Below, piece after piece: positions 1 through 64,000 of a stretch of 64,000 nt of DNA (the stretch's first letter is position 1; each line of letters begins with the position of its first letter). The notes below the pieces were generated by a model that saw only the letters and a list, made by a program, of their open reading frames with translations, was not told the DNA's origin and did no database searches. The stretch is from Centroscyllium fabricii. Its lineage: Eukaryota. The translations under genes were made by a program, and so were the position numbers. The stretch spans positions 558,001-622,000 of the forward strand of contig JBNRSN020000190.1 in NCBI GenBank assembly GCA_051313645.2, in the 5' to 3' direction.

Positions 1-1559
1 TGCTTTCCCCACATGCTCTGGCTCCAGCTGCTTCAGGGTACAGGAAGATTCAAACATAATGAGTGCGCCCTTGCTGCCTGCCATATTGGATGCCTGTTTA
101 GTGCCATGAAAAATGGGCGCGGCCCCATCAAATTTCTTCGCCGTGGACCCTTGCAGCACAGAAGGGAGGCCATTTGGCCCACTGCCATGAAATTATTTTC
201 CTTTTCAAGTATTTACCCAATTACCTTTTGAAAGTTATTATTGAATCTGCTTCCACCGCCCTTTCCCTACGTGTGCGCTAATGTTTTTTTCAGGCTGGTT
301 TATTATCCCTCTCACTGGCATCCTTCACGGCCTCAGTGGAAATCGAACTGTCGGCTAATTTATTGCTCCCCCCCCTGCTGAAGAATCGACTAGTTAGTTT
401 AAGAACTCTGGCGCAATGATTCTTCAGCTCTGAAAACCTTTTGACGTGCGTCTCGCTGCAGTTTGATAGCGATGTGGGGAGATGACAGGGTTCAGACTAT
501 TGAACCTTTGGATTAATGAACTTTCGGACTATCGAATCTTCGGACTATCGAGCGAAACCCGATGACAAGAGCTCGGCCGAGCCGATCATCCTCACGAAGC
601 AGGCTGTGACAATGATCACTGACGTGCCTCCACCCGCGGCTCACCGGCTGTGCAGCGAAAAAAATAAACGCAGGCCTCACTAGGGCCCAGGCCCGCCAAC
701 TCTGGTTGGCCAGATTCCTGGAGGGTTCATCGCATGACCTCCGACCTCCAACAGCCCTCTGCCAGCCCTCACGCTGCCACCATTTGGCCCCCCGACGCGC
801 CCATCCTCGCAGAGCCCCGCCTCCTCGCTCTGTAAATGGAGCGGACTCCTCGTTGCCCGACTTGACACCCGAAAAGCCAACTTGGCCCCATCCCCCACTC
901 CACCCACCCCAGCCGATCTCCAATATACAAAAGCGTTCAAAGAAAATGCCCCAACAAATGTCCCTCGCGGGACATCAATCTTTAATTCCTGGAGGCTCCA
1001 AGGCAATCCGGGAGGGTAAGCACTCCGACTCAAGCTCCGCTCTCCTTTCCACAATATATCTTGGGTGACTGAATTGAATCGGACGTTGATGGCTATTTCA
1101 TTCTTTCTTCGCATAACGCTGACACCGGTATCATTCAGTAATTATTGTTTCCCTTAAGTTATTGCTGTAATTTCTGCTCTCCGAGAACCCAATCAATTTC
1201 CCCTCTCAAGGGCACGGTTGAAAAGCAATCTTTCGCGAGCAGTCTCTGATGGATTGGGCCCTTGGACAGGGCCCAGACAAATAGTCTAATTTGGCACAAA
1301 TTAGCCCAGCTTTCAGGGATGGTTTTATACACCGATGTAAATTATATTGTCAGGAACAGTCACCTTCTTCCTGGCAGCGCAGCTAACAAGAAACCGCAGG
1401 CAGATCCTGCTTCTGATAACCTTCAGTTCCTGCCATCGCTCAGGCAGCCATTTTAGAGACTGTTCCTCGCTAAATATTCCCCTCCTCCAACTGTGCAAAG
1501 CACATGAAAGAAATTACAGAGCGTTGAACAAAGACAGTGGTAAGACCTGAGCTCATAAT

Positions 1560-1762
1560 CTAGGCCCACACGCCCAGTGTAGTACCGAGGGAGCGCCGCA
1601 CTGTCGGAGGGGCCGTACTTAGGGAGAGCCGCACAGTCGGAGGGTCAGTACTAAGGGAGCGCCGCACAGTCGGAGGGTCAGTACTGAGGGAGCGCCGCAC
1701 TGTCGGAGGATCAGTACTGAGGGTGCGCCGCACAGTCGGAGGGTGAGTACTGAGGGAGCGCC
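1560..1762 (+). repeat. 33-bp minisatellite within a Deu-domain SINE (left part, split by Gypsy copy 1)
   Basis: Unit GCACTGTCGGAGGGGCAGTACTGAGGGAGCGCC, ~5 copies. Confidence 0.9.
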
Positions 1763-2094
1763 TGATGTATCGTCGATGACTCCAATTAAAAGACGACAAG
1801 TAGATACCGAAACTAAAAGGCTTTTAATTGCTAAACAATGGAGCTACTCTCCAGACGAACAACTGTACAGAACTGGGTGGAGCCCCGGTCAGACCACACC
1901 TATATAGAGCCTCACAAGGGGAGGAGTCGGGGGTGTGGCCGACCTGGCTCCCAACAAGATTACAGTAAACAGGGCTGTGCCCAACATCTGCACAGCCCAT
2001 AATTAGTCATGGTAATACATTGGAATAACAGTGGAATAGAACGGTTACCACATTCACCCCTTCTTAAAAACTTTGATTCCGGGTGGGGTGAATG

Positions 2095-3720
2095 GATTGA
2101 ACAGTTCATTATAAGACGGTCCGGCGGTCGTTTCTTCCTGGAGGACTGTCGGCGCACCGGTGTTGGAGGTGATGCCTCCATGGTTGAATAGTCCGCCTCT
2201 GCCGGCGCTGTGACTTCCGGTGGCGGTGTGCTCGTCGGGTCGCAGTCAGGGAAACTCGGGGGCAATCCTGTGTCTGGTGGGTGAACAACTTGATGGCCGG
2301 CGGGGGGTGCTGTCGTGGTGTTTCCGGCCGGGGCCAGGTCCCTGATGGACACGGTGTCCTCACGCCCGTCTGGGAACTGCACGATGGCGTACTGTGGGTT
2401 GGCGTGTAGTAGCTGTACCTTGTCCACCAGGGGGTCCATTTTGTGGCTCCGGACGTGTCTCTTAAGTAAAACCGGCCCCGGAGTCGTCAGCCATGGGGGA
2501 AGGGCTGTTCCCGAAGTAGACCTCCTGTGGAACGAAAAAATGAGATCATGCGGAGTGGCGTTAGTAGCAGTACACAACAGTGATCGGATAGAGTGCAGCG
2601 CATCTGGGAGGACTGCCTGCCAATGGGACACTGGAAGGCCTCTGGACTTGAGAGCCAGGGTGACCGCCTTCCAGATGATCCCATTCTCCCTTTCTACCTG
2701 GCCGTTCCCCCGGGGGTTATAACTGGTCGTTCTGCTCGTGGCAACCCCTCTCTGGAGCAGAAACTGGCGCAGTTCATCGCTCATGAACGATGACCCCCGG
2801 TCGCTATGGATGTAGCCGGGGAGACCGAAAATGGCGAACAGCGTGGTGAAATGTTTGATCACCGTTGCGCTCGTCATATCTGGGCAGGGGAAAGCGAAGG
2901 GGAAGCGGGAGAACTCATTCACTACCGTGAGGAAGTATGAGTTGCGGTCGGTGGAGGGGAGGGGGCCTTTGAAGTCTACGCTGAGATGTTCAAAGGGGTG
3001 GGTGGCCTTGATGAGATGCGTCGTGTCTGGCCGGAAAAAGTGGGGTTTGCACTCGGCACAGACAGGGCACTCTCTGGTTATATCCTTGATCTCCGTGATG
3101 GAGTAGGGGAGGCTACGGGATTTGACGAAATGGGCGAGTCTGGTGACACCCGGCTGACAAAGGCGGTCATGGAGGTCCTTCAGCCGGTCTAGCTGGGCAC
3201 TGGCGCACGTTCCCCTGGACAGTGCGTCCGGGGTTTCATTGAGTTTACCTGGTCGGTAAAGAATGTCGTACTCGTAAGTCGAGAGTTCGAACCGCCACCG
3301 CAGGATCTTATCATTCTTGATTTTACCCCGTAGTTTATTATTAAACATAAACGCCACCGACCGTTGGTCGGTGAGCAGGGTAAAACGCTTACCGGCCAGG
3401 TAATGACGCCAGTAGCGCACGGCCTCCACAATGGCCTGAGCCTCCTTTTCCACTGCAGAGTGGCGAGTCTCGGGTCCCTGTAGGGTGCGGGAGAAAAACG
3501 CTACGGGCCTGCCTGCCTGATTCAGGGTGGCAGCAAGGGCAAAGTCCGAAGCGTCGCTCTCCACCTGGAAGGGAATGGATTCATCAACAGCGAGCATGGT
3601 CGCCTTGACGATGTCTTCCTTTATCTTTGCAAAAGCCGTCTGGGCTTCTGCAGAAAGGGGGAAGGCGGCAGCCTTGAGAAGTGGTCTAGCCTTATCTGCG
3701 AACTGTGGGACCCATTGTGC
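2095..3720 (-). pseudogene. RNase H and integrase part of the copy 1 polyprotein
   Basis: RNase H VESDASDFALAA/EKEAQAIV/TDQRS. Integrase zinc finger (one His reads Q) and VDFKG/HSDRG/VEREN DDE residues. No chromodomain. Confidence 0.92.
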
Positions 3721-6556
3721 ATCTCCTCAAGGCTTTGGGGTTGTGAGGTAGGGGCAGTTCTTGCAGGGGTCGCATACGCTGTGGGTCGGGGCCGAGGAGC
3801 CCGTTCTCCACCACGTATCCGAGAATGGCGAGCCGGGTTGTATTAAAGACACATTTGTCTTTGTTATACGTAAGGTCCAGCTTGTCCGCCGTGGCGAGGA
3901 ATTTGGCCAGATTGGCATCGTGGTCCTGCTGGTCGTGGCCGCAGATGGTCACGTTGTCCAGGTAAGGGAAGGTGGCCTGCAAGTCATTCTGGTCAACCAT
4001 ACGGTCCATCTCCCGTTGGAACACGGACACTCCATTGGTCACGCCAAAGGGGACCCGGAGGAAGTGGTAGAGCCGACCGTTCGCCTCGAAGGCGGTGTAG
4101 GGGCGGTCGGCTTTCCGAATCGGGAGCTGATGATACACCGATTTAAGGTCGATCGTAGAGAACACCTTGTACTGGGCGATCTGATTGACCATGTCCGAGA
4201 TGCGGGGAAGGGGGTAGGCGTCGAGCCCGGTGTAGCGGTTGATAGTCTGGCTGTAATCGATCACCAGCCGTTGTTTCTCGCCAGACTTCACCACCACAAC
4301 TTGGGCGCGCCAGGGGCTGGTGCTGGCTTCAATTATTCCCTCCTTTAGCATCCGCCCGACCTCCGACCTGATAAACGTGCGATCCCCCTCACTGTACCGC
4401 CGACTCTTAGTGGCAATGGGCTTGCACTTGGGATCGAGGTTGGCGAACAGCGAGGGGGGGTCGATTTTCAGGGTGGAGAGGCCGCAGGCCGGGCTCCGCT
4501 TTGGGGGGGAATTCTCCCGGCTACTGACGGTGAGTGAGGGTAAGGTCCCGCCGAACTCCACTGTCACACTCTGGAAGTGGCACTGGAAATCCAAACCTAG
4601 TAAGGCTGGGGCACACAACTGTTGGAGGGTATACAATCTAAAATTACGGTACACGCGCCCCTTGACGGTGAGCGTGACGGAGCAGTAGCCGGTGACGTCC
4701 GCGGTGTGGGACTGTGAAGCTAGGGAGATTTGGTAGTTGGTGGGCAGGATCTGCAGTCCGCAGCGCCGCACTGTATCCGGGTGGATGAAACTCTCCATGC
4801 TGCCTGTGTCGAAAAGACAGTCAAAAGTATGGTTGTTAATCTTTATAGGTATTATTGAGTTAGACAGGGTATGAGGCCTGCCCTGGCTAACTCTGATTTT
4901 AGCTGCAGCAGCAGCCCCTGCTGGTCGGGGCTGTGCACAAGATGGCCTTGCCCCAAAACAAAATGGCGTCGTCCCTGCCCCGCACAGAGAGGGGCACTCG
5001 TGACAAAATGGCGTCGCCCCTGGCCCACAGCTCGTGGAACCCCGTACATCTGATGACGTCGCCCCAAAACAAAATGGCGCCGTCCCTGCCCCGCACAGTG
5101 AGGGGCCCTTGAAGCAAAATGGCGCCGCCCCTGGCCCGCAGCTCGCGGAACCCCGTACATCTGATGACGTCGCCCCAAAACAAAATGGCGCCGTCCCTGC
5201 CCCGCACAGGGAGGGGCCCTTGAAGCAAAATGGCACCGCCCCTGGCCCGCAGCTCGCGGAACCCCGTACATCTGATGACGTCACCCCTGCCCCGCACGTG
5301 GAGGAGCCCTTGGTATAGGGAGAGATTGCCCCTGGCCCGCAGCTCGTGGAACCCCGTACATCTGATGACGTCGCCCCAGCCCTGCACGTGGAGGAGCCCT
5401 TGGTATTAGGAGACGTCGCCCCTGGCCCGCAGCTCGAGGGACCCCGTGCATAAGATGGCGCCGTCCTTGGCCCGCATATGGAGGGGCTCTGTCTCTGGCA
5501 TGGAGCCTCTGAAGGGCCCTGTGAACGCGCTGGCGGCGCCCGTGATTCGCACGCAGCGGACCGCGGTGGTCGGTTTGGCGGTGCCCGTGATTCGCACGCA
5601 GCCGGCCGCGTTGGGGGGTTGCGCTTGGCCGGCCTTCTCTGCATCAGGTAAGAAGGGGTGGGGGGTGGGGGCGCTCGTTGTCTACCCCCGTACCGTCGCT
5701 GGATCGCGCTGCTAATGCATCTTACCTGGTCGGTGCTCTCACAGGCTGCACTGTTGTACCTTCTGCTAGGCGCTTGTGGAGATGCTGCTGGAGCTGACTT
5801 GCAGACCCTAGCGAAGTGCCCCTTCTTCGAGCATTTTTCACAGCTCGCTGTCCTGGCTGGACATTTCGCTCTAGGGTGCAGTCCTTGGCCGCAGAAGTAA
5901 CAGTGCTTATTTTTAATGTCTTTAGTGACCGTCGCGGCCATCGTGGGGGCCTCGGCCCGTGGCGCCCAGGCCTGGGCCTGTTGTGGCGCGGCCCATATGT
6001 TGTAGGCTTGCGGGTTTGTGCAGCTGTACGCCTGTAACTTGCTACGGGCCCCCTCTACCGATTTGGCTAACTTGGTCGCCTCCTCGAGGGTCAAATTGTC
6101 TCTCTCAAGTAGCCGCTGACGGGCTTCTACACACCTCAGTCCTGTGACGTAAGCGTCCCGAACGAGGAGTTCTTCCTCCTCTGCAATAGTGGTGCCTTTG
6201 CAGCCACAGGCCCGTACCAGGGCCAGGAGCGCTTGCTCAAACTCCTCGTTTGACTCACCCGGTAGCTGGGATCGGGTCGCCAGCACGTGTCGGGCATAGA
6301 CAGAGTGGACCTGGCGTTCGTAGCATTTCTTCAGGACTTCTACGGTTTTTTCGTAGGTTGGGGTGTTCATGACGAGGGTGAATACCCTGCTGGAGATCCT
6401 AGATCTCAGGACATGTAGCTTGTCCTTGTCCGAAGTAGCCTTGGCGGCTTCCGTGTAGGCCTCCAGTAGGCCGAACCAGTGTTTGAAGGTAGCGGGAGCA
6501 GCCGCGTCCTGGGGACTGATGTCCAGCTTCTCAGGCTTTACCGTGCTGCAATCCAT
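3692..6556 (-). pseudogene. gag-protease-RT part of the copy 1 polyprotein
   Basis: ATG at 6556 (MDCSTVKP). CCHC-type knuckles CYFCGQGLHPRAKC and CEKCSKKGHFARVC, protease LFDTGS, RT PFGVTNG...YLDN. Frame is broken near 3720 by a short deletion relative to copy 2. Confidence 0.92.
4935..5610 (-). repeat. in-frame coding tandem repeats in the gag-protease linker of copy 1
   Basis: Repeated ~42-nt modules encoding SSDVRGSxSCGPGA / PFCFKGPSLCGAGT, many containing sense GCGCCATTTTG. Confidence 0.85.
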
Positions 6557-6878
6557 TTTAACTTTTAGCAATTAAAATTGATGTATCGTCGATGACTCCA
6601 ATTAAAAGACGACAAGTAGATACCGAAACTAAAAGGCTTTTAATTGCTAAACAATGGAGCTACTCTCCAGACGAACAACTGTACAGAACTGGGTGGAGCC
6701 CCGGTCAGACCACACCTATATAGAGCCTCACAAGGGGAGGAGTCGGGGGTGTGGCTGACCTAGCTCCCAACAAGATTACAGTAAACAGGGCTGTGCCCAA
6801 CATCTGCACAGCCCATAATTAGTCATGGTAATACATTGGAATAACTGTGGAATACAGTGGAATAGAACGGTTACCACA

Positions 6879-7625
6879 GCGCCGCACTGTCGGAGGGTGA
6901 GTACTGAGGAAGCGCCGCACTGTCAGATGGGCAGTACTGAGGGAGCACCGCACTGTCGGATGGGCAGTACTGTGGGAGCGCCGCACTGTCGGAGGGGCAG
7001 TGCTGAGGGAGAGCCACAGTCAGAGGGGCAGTACCGAGGGAGCGCCGCACTGTCGGAGGGGCAGTACTGTGGGAGCGCCGCACTGTCGGAGGGTCAGTAC
7101 TGTGGGAGCGCTGCACTGTCAGAGGGACAGTACTGAGAGAGTGCTGCACTGTCGGAGGGACAATACTGTGGGAGAGCCGCACTGTTGGAGGGGCAGTACT
7201 GAGAGAGCGCTGCACTGTCGGAGGGACAATACTGTGGGAGAGCCGCACTGTCGGAGGGGCAGTACTGAGGGAGCGCTGCACTGTTGGAGGCCCCGTCTGG
7301 TCTCTCAGGTGGATGTAGAAGAGCCTGCAGCCACTATTGGAAGAAGAGCAGGGGAGTTCTCCCCAGTGTCCTGGGACTAACATTTATCCCTCAACCAACA
7401 TCACTGAAATCAGCTGATCTAGTCATTTATTGGCTTTGTGGGATCTTGCTGTGCACAAATTGGCAGCTGCGGTTCCCTAAATTACAACAGTGACTACACT
7501 TCAAAGGACCTGCCCTAATTTATCCTTATGTGGCTCGGTATCAAATTGTTTGTCTTAAAATACTCCTGAGAAGCGCCTTGGGCCGTTTTACTACGTTAAA
7601 GGCGCTATATAAATTCAACTTGTTG
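6879..7625 (+). mobile_element. 33-bp minisatellite (~12 units, to ~7290) continuing into a Deu-domain (SacSINE1/AmnSINE1-like) SINE body and tail
   Basis: Array is followed by ggccccgtctg..tctcaggtggatgtagaag...gaagaagagcaggggagttctcccc...ccctcaaccaacatcac, recognised from memory as the Deu-domain core. Confidence 0.75.
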
Positions 7626-8167
7626 TTTGATGGTACTTCAAGGGCTGTGAAGTGATTTGAGGAAGTGAACGGCACTGTATAAATGTTATTGTTTGCCTTT
7701 ACCCACAATGGGAGATTGTGGGGGGAACAGGGCAGAACAATGGTTGGAACGGGTTGAGGAGCACTACCCTGGCGTAGCAAAGCGTGCCCCAGTCCCGCCC
7801 CACCCCCCGCAACATTTAAAGGACCCGCCTTATTTTTGGCCCTGCTCGATTTTGGACGTGGGGTGGGGGGCGGAGTTCTAAAGCGGGACTAAAGAATTAT
7901 AGCTTTCTCCCGACCCTCTGACCTCTAACCCCTCCCTTCACCTGGCGTCCATGAAGGGAGGGTGCTATATAAATGCAAGTCTTTCTTAAAGAAGCGCGAG
8001 TTGGAGAGGTTTAGAGAGGGAGGTCCGAGCTGAGGGCCTAGGTGGGTGAAGGCGCGGCCGTCAATGCGTTGATAGTTGAGTATCGGAATGATTGCTGTGT
8101 GGTTTTGCCGCTGTCTGCCTTATTACCCTAATGTTGCACAACAAGTACATCTGCGAAGCACTCTCCA

Positions 8168-8365
8168 TCATAGAAACATAGAAGATAGGAGCAGGAGTCG
8201 GCCATTCGGCCCCTCGAGCCTGCTCCGCCATTCAATGAGATCATGGCTGATCATCCAAACCCAGTACCCTGTCCCTGCCTTGTCCCCATATCCCTTGATA
8301 CCTTTAGCTCTAAGAAATATATCCACAGGTTCACCACTCTGGGTGAAGAAATTCCTCCTCCATTC
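8168..8365 (-). mobile_element. CR1 LINE 3' end fragment
   Basis: catagaaacatagaagataggagcaggagtcggccattcggccc... is the reverse complement of a CR1 3' UTR and tail; translates RRNFFTQ. Confidence 0.8.
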
Positions 8366-8686
8366 AGATAATAGTCTGCCTTTTTGTTTAGCAGCCACGC
8401 TTCTGCCCAATCACCCCTGTCCAAATCATCCTGCAAGAAGTCACACAACACCAGATTATAGTCCAACAGTTTTATTTTAAATCACAAGCTTTCGGAGCTT
8501 CTGCCCCTTCGTCAGGTGAAAGTAAGAAATCATCCTGGACTAGTCACAGCCTGCCAACCTGAAAAATTTGTTTATCCCTACTCTGTTTTCTTTCTGTTTC
8601 TTATGGTCTTAACCAAGGGTCCCCAACCACCGGGCCGCGGGTCGGTACCAGGCCGTGGATCATTTTGTACCGGGCCGCACAGAAGG

Positions 8687-8771
8687 AATAAAAACGTTTT
8701 AATTTTTATTTTATTTCCATTTTATTGAGTCAATAAAATGGAAATAAAATAAAAATTAAAACGTTTTTATT
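8687..8771. repeat. perfect 85-bp palindrome (42-bp arms, 1-nt loop)
   Basis: 8687-8728 is the exact reverse complement of 8730-8771. Confidence 0.95.
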
Positions 8772-8841
8772 GACCACTTCCGTCTGTGCTTCGTTTCCGC
8801 TTCCGTCTGTGGCTGTGCCTCTTGTCTCAGTCACAGCAAAA

Positions 8842-10412
8842 ATGAGTAGAAAACAAACATTGCTGAAGAGCTTCTTTGAAAAGGGTGAAAGACCCAAAGA
8901 TGAGACAGCAGAAGACTCCAAGACTGCCAAGACTGCTTCGCCACGTGGAGACCAAACACCCTGCATTAAAAGACAAGCCTTTGCAGTTTTTTGAAAGAAA
9001 AAAACGTGAACACGAAGGACAGAAGCAATTATTGAAGGGCACCACATCAAATGTGTCTGCACTGAGAGCATCATTCTTAGTGGCTAACCGCATTGCCAAG
9101 GCTAAGAAGCCCTTCACTATTGCTGAAGAGTTGATCCTGCCTGCCGCTGAGGACATTTGCCGTGAACTTTTAGGAGAGGCATTGAGGCACAATTGTTAGA
9201 GGATTAATGAGTCACCGTGGTACGCAATCCAGGTTGACGAGTCTACCGACATCGACAACAAGGCAATAATGCTTGTTTTTGTGCGATATATTTTTCAGGG
9301 GGAGGTGGATGAGGATATGTTATGTACATTATTGTTGCCAACCAACACCACAGCTGCAGAACTATTCAAGTCTTTGGATGATTACATATCAGGAAAACTA
9401 AACTGGTCATTTTGTGTCGGTGTATGCACGGACGGAGCGGCTGCCATGACTGGACGGCTTTCTGGTTTCACTACTCGGGTCAAAGAGGTCGTGTCTGAAT
9501 GTGAGTCTACGCACTGTGTCATCCACAGAGAAATGCTGGCTAGCCGAAAAATGTCACCTGAACTTAACAGCGTTTTGAAAGATGTGATTACAGTTATTAA
9601 CCACATCAAAGTACATGCCCTTAACTCGCGTCTGTTCGAGCAGCTCTGTGAGGAGATGGACGCGGAGCACAAACGTCTTCTCTTTTCCACAGAAGTGAGA
9701 TGGCTTTCCAAAGGTAGATCGCTGGCCAGAGTTTTTGAGTTACGAGAGCCGCTTCATAGATTTCTTTTAGAAAAACAGTCACCATTTGCAGCNNNNNNNN
9801 NNNNNNNNNNNNNNNNNNNNNNNNNNNNNNNNNNNNNNNNNNNNNNNNNNNNNNNNNNNNNNNNNNNNNNNNNNNNNNNNNNNNNNNNNNNNNNNNNNNN
9901 NNNNNNNNNNNNNNNNNNNNNNNNNNNNNNNNNNNNNNNNNNNNNNNNNNNNNNNNNNNNNNNNTGTTTCAAACATTAGCAGTGATTTTGGAAGAGACTG
10001 AGCCTGGGCCTTCATTCTCCCAGCTGCTGCACGATCACCTATCTCAGATTGTAAAAGAGTTTGAGCGTTACTTTCCAACCACAAAAGACCCGCGAACTAG
10101 GAAGGAATGGATCCGTGACCCATTTGTGAACAAGCCGGGTGAATCGACCTTGTCCTGGAAGAGGACCAACTACTTGAGATCGCAAATGATGGTGGCCTTA
10201 TATATCCTGCGCTCGCCACAAAAGCACTGAAAACCCTGCTTCCATTTCCAACATCCTATCTTTGTGAAGCGGGGTTTTCTGCAGTGACAGCAACCAAAAC
10301 GAAATTACGGAGTAGACTGGACATAAGGAACACACTTCGGGTGTCACTGTCTCCCATCACCCCTAGATGGGACCGTCTCGTTGCAGGGAAACAAGCTCAG
10401 TGCTCCCACTGA
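8842..10412 (+). pseudogene. hAT/Buster (ZBED5/SCAND3-like) transposase pseudogene
   Basis: Peptides HVETKHPALKDKPLQFFERKK, ALRASFLVANRIAKAKKPFTIAEELILPAA, QVDESTD, CTDGAAAM, HCVIHRE, EVRWLSKG and FPTSYLCEAGFS in several frames. Multiple deletions and frameshifts; spans the N gap. Confidence 0.9.
9793..9964. other. assembly gap (172 N)
   Basis: Run of n characters. Confidence 1.
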
Positions 10413-10765
10413 TTCTGCATTATGGTGAGTTGAGTCACATTTACATTATAAATGTAATAAGTAAATTAATAATTAAATTATATTGTGGTAACCCTTATAT
10501 GGGTAACCCTTATATGGGTTACCATTGTTGTATACCTGTGTGCAAAGATGCTGCTGGGAGCCAGGTCAGCCACACCCCCGACTCCTCCCCCAGGTGGGAG
10601 TACTATAAAGGTGTGGTCTGACCCAGCCCCTTTCATTCCTGTATGTGATCTGCCGAGGAGATTAGCTCCATTCTTTATTAATTAAAAGCCTTGTATTAAC
10701 GGTAACTACGAGTCGTCTTTAATTAAGTTAGCGACCACGCTACAATTTTAATTAATAATTTTACA

Positions 10766-13700
10766 ATGGAGAGCAGCACGGTAAGGCCTCGGGAGCTGGA
10801 CATTAGCCCCCAGGATGCCGCGGCACCGATCACCTTCAAGCTCTGGTTCAGAGTGCTAGAGGCCTATATGGCAGTCGCCAAGGCTGAAACGGATGCGCAA
10901 AAACTGCAAGTACTGCTATCCAAGATCTCCAGCAGGGTTTTCACCCTCATCGAGGACCACACAACATACGTGGAAACGGTGGCGACCCTCAAGAGGTACT
11001 ACGAGCGCCCGGCTCACACGGTCTACGCCCGCCACCTACTAGCGACCCGACCTCAACTACCCGGTGAGTCAAACGACGAGTTTGAGCAAGCGCTCCGGGG
11101 CATGATACGGGCCTGTGGCTGTAAGGGTGGAACGACTATGATACAGGAGGAAAACCTCCTCCTCCGGGACGCCTTCGTCTCAGGACTAAGATGCACAGTA
11201 GCACGTCAGAGGCTATTGGAAAAGGAAAATCTGACCTTTGAAGAGGCAACCGCGTTAGCTAAATCGGTGGAAGGGGCCCGCAACAAATCTCAGATGTACG
11301 GTGGTACCAGCTACCAAGCTTACAACGTTTGGGCCACGACCCAACAGGCGCCACGGATCGAGAGCCCCACCATGGCCGCGACGGCCACCACGGACACTAA
11401 GCATAAACATTGTTATTTTTGCGGCAAAGGATTGCACCCCAGGGCAAAGTGTCCAGCCAAGACGGCGACCTGTGACAAATGCTCCAAGAAGGGACACTTC
11501 TCAAAGGTCTGCAGATCCAATCCAGCTGCAGCACCAAAAAGGTACAACAGTGCCTGTGAGAGCTCTCAGGAACAGGTAAGCTGCATTTGCAGTAATTTAT
11601 CCCGACGGCAAGCGCCCCCCCCACCTCGATGCAGCAGCGACCAGCCGAACGCGACCCTCCTACGCGGCCGGCTGCGTGCGAACCACGGGCGCCCCCAGCG
11701 CGTTCACCGCGGTTCGCTGCGTGCTAATCACGGGCACCGCCAGCGCCTTCACCGCGGCTCGCTGCGTGCGAATCACGGGCACCGCCAGCGCCTTCACCGC
11801 GGTTCGCTGCGTGCGAATCACGGGCACCGCCAGCGCCTTCACCGCGGTTCGCTGCATGCGAATCACGGGCACCGCCAGCGCCTTCACCGCGGTTAGCTGC
11901 GTGTGGATCACGGGCACCGCCAGCACGCCAGCAAACCGAATCTTGTCTTCCCCCAGGTCCCTCCATGTGCGAGCCAGGGGGGCGGCCATCTTGTCTTCCC
12001 CCAGGCCCCTCCATGTGCGAGCCAGGGCGGCGGCCATTTTGTCGGGGGCGGCCATCTTGTCTTCCCCCAGGTCCCTCCATGTGCGAGCCAGGGGGGCGGC
12101 CATCTTGTCTTCCCCCAGGCCCCTCCATGTGCGAGCCAGGGGGGTGGCCATTTTGTCAGGTCCCCTCCACGTGCGAGCCAGGGGGGCGGCCATCTTGTAT
12201 TCAGGGCCCCTCCATGTGCGAGCCAGGGGGGCGGCCATTTTGTCAGGTCCCCTCCACGTGCGAGCCAGGAGGGCGGCCATCTTGTATTCAGGGCCCCTCC
12301 ATGTGCGAGCCAGGGGGGCGGCCATTTTGTTTTCAGGGCCCCTCCATGTGCAAGCCAGGGGGGCGGCCATTTTGTGCGCAGCTCCCTTCAGCAGGGGCTG
12401 CGGCAACCGGACCTACAGTTAGCCAGGACAAGCCCCACACACTGTCTAACTCCATAAGGCCAATCAAAATCAACGATCACACGGTCAACTGCCTTTTTGA
12501 CACGGGCAGCACCGAGAGCTTTATCCACCCTAATACAGTGCGGTGCTTCGGACTGCAGGTCCTGCCCACTAACTACCAAGTCTCATTAGCTTCACAGTCC
12601 CACACCGCGGACGTCACCGGCTACTGCTCCGTCATGCTCACCGTCCAGGGACGCATGTACCATAATTTTAAATTGTATACCCTCCAGCAGTTGTGTGCCC
12701 CAGCCTTACTAGGTCTGGACTTCCAGTGCCACTTCAGGAGTGTGACAATGGAGTTCGGCGGGACCCTTCCCCCACTCACCCTCAGTAGCCGGGACAATCT
12801 CCTCCCAAAGCGGACCCCGGCCTGCGGCCTCTCCACCCTGAAAATTGATCCCCCCTCGCTGTTCGCCAACCTCGATCCGAAGTGCAAACCTATCGCCACT
12901 AAGAGTCGGCGGTACAGCGAGGGGGACCGCACGTTTATCAGGTCGGAGGTCGGGCGGATGCTAAAGGAGGGGATTATTGAAGCCAGCACCAGCCCCTGGC
13001 GCGCCCAAGTTGTAGTGGTGAAGTCTGGCGACAAACAATGGCTGGTTATCGATTACAGCCAGACTATCAACCGCTACACCGGGCTCGACGCCTACCCGCT
13101 TCCCCGCATCTCGGAAATGGTCAATCAGATCGCCCAGTACAAGGTGTTCTCCACGATCGACCTTAAATCGGCGTATCACCAGCTCCCGATCCGGAAAGCT
13201 GACCGCCCCTACACCGCCTTCGAGGCGAACGGTCGGCTCTATCACTTCCTCCGGGTCCCCTTTGGTGTGACCAACGGAGTGTCAGTGTTCCAGCGGGAGA
13301 TGGACCGTATGGTTGATCAAAATGACTTGCAGGCCACCTTCCCTTACCTGGACAACGTGACCATCTGCGGCCACGACCAGCAGGACCACGATGCCAATCT
13401 GGCCAAATTCCTTGACACGGCGGCTAAGCTGGACCTTACGTATAACAAAGACAAATGTGTCTTTAATACAGACCGGCTTGCCATCCTCGGATACGTGGTG
13501 GAGAACGGGCTCCTCGGCCCCGACCCACAGCATATGCGACCCCTGCTAGAACTGCCCTTACCTCACAACCCCAAAGCCTTGAGGAGATATCTAGGATTTT
13601 TCTCCTACTATGCACAATGGGTCCCGCAGTTCGCAGACAAGGCTAGACCACTCCTCAAGGCTGCCGTCTTCCCTCTTTCTATAGAAGCTCAAACGGCATT

Positions 13701-15245
13701 CGAAAAGATAAAAGGAGATATTATCAAGGCGACCATGCTCGCTGTTGATGAATCCATCCCTTTCCAGGTGGAGAGTGACGCTTCGGACTTTGCCCTTGCT
13801 GCCACCCTGAATCAGGCAGGCAGGCCCGTAGCGTTTTTCTCCCGCACCTTACAGGGACCCGAAACTCGCCACTCAGCAGTGGAAAAGGAGGCCCAGGCCA
13901 TTGTGGAGGCCGTGCGCTACTGGCGTCATTACCTGGCCGGTAAGCGTTTTACCCTGCTCACCGACCAACGGTCGGTGGCGTTTATTTTTAACAATAAACT
14001 ACGGGGTAAAATCAAGAATGATAAGATCATGCGGTGGCGGATCGATCGAACTCTCGACTTACGAGTACGACATTCTTTACCGACCAGGTAAACTCAATGA
14101 ACCCCCGGGCGCACTGTCCAGGGGAACGTGCGCCAGTGCCCAGCTAGACCGGCTGAAGGACCTCCACGACCGCCTCTGCCACCCGGGTGTCACCAGACTC
14201 GCCCATTTTGTCAAATCCCGTAGCCTCCCCTACTCCATCACGGAGATCAAGGCTATGACCCGAGATTGCCCTGTCTGCGCCGAGTGCAAACCCCACTTTT
14301 TCCGGCCAGACACGGCGCACCTCATCAAGGCCACCCGCCCCTTTGAACGCCTCAGCGTAGACTTCAAAGGCCCCCTCCCCTCCACTGACCGCAACTCATA
14401 CTTCCTCACGGTAGTGGATGAGTTCTCCCGCTTCCCCTTCACCTTCCCCTGCCCAGATATGACGAGCGCAACGGTGATAAAACACTTCACCACGCTGTTC
14501 GCCATCTTCGGTCTCCCCAGCTACATCCATAGCGACCGGGGGTCATCGTTCATGAGCGATGAACTGCGTCAGTTTCTGCTCCAGAGAGGGGTTGCCATGA
14601 GCAGAACGACCAGTTACAACCCCCGGGGGAACGGCCAGGTAGAAAGGGAGAATGGGATCATTTGGAAGGCGGTCACCCTGGCCCTCAAGTCCAGAGGCCT
14701 TCCAGTGCCCCATTGGCAGGCAGTCCTCCCAGACGCGCTGCACTCTATTAGGTCGTTATTATGTACAGCTACTAATGCCACCCCGCACGATCTTGTTTTT
14801 TCTTTCAACAGGAAGTCAACTTCGGGGACGGCGCTCCCACCATGGCTGACGACCCCTGGGCCGGTGTTCCTTAAGCGGCACGTTCGGTGCCACAAGACGG
14901 ATTCCCCTGGTGGACAAGGTACAGCTCCTACACGCCAACCCGCACTATGCCTTTGTGCAGTTCCCAGACGGGCGTGAGGACACCGTGTCCATCAGGGACC
15001 TGGCCCCGGCCGGCAACACCGCCACAGCGCCTCCTGCTGGCCAGCAGGTCGACCCACCTTCAGACACAAGAGGGGCCCCGAGTTTCCCCGCCGATGCACC
15101 AGACGAGGTCCAGCAGAACCCACCACGTCCTGAAACTACAGCACCGACGGAGGCGGGCTATTCGGCCATGGGGGCATCACCACCAACATCGGAACCCCGG
15201 CGGTCCACAAGACAGACGCGACCGCCGGAGAGACTTATCACGAAC
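10766..15245 (+). pseudogene. gag-pol polyprotein of copy 2, broken into pieces
   Basis: gag from 10766 (zinc knuckles); PR-RT-RH ORF 11965-14091 (LFDTGS, YLDN at 13345-13356); integrase 14050-15000. Frameshifts near 11620, 14041 (ATCG duplication) and 14905. Confidence 0.92.
11665..12378 (+). repeat. tandem repeats in the gag-protease linker of copy 2
   Basis: ~6 copies of a 45-bp unit (gctgcgtgcgaatcacgggcaccgccagcgccttcaccgcggttc), then ~10 copies of a 42-48-bp unit containing GGCGGCCAT(T/C)TTG. Confidence 0.9.
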
Positions 15246-15677
15246 TGTTCGATACATTCACCCCACCCCCCGGACTCAAAGTTTTTAACAAGGGGTGAAT
15301 GTGGTAACCCTTATATGGGTAACACTTATATGGGTTACCATTGTTGTATACCTGTGTGCAAAGATGCTGCTGGGAGCCAGGTCAGCCACACCCCCGACTC
15401 CTCCCCCCAGGTGGGAGCACTATAAAGGTGTGGTCTGACCCAGCCCCTTTCATTCCTGTATGTGATCTGCCGAGGAGATTAGCTCCATTCTTTATTAATT
15501 AAAAGCCTTGTATTAACGGTAACTACGAGTCGTCTTTAATTAAGTTAGCGACCACGCTACATATATAATATGCACTTTATTGTGTTTTGTTATGCGCGTG
15601 ACGGCAATGGGGGCAGATTCTGGCAGACAGCAGGCAACAGAAATGGCCGCCTGGCACCTCGCCTTTAATTAGCACGG

Positions 15678-16270
15678 CCGGGGCCTGTCCTGCTCCGGGG
15701 CCCTGGGCCGGGGCCTGTCCTGCTCCGGGGCCCTGGGCCTGTCCTGCTCCGGGGCCCTGGGCCGGGGCCTGTCCTGCTCCGGGGCCCTGGGCCTGGGCCT
15801 GTCCTGCTCCGGGGCCCTGGGCCTGGGCCTGTCCTGCTCCGGGGCCCTGGGCCTGTCCTGCTCCGGGGCCCTGGGCCTGGGCCTGGGCCTGTCCTGCTCC
15901 GGGGCCCTGGGCCTGGGCCTGTCCTTCTCCGGGGCCCTGGGCCTGTCCTGCTCCGGGGCCCTGGGCCTGGGCCTGTCCTGCTCCGGGGCCCTGGGCCTGT
16001 CCTGCTCCGGGGCCCTGTGCCTGGGCCTGTCCTGCTCCGGGGCCCTGGGCCTGTCCTGCTCCGGGGCCCTGGGCCTGGGCCTGTCCTGCTCCGGGGCCCT
16101 GGGCCTGGGCCTGTCCTGCTCCGGGGCCCTGGGCCTGCCCTGCTCCGGGGCCCTGGGCCTGTCCTGCTCCCTGGGCCTGTCCTGCTCCGGGGCCCTGGGC
16201 TTGGGCCTGTCCTGCTCCGGGGCCCTGGGCCCGGGGCCTGTCCTGCTCCGGGGTCTGAGCCTGGGCCTGA
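15678..16270. repeat. GC-rich 24/30-bp minisatellite (GGGCCTGTCCTGCTCCGGGGCCCT[GGGCCT])
   Basis: ~21 units. Reverse-complement paralogous arrays at 31847-32010 (~5 units) and 41545-41845 (~9 units). Confidence 0.95.
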
Positions 16271-17274
16271 GCATGGTAAAACCCATCTTTGTAAATAGTG
16301 ATGTATCAGACTCCTTTATTACATCACTCACCACCACCTTCTCAGGGCAACTAGGGATGGGCAATAAGTGTTGGCCAACCCTAGTTTTGTATCAAACCTC
16401 GGTTAGACCACATTTGGAGCACTGTGCACACTTCTGGTCTCCATATTATAAGAAGGTTGCACTGCTGCCTCGCAATAAGGAGCTCCCGTGTTCGTGTGGG
16501 TTTCCTGTGGCGGAGCAGGCTCAAAGGGCCGAATGGCCTACTCCTGCTCCTATCTTCTGTGTTTCTGCATATAGAGGTACTGGAGAAGGTGAAAAAAAGA
16601 TACCAGAACTGAAAGGTTCTAGTTATTGGGACAGGATGAACAGAAGAGGATGTCGGGAAGCTCCAGTGCCTGAGGGGTGACCTGATGGGGTTGACGTAGA
16701 GAAGATGCTTCCACTTGTGGGAGAGAACTTGGGGTCATCAATACAAGATCGTCACTAACAAATCCAGTCGGGAATTCAGGAGAAACTTCTTCACCCAGAG
16801 AGTGGTGAGAATGGGGAACTGGCCACCACGGAGTGGTCGAGGGGAAGAGTGTAGATGGATTTAAGGGGAAGCTGGATAAACACACTGGGGAGAAAGGAAT
16901 CGCAGGATATGGGGATGGGGTGAGATGAAGAGGGTGGGAGGAAACACTGGCACGAAGCATGGTGGAGTGGCCTGTTTCTATGCTGTAAATAGTAATTACT
17001 GAAGTGGTTCTGGTGAGTTTATTTGGAGGATTGATTGCTGGATCAGGGCCTGTTGCTTTGAACGGGAGCTGGTGAGTGAGCCACATGCAGAGGGTGATTG
17101 ATCGCCTCGTATAGTGCATTTGCCATGTATCTGCCCATTCCCCCAACTTGTCCAAATCGCACTGGAGCTTCCCGACATCCTCTTCAGAGCCGACCCCACC
17201 TCCTAGTTTAGTGTCGTCTGCAAATTTGGAGATGTTGCATCTAATTCCCTGGTCCAGATCATTAATATATATTA

Positions 17275-17470
17275 AAGGCAGAGAGAGAGGCGGACAGGTT
17301 TAGGGGGGGAATTCCAGAGCTTGGGGCCCAGGCAGCTGAAGGCACGGCCGCCAATGGTGGAGTTAAGGGAACGGGGATGCGCAAGAGGCCAGAATTGGAG
17401 GAGCGCAGAGATCTGGGAGGGTTGTAGGACTGGAGGAGGTTACAGAGATAGGGAGGGGTGAGGGTCATGC
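17275..17470 (-). mobile_element. L2-type LINE 3' fragment (paralogues 39578-39770 and 30365-30655; related copy 45620-45870)
   Basis: PPYLCNLLQSYNPPRSLRSSNSGLL...GGRAFS peptide typical of the L2 ORF2 C-terminus. Confidence 0.75.
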
Positions 17471-17704
17471 TGGAGATGACGTAGCACCTTGAGGTAGTGA
17501 CATTTAAGTAGCCTGCAATGACCACCGTCCCCCGCACCCCACCCACATTGTAATCTGTCTTGACTGTTTAACCTGAGCAAGTGCTCTGACAGTGACCCCA
17601 AATCGGCTGGCTGGGGGGGACGGGCAGGAACTGCTAATGGGAAAGTCTCGATCAGGAGCATTTCCCTCTGGTTTCCCATCCGATTTCTCACTGATCTTTC
17701 AAGT

Positions 17705-18665
17705 TCAGTACCCCGTAGCCTGAAGAAATATATCCAATTCCCTCTTAAATATATTAATGAACTGGCCTCCACTGGAATTACACAGGCCCACCACTCTCTG
17801 GGTGAAGAATTGCATATCTGTCCTAAATAGTTTACCCCTTATCCTTAGACTGTGGCCCCTGGTTCTGGACTCCCCCACCATTGGAAACATTCTTTCTGAA
17901 TCTAACCTGTCTAGCTGTCAGAATTTTATATGTTTCGATGAGATCCCCTCTCAATCTTCTAAACTCCAGCGAGTACAAGCCCAAACTACACAATCTCTCC
18001 TCGTAGGTCATTCCTGCCATTCCAGGTATCGTCCTGGTGAATCGCCGCTGCACTCCTTCCATGGCAAGAACATCCTTCCTCAGATGAGGCGACCAAAACT
18101 GTACACAATACTCAAGGTGTGGTCTCACCAGTGCCTTGTACAGCTGTAGTAAGGTATCCTTATTCCTATACTCAAACCCTCTTGATATGAAGGCCAACAT
18201 ACCATTTGCCTTCTTAACCACCTGTTGCACCTGCATGCTCGCCCTCAGTGACTGGTGCACAAGAACACCCAGGTCTCTCTGCACTTCCCCATCTCCCAAT
18301 CTATAACCTCACATTTATCCACATTATAGTGCATTTGCCATGTATCTGCCCACTCCCCTTCAGAGCCAACCCCCCCTCCTAGTTTAGTGTCGTCTGCAAA
18401 TTTGGAGATGTTGCATCCAATTCCCTGGTCCAGATCATTAATATATATTGTGAACAGCTGGGGTCCCAGGACAGATCCCTGCGGCACCCCACTAGTCACC
18501 GTCTGCCACTCAGAAAACGAGCCGTTTATTCCAACTCTCTGTTTTCTATCTGCCAGCCAGTTCTCTATCCACGTCAATACTTTGCCCCAATCCCATGAGC
18601 CTTAATTTTGCATGCTAATCTTATCGAAGGCTTTCTGGAAGTCAAGGTACACCACATCTACTGGC
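17705..18665 (-). mobile_element. CR1 LINE ORF2 (RT) fragment with internal deletions
   Basis: SGVPQGSVLGPQLFTIYINDL, KFADDTK, LYKALVRPHLEYCVQFWSP, RRLRGDLIETYKI. Confidence 0.93.
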
Positions 18666-19626
18666 TCTCTGTCCGATCCCGTCCCTATTTACAGCCAATG
18701 AAGTACTTTTTTGAAGTGCAGTCACTGTTGTAATGTGGGAGACGCAGTAGCCAATTTATGCATAGCAAGCTCCCACAAACAGCAACGTGATAAAATGAGC
18801 AGATTATTTGGTTTTCGCGATGTTGGTTGAAGGATGGATATTGGCCCCAGAACACCGGGGAGAACTCCCCCCTGCTCTCTCAGTATTGCCCCTCCGACAG
18901 TGCGGCACTCTCTCAGTACTGCCCCTCCGACAGTGCTCATTAAAGGCGAGGTGCCAGGCGGCTATTTCTGTTGCCTGCCGTCTGCCAGAATCTGCCCCCA
19001 TTGCCGTCCCGGGTTGAGGCGTAGCAGGGGGGGTCGGAGTTCTAAAGCGGGACTAAGAATTGGAGAGGTTTAGAGAGGGAGGCCCGGAGCTGAGGGCCTA
19101 GGTGGGTTGATTGTTGAGTATCAGAATGATTGCTGTGGTTTTGCTTTATCTCAATCAGTCGCAGCCGGAACGCTGCTGAGTGCCAAATGTATCAGCATCC
19201 AGTTCAATACCGAGCTCTCTCCATCATAGAAACATGGAAACATAGCAGGAATAAGCCATTCGGCCCCTCGAGCCTGCTCCGCCATTCAATGAGATCATGG
19301 CTGATCATCCAAACTCATCAGTACCCCGCCCAATCACCCCTGTCCAAATCATCCTGCACTAGTCACAGCCTGCCAACCTGAAAAAATCTATGAATGGCCG
19401 ACTCCTATTTCTTATGTTCTTAATGAATGTAAGCTGTATCTAGCACTAAACCTTCAACCACACATCCACTCATTGCATCATGAAACAAGTAAATGTACAC
19501 AATGGACAAGATTCAGGTTTGCTAATCAATAAATTTATTGTGGTATCAAACATCCTTGGTTTTTCCCGCGTCTTCCAGTCTTCCCGCCTTTGCAAGTCTC
19601 TTTCGGCGCCGGGTCTCGACAACCAC

Positions 19627-19945
19627 TTCTGGTTCCTGCTGCCGATTGCTGCTGCCGATTCTGCTGGTTCCTGCAGATTCTGCTGGTTCCTGTTGCCGAT
19701 TGCTGTTGGTTCCTGCAGATTCTGCTGGTTCCTGCTGCCGATTCTGCTGGTTCCTGTTGCCGATTGCTGTTGGTTCCTGCAGATTCTGCTGGTTCCTGCT
19801 GCCGATTCTGCTGGTTCCTGCCGATTCTGCTGGTTCCTGCCGATTCTGCTGGTTCCTGCAGATTCTGCTGGTTCCTGCTGCCGATTCTGCTGGTTCCTGC
19901 TGGTTCCTGCAGATTCTGCTGGTTCCTGCTGCTGATTTCTGCTGG
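19627..19945. repeat. 19-22-bp minisatellite (CTGGTTCCTGC[TG]CCGATTCTG)
   Basis: ~15 units. Absent at the paralogous site (~36675). Shorter related arrays at 22150-22235 and 34650-34735. Confidence 0.9.
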
Positions 19946-21037
19946 CACCTCCATCTGCTGGGGAAAAGTCAATCTCCCCTCATCCTCTCAGCTCCCAGTA
20001 GTAATTCCGTGTCCCCGAGGAGTCTGCCTGGAATGGGAGATAAGTGGACAGATCAACAAGATATATACAAACACATTAAACAGAACTATATACAATAACC
20101 GTACAGTGTGAATCATACCAAAAGGTACTGATGTAAAAAAGACTTACCAAGCTTTGAGTGTGATGCACGATCAATTATACTCAATCATACAGAGCTAGCA
20201 CAAGTGTGCTCGACATGGTGTAATAAAGTTCGTCAGTTTAGCTTTAGTTTGGCTGGCGCTATAGTGAGATTGACACATATGCGAGGCTCTCCTGACTTTT
20301 TTGCTACTACTAACATGCCTGAGCACCATTAAGTGGGCTCCTCTTTACTTGAAGTTTTGGAATGTCATCTTTGAATACAGTATTAAACACATCGGGCCCT
20401 GTTTTCCTGTGCTCCAGAGGAGCTGCACCCCCACGAAGGGGGGTCAGAAATGCCTCGTGGGGGTGCAGCACAGGGGATGCCCACGAACAGGAATTTCCTG
20501 TGCTGATGGGCAAGGCCCTTCAGCTCCCAACGCAGGAAGACCTTGCACTGACGATTTCCTGTCAGAACGGGTGATTTTTAGAGAGTAATTCCGTGTGCAA
20601 CTGGCTCACAAGCTGCCCACGAAAAAACCAGGAGTAAGAGGGAGAAGATTTAGTTTTTGAAGCAGGTAAGTTAATTGTTTAACTTTAATTTTAAGTTTTT
20701 ACAGTTTTGGGGAGTAGTGTGGCCAGATCGGTAGCATTAAATTTTTAAGTTAAAGTTTAAATTTTTTAACAAATCCGATTTTAAGTTAATTTACCTGTTT
20801 CAAATCGCTAATTTTCAAAGTTACATTTCTGAAATTTTTAACTCTCTAGCTAATTAAAAAAAAAAAAAAATCTAAGGAAAAAATGGTTGACTTACCTTCC
20901 GTTTCTTCCTCTGAGAAGCTGCTGTGCCACCGCGCTGCTCCCCGTGAGTCTGTTGTGCAGCTCCGCACTTCCCTGCTCTCACTAAGGTCCGACTCGGATC
21001 CTTGCTTCCTCATATTAAAACCTGCTCTTTCATAAAC

Positions 21038-21543
21038 TTCCGGTTCTTCTTCCGGTTACCGGGAGCGGGACCAAGATGGCGGCGCGTGTACACGCAGCGG
21101 CTCTGCGTCTCCCGGGGATGCTGTCCGCTGGTAGTCCCGAGGCTGTTCGCTCGGTGGGGATGTCGGGTTCGTCGTGGAGGTGCATAGAAGTCGGACTTGT
21201 TGGAGCACTGGGGAGCCTGCGAGGTCACCGAGGTCAAAGCGCCGGAGGTCGGCAGGTACGGAGCACTGGGTCCTGCAGAGACAGTGTGCCTGTGTGGTCA
21301 CCGTGGTTACCGAGTTTGGGGCGTTGGAGGTCGGCGGGTTCGGGGCGTTGGGACCAACGGAGTCGGAGTGCCGGTGCCTGCATGGTCGGAGCACCATTGA
21401 GGGCCAACATGAAGTGAACAGTCTGGGACTTGTAAGCAGGACATTTTAAAGAGCTGCATCGTTCTGGGAAGGTTGCAAAAAAGACATTTCGTTGTACTGT
21501 ATTTTGCTGTACAATGACAATAAATTTGAATCTGAATCTGAAA
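21038..21543 (+). mobile_element. short non-LTR-type insertion present only in the left arm
   Basis: GC-rich head with CCAAGATGGCGGCG. Ends in ACAATAAA plus a (GAATCT)n tail. Abuts the degenerate gag fragment. Confidence 0.55.
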
Positions 21544-22529
21544 TCACGTTCTTCTTCACCACAAAGAATGCCAGAAATCCATCTCTTACTGCGCCATACT
21601 GTAGTTGTTGAGCGTCGGATAGATTCAGTCCTTTCAGAACGTCATCCGCTTCGTCTTCCATACAGTACATAAGATCACTTGGTTCGCCTGTGTGGTTGTA
21701 TGGAGAACACGGCAAAACTACTCTCGCTATACTCACCTCTCGTTTTCTGTCACCCGGAACCTCAAGTAATGTACTTTGACCCTACCCATAATGACCCTTG
21801 CCATTATGTTAATGCCCTGCCTGGAATGAGATATAAGTGGGCGGAGCATTCTCATTTAGAGGCGGGGTCAGCCGGTACAGGTCCTTACAGAAAGGTAAAG
21901 ACATTAACAGATATATAACAAGATATATACAAACACATTAAACAGAACTATATACAAACCATAGTGTGAACCACACCAAAAGGTTCCTCACAGCTTCGTC
22001 GCCCTGGATCCTCCCGTTCGACCCCGGTGTGTGACTGTTTGCCGTTGTTCTGGCCCCACCTCGAGCCGATATCCGATGCTTCTGCTGGCTGGGTACTGCT
22101 TCGCGGCCTTCCTGCCGCTGCTGAGCTGGGCACCCGATTCTGATGGCTCTCCTGCTGCAGACTCTCCTGGTTCCTGCAGACTCTGCTGGTTCCTGCTCCG
22201 ATTGCTGCTGGCTGCTGCAGATTCTGCTGGTTCCTTCAAGTATTACTGTACAGCAGGTGTGTTGAGCACAGCCCACACATGGAAACTGTCGAATCACTGC
22301 CGATTTCTGCTGGCACCTCCCTCTGCTGGGGAAAAGTCAATCTCCCCTCATCCTCTCTGTTCCCAGTAGTAATTCCAAATCTGCTGTTTTCCCTCTTGTC
22401 TGCCCCATCAATCCTGAACACCTCCAGCTTCCATGTGTGGGGTGGGCTGTGCTCAACACACCTGCTGTACAGTAATACTTGCTCAGAAACCGCCCTCATA
22501 TTTATAGCGGGGCCGTACAATCCCCAATC

Positions 22530-22685
22530 AAGCCTTCAATTCCAAATTAGGCCTTCAATCCCAAATTAGGCCTTCAATCCCAACAAAGGCCACCAATCAG
22601 GCCTTCAATCCCAAATAAGGCCTTCAAACCCAACAAAGGCCATCAATCCCTAATAATGCCTTCAATCCCAAATAAGGCCTTCAGC
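22530..22685. repeat. ~19-bp minisatellite (GGCCTTCAATCCCAAATTA); paralogue 34200-34365
   Basis: ~7 degenerate units. Confidence 0.85.
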
Positions 22686-24089
22686 TGAGCCAGGTTTGAA
22701 CAGTGCCCCCTCGGGGTTGGTCTCCTCACGGACCCCTCCCCCCATGATCCAGCTCCAGCCCCATCTTGGCATTGTGACAGAATCGGGGGTAATATGTGTG
22801 ACCAACATGTGTGTCTGTCCATCGCAAGATCTTTCTGTGCTGCAAATGTAAAACAATCTGTAAACTCAAAACAGCCAAATCCCTCGATACCCACACCAAA
22901 CACAAATATCTCAGGTCTTGAAAGCTTCAGTTGACCCCCAGCCTCAACAGCTTTTTAAATTGGAAATGAGGAAGAATTTCTTCTGAGGGTCGTGAATCAT
23001 TGGAATCCTCTTCCCCAGAGAGCTGTGGAGGGCTGGGTCATTGAATTAAGGTGGAGATGGACAGAGTTTTGCTCGATACGGGAGTCGAGGGTTATGGGGA
23101 GCGGGCAGGAAAGTGGATTGAGGCCAAGATCGGATCAGCCATGATCTTATTGAATGGCGGAGCAGGCTCGAGGGGCTGAATGACCGACTCCTGCTCCTAC
23201 ATCTTAGGTTCTAATGTCTTACGTCAGAAACTTTTTTACGCAGCGACTGGTGAGGACCTGGAATTCGCTGCCAATAGAAGTGGTGGAAGGAGCTGCGCTC
23301 CGAAAGCTTGTGATTTAAAATAAAACTGTTGGACTATAACTTGGTGTTGTGTGACTTCTTGCATGAGGGAAATAAACCTGCAGGGCTTCGGGGATAGAGC
23401 GGGGGGATGGGACTGACTGGATTGCTCTACAGAGCGAGCCGGCATGTGAGAGAGTTTTAAACACACTGCTCACTTTAATTATCCACGATGGCTTCTGCCA
23501 TGCTGTGTGATAATTCCCACAATGCGATCTGTGGGCGTAGGAGATCGTGGCAGTTAGTGTTTAGCACCACCACAAAACCACTGGTCAATTTCGCAAGCGG
23601 CGCAAAACTCGCTGTGCTCAAGCGCTAATTTGCTGGCCTCCACGGGGCGCCTATGGGGTGAAAATCAACTAGCGCCTGAACACGCGCCACTTTTGCGCAC
23701 CCGTGAAATTCAGCAGGAGGTTAGCGCAGTGCTAACCGTTAGCGCCACCTGGCGGTGCACTACTGGCGATGATGTAATCGCCATGCGCAGCTCCCCGCTC
23801 ACGTCCCAGCTGTAATATTGGGTGGCGCCCCCCCCCGCCCCCTGCGACTTACCGCCCGATGCTATGTCCACTGGGGTCAGGGTGGCCTACCTGTGGCCGG
23901 AACGGCGCTAGTTAAAGGGGAGGAGGCGGGCGGCCATTTTTTGGGGAGATTTCCTGCCAGCACCTGCCCCCGTTGCTGCCCCCGGCACATAGCACCACGA
24001 TATTGGCTCGCAGGAGGGGTAGTTGTGCCCCTCCTCCCTCTCGGGATGCTACCTGGGAAAATTGGCTCAAATTCTGAACTGACTCACTT

Positions 24090-24820
24090 CAGAATTTGAG
24101 CCAATAATCCAGGCTGATATTCCAGAGGGGCAGTACTGAGGGAGCGCCGCACTGTCGGAGGGGCAGTACTGAGGGAGCGCCGCACTGTCAGAGGGTCAGT
24201 ACTGAGGGAGTGCCGCACTGTCGGAGGGGCAGTACTGAGGGAGCGCCGCACTGTCGGAGGGGCAGTACTGAGGGAGCGCCGCATTGTCGGAGGGGCAGTA
24301 CTGAGGGAGCGCCGCATTGTCAGAGGGTCAGTACTGAGGGAGTGCCGCACTGTCGGAGGGGCAGTACTGAGGGAGTGCCGCATTGTCAGAGGAACAGTAC
24401 TGAGGGAGCGCCGCACTGTCGGAGGGGCAGTACTGAGGGAGCGCCGCACTGTCGGAGGGGCAGTACTGAGGGAGCGCCGCACTGTCGGAGGGGCAGTACT
24501 GAGGGAGCGCCGCACTGTCAGAGGGTCAGTACTGAGGGAGTGCCGCACTGTTGGAGGGGCAGTACTGAGGGAGCGCCGCACTGTCGGAGGGGCAGTACTG
24601 AGGGAGCAGGGGGGAGTTCTCCCCGGTGTTCTGGGGCCAATATCCATCCTTCAACCAACATCGCGAAAACCAAATAATCTGCTCATTTTATCACGTTGCT
24701 GTTTGTGGGAGCTTGCTGTGCGCAAATTGGCTACTGCGTCTCCCACATTACAACAGTGACTGCAATTCAAAAAAGTACTTCATTGGCTGTAAAGTACTCT
24801 GGGGTGTCCCGAGGTTGTGA
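24090..24820 (+). mobile_element. Deu-domain SINE with expanded 33-bp minisatellite (24126-24606, ~14 units)
   Basis: Array is followed by the gggagttctccccggtg...tcaaccaacatc SINE body. Confidence 0.8.
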
Positions 24821-25490
24821 AAGGTAATCAGCAAGGCACGAAGTCAGCTATGCTGAGGAAGAGCAGGCGAGAGATTGCCCTCCGATTCTTATTCCATGGT
24901 GAGAAATCGGATGGGAAACCGAAGGGAAATGCTCCTGATCGAGACTTTCCCATCAGCAGTTCCTGCCCGTCTCCCCCAGCCAGCCGATTCCTTCCTCTCT
25001 GCTTCTGCCTTCTTTGTTTGGAGCTTTGATTGGAAATTGAGGCCTGATTGGCAAGGCCCGTTTCCGTGCCGAGTTCCGACTGCAGAAGGTAGCAAAGTTC
25101 AAAAGCCGAATGCTTCCGAAGGGAAAGATAAACACAGTCCTGGCAAGGTGACAAGTGATCCATCAGGCAGATGAAAGGGGGCCCCTCGGACTCTGGGGGA
25201 GTGACAGGCAGTTGCGCGCCCATTCAGTCAAGACCATGTGTGATAAACTGTATATCACTGTAATACCATGTAACACCTGTATAGCACTGTAATACCATGT
25301 AACAACTGTATGATACACCTGGCACCGCCCATGACTCCTCCCCCACCGGAGGAGGTACATAAGGGACTGTCCCCATCCCCCGTGCCATTCTGGGGACAGT
25401 CAGCTCGGTTGTGTATCTCCAACGTAGTTAATTAAAGCCTGATTATTATAACTAACTATTCGACTCCGAAGACGTTATTGACGGTTACAA

Positions 25491-25503
25491 TTTAATTAAC
25501 TAC
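25491..25503 (+). promoter_or_regulatory. non-tRNA, self-complementary PBS-position element of copy 3 (equivalents 10746-10758 and 6564-6577)
   Basis: TTTAATTAACTAC, one base after the LTR-terminal CA, is the exact reverse complement of LTR 25424-25436 GTAGTTAATTAAA. Function is inferred. Confidence 0.8.
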
Positions 25504-25508
25504 TTGAA

Positions 25509-28500
25509 ATGGATACTGCAATGCTGAAACCATCAGTGTTCGAGGTTGACCCCCGATCTCCTGGAGCATCCAATGCCTTCTCACACTGGCGAAATGTATT
25601 GGAAGGATACATCAGAGCCAATGCAACGGACATAATGACCGAGGAGCAAAAACGACGGCTCCTCCACGCCCGGGTGGGCCCGCAAGTATACTCGATGATT
25701 GTGGACGCCTCATCATTTAACGAAGCCCTCAGGACCCTCGACGGGGAATACAATCGGGCGCCAAACAGAGTCCACGCGAGACACATACTGGCCACCCGAA
25801 AACAGCAGGACAACGAATCAAGTGTGCAGTTTCTAAGAGCCCTCAGAACCCTGGCACGGGACTGTGACTGCAGAGCACAAACGGCCCTAGTACATATGGA
25901 GAGTCTTATCAGGGATGCCTATGTAACAGGCCTAAAATCGGACTATGCGAGGCAAAGACTATTAGAACAAAATGGCCAGGACTTACAGGCCACTGTCGAT
26001 TTGGGACACGCGCTAGACAGCGCCTCAACAGATTTATCATCGTATTCTACTAACTATACGGGCCCAGCCCCGCAATCTTGGACAGTGCGGGGGCAGAGAC
26101 CGTCAGAGGAACTTCTCACAGCGGCCCACGCTAAAGCAAAATGTTACTTCTGTGGACAACCACAGCATCAAAGACGTAGCTGCCCCGCCAGAGAAGCAAT
26201 CTGCTCCAAGTGCGACAAAAAGGGGCACTATGCAAAGGTCTGCAAAGGCCCATATGTGAAACCAAGACTGGGCAGCGCTGCTTGTGGAACAAGGGAGCTG
26301 CAAAATCAGGCTCGCCCATCCCCCACTCAGCAGCACTCAAGGCAAAGTCAGAGGCAGCAGCAGCACCCATCCCCCACTCAGCAGCACTCAAGGCTGCTGC
26401 AGCAGCCATTTTGGACAAGCACATGGAGGCAGCCATCCCAGGAAACTGACCTGGAGGACTATTCTTCGGATCAAAACCACTACTCTTCAGACCAAGATAA
26501 CTACTCTCCGGATCAAGACTTTGGGGAGGATCCAGTACTAGCATCTATGAGCCTAGATCAGAAGACAATCCAGCCACTGGGGAGATCAATGATGCCGGTG
26601 GAAGTTAACGGTGAAGAGGTGGTGTGCCTGTTCGACAGCGGGAGCACAGTAAGTTTTGTACATCAGAATACTGTTAAGCGCCTCTCTCTTAAAGTAATCC
26701 CTGCGCGCCAGAGAATATCTATGGCGTCAAAATCGGAATCCGCTGACGTCACCGGGCGCTGTAGTGTAACACTAAACGTAAAGGGGGCAATCTTTAACAA
26801 GTTTAGTTTTTACGTGCTGCCGCAGCTCTGCGCCCCCCTACTCCTGGGACTGGATTTTCAGTGCCACCTTCAGAGCGTTACGATGGCTTTCGGTGGACCC
26901 CTCCCTCCCCTCACGGTCACAAACCGCGACTCAAAGCGGAACCCTCAGTATACCACCTGCGGTCTCTCAACCCTTAAGGTTACCCCTCCATCCCTCTTTG
27001 CTAACCTCACCCCAGACTGTAAGCCCGTCGCCACCAAAAGTAGGCGCTACAGTGCTGGGGACATGGCATTTATAAAATCTGAGGTGCAGCGCCTCCTAAA
27101 AGAAGGGGTCATAGAGGCTAGCAACAGCCCCTGGAGAGCACAGGTAGTCGTGGTGAAAACCGGGGAAAAGCACAGGATGGTAGTGGATTACAGCCAGACC
27201 ATAAACCGGTTCACCCAACTAGATGCCTACCCCCTCCCCAGGATAGCGGACATGGTAAACCAAATCGCCCAATTTAAAGTGTTCTCAACCATCGATTTAA
27301 AATCTGCTTATCACCAGCTCCCCATCCGCTCACAGGACCGTCTTTATACTGCTTTTGAGGCTGACGGCCGCCTCTACCACTTCCTTAGGGTGCCGTTCGG
27401 AGTCACGAACGGGGTCTCGGTCTTCCAAAGGGAGATGGACCGAATGGTCGATCGGTACAGGCTGCGAGCGACCTTCCCGTACCTTGATAATGTGACCATC
27501 TGCGGCCATGACCAGCAGGACCATGATGCCAATCTCCAAAAATTTCTCCACACCGCCAATACCTTGAACCTCACGTATAATAAGGAGAAATGTGTGTTTA
27601 ACACTGGCCGCCTCGCCATCCTCGGCAACGTGGTGGAAAATGGAGTCATTGGTCCAGACCCGGACCGCATGCGCCCCCTCATGGAGCTTCCCCTCCCCCA
27701 CTCCCCCAAATCTCTTAAACGGATTTTGGGATTTTTTGCTTATTATGCCCAGTGGGTCCCCAATTATGCGGACAAAGCTCGCCCACTATTAAAATCAACC
27801 TCTTTCCCACTTTCTGCAGAAGCCAACTCGGCATTCTGCGGAATTAAAAAGGACATAGCCAAAGCCACGATGCACGCTGTGGATGAGTCCGTCCCATTCC
27901 AAGTGGAAAGCGATGCATCTGACTTTGCCCTGGCCGCCACCCTTAACCAGGCGGGCAGACCCGTGGCCTTCTTTTCACGTACCCTCCAAGGCCCAGAAAC
28001 CCGCCATTCCTCAATCGAAAAGGAGGCCCAAGCAATTGTTGAAGCAGTGCGGCACTGGAAGCACTACCTGGCCGGAAAGCGTTTTACCCTGCTGACTGAC
28101 CAACGCTCAGTCGCTTTTATGTTCAACAACAAAGAGCGGGGTAAGATTAAGAACGACAAAATATTAAGGTGGAGAATTGAACTATCAGCGTTCAATTATG
28201 ATATTTTGTATCGGCCCGGGAAATTTAACGAACCCCCAGATGCCCTATCCCGCGGTACCTGTGCCAGCGCACAGGCTGACCGTCTCCAAACCCTTCACAA
28301 CGACCTCTGCCACCCGGGGGTCACCAGGTTGGTTCACTTCGTGAAGTCCCGCAACCTCCCCTACTCTATTGAAGAAGTCAAGACCATGACCAGCAACTGC
28401 CAGATCTGCGCGGAGTGCAAGCCGCACTTCTACCGGCCAGACCGGGCGCACCTAATCAAGGCCACTCGCCCCTTTGAACGACTCAGTGTCGATTTTAAAG

Positions 28501-29579
28501 GGCCCCTTCCCTCAGCCAACAGGAACGTCTATTTCCTCAACGTCATAGATGAGTACTCCCGCTTCCCTTTCGCCATCCCCTGCCAGGACATGACCTCCGC
28601 CACTGTTATCAAAGCCCTCAGTAGCATCTTCTCCCTGTTCGGGTACCCGAACTATATCCACAGTGACCGGGGGGCCTCTTTTATGAGCGACGAGCTGCGT
28701 CAGTATCTGCTGGCGAAAGGTATTGCAACCAGCAGGACCACCAGCTACAACCCCCGGGGGAACGGGCAGGTAGAGAGAGAGAACGCCACGGTTTGGAAAG
28801 CCATCCAGTTAGCCTTAAAGTCAAAAGACCTCCCAGTCACCCGATGGCAGGACGTTCTCCCTGAAGCACTCCACTCTATCCGGTCCCTATTGTGTACTGC
28901 CACTAACACCACCCCTCACGAAAGACTTTTTGCCTTCCCCAGGAAGTCAGCTTCAGGGACCTCGCTACCATCGTGGCTGCTATCTCCGGGACCGGTTCTG
29001 CTGAGGAAGCATGTGAGGGGACACAAGGCAGACCCCCTAGTCGAACGGGTCCACCTCCTGCACGCCAATCCCCAGTACGCGTACATAGCGTACCCCAACG
29101 GGAGGGAGGACACCGTGTCCATAAAGGACCTAGCCCCAGCAGGGATCCCCAAAACCAGCCCAGCCAGGCAGCCCGAGCTCCCAAAACCCCCAGTGACCCC
29201 CCCCGAGCCACCGAAGCCGAAGTACGAGCTCCGCCACGTGGGCCCAGTACCCCAGTATGTCCACAAGGCACCTGCGCGCAGCACGACCCAGCCCCAAGCC
29301 TGGATCCACAATGCGCTCCCCCCAGAGCCAGAGGACGAAAGAGAGAGCGCGCCCCCTGCTGTCGAAATAAGGGCATCACCGCCACCCGGAAGTGACATAA
29401 CCACCACCGGCCAACCAGCAGAAAAGGAACAAACGACGCAACCAGCTACCCCACGACAGCGAACACCACAGGCACTGCCAGCACGGCGAGCCACTCAACA
29501 ACAACGAACACCACAGGCACCACCAGCGCTACGAAGATCAGCGCGGACGACGAAACCGCCTGAAAGACTGAACATATAG
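25509..29579 (+). CDS. gag-pol: Gag-Pol polyprotein, 1356 aa, uninterrupted
   Basis: Knuckles CYFCGQPQHQRRSC and CSKCDKKGHYAKVC, protease LFDSGS, RT YLDN (27480-27491), RNase H, HHCC plus DDE integrase, no chromodomain. Confidence 0.97.
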   Translation: MDTAMLKPSVFEVDPRSPGASNAFSHWRNVLEGYIRANATDIMTEEQKRRLLHARVGPQVYSMIVDASSFNEALRTLDGEYNRAPNRVHARHILATRKQQDNESSVQFLRALRTLARDCDCRAQTALVHMESLIRDAYVTGLKSDYARQRLLEQNGQDLQATVDLGHALDSASTDLSSYSTNYTGPAPQSWTVRGQRPSEELLTAAHAKAKCYFCGQPQHQRRSCPAREAICSKCDKKGHYAKVCKGPYVKPRLGSAACGTRELQNQARPSPTQQHSRQSQRQQQHPSPTQQHSRLLQQPFWTSTWRQPSQETDLEDYSSDQNHYSSDQDNYSPDQDFGEDPVLASMSLDQKTIQPLGRSMMPVEVNGEEVVCLFDSGSTVSFVHQNTVKRLSLKVIPARQRISMASKSESADVTGRCSVTLNVKGAIFNKFSFYVLPQLCAPLLLGLDFQCHLQSVTMAFGGPLPPLTVTNRDSKRNPQYTTCGLSTLKVTPPSLFANLTPDCKPVATKSRRYSAGDMAFIKSEVQRLLKEGVIEASNSPWRAQVVVVKTGEKHRMVVDYSQTINRFTQLDAYPLPRIADMVNQIAQFKVFSTIDLKSAYHQLPIRSQDRLYTAFEADGRLYHFLRVPFGVTNGVSVFQREMDRMVDRYRLRATFPYLDNVTICGHDQQDHDANLQKFLHTANTLNLTYNKEKCVFNTGRLAILGNVVENGVIGPDPDRMRPLMELPLPHSPKSLKRILGFFAYYAQWVPNYADKARPLLKSTSFPLSAEANSAFCGIKKDIAKATMHAVDESVPFQVESDASDFALAATLNQAGRPVAFFSRTLQGPETRHSSIEKEAQAIVEAVRHWKHYLAGKRFTLLTDQRSVAFMFNNKERGKIKNDKILRWRIELSAFNYDILYRPGKFNEPPDALSRGTCASAQADRLQTLHNDLCHPGVTRLVHFVKSRNLPYSIEEVKTMTSNCQICAECKPHFYRPDRAHLIKATRPFERLSVDFKGPLPSANRNVYFLNVIDEYSRFPFAIPCQDMTSATVIKALSSIFSLFGYPNYIHSDRGASFMSDELRQYLLAKGIATSRTTSYNPRGNGQVERENATVWKAIQLALKSKDLPVTRWQDVLPEALHSIRSLLCTATNTTPHERLFAFPRKSASGTSLPSWLLSPGPVLLRKHVRGHKADPLVERVHLLHANPQYAYIAYPNGREDTVSIKDLAPAGIPKTSPARQPELPKPPVTPPEPPKPKYELRHVGPVPQYVHKAPARSTTQPQAWIHNALPPEPEDERESAPPAVEIRASPPPGSDITTTGQPAEKEQTTQPATPRQRTPQALPARRATQQQRTPQAPPALRRSARTTKPPERLNI

Positions 29580-30096
29580 TCAAAAGAACGTTAATTGTAT
29601 ATACTTCGTTATTGAGTCAAAAGAACGTTAAATGGATATATTTCGTTATTGAGCACAGTGTAATTAGTTGTTTTCTTTTTCCCTTTTTGTACCCCCCCGC
29701 GTGTTGTTCACCCCACCGTATTTTGGTTTTAAAGAAGGGGTGAATGTGATAAACTGTATATCACTGTAATACCATGTAACACCTGTATAGCACTGTAATA
29801 CCATGTAACAACTGTATGATACACCTGGCACCGCCCATGACTCCTCCCCCACCGGAGGAGGTACATAAGGGACTGTCCCCATCCCCCGTGCCATTCTGGG
29901 GACAGTCAGCTCGGTTGTGTATCTCCAACGTAGTTAATTAAAGCCTGATTATTATAACTAACTATTCGACTCCGAAGACGTTATTGACGGTTACACCATG
30001 ATTAATCAGCGGTCTTAACTGATGAGTGGATCAAACCTGGTCTCCCCTGCTAAGCGCCGGTTAATGCCAGACTGCGAGCTGGCCTGTTAAAGGCTG

Positions 30097-32010
30097 GCTT
30101 TGGGGTCACTGTCAGAGCACTTGCTCAGGTTAAACAGTCAAGACAGATTACAATGGGGCAGGGACTTTGCTTCTGGCTTGATTGATTGTCACGCGTGGGT
30201 GGGGTGCGGGGAACGGTGGTCATTGCAGGCTACTTAAATGTCACTACCTCAAGGTGCTACGTCATCTCCAGCATGGCCATCTTGACCTTTGTAACCTCAC
30301 AATCTGAACAAACAACACTGAGCATTAGCATTTTAAGGCCCCTTCTTATCACTTCTGTTAGTCCCTCCATGGCCCTCGCCCCTCCCTATCTCTGTAACCT
30401 CCTCCAGTCCTACAACCCTCCGCGATCTCTGCGCTCCTCCAATTCCGGCCTCTTACTCATCCCCGACTTCCATTGCTCCGCCATTGGCGGCCGTGCCTTC
30501 AGCACCTCTCCGCCTCTCTCTCTGCCTTTAAGACGCTCCTTAAAACGACCTCTTTGACCCAGCTTTTGGTCACCTGTCCTGATATCTCCCTCTTTGGCTG
30601 GGTGTTTAATTTTGTTTGAGAATTGCTCCTGTGAAGCGCCGTGGGACGTTTCACTGTAAGCAGAGTCAGGCGAGCTCAGAGTTGGAAAAGCAGGGACGAG
30701 GGATTCGACAGCAGACGGGCTGAGCAAGGGCGATATTACAGCGCTGGAATTAGGCGGTCTTGCTGATGGAGAGGTTATGACACACGTGCAGACAGATGTG
30801 TCTCAGTGCTCGCACAGTTGCCACGATGGGTCACCCATGTGCCGGAAGATTATTTTCCACCCCTGCCGGCCCCCAAAGCCGAGTTGAATTGACTGTTTGA
30901 ACTCAGGGAGTGCATGTGGCTCACTCACCAGCTCCCGTTCAAAGCAACAATCCCCTGATCTACCAATCAATCCTCCAAATAAACTCACCAGAACCACTTC
31001 ACTAGGGCATTGGACACAGCATAGAAACAGGCCACTCCCCCATGCTTCGTGCCAGTGTTTCCTCCCACCCTCTTCATCTCACCCCATCCCCATATCCTGC
31101 GATTCCTTTCTCCCCAGTGTGTTTATCCAGCTTCCCCTTAAATCCATCTACACTCTTCCCCTCGACCACTCCGTGGTGGCCAGTTCCACATTCTCACCAG
31201 TCTCTGGGTGAAGAAATTTCTCTTGAATTCCCGACTGGATTTATTAGTGACGATCTTGTATTGATGACCCCATCAAGTCACACCTCAGGCATCACCTCCA
31301 GTACCTCTATACGCAGAAACACAGAAGATAGGAGCAGGAGTAGGCCATTCGGCCCTTCGAGCCTGCTCCATCATTTTGATGAGATCATGGCTGATCATCC
31401 AAACCCAGCATCCCCACCCCCCCTCCAACCCTCTCCCCATATCCCCGGACACCCCCAACTCTAACAACTATATCTCACACACATACCCATTGATGTAATA
31501 AATGATGTAATAAAGACTTACCAAGCTTTTAGTGAACATAAAGCAGTAAGCGAGTTCAGTCAATAGCCTCGAAGTTTCAGAGTGTCTCTGTTCAACTTTT
31601 AGTATCTCCAATTCACCTAACCTGCATGTCTTTGGGTGGTGGGAGGAAACCGGAGTACCCGCAGGAAACCCACACGAACACGGGGAGAACAGAAGTGTGC
31701 ACAGTGCTCCAAATGTGGCCTAACCGAGGTTTGATACAAAGGCCTCGATGGCAAGGCCAGCACCTATTGCCCATCCCTAGTTGCCCTGACAAGGTGGTGG
31801 TGAGCGATGTAATAAAGGAGTCTGATACATCAATAACGACATGTACAGGCCCAGGCTCAGGCCCCAGAGCAGGACAGGCCCAGGCCCGGGGCCCCGGAGC
31901 AGGACAGGCCCAGGCCCGGGGCCCCGGAGCAGGACAGGCCCAGGCCCGGGGCCCCGGAGCAGGACAGGCCCAGGCCCGGGGCCCCGGAGCAGGACAGGCT
32001 CAGGCCCCCA
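30097..32010 (+). repeat. third, more diverged copy of part of the duplicated unit (together with 24090-25030), direct orientation relative to 37560-41800
   Basis: 24900-25027 matches 39275-39405; 30097-30275 matches 39400-39578; 30905-31360 matches 39955-40490; 31690-32010 matches 41400-41780. Confidence 0.85.
31605..31692 (-). mobile_element. V-SINE core fragment
   Basis: gggaggaaaccggagtacccgcaggaaacccacacgaacacggggagaac is the reverse complement of the V-domain. Confidence 0.75.
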
Positions 32011-35000
32011 GAGTAGAATGGCACATTTTGTGGCCATTTTAGTTCCCTTAGCGCCAGCCAATAAGTTACCAGATTCAATGATTCCAATCTCACAAGTTGC
32101 CATGGTGGGATTTGAACCCGTGACCTCTGGTCGCACTCCCACACTATAGGCAGAGGTCATAAGGTGCTACGTAAATGCAGGTCTGTCTGAGAGGCCATAA
32201 ATTAACATGCAGTATTCAGTCTGTTTATGTATGCGCATGTGTGTATATAATGGAGATTATAAAGGCCAATTGAAGGAATTCAGTTCAGCGTGGACATTCA
32301 GTCTTTCAACTAACCAACAGACAATTGATCAGAATGTGACAGGCCCGAGACATCAGTCATGGTCAGGCTTGGTGGGTGACTGACAGCCCGAGGCTACAGC
32401 CAGGTCTCCAGATGAACTTTGAATGACCTGACGTGCTCATTGTGTTGTGCTGATGCAAGGCCAACTCACCTCGAAGCCTGCGACACAGGCCGCCGTGACC
32501 TTTCTAGGGCCAGGTCAATCCAAGATGAACACAAGCTTGAGTTATTCCGCTCAACCATTGCCCTCTGCGGCTTTAACGTAGTGAAACATCCCAGGGTGCT
32601 TCACAGGAGCGATTATCAAACAAGAAATTTGACACTGAGCCACAGGAAGAGAGATTAGGACAGGTGACCAAAAGAGAGTCATGGGGTCAAGATTGGGTAG
32701 CGTCCCAAATGGGCCACCAGCGATCGGGAGTGCCGGAAAACAAGCACTCAAGATGAGAGTTGGGCTCACGGAGAGCAGCCGACACCCCGCGGGGGACTTC
32801 ACGGGGGCAGCAACGGGGGCAGGTGCTGGCAGGAAGCCTCCAACAAAAATGGCCGCCCGCCTCCTCCCCTTTAACTAGCGCCGCTCCGGCCACAGGTAGG
32901 CCACCCTGATCCCGGTGGACAAAGCATCGGCCGGTAAGTCGCGGGGGGGGCGTGAGTGGGGGTAAGTCGCTGGGACGTGAGCGGGGAGCTGCGCATGGCG
33001 ATGACATCATCGCCAGTGGTGCAGCGCCATGTGGCGCTAACGGTTAGCACCGCGCTAACCTCCCGCTGAATTTCACGGGTGCGCAAAAGTGGCGCCGTGT
33101 TCAGGCTCTACTTGATTTTCACCCCATAGGCGCCCCGTGGAGGCCAGCAAATTAGCGCTCGAGCACAGCGATTTTTGCGCCGCTTGCGAAATTGACCAGT
33201 CGTTTTGTGGTGGTGCTAAACACGACTGCCACGATCTCCTACGCCCACAGATTGCATTGTGGGAATTATCACACAGCATGGCAGAAGCCATCGTGGATAA
33301 TTAAAGTGAGCAGTGTGTTTAAACCTCTCTCTCTGGATTTGATTGAATATATTGAAGCACAGATACAACAGGCGGGTACCGAATTTTTCCCCCATAGAGT
33401 CAGAACGGCACAGGAGGTGGCCATTCGGCCCATCGAGCCCGTTCCGGCTCGCTCTGTAGAGCAATCCAGTCAGTCCCATCCCCCCGCTCTATCCCCGAAG
33501 CCCTGCAGGTTTATTTCCCTCATGCAAGAAGTCACACAACACCAAGTTATAGTCCAACAGTTTTATTTTAAATCACAAGCTTTCGGAGCGCAGCTCCTTC
33601 CACCACTTCTATTGGCAGCGAATTCCAGGTCCTCACCAGTCGCTGCGTAAAAAAGTTTCTGACGTAAGACATTAGAACTTAAGATGTAGGAGCAGGAGTC
33701 GGTCATTCAGCCCCTCGAGCCTGCTCTGCCATTCAATAAGATCATGGCTGATCCGATCTTGGCCTCAATCCACTTTCCTGCCCGCTCCCCATAACCCTCG
33801 ACTCCCTTATCGTGCAAAACTCTGTCCATCTCCACCTTAATTCAATGACCCAGCCCTCCACAGCTCTCTGGGGAAGAGGATTCCAATGATTCACGACCCT
33901 CAGAAGAAATTCTTCCTCATTTCCAATTTAAAAAGCTGTTGAGGCTGGGGGTCAACTGAAGCTTTCAAGACCTGAGATATTTGTGTTTGGTGTGGGTATC
34001 GAGGGATTTGGCTGTTTTGAGTTTACAGATTGTTTTACATTTGCAGCACAGAAAGATCTTGCGATGGACAGACACACATGTTGGTCACACATATTACCCC
34101 CGATTCTGTCACAATGCCAAGATGGGGCTGGAGCTGGATCATGGGGGGAGGGGTCCGTGAGGAGACAACCCCGAGGGGGCACTGTTCAAACCTGGCTCAG
34201 CTGAAGGCCTTATTTGGGATTGAAGGCATTATTAGGGATTGATGGCCTTTGTTGGGTTTGAAGGCCTTATTTGGGATTGAAGGCCTGATTGATGGCCTTT
34301 GTTGGGATTGAAGGCCTAATTTGGGATTGAAGGCCTAATTTGGAATTGAAGGCTTGATTGGGGATTGTACGGCCCCGCTATAAATATGAGGGCGGTTTCT
34401 GAGCAAGTATTACTGTACAGCAGGTGTGTTGAGCACAGCCCACCCCACACATGGAAGCTGGAGGTGTTCAGGATTGATGGGGCGGACAAGGGGGAAGGCA
34501 GCAGATTTGGAATTACTACTGGGAACAGAGAGGATGAGGGGAGATTGACTTTTCCCCAGCAGAGGGAGGTGCCAGCAGAAATCGGCAGTGATTCGACAGC
34601 TTCCATGTGTGGGCTGTGCTCAACACACCTGCTGTACAGTAATACTTGAAGGAACCAGCAGAATCTGCAGCAGCCAGCAGCAATCGGAGCAGGAACCAGC
34701 AGAGTCTGCAGGAACCAGGAGCAATCGGCAGCAGGAGAGCCATCAGAATCGGGTGCCCAGCTCAGCAGCGGCAGGAAGGCCGCGAAGCAGTACCCAGCCA
34801 GCAGAAGCATCGGATATCGGCTCGAGGTGGGGCCAGAACAACGGCAAACAGTCACACACCGGGGTCGAACGGGAGGATCCAGGGCGACGAAGCTGTGATG
34901 AACCTTTTGGTGTGGTTCACACTATGGTTTGTATATAGTTCTGTTTAATGTGTTTGTATATATCTTGTTATATATCTGTTAATGTCTTTACCTTTCTGTA

Positions 35001-35139
35001 AGGACCTGTACCGGCTGACCCCGCCTCTAAAGGAGAATGCTCCGCCCACTTATATCTCATTCCAGGCAGGGCATTAACATAATGGCAAGGGGCATTATGG
35101 GTAGGGTCAAAGTACATTACTTGAGGTTCCGGGTGACAG

Positions 35140-35780
35140 AAAACGAGAGGTGAGTATAGCGAGAGTAGTTTTGCCGTGTTCTCCATTCAACCACACAGGC
35201 GAACCAAGTGAACACTCTTATGTACTGTATGGAAGACGAAGCGGATGACGTTCTGAAAGGACTGAATCTATCCGATGCTCAACAACTACAGTATGACGCA
35301 GTAAGAGATGGATTTCTGGCATTCTTTGTGGTGAAGAAGAACGTGATTTATGAAAGAGCAGGTTTTAATATGAGGAAGCAAGGATGACCGCATTGGATAC
35401 CTTGGCTGAACACTGTAACTACGGAGCTTTGCACGATGAACTGATACAGGTTGGTTGTCGGGCTCGCGGACGGTGCGCGAAATAAGAAGTTTCCCTTCTA
35501 ATGTAATGTGTCATGCGTGTGGCAAGAATGGCCACTATAAGCGTGTGTGTGCATCCTCAAGTTGTGCACGAAGTACAAGAAGAAGAGGAGGACAGCAGCT
35601 TATTCCTGGGCACAGCGGCGGCAGGCGGAGATCCTTGGATGGTGAACCTGAAGATCAAAGACAGAAAGGTCAAATTTAAAATAGACACTGGCGCTGATGT
35701 GACTGTTATCCCTGACTGTGTTTAATACTGTATTCAAAGATGACATCCCAAAACTTCAACAAGCAAAGAGGAGCCCACTT
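35140..35780 (+). pseudogene. degenerate gag-protease fragment of an unrelated Gypsy lineage (partial paralogue 21543-21760 -)
   Basis: MYCMEDEADDVL...FFVVKKNVIYERAGFNMRKQ, CHACGKNGHYKRVC, KFKIDTGADVTVIP; many deletions. Confidence 0.85.
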
Positions 35781-37562
35781 TTTTTTTGACGTCAATTTCC
35801 TTTGAGAAAAAACGTCTTCGGGTGCTGCGTAGGGGTCTGGCTTTTGTTGGTGCGTGTCCAGCCACGCCCCCACAGATCCCTAATTTAAATAAGAAACGCC
35901 CCCCAGATCGCTAATTTAAATAACGAGATCCCGAGTCGGACCTTAGTGAGAGCAGGGAAGTGCGGAGCGACAGCAACAGACTCGCGGGGAGCAGCGCGGG
36001 GGCACAGCAGCAGCTCAGGAAGAAACGGAAGGTAAGTCAACCATTTTTTCCTCGTAGATTTTTTTAATTAGCTAGAGTTAAAAATTTCAGAAATGTAACT
36101 AAAAATTAGCGATTTGAAACAGGTAAATTAACTTAAAATCGGATTCGTTAAATTTTTTTTAAAACTTTAACTTAAAAATTTAATGCTACCGATCTGGCCA
36201 CACTACTCCCCAAAACTGTAAAAAATTTAAATTAAAGTTAAAAAATTAACTTACCTGCTTCAAAAACTAAATCTTCTCCCTCTTACTCCTGGTTTTTTCG
36301 TGGGCAGCTTGTGAGCCAGTTGCACACGGAATCACTCTAAAAATCACCCGTTCTGACAGGAAATTGTCAGAAAATTGGCAGTGCAAGGTCTTCCTGCGTT
36401 GGGAGCTGAAGGGCCTTGCCCATCAGCACAGGAAATTCCCGTTCGTGGGAATCCCCCATGCTGCACCCCCACGAGGCATTTCTGACCCCCCTTCGTGGGG
36501 GTGCAGCTCCTCTGGAGCACAGGAAAACAGGGCCCAATGTGTTTGTATATATCTTGTTGATCTGTTAGTCCACTTATCTCCCATTCCAGGCAGACTCATC
36601 GGGGACACGGAATTACTACTGGGAGCAGAGAGGATGAGGGGATATTGACTTTTCCCCAGCAGATGGAGGTGCCAGCGCCGAAAGAGACGCGCAAAGGCGG
36701 GAAGACTGGAAGACGCTGGAAGAGACGTGAAAAGGCGGGAAAAACCAAGGATGTTTGATACCACAATAAATTTATTGATTAGCAAACCTGAATCTTGTCC
36801 ATTGTGTACATTTACTTGTTTCATGATGCAATGAGTGGATGTGTGGTTGAAGGTTTAGTGCTAGATACTAGTATCAACTCTCTCCTTGTCACCAACAGCT
36901 TACATTCATTAAGAACATAAGAAATAGGAGTCGGCCATTCATAGATTTTTTCAGGTTGGCAGGCTGTGACTAGTGCAGGATGATTTGGACAGGGGTGATT
37001 GGGCGGGGTACTGATGAGTTTGGATGATCAGCCATGATCTCATTGAATGGCGGAGCAGGCTCGAGGGGCCGAATGGCTTATTCCTGCTATGTTTCCATGT
37101 TTCTATGATGGAGAGAGCTCGGTATTGAACCGGATGCTGATACATTTGGCACTCAGCAGCGTTCCGGCTGCGACTGATTGAGATAAAGCAAAACCACACA
37201 GCAATCATTCCGATACTCAACAATCAACCCACCTAGGCCCTCAGCTCCGGACCTCCCTCTCTAAACCTCTCCAATTCTTAGTCCCGCTTTAGAACTCCGA
37301 CCCCCCCTGCTACGACTCAACCCGGGACGGCAATGGGGGCAGATTCTGGCAGACGGCAGGCAACAGAAATGGCCGCCTGGCACCTCGCCTTTAATTAGCA
37401 CAGCCCCGGCCGCAGATAGGACCCCCCTGACCCTGTCCAACATAGCGTCCGGCGGAAAGTCAGGGGGTGCAACCCGTTAGCGTCCTCTTCCCCCCCTTGT
37501 AGTTTTAGGAGGACAGCAAATACCAGGAGCTGAGCACACTGAGGTCACGTGATCGCTTAGTT

Positions 37563-38280
37563 CGCCGCACTGTCAGAGGGGCAGTACTGAGGGAGCGCGG
37601 CACTGTCAGAGGGGCAGTACTGAGGGAGTGCTGCACTGTCGGAGGGGCAGTACTGAGGGAGCGCCGCACTGTCGGAGGGGCAGTACTGAGGGAGCGCCGC
37701 ACTGTCGGAGGGGCAGGACTGAGGGAGCGCGGCACTGTTGGAGGGACAGTACTGAGGGAGCGCGGCACTGTCAGAGGGGCAGTACTGAGGGAGTGCTGCA
37801 CTGTCGGAGGGGCAGTACTGAGGGAGTGCCGCACTATCGGAGGGGCAGTACTGAGGGAGTGCCGCACTGTCGGACGGGCAGTACTGAGGGAGCGCCGCAC
37901 TGTCGGAGGGGCAGTACTGAGGGAGCGCGGCACTGTCGGAGGGGCAGTACTGAGGGAGCGCGGCACTGTCGGAGGGGCAGTACTGAGGGAGCGCGGCACT
38001 GTCGGAGGGGCAGTACTGAGGGAGCGCGGCACTGTCGGAGGGGCAGTACTGAGTGAGTGCCGCACTGTCGGAGGGGCAATACTGAGAGAGCAGGGGGGAG
38101 TTCTCCCCGGTGTTCTGGGGCCAATATCCATCCTTCAACCAACATCGCGAAAACCAAATAATCTGCTCATTTTATCACGTTGCTGTTTGTGGGAGCTTGC
38201 TGTGCGTAAATTGGCTACTGCGTCTCCCACATTACAACAGTGACTGCACTTCAAAAAAGTACTTAATTGGCTGTAAATAG
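37563..38280 (+). mobile_element. Deu-domain SINE with 33-bp minisatellite (~15 units); left-arm paralogue 18690-18935 has ~2 units
   Basis: Same unit and same downstream SINE body. Confidence 0.8.
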
Positions 38281-38299
38281 GGACGGGATCGGACAGAGA

Positions 38300-39260
38300 G
38301 CCAGTAGATGTGGTGTACCTTGACTTCCAGAAAGCCTTCGATAAGATTAGCATGCAAAATTAAGGCTCATGGGATTGGGGGCAAAGTATTGACGTGGATA
38401 GAGAACTGGCTGGCAGATAGAAAACAGAGAGTTGGAATAAACGGCTCGTTTTCAGTGTGGCAGGCGGTGACTAGTGGGGTGCCGCAGGGATCTGTCCTGG
38501 GACCCCAGCTGTTCACAATATATATTAATGATCTGGACCAGGGAATTGGATGCAACATCTCCAAATTTGCAGACGACACTAAACTAGGAGGGGGTGTCGG
38601 CTCTGAAGGAGAGTGGGCAGATACATGGCAAATGCACTATAATGTGGATAAATGTGAGGTTATAGATTGGGAGATTGGGAAGTGCAGACAGACCTGGGTG
38701 TTCTTGTGCACCAGTCACTGAGGGCGAGCATGCAGGTGCAACAGGCAGTTAAGAAGGCAAATGGTATGTTGGCCTTCATATCAAGAGGGTTTGAGTATAG
38801 GAATAAGGATACCTTACTACAGCTGTACAAGGCACTGGTGAGACCACACCTTGAGTATTGTGTACAGTTTTGGTCGCCTCATCTGAGGAAGGATGTTCTT
38901 GCCATGGAAGGAGTGCAGCGGCGATTCACCAGGATGATACCTGGAATGGCAGGAATGACCTACGAGGACAGATTGTGCAGTTTGGGCTTGTACTCGCTGG
39001 AGTTTAGAAGATTGAGAGGGGATTTCATCGAAACATATAAAATTCTGACAGGCCTGGACAGGTTAAATTCAGAAAGGATGTTTCCAATGGTGGGGGAATC
39101 CAGAACCAGGGGCCACAGTCTAAGGATAAGGGGTAAACCATTTAGGACAGATATGAGGAAGAATTTCTTCACCCAGAGAGTGGTGAGCCTGTGGAATTCC
39201 TTGCCACAGAGGGCAGTGGAGGCCAGTTCATTGGATATATTTCTTCAGGCTACGGGGTAC
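38300..39260 (+). mobile_element. CR1 LINE ORF2 (RT) fragment, paralogue of 17705-18665
   Basis: Same peptides and shared internal deletions (e.g. GGGVGSEG|EWADTW). Confidence 0.93.
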
Positions 39261-40490
39261 TGAACTTGAAAGATCAGTGGGAAATCGGATGGGAAACCGG
39301 AGGGAAATGCACCTGATGGAGACTTTCCCATCAGCAGTTCCTGCCCCTCCCCTCCAGCCAGAAGATTCCTTCCTCTCTGCTTCTGCCTTCTTTGTTTGGA
39401 GCTTTGGGGTCACTGTCAGAGCACTTGCTCAGGTTAAACAGTCAAGACAGATTACAATGGGGCAGGGACTTTGTGCCTGGCTTGATTGATTGTCACGCGT
39501 GGGTGGGGTGCGGGGGACGGTGGTCATTGCAGGCTACTTAAATGTCACTACCTCAAGGTGCTACGTCATCTCCAGCATGACCCTCACCCCTCCCTATCTC
39601 TGTAACCTCCTCCAGTCCTACAACCCTCCCAGATCTCTGCGCTCCTCCAATTCTGGCCTCTTGCGCATCCCCGTTCCCTTAACTCCACCAATGGCGGCCG
39701 TGCATTCAGCTGCCTGGGCCACAAGCTCTGGAATTCCCCCCCTAAACCTGTCCGCCTCTCTCTCTGCCTTTAATATATATTAATGATCTGGACCAGGGAA
39801 TTGGATGCAACATCTCCAAATTTGCAGACGACACTAAACTAGGAGGGGGGGTCGGCTCTGAAGAGGATGTCGGGAAGCTCCAGTGCGATTTGGACAAGTT
39901 GGGGGAATGGGCAGATACATGGCAAATGCACTATACGAGGCGATCAATCACCCTCTGCATGTGGCTCACTCACCAGCTCCCGTTCAAAGCAACAGGCCCT
40001 GATCCAGCAATCAATCCTCCAAATAAACTCACCAGAACCACTTCAGTAATTACTATTTACAGCATAGAAACAGGCCACTCCACCATGCTTCGTGCCAGTG
40101 TTTCCTCCCACCCTCTTCATCTCACCCCATCACCATATCCTTCGATTCCTTTCTCCCCAGTGTGTTTATCCAGCTTCCCCTTAAATCCATCTACACTCTT
40201 CCCCTCGACCACTCCGTGGTGGCCAGTTCCCCATTCTCACCACTCTCTGGGTGAAGAAGTTTCTCCTGAATTCCCGACTGGATTTATTAGTGACGATCTT
40301 GTATTGATGACCCCAAGTTCTCCCCCACAAGTGGAAGCATCTTCTCTACGTCAACCCCATCAGGTCACCCCTCAGGCACTGGAGCTTCCCGACATCCTCT
40401 TCTGTTCATCCTGTCCCAATAACTAGAACCTCTCAGTTCTGGTATCTTTTTTCACCTTCTCCAGTACCTCTATATGCAGAAACACAGAAG

Positions 40491-41286
40491 ATTCAATTCA
40501 ATTCAATTCAATTCAATTTTATTGTCATTGCAGAGTACTAGTACAATACAACGAGACGAAGACTCGACTCTCCCGAGAGTAGTGCAAACAAAATAAATAA
40601 ATTACATGAAAATTGCATACAGTAAAGTTCATTATCAGGCGTACAGGTACCGGAGTTTCTTTTTAGAGTTCAGGAGGCTGACAGCCCTGGGGAAGAAGCT
40701 GTTCTGAAATCTAGTCGTGCGGGTGCAAATTGCTCTGTAGCGTCTCCCGGAGGGCAGAGGGGCGAACAGACTGTGGCTGGGGTGTGTGGGGTCTTTAATA
40801 ATGTTCATAGACCTCCGTAAGCAGCGTTTGAGGTAGATGCTTTCCATTGACGGTAGCTGTGTACCGGTAATTCGTTGGGCAGTTTTGACTACCCGCTGCA
40901 GGGTTTTCCGGTCCGAGATAGTGCAATTACCATACCAGACAGTGATGCAGCTTGTCAGTATGCTTTCTATTGTGCAGCGGTAGAAGTTGGAGAGGATGCC
41001 GGATGACAGCCTGGCTTTCTTCAGCTTCCTAAGGAAGTACAGGCGCTGTTGGGCCTTCTTAACCAGAGAGGAGGTGTTTAGTGACCAGGAGAGATCTTCC
41101 GAGATGTGGACCCCGAGGAACTTGAAGCTGGACACCCTTTCCACCTCAGACCCTTGGATGAAGATGGGGGTGTGTCTTCTGCTTCCAGTCCTCCGGAAGT
41201 CCACTATTATCTCCTTGGTTTTCTTGGTGTTCAGTGCCAGGTTGTTGTCGGCACACCAACCCACAAGGCGCTGGATCTCATCCCTG
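40491..41286 (-). mobile_element. 5'-truncated Rex1/Babar-type LINE, present only in the right arm
   Basis: WCADNNLALNTKKTKEIIVDFRR, KAQQRLYFLRKL, FYRCTIESILT, DPTHPSHSLF. AATAAA plus a (TTGAA)n tail at 40491-40519. Empty site at 16545-16555. Confidence 0.92.
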
Positions 41287-42834
41287 TAGGCGCAGGAGTA
41301 GGCCATTCGGCCCTTTGAGCCTGCTCCGCCACAGGAAACCCACACAAACACGGGAGCTCCTTATTGCGAGGCAGCAGTGCAACCTTCTTATAATATGGAG
41401 ACCAGAAGTGTGCACAGTGCTCCAAATGTGGTCTGACCGAGGTTTGATACAAAACTAGGGATGGCCAACACTTATTGCCCATCCCTAGTTGCCCTGAGAA
41501 GGTGGTGGTGAGTGATGTAATAAAGGAGATGGGTTTTACCATGCTCAGGCCCAGGCTCAGACCCCGGAACAGGACAGGCCCAGGCTCAGACCCCGGAGCA
41601 GGACAGGCCCAGGCCCAGGGCCCCGGAGCAGGACAGGCCCAGGCCCAGGGCCCCGGAGCAGGACAGGCCCAAGCCCAGGGCCCCGGAGCAGGACAGGCCC
41701 AGGCCCAGGGCCCCGGAGCAGGACAGGCCCAAGCCCAGGGCCCCGGAGCAGGACAGGCCCAGGCCCAGGGCCCCGGAGCAGTAGAGGCCCCGGAGCAGTA
41801 GAGGTCCAGGCCCAAGCCCAGGGCCCCGGAGCAGGACAGGCCCCGGCCGTGCTAATTAAAGGCGAGGTGCCAGGCGGCCATTTCTGTTGCCTGCCATCTG
41901 CCAGAATCTGCCCCCATTGCCGTCCCCGGCCTCCTCTGCAGCAACCCCCCACCCCGCCCGCAGAGTGCCAGCTGCGCTCCCTGAGCCTTGCACTCTGATC
42001 CGCGATGGTCCAGTAGCACGCCGCTTCTCTCCTGGGGCTCTAATGATGAATTTTGGCTGCGGGCGTGTTAATTTTCTCCTAGAAGTAGCGCCCCAGCGAA
42101 GTTAGCGTCCCAAAGCAGGTGCGACTCAATTTCTGTCCCCAAGGATCTACAATTTGACTGGTTCAGTACCTGCCACCAACTCACTGCAATTCATGTCCAA
42201 ACGGGCTCCGAGCACCACATTATTTAGCACTTTGCACGGCACTTCCTGTCCACCAAACTCACTCCGTCGTCACGGTTTTTGGTCACTCTTTTCGGTCATT
42301 TGCCATTGTGAATTGCTATGTCAACTTTTCCCATTGAATGTTGCTATGTCAATGGTCACGATGTAGCTGCCGGCTCAGGCCACTGGGCGGCGCAAAAGTC
42401 TCTCTCTCTCTCTTTCTCTCTGGGAAAACCCTCTGGCTAAAGTTCTCGCTCCCCCTTTTCTGCTCCTTGGCCTCCTCTCTCCCTCTCTGAGATTTGAACT
42501 CGGTTCATTGTTTCAATCCAATGAACATCTTTCCAAAAGTGTTTTATGTTTGGCACAGGTGTTCAGATCTCACATTTGTCAGACTGTGAATCGTGTCTTG
42601 TACTGTTGGAAAACCACCTGCTGTGGTTTAATTGGATTTCTTGTTAGAAATTTCTTACACCAATTAGAAAGTTGCATGAGATATTTGATGGGTCCGGGAA
42701 AGAGAACTTTTGAGCATGTCCCAGATGTTTGTGGCTTTGAAGTCCCACAGAGTTTGTGCGGAATGCCAGAAGATGTTTTATTACCATGTTTCCGAGCCGT
42801 GACATTTCCAACATTAATGGTCTTAGCCGTGACT

Positions 42835-43076
42835 CAGAGGGCAGCAGTACTGAGGGAGCGCTGCACTGTCGGAGGGGCAGTACTGAGGGAGTGCTGCACT
42901 GTCAGAGGGGTATAATTGAGGGAATGCTGCACTGTCGAAGGACCTGTCTTTCGGATGAGACATCTGCCCTCTCAGGTGGACGTAAAAGATCCCATGGCAC
43001 TATTTCAAAGAAGAGCAGGGGAGTTCGGCCCTGTGTCCTGGCCAATATTTATCATTGAACCAACATCACTGAAACA
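42835..43076 (+). mobile_element. Deu-domain SINE fragment with 3 units of the 33-bp repeat
   Basis: tctttcggatgagac..ctgccctctcaggtggacgtaaaagatcccatggcactatttc..gaagagcaggggagtt. Confidence 0.8.
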
Positions 43077-43614
43077 TATTGGGCCAGAATTTCAGGTGCC
43101 TCGCACCAGATGCCCACGCATGAACGGGTCCAAAATGCCCCGTGCGATGAACGCACAGGAGATGCCCACGGATCCGAGATTTCCGATGCTGAGGGAGAAG
43201 GGCCCTCAGCATCGCACGCAGGAGTGAGTTGCACCCAAGAATTCGGGTGCAAAAGGGTGAATTTGCTGCGTGATTCCGTGGGCAATGGAGCCTTGAGATG
43301 CACGTCAGAAAAGCTGTTTTGGGAGTAATGTGGCCAGATCGAGTCTGTGAGTGCAGCGCCTCACGTCCCTGCTCCCTAAAAGGTCCGACTCGGGATCTGT
43401 GGCCGTTTTTTAATTTAAATTTGTAATCTGTGCGCACGACGGCAGCGCATGAACTGAGCTCCTAGCGTGGCTGGACTGCCACGTTGCGCAGGAAGGGGGC
43501 GGAGCCGAGCCGAAATGCTGGGAGTAAAAAATGTGCGATGTTGGTGCGGGTCGAAAGGTGTCCGCAGGGTCCTAGTTCCGCACCAACCGGCAAACCCGAA
43601 ATTCTGGCCCAATA
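43077..43614. mobile_element. MITE with perfect terminal inverted repeats
   Basis: TATTGGGCCAGAATTTC (43077-43093) and GAAATTCTGGCCCAATA (43598-43614); the TIR/TSD boundary is ambiguous. Interior resembles 20390-21000 and 35930-36540. Confidence 0.85.
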
Positions 43615-44029
43615 TCTGGATGCTGTTGGTGAGGCAGAGGCCGCAGGTTTGTGAGGCGCTGTTGAAGTAACCTTGCCGAGTTGCTGCAGTGCATCCTGTA
43701 GATCGAACACTGTGGCCACGGTGCACTGGTGGTGGAGTGGGTGGAGCCTGGGTCTAGGGGCAGTGGCACACTTTAAGGGCACTGCTCAATCCTGGATGGT
43801 GTCGCAGTACCGGTTGAGCACCGGTAATCCGTTAACCGGAAAGCCGGCAGCTTCAGTCGTCCGGCATAAATTGCCCCGACTGCCCTGCGCATGCGCAAAA
43901 TGGCCACCGCAATTGATGCTTCGGCGAAAGATCTGTGCATGCGTCGCCGAACGGCGAGCGTATGTGCAGATCATTCACAATGGTCTCCGCGGGCCGGGCC
44001 TCCCGGAGTCGATCGTGGGCCAGGGGGCT

Positions 44030-44165
44030 CCGAGCCAATCGCGGGCCGGGGCCTCCCCGAGTCTCTCTGAGCCGATCGCGGGCCGAGCCTACACGAGTCT
44101 CTCCGAGCCGATCGCGGGCCGAGCCTACACGAGTCCCTCCGAGCCGATCGCGGGCCGGGCCTCCC
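44030..44165. repeat. ~36-bp tandem repeat x4
   Basis: gagccgatcgcgggccgagcctacacgagtctctcc and variants. Confidence 0.85.
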
Positions 44166-44334
44166 TGAATGATAAGCGCATGCGCAGACCACTCAAAATG
44201 GCCACCGGCCTTTCGCGGCGGCCATTTTGAATGGTCTGTGCATGCGCTCGCCGAAGCTTTAATCGTTCGGGATTTTCACTTTCCCGGCCCGGGCCTGGTC
44301 CCGCCCGTGCCGGATTAACGCTGCTCAATCTGTA

Positions 44335-44660
44335 ATGAATATTCCATCACACTCCTGACTTGTGCCTTGTAGATGGGGTAGAGGCTTTAAGAGGCTCCAA
44401 GCAATGGTGACCCCTCCGGATGTTGATGTCGGGGGACTCGGTGATGGTGGTGCCGTTGAATCTGAATGGAGAGGGGCTGGGTTTTCTCTTGTTGGACACT
44501 GTGCAATCATCAGTAAAACAACCTACTCCTGATGACGGAAGGACGGTCATTGATGAGGCAGCTGGTGATGGTTGGGCCAAGGACACATCTCTAAGCAACT
44601 GGTACAGTGATGTTTTGGGGACTGTGATGATTGGTCGCCGACAACCATGACCATTGTAGC
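44335..44660 (-). mobile_element. degenerate non-LTR RT fragment
   Basis: Minus-strand peptide FNGTTITESPDINI..GVTI resembling a LINE RT thumb region, with deletions. Confidence 0.45.
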
Positions 44661-45862
44661 CTTGATGTTGAGGGAAGCGTCTCTCACTTCTCTTCCTGTG
44701 ATTCAGTTAAATCGAGGAGTAGGTTCTTTGGACACACAATCTGCCAAGCTAGCGGCAACAGCTCCGCCATCTAAACCAAGCCAACACTTAAAAAAAAGCC
44801 ATTAACTTTCATATAAAGAATAATAAATGTCGAACAATGAGTTCCAGGCAGCAATTCAATTTCATGATTCTGTCGGCGTTTAGAAAATGATTGAACTGTA
44901 CTCTACTTATCACATCAACAGGAACACCAAATTGAATTGTCTCTTCTTCCCACTATCTGTCTCCCATATATCACACACGGAGAATGCTGCATCCCGGTCC
45001 TGATGTCACTGCCATGTTCCGTGACTCCAGTCACCTTGAACGCCATTCCGAAACATTTTAACTACGATTGTCCCAAGATTCTGTCCGGCATTGAGGACAT
45101 CGTAACACCGTAACTCCAATAATGGCATTTATGGAGCGCCTTTAACATAGAAACCCTCACCCCCACCCCACCATTGTGCCTTTCACGGTGGAATAGCTGA
45201 GCAGGGCCAGATAGCACTCACGGAGCAAGTAGCCCAGTGTCAGTTGTGGGGGGCAGGGTGGTAGGTGGGGGGCGGGGTTGTGGGTGGGGGGCGGGGTTGT
45301 GGGGGGGCTAAAGGTCGAATCATTTGCTGTGAATAGCTCGGGTCTAAGAGAAATCCGGTGCGTCAAAGCCTCGAATCGCTTCGTTACTTTAATGCAGAAC
45401 AAGTGTTTGTGGGTCTGTGAATTGTGTTGACTCCCGCACTCTCACTGAGGGAGACAGTTGTTGAATAATGTTTCTGAGCTGCCTCAAGAGGTTTCCCTTC
45501 TCTTAACTGATCACCGCAGTCCGTTAAACAGGTTGTGACTTCCTTATTTTCCTTTGCTCTGTTCAGCAGCTTGGATCTGGTTTCCCTGCAGTTCCAAGGC
45601 AGCAGACTAGTTTGAGTTGGGGTTTCCATTTTGCTCCTCAGATTTAAAAATCTCATCCTCCTGCTCAAATCCCTCCCTGGCCTCCCCACTCCCCCTCCCC
45701 TCCCCCCTATCTCTGTAATCTCCTCCAGCCCTACAACCCCCTGAGATCTCTGCACTCCTCCAATTCTGGCCTCTTGCGGATCCCCGAATTGCATCGTTCC
45801 ACCATTGGCGGCCGTGCCCTCAGCTTCCTGGGCCCCGAGCTCTGGAATTCCCTCGTTAAACC

Positions 45863-46083
45863 GCCTCTCTACCCCTCTCTCTGCCTCTCTACCTCTCTCT
45901 ACCCCTCTCTCTGCCTCTCTACCTCTCTCTACCCCTCTCTCTGCCTCTCCGCCTCTCTACCCCTCTCTCTACCCCTCTCTCCGCCTCTCTACCCCTCTCT
46001 CCGCCTCTCTACCTCTCTACCCCTCTCTCTGCCTCTCTACCCCTCTCTCTGCCTCTCTACCTCTCTCTCCGCCTCTCCACCTC
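45863..46083. repeat. polypyrimidine minisatellite (CCTCTCTA/CCCCTCTCT)
   Basis: ~220 bp composed almost only of C/T. Confidence 0.9.
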
Positions 46084-46269
46084 TGTGGTAAACGTGGAAC
46101 TGTCCAACCTCTAACTCCTCCCCTCAGGTCGGAGTACATAGGTGGTTGCTGACCATCCCCCGTTCATTCCCCGTCGTAACCTCATCCGGAGACTAGCTCC
46201 ATTTATAGTTAATAAAAGCCTTTAGTTGAGGTAACTATTCGTCTTTGTGTCTTAATTGACGATACGTCA
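46084..46269 (+). mobile_element. solo LTR of a further group A family
   Basis: Starts TGTGGTAAAC and ends GATACGTCA. Has ACTCCTCCCC, TACATA, CTCCATT and AATAAAAGCC motifs shared with the other group A LTRs. Flanks ACCTC/AACAT do not form a TSD. Confidence 0.8.
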
Positions 46270-47559
46270 AACATTTCAAAAAGTACTTCAAGGAACACAG
46301 GATGGCTCTGGATGAAGTGTGAACGGCTCTGGCAGAATTTAGCGTGAATGACGTCATCAGGCCGCGCAGCGTCTGGGAGGCGCCTGCGGCTGAAATTGGG
46401 CAGCGCCCGCAGCTTTCTCTGGCTGTAGCAGCTAAAGGGGAGTGCAGCGGTCGGCCATTTCTATTGCCGATGGCCAGCACCTTCCCCTCAGCCTCCCCCG
46501 CTGCTCCCCCAGCGGGGTCAGAACTCCGGCAACTGAGCCCGGCCCGTCCCTCCAGGGCCGGGCTCCTTCTCCCGCTCCTGGTCCCACGGCGCTAGGCCCC
46601 TCCCCTTTAATCGGGGAGGAAGACCTGCCGTACCGCGGGGCCGCCGCTATGCGCTCGTTCGCGCAGCGCTGCGCCCAGGCCCCGATATTCCGCCGCCTCG
46701 CACCAAGAGCGAGGCGGCCCACCTGATTTAGCGCCCGCCCACCCATAATGGGCGATGCCGGCCAATTTCGGTCCTATCGGCGCCAGCGATGTGCTGGCGC
46801 TAAAAATAGGGCATCGCCCGAAAACGTGCGCTGACGAAGTTATCCCCCTATGTTTAGTCCAGAGGGCTGTAGAGTGCCTCAGCAAACGATGAGGTGCTGG
46901 TCGATTGCTCAACCATTCCCAGACTTTAGGTTCCAGAGAAGTACCATCTGGGAATTCTGGGCAGCTGTCATTAATAACAAAGAGCCATGGGGCTTATAGT
47001 GTCAGCGAAGATCAGGGTGTTGTTTAACATTACTTTTTTTTTTAAAGCTACTCTTTCTTTGCTCTGTGTGTGCGTCGACGGGAAGTAAACAGCCAAGCGG
47101 ACGGCAGTTTCAAAGGAGTCCTTGTGGGAAACAGTCTCTTGCTCTTCCCCCCAACACACACACCTCTTAATAATATAAAAGCTCTGCGCTCGATGTTTTA
47201 CGAGCCCCTTTGATCTGACGATTGACGAGCTCTTGGCAGGGAAGTGAAGCCCCGGCGATTCTCCGCCAAGGTCTGTGTCAGGTCTGATGTGGGCGGAATC
47301 TGTAACCAAAGTGATTCCTCCTCCTGCGGAATTTCATCAGCTGCACGCTCGCTCGGCTTGTCCCCCCTGGGCTTGGCGCTCTCAGCTTTGACAGGTAGAT
47401 TTATTAGGTCTGAAATTTGTACAAATCAGATGTCATTCACACCACCTCGTCAATGTGTCAGCGTGAGGAGGCCTGAGGGGTGAAAACAGTCTGGGGGACA
47501 GGGCGGGGGGATGGGAGGGGGAGGTGTCGGAGGCAATGTCAGGGGAACCAGGTACAAGG

Positions 47560-47810
47560 CTTTTAAAAAGAAAGACTTGCATTTCTATAGCGCCTTTCAC
47601 GACCTCAGGACGTCCCAAAGCGCTTTACAGCCAATTAAGTACTTTTTGAAGTGTTGTAATGCAGGAAACGCAGCAGCCAAATTGCGCACAGCAAGCTCCC
47701 ACAAACAGCAGTGAGACAATGACTGGATCATCTGTTTTTAGTGATGTTGGTTGAGGAAAAAGTATTGGCCCCAGGACACCTGGGGAAACGCCCCTGCTCG
47801 TCTTCTGAAT
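47560..47810 (-). mobile_element. Deu-domain SINE 3' part
   Basis: Reverse complement of the SINE tail seen at 24610-24820. Confidence 0.7.
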
Positions 47811-48489
47811 AAAGGCAGAAAGATTAAAGCCAGAGTTTTAAGTGGTTAAACAATCCCCACCTGTCGCCTAACCGTCAACGAATGCCAATCTCAAGTGGCT
47901 GTAACTGACATGGCACCAATTAAGACGGGTTTTCTGGTTGAATGAGTAAACGTCAATACCAAGTGTCAACACACCCATGCCTGTTTATGAAGTTACATGT
48001 ACATGTCAGCCCCTTGTGTGTGGGATGATATCTGGAATAAGCTGACTAACAGCGAATAACTCCTCCCCCCTTGAAACCGCCTTTGGAAATGAAATATCGG
48101 TCATGACAATTTTATTTTCTCTCGACCTCAAAAAGGACATTGAACCTTTGCCTCAGAAAGGGGGAAAACAGAGGAGATTGACACGAGTGTTCAGAACTTT
48201 CTCATCTTGCTTCCAGTTTAACTTGTTGCTGTTTTTTGACACATGCAAAAGGCTGAACAGGCTGGGGCTCTTTCCTCTAAAACAGAGAAAACTGAGGGGT
48301 GACCTGATCGAGGTCTTTAATATTATGAAGGGTTCGCTAGGGTAGGAAACATAGAAACATTGAAGATAGGATCAGGAGTCGGCCATTCGGCCCTTCGAGC
48401 CTGCTCCGCCATTCAATGAGATCATGGCTGATCATCCAAACCCAGCACCCTGTCCCTGCCCTCTCCCCATATCCCTCGATCCCTATCGA

Positions 48490-48754
48490 GCCTGCACCGA
48501 CACATATCCCACCCTATCCCCGGAACCCCGACATATTCAATCCCCCCAACACTAAGGGCCAATTTATCCTGGCCAATCAACCTAAGCCGCACATCTTTGG
48601 ACTGTGGGAGGAAACCGGAGCACCCGGAGGAAACCCACGCAGACACGGGGAGAATGTGCAAACTCCACACAGATAGTCACCCGAAGCTGGATTTGCACCC
48701 GGGTCTCTAGCGCTGTGAGGCAACAATGCTGACCACTGTGCCACCGTGCCGCCC
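48490..48754 (-). mobile_element. tRNA-derived V-SINE (HE1-like)
   Basis: Sense GGGCGGCACGGTGGCACAGTGG (A box), a B-box-like region, then the V domain ctgtgtggagtttgcacattctccccgtgtctgcgtgggtttcctccgggtgctccggtttcctcccacagtccaaag. Confidence 0.9.
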
Positions 48755-50780
48755 AAGTGAGAGTGGTGAGAATATGGAACTCGCTCCCACAGGGAGTGGT
48801 TGAAGCGAATAGTGTCGATGCATTTGAAGGGGGTGCTGGGTAAACACGTGAGGGAGAAGGGAATCGAGGGATTTGGTGATGGGGTGAGATGAAGAGGGTG
48901 GGAGGAGGCTCGTGTAGAGCATGAACACCGGCTCAGACCAGTTAGGCTGAATGGCCTGTTTCTTGTGCTGTACATTCTATGTAAACATGCTGTGGTAAAC
49001 CACTTTGTATATATATATATGTGTGTAACCAACGGCCTGTGATAATGTATATAGTTCTGTGTATATTGCTTACCTGGGCATGCCCATGCTAGCCCCGCCT
49101 GTGACTCCTCCTCCCAGGACAAAATGGTATGGACCTGCAGGCGACAGCTGACCTGGGGAACGCGCTGGACTTGGCGTCCCTTAACTTGTCGTCTTACTCT
49201 GGCAACCACGCAGCCACATCGCCGGCGCCGACATCTTGGTCACAGCCGGCCGCGCCGCGACCGGCAGAGGAGATGACTGCGGCTACGCACTCGAGAGGGC
49301 CTAAATGTTACTTCTGCGGCCAGGCCCAACATCCCAGGCGAAACTGCCCGGCGAGAGACGCGGCCTGCTCAAAGTGCGGTAAGAAAGGACATTTCGCTAA
49401 AGTCTGCAGAGCAGCGGCAATACCGCCCTCCAAACCGGGCAGCGCCGCATGTGGGCTGTGGGGGCAGCCATCTTGGACACAGCCATCTTCACCACAGCCC
49501 GCCGCATGGGAGCAGACGCCATCTTAGACACAGCCATCTCCATCACAGCCCGCCGCGTGGCGGCAGCCATCTTGGGACCAGGCCCCAGACCTCTCAACCG
49601 ACTCGACCGACCCAATTCTGGCCTCCATCACACTCGACCAGAACAAGAGCCAGCCACTGAGCAGATCTATGATGACGGTGCAGGTGAACGGGCGGAGTGC
49701 GGATTCCCTTTTTGACAGCGGGAGCACGGCGAGCTTCATCCATCCAGATACGGTAAAGCGCTTCTCCCTTAAAGTCATGCCGGCTAGCCAAAAGATATCG
49801 ATGGCGTCTAAGTCCGAATCTGCGGACGTCTGCGGGGCGTACACTTCAGTAATTTAAAGTATTCGTGCTGCCGCAGCTCTGCGCTCCCTTACTGCTGGGC
49901 CTCGACTTTCAGTGCCACCTCCAGAGCGTTACCATGGCGTACGGTGGGCCCCTTCCCCCGCTCACGGTCAGCAACCAGCGCTCCCCGCAGTACCCACAGC
50001 GCGCTACCTGCGGCCTCTCGACCCTTAGGTCGCCCCCCCCTCGCTCTTTGCCAACCTCACCCCGGACTGCAAGCCCGTCGCCACCAAAAGTAGGCGCTAC
50101 AGTACCGGGAGTACCACCTTTCCGTATTTTGACAATGTGACCATCTGCGGCCATGACCAGCAGGACCATGACGCCAACCTCCAGAAATTTCTCCACACCG
50201 CCAACATGTTAAACCTGACCTATAACACGGAAAAATGTGTGTTCAGGACAACCCGCCTCGCCATCCTCGGCAGTGTTGTGGAGAATGGGGTCATCGGTCC
50301 CGACCCGGACCGCATGCGCCCCCTCCTGGAGCTCCCCCTCCCCCACTTCCTCAAGGCCCTGAAAAGGTGCCTGGGGTTCTTTTCTTATTATGCCCAGTGG
50401 GTCCCCAACTATGCGGACAAAGCCCGCCCACTGCTTAAATCAACCTCTATTTCCCCTGTCAGCAGAGGCCCGCTTGGCTTTCTGCGGCATAAAAGAAGGC
50501 ATTGCAAAGGCCACGATGCACGCTGTGGACGAGGCCATCCCGTTCCAAGTAGAGAGCGATGCATCGGACTTTGCCCTGGCCGCCACCCTTAACCAGGCGG
50601 GCAGACCCGTGGCCTTCTTCTCGCGCACCCTCCAGGGCCCCGACACTCTTCTGTTGAGAAGGAGGCCCAGGCCATTGTTGAAGCAGTGCGACACTGGAAG
50701 CACTACCTGGCCGGCAAACGATTTACCCTGCTGACTGACCAACGCTCAGTCGCTTTTATGTTCAACAACAAAGAGCGGGG

Positions 50781-53700
50781 TGTAGCGGTACGCCGGCTGG
50801 CGAATCCGCCTCGGGAGTACTGCGGGGCATATCCGCGCCCACCGGGTGACGCGATGACGCCACCACATCTCTCGGCGTGATGAGGTCATCAGCAGCGGGT
50901 AGTTTAAATGAGCCCGCTCCTCGTGGTTCACTCTCTTTCTCATGTAGTCATTGATTAAACAAGTGTTAACTGTCTCTCCGGCTCCTGTGTGGTTCTTGGG
51001 TCCTGTAAGCGCTACAGTGGTGACCCCAACTTGGAACATCTTCCAAGGAGAAAACAGCAGCTCTACAGGACTTAAAGCTAAGCAGCCTCAGAACACTTTT
51101 AAACAACAATGGCTCACAGAAACCAAGCTTCTCGTCAACAAGGACTTGGCCAGAACCCCGGGCACAGACTAACTCTACCGGAGTTCTGGGAGCAACGCCC
51201 GGCAGCGTGGTTCATGTGCATAGAGACCAGCTGCCGCACTCATGGCATCCAGGGGGACGACCGCTACGACCTGGTCTTCTCGGCCCTACCGCAATCGACG
51301 ATCGATCGGATGTGATCGAAGCTACAGCGCGTGCCCGCAGCAGGCAGGTATGAGTTCCTCAAGGCCGCGCTACTCAAAAAATTCACCCCCACCCAGTTCG
51401 AGCGCGACTGCTAACTCCTTAACCACCCCGAACTCGGGGACGCAGACCCATCTGACCTTTGGGGCCAGATGCAAGCGCTCACCGCCGATCCCGCCTCCCT
51501 GTTCCGCACCATTTTCCTCCTTAACCTGCCCCCCTCCATCAGACCGGCCCTGGCGGCCTTCAGCAACCAGAGCGGGGACGAGCAAGCAGAGGAAGCCGAC
51601 AGGCTCATGGCGGCCGAGCGCACCCACTCCGCCACGTGCGACCTCACTGCCGCGGCAGTCGAGCCCACCCACTCGCCCCCCAGGTCCAACCCAATGCCTG
51701 AAACCTGGCCCCCGCGCCCTCCCAAGCAACCGCGTGCCGCAAACACCGGTTGCTGCTACTACCACGAGCGGTTCGGAACCAAAGCGCACCGCTGCGTCCT
51801 GCCCTGCACGTTCAAGCCACAGCCCGGCCCAGCCCCCACCATGTCTGTAGGCCACACCGGAGCCCTGCTCTACGTCACAGACAGCGGCACAGGCCTCCGG
51901 TTCCTCTGCGACACAGGCGCACAGCACAGCATCGTGCCAGCCTCCCCCGCAGAAGCCAAAAAAGGCTCCCGGGGCCCGCCACTCGCGGCTGCCAACGGCT
52001 CGGACATTAAAACTTACGGGACCCGCAAGCTAACAATCCAGCTTGCCGGCCACATGTACGAATGGGAGTTTGTCACGGCCCAGGTCACATCACCCCTCCT
52101 CGGGGCAGATTTCCTCTGCGCCCACGGCCTCCTGGTCGACACGACCCGGCGCCGCCTGGTCGACATTCAAAATATGTCGACTATCCCATGCTCCACAGGG
52201 CCGGCACTCCTGGCCCACGCGGCGGCACAATGCCGCGCCCGGAACTCAGACGCGTACAGCTCGCTCCTCTCTGAGTTCCCAGCCCTGACCAATCCCACCT
52301 TTACCGCCCGCACGGCCAAACACGGGGTGGAACACTTTATCCCCACCACCGGCCCCCCCGTGCACGCCCACGCCCGCAGGCTGGACCCGGCCAAGCTGGA
52401 GATTGCGCGCACCGAGTTCGGCACTATGGAGCAACTCGGCATAATCCGTCGCTCCAGCAGCCCCTGGGCCTCTCCCCTCCACATCGCCCCCAAGCCGGGC
52501 GGGGGTTGGCGCCCCTGCGGCGACTACCGCCGCCTCAACAATGCCACCACCCCGGATAGGTACCCCGTACCCCACATCCAGGATTTCTCCGCCAGGCTAG
52601 CGGGCTGCACGATCTTCTCCAAGATCGACCTGGTGCGTGGCTACCACCAGGTCCCGGTGCACCCGGCGGATGTCCCCAAGACAGCCGTTATTACCCCCTT
52701 CGGCCTGTTCGAGTTCCTCAGGATGCCCTTCGGACTCAAAAACGCGGCCCAGGCCTTTCAGCGCCTAATGGACTCAGTCCTACGGGACTTGCAGTTCATT
52801 TTCGTCTACTTAGACGACATCCTCGTGGCCAGCACCTCCTCCCAGGAGCACCTCCTGCATCTCAGGACCCTGTTCCAGCGCCTGACCGAACACGGCCTTA
52901 TATTAAGCCCCTCCAAATGCAAATTCGGCCTAGAAATCATTGACTTCCTGGGACAGCGCATTTCCAAAACCGGGGCCATACCCCTGCCCTCCAAAGTGCA
53001 GGCAGTCCAGGAATTCCCCCGCCCGCACTCCATTAAGGGCCTGCAGGAATTCCTCGGGATGGTTAACTTTTATAACCGCTTCATCCCAGGTGCAGCTGCT
53101 CTCATGGCTCCCTTATACCAGGCCACACGCGGGCAGTCCGGCAAAACCGCAGTCGAGTGGCCGGCCGACGCCGCCACCGCGTTTACCGCAACCAAGACCG
53201 CCCTGGCCAACGCCACCCTCCTAGCCCACCCCAGGCCCAACGCCAGAGTGGCCCTCACCACTGACGCCTCCGACCACGCTGTCGGGGCCGTTTTCGAACA
53301 GTGGGCGGGCAACTCCTGGCAGCCCCTGGCCTTTTTCAGCCGGCACCTACGGCCCCCGGAGGTCAAGTACAGCGCCTTCGACAGGGAGCTCCTCGCTCTC
53401 TACCTCGCTGTGCGCCATTTTCGCTTCCTCCTGGAGGGCTGTCCCTTCACAGCTTTCGTGGATCATAAGCCGCTGATATTCGCAATGGCTAAGATCTCCG
53501 AACCCTGGTCGGCCAGGCAGCAGCGCCAACTTGCAGCCGTGTCGGAATTCACTACCGACATCCAGCACATCTCCGGCCGCGACAACGTGGTTGCTGACTG
53601 CCTGTCACGTCCCACCATTAACGCCGCCCAAATGGCGGTCGATTACGCCAAGCTGGCAGCAGACCAGCGGGCGGACCCAGACCTGCTCCACCCAGCAGAA

Positions 53701-55205
53701 AACCTCCCTGGCCTACGCTTGGCCAACATCGCACACGGCCCCGCGGCCACCGTAGTCTGCTGCGACGTATCGTTACCGCAGCCCAGACCCGTCGTCCCCC
53801 ACGCATGGAGGCGGCGCATTTTTGAGACCCTCCATGGCCTGTCCCACCCCGGCACCCACGCCTCCATTAAACTCATTTCGGCCCGTTTTGTGTGGCGCGG
53901 CCTTCGCAAAGACGTCCGCGCCTGGACCAACACCTGCATCGCCTGCCAGCGGGCCAAAGTGCCCAAGCACATCAAAGCCCCGCTGGAAACATTTACCGTG
54001 CCAGCCAGGCGCTTCGACCACGTCCACGTCGATCTCGTTGGACCACTGCCGCCATCCCGGGGCCACATACACCTGATGACCATGGTAGACCGCAACACTC
54101 GCTGGCCAGAAGCAGTCCCCCTGGTTGCTACCAACACCACGGATTTAGCCAGGGCATTCATCGCGACTTGGGTCGCCCGTTTCAGCGTGCCCACCGACAT
54201 CACGTCGGACAGAGGTCCCCAATTTACGTCTGCACTATGGGCGGCCATCGCCCGCAACCTCGGGGTGACCCTGCATAGAACCACCGCGTACCACCCACAA
54301 GCTAACGGGCTCTGCGAAAGGTTCCACCGCTCCATGAAAGCCTCCCTGCGGGCCAGCCTCCAAGACGCATCATGGACAGACCGCCTTCCTTGGGTACTGC
54401 TCGGACTCCGCTCGGCGGCCAAAGAAGATTTGCACGCCTCAGCAGCGGAACTCGTCTACAGCCAGACATTAAGAGTGCCGGGCGAGTTCCTCGCTGAATC
54501 AAACACTCCCTTGTCGGCCGACCAGTTCCTCAAAGACTTTGCCAACCCGGCACGAGCGTTCACCCCCTTACCGGTGGCCCGGCACGGAGAGCCAGCGGCA
54601 CGTGTACCGGACAACATCAAGCACACAAAGTACGTGTTCGTCCGCCACGACGCTCATCGTTCACCTCTACGGCCACCTTACGACGGCCCCTACAGAGTGC
54701 TTCGGGCGGGACCTAAAGCTTTTGAGCTACAGCTGGGCAACCGGACAGAAACAGTCTCGATCGACCGGCTGAAACCGGCACACGTAATAGCGGGCGACGC
54801 GACAGTCCCTGCCCAACCACCTCAACGCGGACGCCCTCCCGCACCAACACCCGCCCACACTCCATCACAGCACCAGGAGCAACGCACGACACGTGCCGGC
54901 CGCATCGTACGGCCACCACGACGCCTTGTATAGACTCTTTTCCTCTCGGACGGATTCTGGGGGGAGCTGTGTAGCGGTACGCCGGCTGGCGAATCCGCCT
55001 CGGGAGTACTGCGGGGCATAGCCCCGCCCACCGGGTGACGCGATGACATCACCACGTCTCTCGGCGTGATGAGGTCATCAGCAGCGGGTAGTTTAAATGA
55101 GCCCGCTCCTCGTGGTTCACTCTCTTTCTCATGTAGTCGTTGATTAAACAAGTGTTAACTGTCTCTCCGGCTCCTGTGTGGTTCTTGGGTCCTGTAAGCG
55201 CTACA
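50781..55205 (+). mobile_element. Ty3/Gypsy group B copy 5, nested in the RNase H region of copy 4
   Basis: 236-bp LTRs 50781-51016 and 54970-55205 (TGTAGCG...CGCTACA; ~6 differences by eye). 4-bp TSD GGGG restores host E-R-G-K-I-K. PBS TGGTGACCCC (tRNA-Trp type) at 51018. PPT TGGGGGGAGC. Confidence 0.97.
51469..54933 (+). CDS. C-terminal gag plus intact PR-RT-RH-IN of copy 5 (1154 aa; upstream gag disrupted)
   Basis: [48 protein letters not shown]. The gag start at ~51109 is broken by stops at 51313 and 51412. Confidence 0.9.
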
Positions 55206-57134
55206 GGGGTAAAATCAAGAACGACAAGATACTGAGGTGGAGAATCGAACTCTCCGCTTTCAATTACGATATCTTGTACCGGCCCGGGAAATTCAACGAG
55301 CCCCCAGACGCCCTGTCCCGCGGTACATGTGCCAGCGCACAAGTGGACCATCTCCAAACCCTGCACAATGACCTCTGCCACCCGGGGGTCACCAGGTTGG
55401 TCCATTTCATTAAGTCCCGCAACCTCCCCATCTCCATCGAGGAGGTCAAGACCATGACCAGGAACTGCCAGGTCTGTGCGGAGTGCAAGCCGCACTTCTT
55501 TCGGCCAGACCAGGCGCACCTGATCAAGGCCACCTGCCCCTTTGAGCGACTCAGCGTCGACTTTAAAGGGCCCCTCCCCTCCTCCAACCGCAACGCGTAC
55601 TTTTTAAACGTCATTGACGAGTACTCGCGTTTCCCCTTCGCCATCCCCTGCCCGGACATGACCTCCTCCACAGTCATCAGGGCACTTCACAGCATTTTCT
55701 CCCTGTTCGGCTACCCCAGCTACATCCACAGCGACCGGGGGGCCTCCTTTATGAGTGACGAGCTGCGTCAGTTTCTGCTAGCCAAGGGCATCGCTACTAG
55801 CAGGACTACCAGCTATAACCCCCGGGGGAACGGACAGGTAGAGAGGGAGAACGCCACCGTCTGGAAGGCCATCCTGTTAGCCCTACGGTCTAAAGGCCTC
55901 CCAGTCTCCCGCTGGCAGGACGTCCTCCCCGAAGCGCTCCACTCCATTCGGTCACTTTTATGTACGGCCACTAACGCCAACCCTCACGAGCGACTTTTTG
56001 CCTTCCCTAGGAAGTCGGCTTCCGGGACCTCGCTGCCATCATGGCTATTGTCCCCAGGACCCGTCCTGCTCCGGAAGCACGTAAGGGGCCATAAGTCGGA
56101 CCCCCTGGTCGAACGGGTCCACCTCCTGCACGCCAACCCCCAGTACGCCTACGTGGCGTACCCTGACAGGAGGGAGGATACGGTGTCCATCAAGGACCTG
56201 GCACCCGCGGGTGCCCCCGAGACCAGTACGACCCATCAGCCCGCACCCTCCCCCCGCCTACCGCCACCTTCGGGGCACCAGCACCACGGTACACCGCTCA
56301 CTACGAGGCTCCAGCACCACGGTATGCCCACCCAGCACCTGCAGGCAGCACAGCATGGCCCCCTAGTCTATGCACCTGTGAGCCAGATGACGAATGGGAG
56401 AGCGCGCCCCTGATTGTTACTGCAAGGGGCCCAACAACGGATCGAATGCCCCCGCCGACCTCGCTGTTACCGACTCCACTGCCAACGGTGCGCCCGCCGA
56501 CTCCACCACCAGCGGTGCGCCGATCGACGAGGCAGACCAGGCCGCCCGACAGGCTTGACCTCTAAGAACTGCGTCGCATTCGCCCCGCCGGACTTTGTTT
56601 TTAAACAAGGGGTGAATGTGGTAAACCACTTTGTGTATATATATATGTGTAACCAACGGCCTGTGATAATGTATATAGTTCTGTGTATATTGCTTACCTG
56701 GGCATGCCCATGCTAGCCCCGCCTGTACTCCTCCCAGGACCAGGTACATAAGCGACTGTCTCCCTTCCCCCATTCATTCTGGGAGTGGTCGACTAGCTGG
56801 TGCATGCCCAACCTTTTAGCTAATAAAAGCCTTTTGTTTCACCTCGTTACATCTCGTCTCCGAGGTCATTGATTCGGTATCACATGCCCTTCAAAACAGC
56901 TGAAGTGGGGCGATGCCTGGGAGAATATATCCCTGGAATGGTAATTGCAGGATCTGAGTGTGTGATGGAAAACAAACTTGCCGCGGTTTCCCCTTCAGTC
57001 TTGTTAGCTCACAGCCCCATGTAGTGAAATAACTTATGCTCCAGCTCACCTTTCTGTCAATCTTTTATCTGCACACACTTGCTGCCTTGCCATCATGGAG
57101 TCCCACATCCACATTTATAATGGGAGCTTTTAGA

Positions 57135-57637
57135 AACAACTTTTATAAATGTACTATTGAAAGTATCCTGTCGGGGAGCATCACCGCCTGGTATGGCAAC
57201 AGTACTAAACAAGACGGTAGGGCCCTGCAGAGGGTAGTACGGTCGGCAGAATGTTCCACCGGGGGTGCACTCCCTAACCTGCAGGGTATCTACACCAGGC
57301 GGTGCATGACTAAGGCTAAGAAGGTCATTAAAGATCCTAGTCACCCGAACAACAGCCTCTTCTCACTGCTGCGGTCAGGAAAACGCTACCGCAGCATTAA
57401 GACCAACACAGAGAGGCTTAGGAGGAGCTTTTACCCCCAAGCCATCTGGATCCTAAATGAAGACGCTGCCCAGGGTCGGTATACTGCTCCCTGACGATTG
57501 AATGCCTTTTCCTTCTTGTAATTATTAATTTATGATTTGTATTTATTGTTATCCACAGAGCACAGACATGGAGCTTGCGATTAAGCATTTCACTGCACTT
57601 TGTACATGTATAATGATGTATGTGACAAATAAAGTAA
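57135..57637 (+). mobile_element. 5'-truncated Rex1/Babar-type LINE
   Basis: NFYKCTIESILSGSITAWYGN...DPSHPNNSLFSLLRSGKRYRS; AATAAA near 57628. Confidence 0.88.
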
Positions 57638-57947
57638 ACATAGAACATAGAACATAGAACATACAGCACTGTACAGGCCCTTGGGCCCTCAATGTAGTGC
57701 CGCGCTTAGTCCGTCTCTGATTTTTCCTGTCCCCCCTACTCCTCCTTCCCCTCCATGTACCTATCTATCATCCTTTTAAAAGCACCCAGACTGTCCGCAT
57801 CCACTATTTCAGATGGTAGCCTATTCCATTCCCCGACCACTCTCTGCGTAAAGAACTTGCCCCTGCCATCCCTTCTGAATCTTCCTCCTTGAATCTTGTG
57901 CTCGTGCCCTCTTGTTGTCGTTCTTCCCACCTGGGGAAACAGTCTCT

Positions 57948-60900
57948 TGTTGAGGCCTGCAAGGCTGAAGGACCACGCTGGACACAGAGAGGTTGAATGC
58001 AGAGTTTTTATTAACTACTTGTTACAGCTAGGGCCAGGTAGGGAGAAAGAGAGAGAGCCACCTGGCTCTCAGATATTTAAAGGTCCCGCGGCTGGGGACG
58101 TCACTGCCGGCTGGCCACCTGGTGACGTCATCACGTCGGGGAAGTCCGTGCGTCCTCCGACGGGCGGGGCCGCTTTGCAGCCTTCCCAGCGCGGGTTCGT
58201 GGCTGCCGGTGGGCGTGTCGCCACACAGCTCCCCCCCAGAATCCGCGAGGGGAAGTGTAGTTTCCTAGAGGAGAGGGAGACAAAAAGGAGAGCAGACACA
58301 CATTTCGATTACACACAGAATGTCCGACAGTTTGCCGCAATGGCCTGGTGTTGTGGCCGGCAGTTGTTGTGTGCTGTTCCGTGGTTCGAAAGATGGTGTT
58401 GTGGCGGGCCGTCTATGCTCTGCCCGTGTCGCCTCAGGCGAGGCGCTTAGGTGGCCTGATGGTACGGCCGGCACGTGTGATGTGTTGCTTGTTGGTCTGT
58501 GTGGGAGTGTGGGCGGGTTTTGGTGCGGTAGGGCGGCCGCGTTTAGGTGGTTGTGCGGGGACTGTTGTCTCGCCCGCCATTACGTGTGCTGGTTTGAGCC
58601 GGTCAATGGATACGGTCTCAGTTCTGTTGCCCATTTGAATGTCAAAAGTCTTGGGTCCCGCCCGAAGCACTCTGAATGGCCCGTCGTACGGTGCCTGCAG
58701 CGGTGCTTTGTGAGAGTCATGGCGGACAAACACGTACTTGGCGTCCTGAATGGTGTTGGGGACGCGTGTCGCCGGTTGACCGTGGCGGGCCACCGGAAGT
58801 GGTTTGAATTCTGCTGCCTGGTTGTTGAATTCCCTGAGGCAGCGCTCGGCCGACCAGGGTTCGTTTGTTTCTGCGACGAACTCGCCTGGTACGGTTAGTG
58901 GTTGGCCGTAAACGAGTTCGGCTGCCGAGGCGTGTAGATCTTCTTTGGCCGCTGTGCGGAGGCCGAGCATTACCCAGGGCAGGCGGTCCGTCCAGGTTGC
59001 GTCCTGGAGGCTGGCCCGCAGGGATGTTTTAAAAGTTCGGTGGAACCGTTCGCAGAGGCCGTTGGCTTGCGGGTGGTAGGCAGTGGTTCGGTGCAGGGTT
59101 ACCCCAAGGTCGTGAGCGATGGTTGACCATAGAGTTGAAGTGAATTGGGGGCCCCTGTCTGAAGTAATGTCGTTGGGGACGCCGAAGCGGGCGACCCAGG
59201 TGGCGATGAAGGCCCTGGCCAGTTCGGCGGTGGTGGTCGTGTTGAGGGGGACCGCTTCAGGCCAGCGGGTGGTGCGGTCGACCATTGTGAGGAGGTACAA
59301 GTGTCCACGTGATGGGGGTAGTGGTCCAACCAGGTCGATGTGCACGTGGCTGAAGCGTCTGGCTGGGATGGCGATTGGTTGGAGCGGTGCTTTGATGTGT
59401 TTGTGCACCTTGGCTCGCTGGCAGGCATTGCACGAGGTGGTCCAGGCGCGGACATCTTGTTTTAGGCCGCGCCAAACGAATCGCGCAGAGATGAGCTTGG
59501 TGGATGCGCGGACGCCGGGGTGGGAGAGGCCGTGGAGGGTCTGGAAGATGTGCTGCCTCCACGCGAGGGGCACCACGGGCCTGGGTTGGGGCAGGGTGAC
59601 GTCGCAGCGGACCGCCGTGGCTGTGGGTCCGTGTGCTACGGTGGGCAAGAGTAGGCCGGGAAGTTTGTTGGTGGGGTCGAGGAGGTCGGGATCGCTGAGT
59701 TGGTCGGCCGCCATTTTGACGTAGTCGACCGCGGTCTGGACAGTGTTGGTGGTTGGGAATGCGCAGCAGTGTGCGCAGGCGCGGTTGGTGGCTGGGGTTG
59801 GGGGGTGGTCGGCGGTTTGGGTGCCGGTTGTGCCTGCGCTGCTGATGGCGGGGCCCGCGGGGTGGTCGGGGTTGGGCTTGTGAATGGCGGGTCGTGAGAG
59901 GCAGTCGGCGACCACGTTGTCGCGGCCGGCAATGTGCTGGATGTCGGTCGTGAACTCGGACACGGCCGCGAGCTGGCGCTGCTGCCTGGCCGACCAGGGT
60001 TCGGAGAGCTTAGCCATTGCGGAGACTAATGGTTTGTGGTCCACAAATGCTGTAAAGTGGCGGCCCTCTAAAAGGAAGCGGAAGTGGCGCACTGCGAGGT
60101 AGAGAGCGAGTAGCTCCCTATCGAAGGCGCTGTACTTGACCTCTGGGGGCCGGAGGCGGCGGCTGAAAAAGGCCAGTGGTTGCCATGAGTCGCCCGACCA
60201 CTGCTCGAAGACTGCTCCGACAGCGTGGTCGGAGGCGTCGGTGGTGAGGGCTACTCTGGCGTTGGGCCTGGGGTGGCTGAGGAGGGTGGCTTTGGCAAGG
60301 GCCGTTTTGGTTGCGGTGAAAGCGGTGGCGGCTTCGGCCGTCCACTCGACCGCGGTCTTGTTGGATTGCCCGTGGGTGGCCTGGTAGAGGGGGGCCATGA
60401 GGGCGGCTGCGCCGGGGATGAAACGGTTGTAAAAATTAACCATTCCAAGGAATTCCTGCAGCCCCTTGATGGAGTGCGGGCGGGGGAATTCCTGGACCGC
60501 CTGCACCTTGGAGGGCAGGGGTATGGCCCCGGTGTGGGAGATGTGGTGGCCGAGGAAGTCAATAGCCTCGAGGCCGAATCGGCACTTGGAGGGGCTTAAT
60601 ATGAGGCCGTGGTCGGCCAGGCGTTTAAAAAGGGTTCTGAGGTGGATGAGGTGTTCCCGGGGGGAGGCGCTGGCCACCAGGATGTCGTCGAGATAGACGA
60701 ATGTGAACTGGAGGTCCCGGAGGACTGAGTCCATGAGGCGCTGGAAAGCCTGGGCCGCGTTTTTGAGTCCGAAGGGCATCCGGAGAAATTCAAATAGGCC
60801 GAATGGGGTGATGACGGCTGTCTTAGGGACATCCGCCGGGTGCACTGGAACTTGGTGGTAGCCCCGTACCAGGTCGATCTTTGAAAAGACCGTGCAGCCG

Positions 60901-62755
60901 GCTAGCCTCACGGAAAAATCCTGGATGTGGGGGACTGGGTACCTATCCGGGGTGGTGGCGTTGTTGAGGCGGCGGTAGTCTCCGCAGGGGCGCCAGCCGC
61001 CATCGGGTTTAGGGGCAATGTGGAGGGGGGAGGCCCAGGGGCTGCTGGAGCGGCGGATGATGCCGAGCTGTTCCATGATGTGAAACTCGGCTCGAGCGAT
61101 CTCTAGCTTGGCCGGGTCCAGCCTGCGTGCGTGGGCGTGGACCGGGGGGCCTGTGGTGGTGATGTGGTGCTCTACGCCGTGCTTGGCGGAGCGGGCTGTG
61201 AAGGTGGGGTTGGTTAGGGTGGGGAACTCGGCGAGCAGCGTGGCGTACGTGTCGGAGTTGCGGGCCCGGCAGTGAGCTGCCGCGTGGGTCTGGTGTGCTG
61301 GGGCTGTGGAGCACGGAATGGTCGACATGATTTGGATGTCGACCAGGCGGCGCCGGGTAACATCGACAAGGAGCCCGTGGGCGCACAGAAAGTCGGCTCC
61401 GAGTAGGGGCGTGTTAACCTGCGCGGTGATGAAGTCCCACGTATACCTGTGGCCTGCTAGTTTAATGGTAAGCTGGCGGGTACCGAACGTGAGTATCTCG
61501 GAGCCGTTTGCGGCTTCGAGTGGTGGGCCTTGGGTGCCCTGCTTGGATTCTGCGGGGGAGGCTGGCACGATGCTGTGCTGCGCGCCTGTGTCGCAGAGGA
61601 AACGGAGGCCTGAGACACTGTCTGTAACGAAGAGCAGCGCTCCGGAGCGGCCGACGCACATGGTGGGGCTGGGGCAGGTTTGGGGTTTGAAGTTGCAGGG
61701 CGGAACGCAGCGCTGCGCTTTGGCCTCAAACCTGGTATGGTAGTAGCACCAGCCGGTTGCTGCGGTGCGTGGCTTTTTGTGGGTCCGCGCGGCTCTGAGT
61801 TGGGGCCGGGGTTGTGGTTGGTGCTGCTCTTGTTGAGCGGCAGCGTGGCGGTGCATGGTGGCGCGGGTGCGCTCGGCCTTAATGAGCTTGTCTGCCTCCT
61901 GAGCTAGCTGCCTGTTTGAGAGGTGCTCCAAGACCGTCAGTGTCGGTCTGATGGAGGGCGGCAGCTTAAGGAGGTAGAGGGCGCGCTTAAGGGTGTCTGA
62001 GTCGCGATTAAGCGCCTCGAACTGGGCCCACAAGTCGGTGGGGTCTGCATCTCCCAGGTCGGGGAGGTTAATGACCTGGCAATCGCGCTCGAAAATGGTT
62101 GGGGTAAATTTTGCGAGCAGCGCGGCCTTTAGCGATTCGTACCTGCCAGCAGAAGTGTCTTCCTCGATGGTGTCCCACATTCTGTCGATGGTGGACTGTG
62201 CGAGGGCTGCGAAGAGCAGGCTGTAGCGGTCGTCTGCGTGCACGCCATGAATGCGGAAGGTGTTCTCGGTGTTGCGAAACCAAGCCGCTGGACGGAGCTC
62301 CCAGAATTGTGGTATGGTTGGGACCGGGAGGTAAACTTGGCCCCGTCTGCCTTGGCGTGCTGAGTCGGTTGCTGCTGGCATGGTGGTAGCGATTCGGCTG
62401 CGGCAGCTTGTCCCTCAGTCCTGCAGTGGCTGCTTCATTGTTCCCCTGAGAAACGTCTCAGGTATCGGGGTCACCAGTGTTGAGGCCTGCAAGGCTGAAG
62501 GACCACGCTGGACACAGAGAGGTTGAATGCAGAGTTTTTATTAACTACTTGTTACAGCTAGGGCCAGGTAGGGAGAAAGAGAGAGAGCCACCTGGCTCTC
62601 AGATATTTAAAGGTCCCGCGGCTGGGGACGTCACTGCCGGCTGGCCACCTGGTGACGTCATCACGTCGGGGAGGTCCGTGCATCCTCCGACGGGCGGGGC
62701 CGCTTTGCAGCCTTCCCAGCGCGGGTTCGTGGCTGCCGGTGGGCGTGTCGCCACA
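57948..62755 (-). mobile_element. Ty3/Gypsy group B copy 6 (intact)
   Basis: 278-bp LTRs 57948-58225 and 62478-62755 with 2 differences by eye. 4-bp TSD CTCT. PBS TGGTGACCCCGA (tRNA-Trp type; 62465-62476). PPT TGGGGGGGAGC. Confidence 0.98.
58434..62381 (-). CDS. gag-pol: Gag-Pol polyprotein, 1315 aa, uninterrupted
   Basis: IPQFWELRPAAWF gag motif, CYYHTRF..C..PC, LCDTGA, YLDD, RNase H, HHCC/DDE integrase, PYDGPF. Confidence 0.96.
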   Translation of the reverse strand: MPAATDSARQGRRGQVYLPVPTIPQFWELRPAAWFRNTENTFRIHGVHADDRYSLLFAALAQSTIDRMWDTIEEDTSAGRYESLKAALLAKFTPTIFERDCQVINLPDLGDADPTDLWAQFEALNRDSDTLKRALYLLKLPPSIRPTLTVLEHLSNRQLAQEADKLIKAERTRATMHRHAAAQQEQHQPQPRPQLRAARTHKKPRTAATGWCYYHTRFEAKAQRCVPPCNFKPQTCPSPTMCVGRSGALLFVTDSVSGLRFLCDTGAQHSIVPASPAESKQGTQGPPLEAANGSEILTFGTRQLTIKLAGHRYTWDFITAQVNTPLLGADFLCAHGLLVDVTRRRLVDIQIMSTIPCSTAPAHQTHAAAHCRARNSDTYATLLAEFPTLTNPTFTARSAKHGVEHHITTTGPPVHAHARRLDPAKLEIARAEFHIMEQLGIIRRSSSPWASPLHIAPKPDGGWRPCGDYRRLNNATTPDRYPVPHIQDFSVRLAGCTVFSKIDLVRGYHQVPVHPADVPKTAVITPFGLFEFLRMPFGLKNAAQAFQRLMDSVLRDLQFTFVYLDDILVASASPREHLIHLRTLFKRLADHGLILSPSKCRFGLEAIDFLGHHISHTGAIPLPSKVQAVQEFPRPHSIKGLQEFLGMVNFYNRFIPGAAALMAPLYQATHGQSNKTAVEWTAEAATAFTATKTALAKATLLSHPRPNARVALTTDASDHAVGAVFEQWSGDSWQPLAFFSRRLRPPEVKYSAFDRELLALYLAVRHFRFLLEGRHFTAFVDHKPLVSAMAKLSEPWSARQQRQLAAVSEFTTDIQHIAGRDNVVADCLSRPAIHKPNPDHPAGPAISSAGTTGTQTADHPPTPATNRACAHCCAFPTTNTVQTAVDYVKMAADQLSDPDLLDPTNKLPGLLLPTVAHGPTATAVRCDVTLPQPRPVVPLAWRQHIFQTLHGLSHPGVRASTKLISARFVWRGLKQDVRAWTTSCNACQRAKVHKHIKAPLQPIAIPARRFSHVHIDLVGPLPPSRGHLYLLTMVDRTTRWPEAVPLNTTTTAELARAFIATWVARFGVPNDITSDRGPQFTSTLWSTIAHDLGVTLHRTTAYHPQANGLCERFHRTFKTSLRASLQDATWTDRLPWVMLGLRTAAKEDLHASAAELVYGQPLTVPGEFVAETNEPWSAERCLREFNNQAAEFKPLPVARHGQPATRVPNTIQDAKYVFVRHDSHKAPLQAPYDGPFRVLRAGPKTFDIQMGNRTETVSIDRLKPAHVMAGETTVPAQPPKRGRPTAPKPAHTPTQTNKQHITRAGRTIRPPKRLA

Positions 62756-64000
62756 CTCTGCACGTTTACTCTATCGATCCCCTTCATCATTTTAAACATC
62801 TCTATTAAGTCCCCCCTCTTCCTTCTCCATTCCAGGGAGAAGAGTCCCAGCTCCCTCAACCTCTCCTCGTACGACTTTCCCCCCATTCCCGGCAGCATCC
62901 TGGTGAATCTCCTCTGCACCCTCTCCAGCGCCTCCACATCTCTCCTGTAGTACGGTGCCCAGAACTGCACACAGTACTCCAAGTGTGGTCTCACCAGTGA
63001 CCTGTACAGCTGTAGCATGACCTCCCGGTTCTTAAACTCTATTCCCCTGTTGATGAAGGCCAATACACCAAAGGCCTTTTTTACTGCCTTGTCCACCTGG
63101 GTGGCAGCCTTCAATGATCTGTGTACATATACTCCCAGATCCCTTTGCTCCTCTGCTTCACTCAGGACCCTGCCGTTGACCCTATATTCCCTCTTCCTAT
63201 TTGCCCTACCGAAGTGCATCACCTCGCATTTCCCCGTGTTGAACTCCATTTGCCATTCTTCAGCCCAGCTCTGCATCCTATCTATATCCCTCTGAATCTT
63301 TCTACTTCCTTCCTCCTCATCCACTACTCCCCCAATCTTTGTGTCATCTGCAAATTTGCTGACCCACCCCTCAGTCCCCTCCTCCAAGTCATTGATAAAG
63401 ATTACAAATAGCAGTGGCACCAACACCGACCCCTGTGGTACCCCACTGGTGACCGGTCTCCAACCCGAGTGTTGGCCCTCTACCACTACCCTCTGCTTCC
63501 TCTGAGCCAGCCAGTTCTCAATCCATCCCACCACTTTGTTGTTTACCCCGCAACTCCTTACTTTCTTCATGAGTCGACCGTGCGGGACCTTGTCGAACGC
63601 CTTGCTGAAGTCCATATATATGACATCAACCGCCTTTCCCTCATCCACACACTTGGTCACCTCTTCAAAGAATTCTATCAGGTTGGTCAGGCACGATTTG
63701 CCCTTAACGAATCCGTGCTGACTGCTCCTGATTAATTTGCCCCTTTCTAGATGGTCGTAGATCCTGTCCCTCAGGACCCTTTCCATCACCTTTCCGACCA
63801 CCGAGGTAAGGCTGACTGGTCTGTAGTTCCCTGGCACGTCCCTGCTCCCCTTTTTAAATATGGGAACCACATTCGCCTCTCTCCAGTCCTCAGGGACTAT
63901 CCCCGAGGATAGCGAGGAACTAAAGATAGAGGTCAGTGGCTCTGCGATTTCGTTCCTCGCTTCCCAGAGAATCCTTGGATATATCCCGTCCAGCCCAGGA

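Follow-up and report, generated by a model that had tools for sequence, protein, structure and literature searches.

A PBS-R helix through which a Ty3/Gypsy clade likely primes itself without tRNA, predicted also to mask the 5′ poly(A) signal

The duplex which the primer-binding site (PBS) forms with the R region in the LTR retrotransposons studied here is, to judge from sequence, likely the structure by which a tRNA-independent Ty3/Gypsy clade primes itself, and priming is its best-supported role. Our preferred reading, to which we give a probability of roughly 0.68, is self-priming without tRNA by a primer of ~53 nt, in which, by prediction, the same helix conceals the 5′ poly(A) signal as well, and pairing of the gag AUG and codons is an optional clamp.

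The window, that is the whole 64-kb stretch of DNA analysed, contains three Ty3/Gypsy copies with TG..CA LTRs, a target duplication, a PPT, and gag followed by PR-RT-RH-IN, as well as remains of related elements:

6579-6878, minus strand: 5′ LTR of copy 1, with a 14-bp R-PBS helix and TCCATT at 6658-6653; 3′ LTR at 2052-1763; target duplication GGCGC
6552-6578, minus strand: PBS and leader of copy 1; gag ATG at 6556-6554
10484-10744, plus strand: 5′ LTR of copy 2, TG..CA; 3′ LTR at 15300-15561; 5-bp target duplication TATAT
25239-25489, plus strand: 5′ LTR of copy 3, R strand of the helix at 25424-25436; 3′ LTR at 29745-29995; target duplication CCATG
25490-25511, plus strand: PBS and leader of copy 3; gag ATG at 25509-25511
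46084-46269, plus strand: LTR standing alone, from a sister family; it has CTCCATT at 46197-46203 and AATAAA, and no PBS follows it
56617-56885, plus strand: 3′ LTR, AATAAA form, of a fourth element, which is truncated and belongs to the same clade

The YLDN motif is present in all three copies. They are related and hence do not count as three independent observations. Relatives were found in cartilaginous fish, cnidarians, a nematode and a crustacean, and none among the viral contigs searched.

In these elements the PBS is complementary to their own R and not to a tRNA 3′ end. The core duplex is a helix of 13-14 bp whose R strand ends in ATTAAA. The 5′ end of copy 2 illustrates the arrangement:

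10604-10609, plus strand: TATA box, by sequence, with a presumed promoter function, 31 nt 5′ of the putative start site
10633-10638, plus strand: initiator-like motif; the A at 10635 is the putative transcription start and primer 5′ end, on the basis of read-through copies in sister families
10635-10687, plus strand: putative 53-nt self-primer (RNA 5′ end), with its 3′ end at a presumed cut between ATTAAAA and G
10657-10660, plus strand: GGAG, local hairpin partner of CTCC in both LTRs, competing with the AUG pairing
10666-10672, plus strand: CTCCATT, R strand of the AUG pairing, by sequence
10675-10687, plus strand: R strand of the 13-bp primer-PBS helix, by sequence
10681-10686, plus strand: ATTAAA inside the helix, under sequence constraint, a candidate poly(A) signal
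10718-10726, plus strand: second, 9-nt partner of the hexamer strand, in U5 and hence also in the 3′ LTR
10745-10758, plus strand: PBS position, one unpaired A followed by 13 nt (10746-10758) complementary to R; it lacks TGG and thus offers no site for a tRNA 3′ end
10765-10771, plus strand: AATGGAG including the gag ATG (10766-10768), 3′ strand of the AUG pairing, by sequence

Most of the sequence matches described by an earlier note on this DNA were found again: the complementarity of CTCCATT with AATGGAG in copy 2, that of TCCATT with AATGGA (6557-6552) in copy 1, the CTCCATT of the lone LTR, and the short distance between LTR and gag ATG, put there at ~20 nt (the leaders measure 19-24 nt). 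The bulged pairing proposed for copy 3 exists as complementarity between 25413-25421 and the gag start at 25509, but the predicted fold leaves the A and U of the AUG free (P(paired) 0.00 and 0.01).

The PBS-R pattern was matched 232,795 times in the genome (~232,800 5′ ends) against 2 matches in the control, far beyond chance. We then considered 49 family representatives; they were chosen for possession of the helix, so their count gives no independent support. Watson-Crick pairs occupied helix positions 1-13 in 44-49 of the 49, position 14 was paired in 29/49 and position 15 in 13/49, and the base beyond the primer end in none (0/49). Over positions 1-13, G-U pairs filled 3 of 637 cells, and all four pair types occurred at the free positions. 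The helix was also present in six non-shark representatives, four of which have no canonical hexamer inside it, which makes priming, not masking, the common denominator. Folding, which covered 19 of 31 families, predicted near-full occupancy of the helix in cis in most of those folded. Masking had been put forward earlier as an alternative or additional role of the duplex; since priming is the best-supported role, it is no alternative to priming.

The ends of the primer could be approached through copies with antisense R behind the PBS, 592 of which were found by a genome pattern search (control 0). Junctions were classified for the first 100. Twenty-five stop within -2..+1 of the initiator A, 17 of them exactly at A, and these stops represent 11 independent junctions (binomial p ~1e-5 within R). 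They were read in sister families, at the base equivalent to 10635 of copy 2, and an independent read-through case was found in the copy-3 family (L108). Runs to the first base of the LTR were seen in 41/100, and DNA fold-back would therefore also be able to make antisense R. A stop at the initiator A needs an RNA template, the source of which could be a second packaged RNA and not a covalently linked primer. Inspection by eye of the start-site junctions revealed no signature of a cap-templated extra base. These fossils place the RNA 5′ end ~40 nt upstream of the paired segment, and their stops fit a capped self-primer of ~53 nt, compared with 11 nt in Tf1. The sharp edge of the helix and the analogy with Tf1 suggest that the primer is released by an RNase H cut. 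Among 30 examined short-leader copies (of 84), three were exact primer complements resuming in gag at the AUG match. An origin of this match as a mechanical by-product of routine primer copying was rejected as the norm, given that the helix ends at 13-14 bp and that exact chimeric leaders numbered 3/30. More generally, read-through copies offer a method: from aberrant insertions, with DNA as the only source, a retroelement's start site and the ends of its primer can be mapped.

We examined the poly(A) hexamer inside the helix separately. In this genome it is limited to AATAAA or ATTAAA, with compensation on the other strand, other compensated forms being near background: variants of hexamer position 1 changed on both strands numbered 64 (control 35), and C/G variants of position 2 numbered 4 (control 1). 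The base directly upstream of the hexamer takes all four letters. Primer positions 8-10 are constrained too, so the constraint on the hexamer may partly reflect cutting or priming. In predicted folds of copies 1-3 the hexamer is paired at the 5′ end with P 0.89-1.0. Its predicted opening cost over 49 families had a median of 5.8 kcal/mol at the 5′ end versus 1.5 kcal/mol at the 3′ end; the 5′ hexamer was costlier to open by >2 kcal/mol in 36/49, and the asymmetry was <=0.5 kcal/mol in 7/49. Copy 2 folded with its real 3′ flank showed no asymmetry (2.2 kcal/mol at the 5′ end versus 2.0 at the 3′ end); shorter folding windows gave 4.5 for its family. A second partner of the hexamer strand lies inside the LTR in 9/20 families of subclade A, which means a hairpin at both ends. 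Given the place of the hexamer in the PBS-R helix, its confinement to two forms and its higher predicted opening cost at the 5′ end, it is plausible that this helix masks the 5′ poly(A) signal. A search for poly(A) fossils returned 55 pattern rows, repeats included; the first 30 loci and one more were inspected, and none of these 31 places held a clean fossil. Three putative LTR-like candidates have an A run 11, 18 or 19 nt after the hexamer. The best candidate was discarded: its A run sits where the 5′ end of a LINE joins the 3′ LTR into which it was inserted, and the LTR resumes behind it. Of RNA ends, the four runs examined yielded none, being contigs that extend over U3 as well.

Pairing over the gag AUG was the other half of the earlier proposal, and is best weighed as a rival to our reading: one extended helix would mask the gag AUG together with the 5′ poly(A) signal, with the GGAG-CTCC hairpin and the U5 partner toggling between translation and packaging or priming. 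Both strands indeed have alternative partners. The earlier statement that the partner strand is found only downstream of the 5′ LTR is false in copies 1 and 2: the 9-nt U5 partner stands in both LTRs, and so does GGAG, the local partner of the CTCC strand. An AUG helix of at least 4 pairs occurred in 24/49 families, where 8.6 were expected, and 21 of the 24 share one register; matched changes were seen in isolated lineages (L337, L340, L246, L361, L265b and L321), and the AUG of copy 2 is predicted to be paired at 0.80-0.88. Across 14 independent groups, however, the excess disappeared (3.1 observed versus 2.5 expected), and in two data sets the proximal pairing at the AUG gave no own-versus-foreign advantage (p 0.33-0.69). 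Codon 2 is changed in 8/20 families of subclade A, with a matching R change in 0/8; a partner for the U of the AUG is missing in 5/20; and an R form that mismatches the AUG is carried by 23/100 read-through copies. Judged by sequence, the pairing is broken in abundant and successful families, and where present in copies 1 and 2 the AUG is predicted to open for merely 1.3-1.6 kcal/mol. Passages of PMC3130279 report for the HIV-1 U5-AUG duplex, to which the earlier note had likened the pairing, an effect on dimerization and packaging and not on translation; moreover, the partner of the AUG here is not in U5 but in R, 32-38 nt after the putative start site and upstream of the hexamer. With a pairing that is limited to lineages, uncompensated where codon 2 changes and easily opened, a regulatory start-codon switch is unlikely. 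The AUG pairing is real in copy 2 and patchy among relatives, and a clamp for the primer is a more likely role than a translation switch.

A further, looser pairing joins R to gag codons 3-10. R(-30..-8) pairs better with these codons when they come from its own group than when they come from another (p 0.0003-0.0008, 12-21 groups, with windows set post hoc). Complementarity specific to the family is strongest in the R window immediately upstream of the helix (z -4.2; -3.2 in shark families) and is lost in windows upstream of the start site. Other gag windows score too (z -3.8 at +28; -3.1 at +280, the latter in shark families only), and no signal for the distal pairing comes from subclade A, to which copies 1 and 2 belong. 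Extending the primer from 13 to 25 nt is predicted to gain 5.1, 2.3 and 4.0 kcal/mol of binding in copies 2, 1 and 3, respectively. When R was shuffled in full folds (19 of 31 families), most families were individually non-significant.

According to the self-priming model, transcription would start at the initiator A and the last 13-14 nt of the first ~53 nt of the RNA would pair with the PBS. An endonucleolytic cut between AWTAAAA and G, presumably by RNase H as in Tf1, would provide the primer that starts minus-strand DNA. Some copies show in their sequence that plus-strand synthesis continued through antisense R and halted at the initiator A. The PBS would be re-copied from the primer every cycle, and the two helix strands would thereby stay matched without further cause. 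At the 3′ LTR the hexamer would act as the poly(A) signal; at the 5′ LTR it would be occluded, a second use of the same helix. Pairing of the AUG and first ten codons would be an optional outer clamp, adding 2-5 kcal/mol to the AU-rich 13-bp primer duplex; it seems to slide in register between families and may occasionally give read-through DNA a point of re-entry. The sole firm either-or would be the putative cut: an RNA whose 5′ piece became primer would be capless.

Two other explanations depart further from this model. The primer could act in trans: capped RNAs of short length, ended prematurely at the poly(A) signal of a 5′ or solo LTR, would anneal to the PBS of full-length RNA and be trimmed to the duplex edge; the 5′ signal would then be unmasked and used on purpose. 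The primer 3′ end coincides with the end of the A run of the hexamer and with the duplex edge, any capped R RNA would account for read-through as far as the cap, and in L040, L245, L048 and L267 the PBS matches the R of a sister family better than its own. Yet co-packaged sister RNAs explain such mismatched copies equally well, the near-full occupancy predicted in cis leaves this explanation improbable, and for the Tf1 precedent passages of PMC7175516 describe primer release by a cut in cis. Alternatively, a conserved promoter-proximal R motif could match AUGG by chance, the hexamer constraint reflecting 3′ polyadenylation or the cut only and the 5′ signal being ignored as too near the start. 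A similar pyrimidine motif does occur at the same place in families with a non-pairing gag start (L345, L349, L352, L336), shuffled R strands pair with gag nearly as much in full folds, and seven families have almost no hexamer asymmetry. Coincidence nevertheless accounts poorly for the family-specific peak just upstream of the helix or for the chimeric leaders, which show the AUG match in use, and we regard it as highly improbable. Extending self-priming into a three-way control would be bolder: across an animal-wide Gypsy clade, the AWUAAA end of one capped 53-nt RNA piece would be held by an intra-LTR partner and then handed to the PBS, silencing the 5′ poly(A) signal, clamping the gag start and setting the cut, so that a single refolding switches polyadenylation, translation and priming; its failed products, from which it can be mapped, would number in the hundreds in the host genome. 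We consider this rather unlikely.

To our knowledge, self-priming is known in detail solely from fission-yeast Tf1. Here more than 230,000 5′ ends of a non-chromovirus clade in a vertebrate genome apparently carry their own version, with a primer five times longer than that of Tf1 and ending in a poly(A) hexamer. If true, one helix would answer both where the primer comes from and how the 5′ poly(A) signal is skipped in LTR elements; the start-codon switch, which was the most eye-catching element of the earlier claim, has the weakest support. The Cigr-1 clade of Ty3/Gypsy is found in Ciona, molluscs and annelids. The passages of PMC6238403 and PMC8556966 that concern it make no statement on its PBS, and no paper was found for the group name 'Selfy'.

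Like the elements of the window, Tf1/Tf2 of Schizosaccharomyces pombe, Tj1 of S. japonicus and the self-primed Tf1/sushi chromoviruses have a PBS complementary to their own R. The Tf1 primer, however, is the first 11 nt and wholly paired, and in the Tf1/sushi group the RNA begins with the paired segment (~11 nt), whereas here pairing with the PBS involves only the last 13-14 of ~53 nt, which finish with the hexamer. Additional duplexes of Tf1 use LTR sequence downstream of the primer (the 'pretzel'), while here primer sequence upstream of the helix pairs with the gag start. The Tf1/sushi group carries a chromodomain at the integrase C-terminus; no chromodomain family turned up when the frames of copies 1 and 3 were scanned with Pfam. 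The HIV-1 U5-AUG duplex likewise places a strand of the 5′ repeat over the gag start codon, but the partner here lies in R, spans 4-9 bp in a varying register and is missing in many families. In the HIV-1 polyA hairpin, as described in passages of PMC3432602, AAUAAA lies in a 5′-end helix, as it does here by prediction, and the hairpin exists at both ends, similarly to the intra-LTR pairing of subclade A. In contrast to HIV-1, the hexamer strand here would be the primer too and its masking is predicted; its main partner, the PBS, lies outside the repeat, and the main helix can thus form at the 5′ end only.

The three full-length copies belong to one Ty3/Gypsy clade, and each is bounded by TG..CA LTRs and flanked by a 5-bp target duplication (3/3). 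The elements of the window are:

6878-1763, minus strand: copy 1, full-length Ty3/Gypsy
10484-15561, plus strand: copy 2, full-length Ty3/Gypsy
25239-29995, plus strand: copy 3, full-length Ty3/Gypsy
46084-46269, plus strand: lone LTR
56617-56885, plus strand: LTR of a fourth element, 3′ part only

Pfam hits cover protease, reverse transcriptase (RT), RNase H and integrase; a chromodomain was not found in the frames of copies 1 and 3. The RT motif is YLDN in all three copies (RT frames 3692-6571, 11728-14091 and 25500-29579), and both YxDN and YxDD are present among the relatives retrieved. The nearest named relatives come from sharks and rays, remoter ones from cnidarians, a nematode and a crustacean; clade members inside records titled bacterial MAGs (L314, L315, L316) are most likely contamination. 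By contrast, two Gypsy elements of another clade in the same window (51415-54933, plus strand; 58434-62414, minus strand) carry a TGG-type (tRNA) PBS. The window also holds a big inverted duplication (~16300-23450 and 33400-41800; many arms 98-100% complementary) and 33-nt minisatellite arrays (1473-1904, 6858-7386, 23991-24752 and from 37442), one of them split by copy 1, which sits within. Copy 2 has a palindrome at the start of U3 (10486-10524), and its gag and protease are separated by tandem repeats of 45 nt (11611-12423); copy 1 has 111/90-nt repeats at 4941-5467. Directly upstream of copy 2 (~9975-10415) lies a fragment which we take to resemble the C-terminal region of a hAT transposase.

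TGG is absent behind the 5′ LTR of the clade: one unpaired A is followed by 13-14 nt complementary to an R segment ending in AWTAAA(A), in copy 2 PBS 10746-10758 with R 10675-10687. This layout pattern had 232,795 matches in the genome of 7.2 billion bases, and a control pattern 2. Families were represented by single real copies. From 148 5′ ends came 39 clusters; 9 were discarded because the copies had short leaders or deletions, and the addition of 1 brought the set to 31. Of 24 further families 18 were kept, the other 6 being nearly identical to another representative, short in the leader or damaged at the gag start. Since the final 49 representatives (31 + 18, 6 of them non-shark contigs) were chosen for having the helix, their count is no test, and it is the helix shape that is informative. 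Counted from the primer end, positions 1-13 were Watson-Crick paired in 44-49 of the 49 families, position 14 in 29, position 15 in 13, and the base beyond the primer end in none. Free positions showed all four pair types, and G-U filled 3 of 637 cells. In the general LTR replication scheme, the primer sequence is copied into the PBS; rare wobble and a sharp helix edge would be expected if the R segment were such a template.

Copies carrying antisense R behind the PBS were found in two lineages. In the copy-3 family, 35 nt of antisense R replace the leader of L108, a mini-element of ~600 bases from LTR to LTR that consists of two LTRs, the PBS with the 35-nt primer copy and the pre-PPT region, and carries a 5-bp target duplication. 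In subclade A, to which copies 1 and 2 belong, a pattern search retrieved 592 such read-through copies (control 0). Among the first 100 listed, 41 extended as far as base 1 of the LTR, 12 stopped in U3 or shortly upstream of the start, 22 stopped early in R, and 25 stopped within -2 to +1 of the A of an initiator-like motif ~30 nt behind the TATA box, 17 precisely there. These 25 represent 11 independent junctions, and their pile-up relative to other ends in or near R gave a binomial p of ~1e-5.

Two kinds of template have to be weighed for these ends. The 41 long cases are DNA fold-backs (perfect 5-bp target duplications in 8 of 10 checked); they show annealing of the PBS end to R, and also that antisense R by itself is no proof of an RNA primer. 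A stop at the initiator A, on the other hand, requires a template starting there, which is true of RNA only, although this RNA may be a second packaged one. From these ends we infer a primer of 52-55 nt in read-through copies and of 53 nt in copy 2 (10635-10687). Fold-back mini-elements composed of LTR, PBS and inverted R-U3, with U3 at both ends (L144, L153, L155, L157, L160, L161, L169, L170), appear to have integrated as hairpin-derived DNA, judging by the perfect target duplications in 8 of the 10 checked. Other read-through copies share one gag junction at many loci (L150, L158, L178, L180, L188, L190, L192, L211, L226, L230, L234), and a second set has another common junction (L152, L163, L222); they seem to be aberrant products that multiplied as non-autonomous families and carry a permanent R hairpin of ~53 bp.

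Within the helix, the hexamer in this genome is AATAAA or ATTAAA with a matching PBS. Changes on both strands gave 64 matches at position 1 (control 35) and 4 for C or G at position 2 (control 1), and all four letters occur directly upstream. As pairing alone would allow other compensated forms, this restriction fits the demand for a poly(A) signal; primer positions 8-10 are likewise constrained, which counts against a poly(A)-specific reading, as does the lack of a canonical hexamer in the helix of 4 of 6 non-shark representatives; in L121 AATAAA lies in the loop, not in the helix. In favour of poly(A) use, first strand transfer would require an RNA 3′ end beyond the hexamer if the primer were cleaved off behind it. 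The best genomic A-run considered as a poly(A) fossil was rejected as a LINE junction: a LINE fragment (L384:6728-7390), presumably CR1-like, lies in a 3′ LTR 16 nt after the hexamer, and a ~17-A run at its 5′ junction mimics a poly(A) tail. Near 4879 of L386 (the place of L299), an LTR-like piece that ends in a 10-A run 18 nt after AATAAA is joined to integrase-coding sequence, possibly through template switching to a poly(A) tail.

The earlier note proposed that the 5′ duplex hides this signal in the 5′ LTR. The predicted median cost of opening the hexamer in the 49 families was 5.8 kcal/mol at the 5′ end vs 1.5 at the 3′ end; the 5′ cost was more than 2 kcal/mol higher in 36 families and within 0.5 in 7. 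With real flanks, 5′/3′ values were 2.2/2.0 in copy 2, 3.6/2.3 in copy 1 and 8.0/0.9 kcal/mol in copy 3. That copies 1 and 2 show so little asymmetry is explained by a second partner of the hexamer strand inside U5, missed in that proposal. This partner, of 8-11 nt, was present in 9 of 20 subclade-A families and fitted own-family R somewhat better than others' R (p 0.011, relatedness uncontrolled). It is PBS-like and occurs at 10718-10726 and in L054, L083, L067, L245, L244, L073, L048 and L348; in L054 it resembles a short insertion relative to the sister family L043. On these folding predictions, masking of the 5′ poly(A) signal is a plausible second use of the helix.

The same note extended the duplex over the gag AUG (CTCCATT 10666-10672 with AATGGAG 10765-10771) as a possible RNA switch. 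All its coordinates were right, and the pairing is present as described in copies 1-3. At least four Watson-Crick pairs covered U and G of AUG in 24 of the 49 families, where 8.6 would be expected on the basis of other LTR windows; one register predominated, and A was covered in 14. Conservation as a switch is another matter, as 21 of the 24 fall in two large subclades and the tally across 14 independent groups was 3.1 vs 2.5 expected. R showed no preference for its own AUG region over foreign ones (p 0.33-0.69), as the invariance of AUGG would partly lead one to expect. Within subclade A, codon 2 was changed from GAG in 8 of 20 families with a matching R change in 0 of 8, U of AUG had no partner in 5 of 20, and 23 of the 100 read-through copies had an AUG-mismatching R form. 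Matched changes occur in other lineages (L337, L340, L246, L361, L265b, L321), and in L123 the main helix itself extends to A of AUG. The predicted pairing of the AUG was 0.80-0.88 for copy 2 and 0.43-0.65 for copy 1, whose local GGAG-CTCC hairpin competes with it; the three letters in copy 3 had 0.00, 0.01 and 0.90. Opening the AUG cost 1.6, 1.3 and 4.1 kcal/mol in copies 2, 1 and 3, which is little for a scanning ribosome. We thus consider a conserved start-codon switch unlikely. Of 84 short-leader copies found, 30 were examined; in 3 of these the leader was an exact primer complement continuing into gag from the AUG match, so DNA synthesis does sometimes make use of this match.

As far as sequence comparison goes, the signal between R and gag codons 3-10 is broader and stronger than that at the AUG. 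In windows picked after inspection, R -30 to -8 before the helix preferred its own codons 3-10 over those of other groups (p 0.0003-0.0008; control windows 0.16-0.27). When the R window was slid along, the score peaked once, immediately upstream of the helix (z -4.2; -3.2 for shark families). Other gag windows score as well (z -3.8 at +28; -3.1 at +280 in shark families), and subclade A contributes nothing to this distal signal. Lengthening the primer from 13 to 25 nt gave a predicted binding gain of 2.3-5.1 kcal/mol.

Self-priming by a long 5′ piece is our best reading, with a probability of roughly two in three. Transcription would start at the initiator A, and RNA nt 41-53 would pair with the PBS ~57 nt further on. 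This pairing would hide the hexamer of the 5′ end alone, either as a side effect or as a further function. Upstream primer bases would pair loosely with the gag start, a putative clamp steadying the AU-rich duplex. Inside the particle, an enzyme would cut the RNA after AWUAAAA, and the capped 5′ piece would prime short strong-stop DNA. During plus-strand synthesis, 13-14 nt of primer would normally be copied, regenerating the PBS; occasionally synthesis would read on toward the cap, in well under 1 in 100 copies (592 vs 232,795, a rough ratio from different patterns). Both the observation of the earlier note and its interpretation are upheld in part: masking is plausible, a conserved start-codon switch unlikely.

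AATAAA motifs are common in animal Gypsy LTRs (PMC3601003). In HIV-1, the polyA hairpin masks AAUAAA (PMC3432602), and the U5-AUG duplex affects dimerization and packaging, reportedly not translation (PMC3130279). The accessible portions of PMC6238403, PMC8556966, PMC3670739, PMC2774666, PMC12471100 and PMC3592414 do not cover the PBS of the present clade, and no description of a self-primer ending in a poly(A) signal was found in the accessible literature searched. Self-priming has been predicted for the plant Tcn1 and TAR lineages (PMC6317226). In Tf1, it is the first 11 bases that pair with the PBS, and the RNase H cut falls between bases 11 and 12 (PMC7175516; see also PMC4600332 and 10.1101/2022.12.06.519325). 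Two features that define the Tf1/sushi group are lacking here, as the paired segment lies away from the RNA 5′ end and the chromodomain is absent; as in Tf1, the element's own 5′ RNA piece would pair with the PBS and serve as primer.
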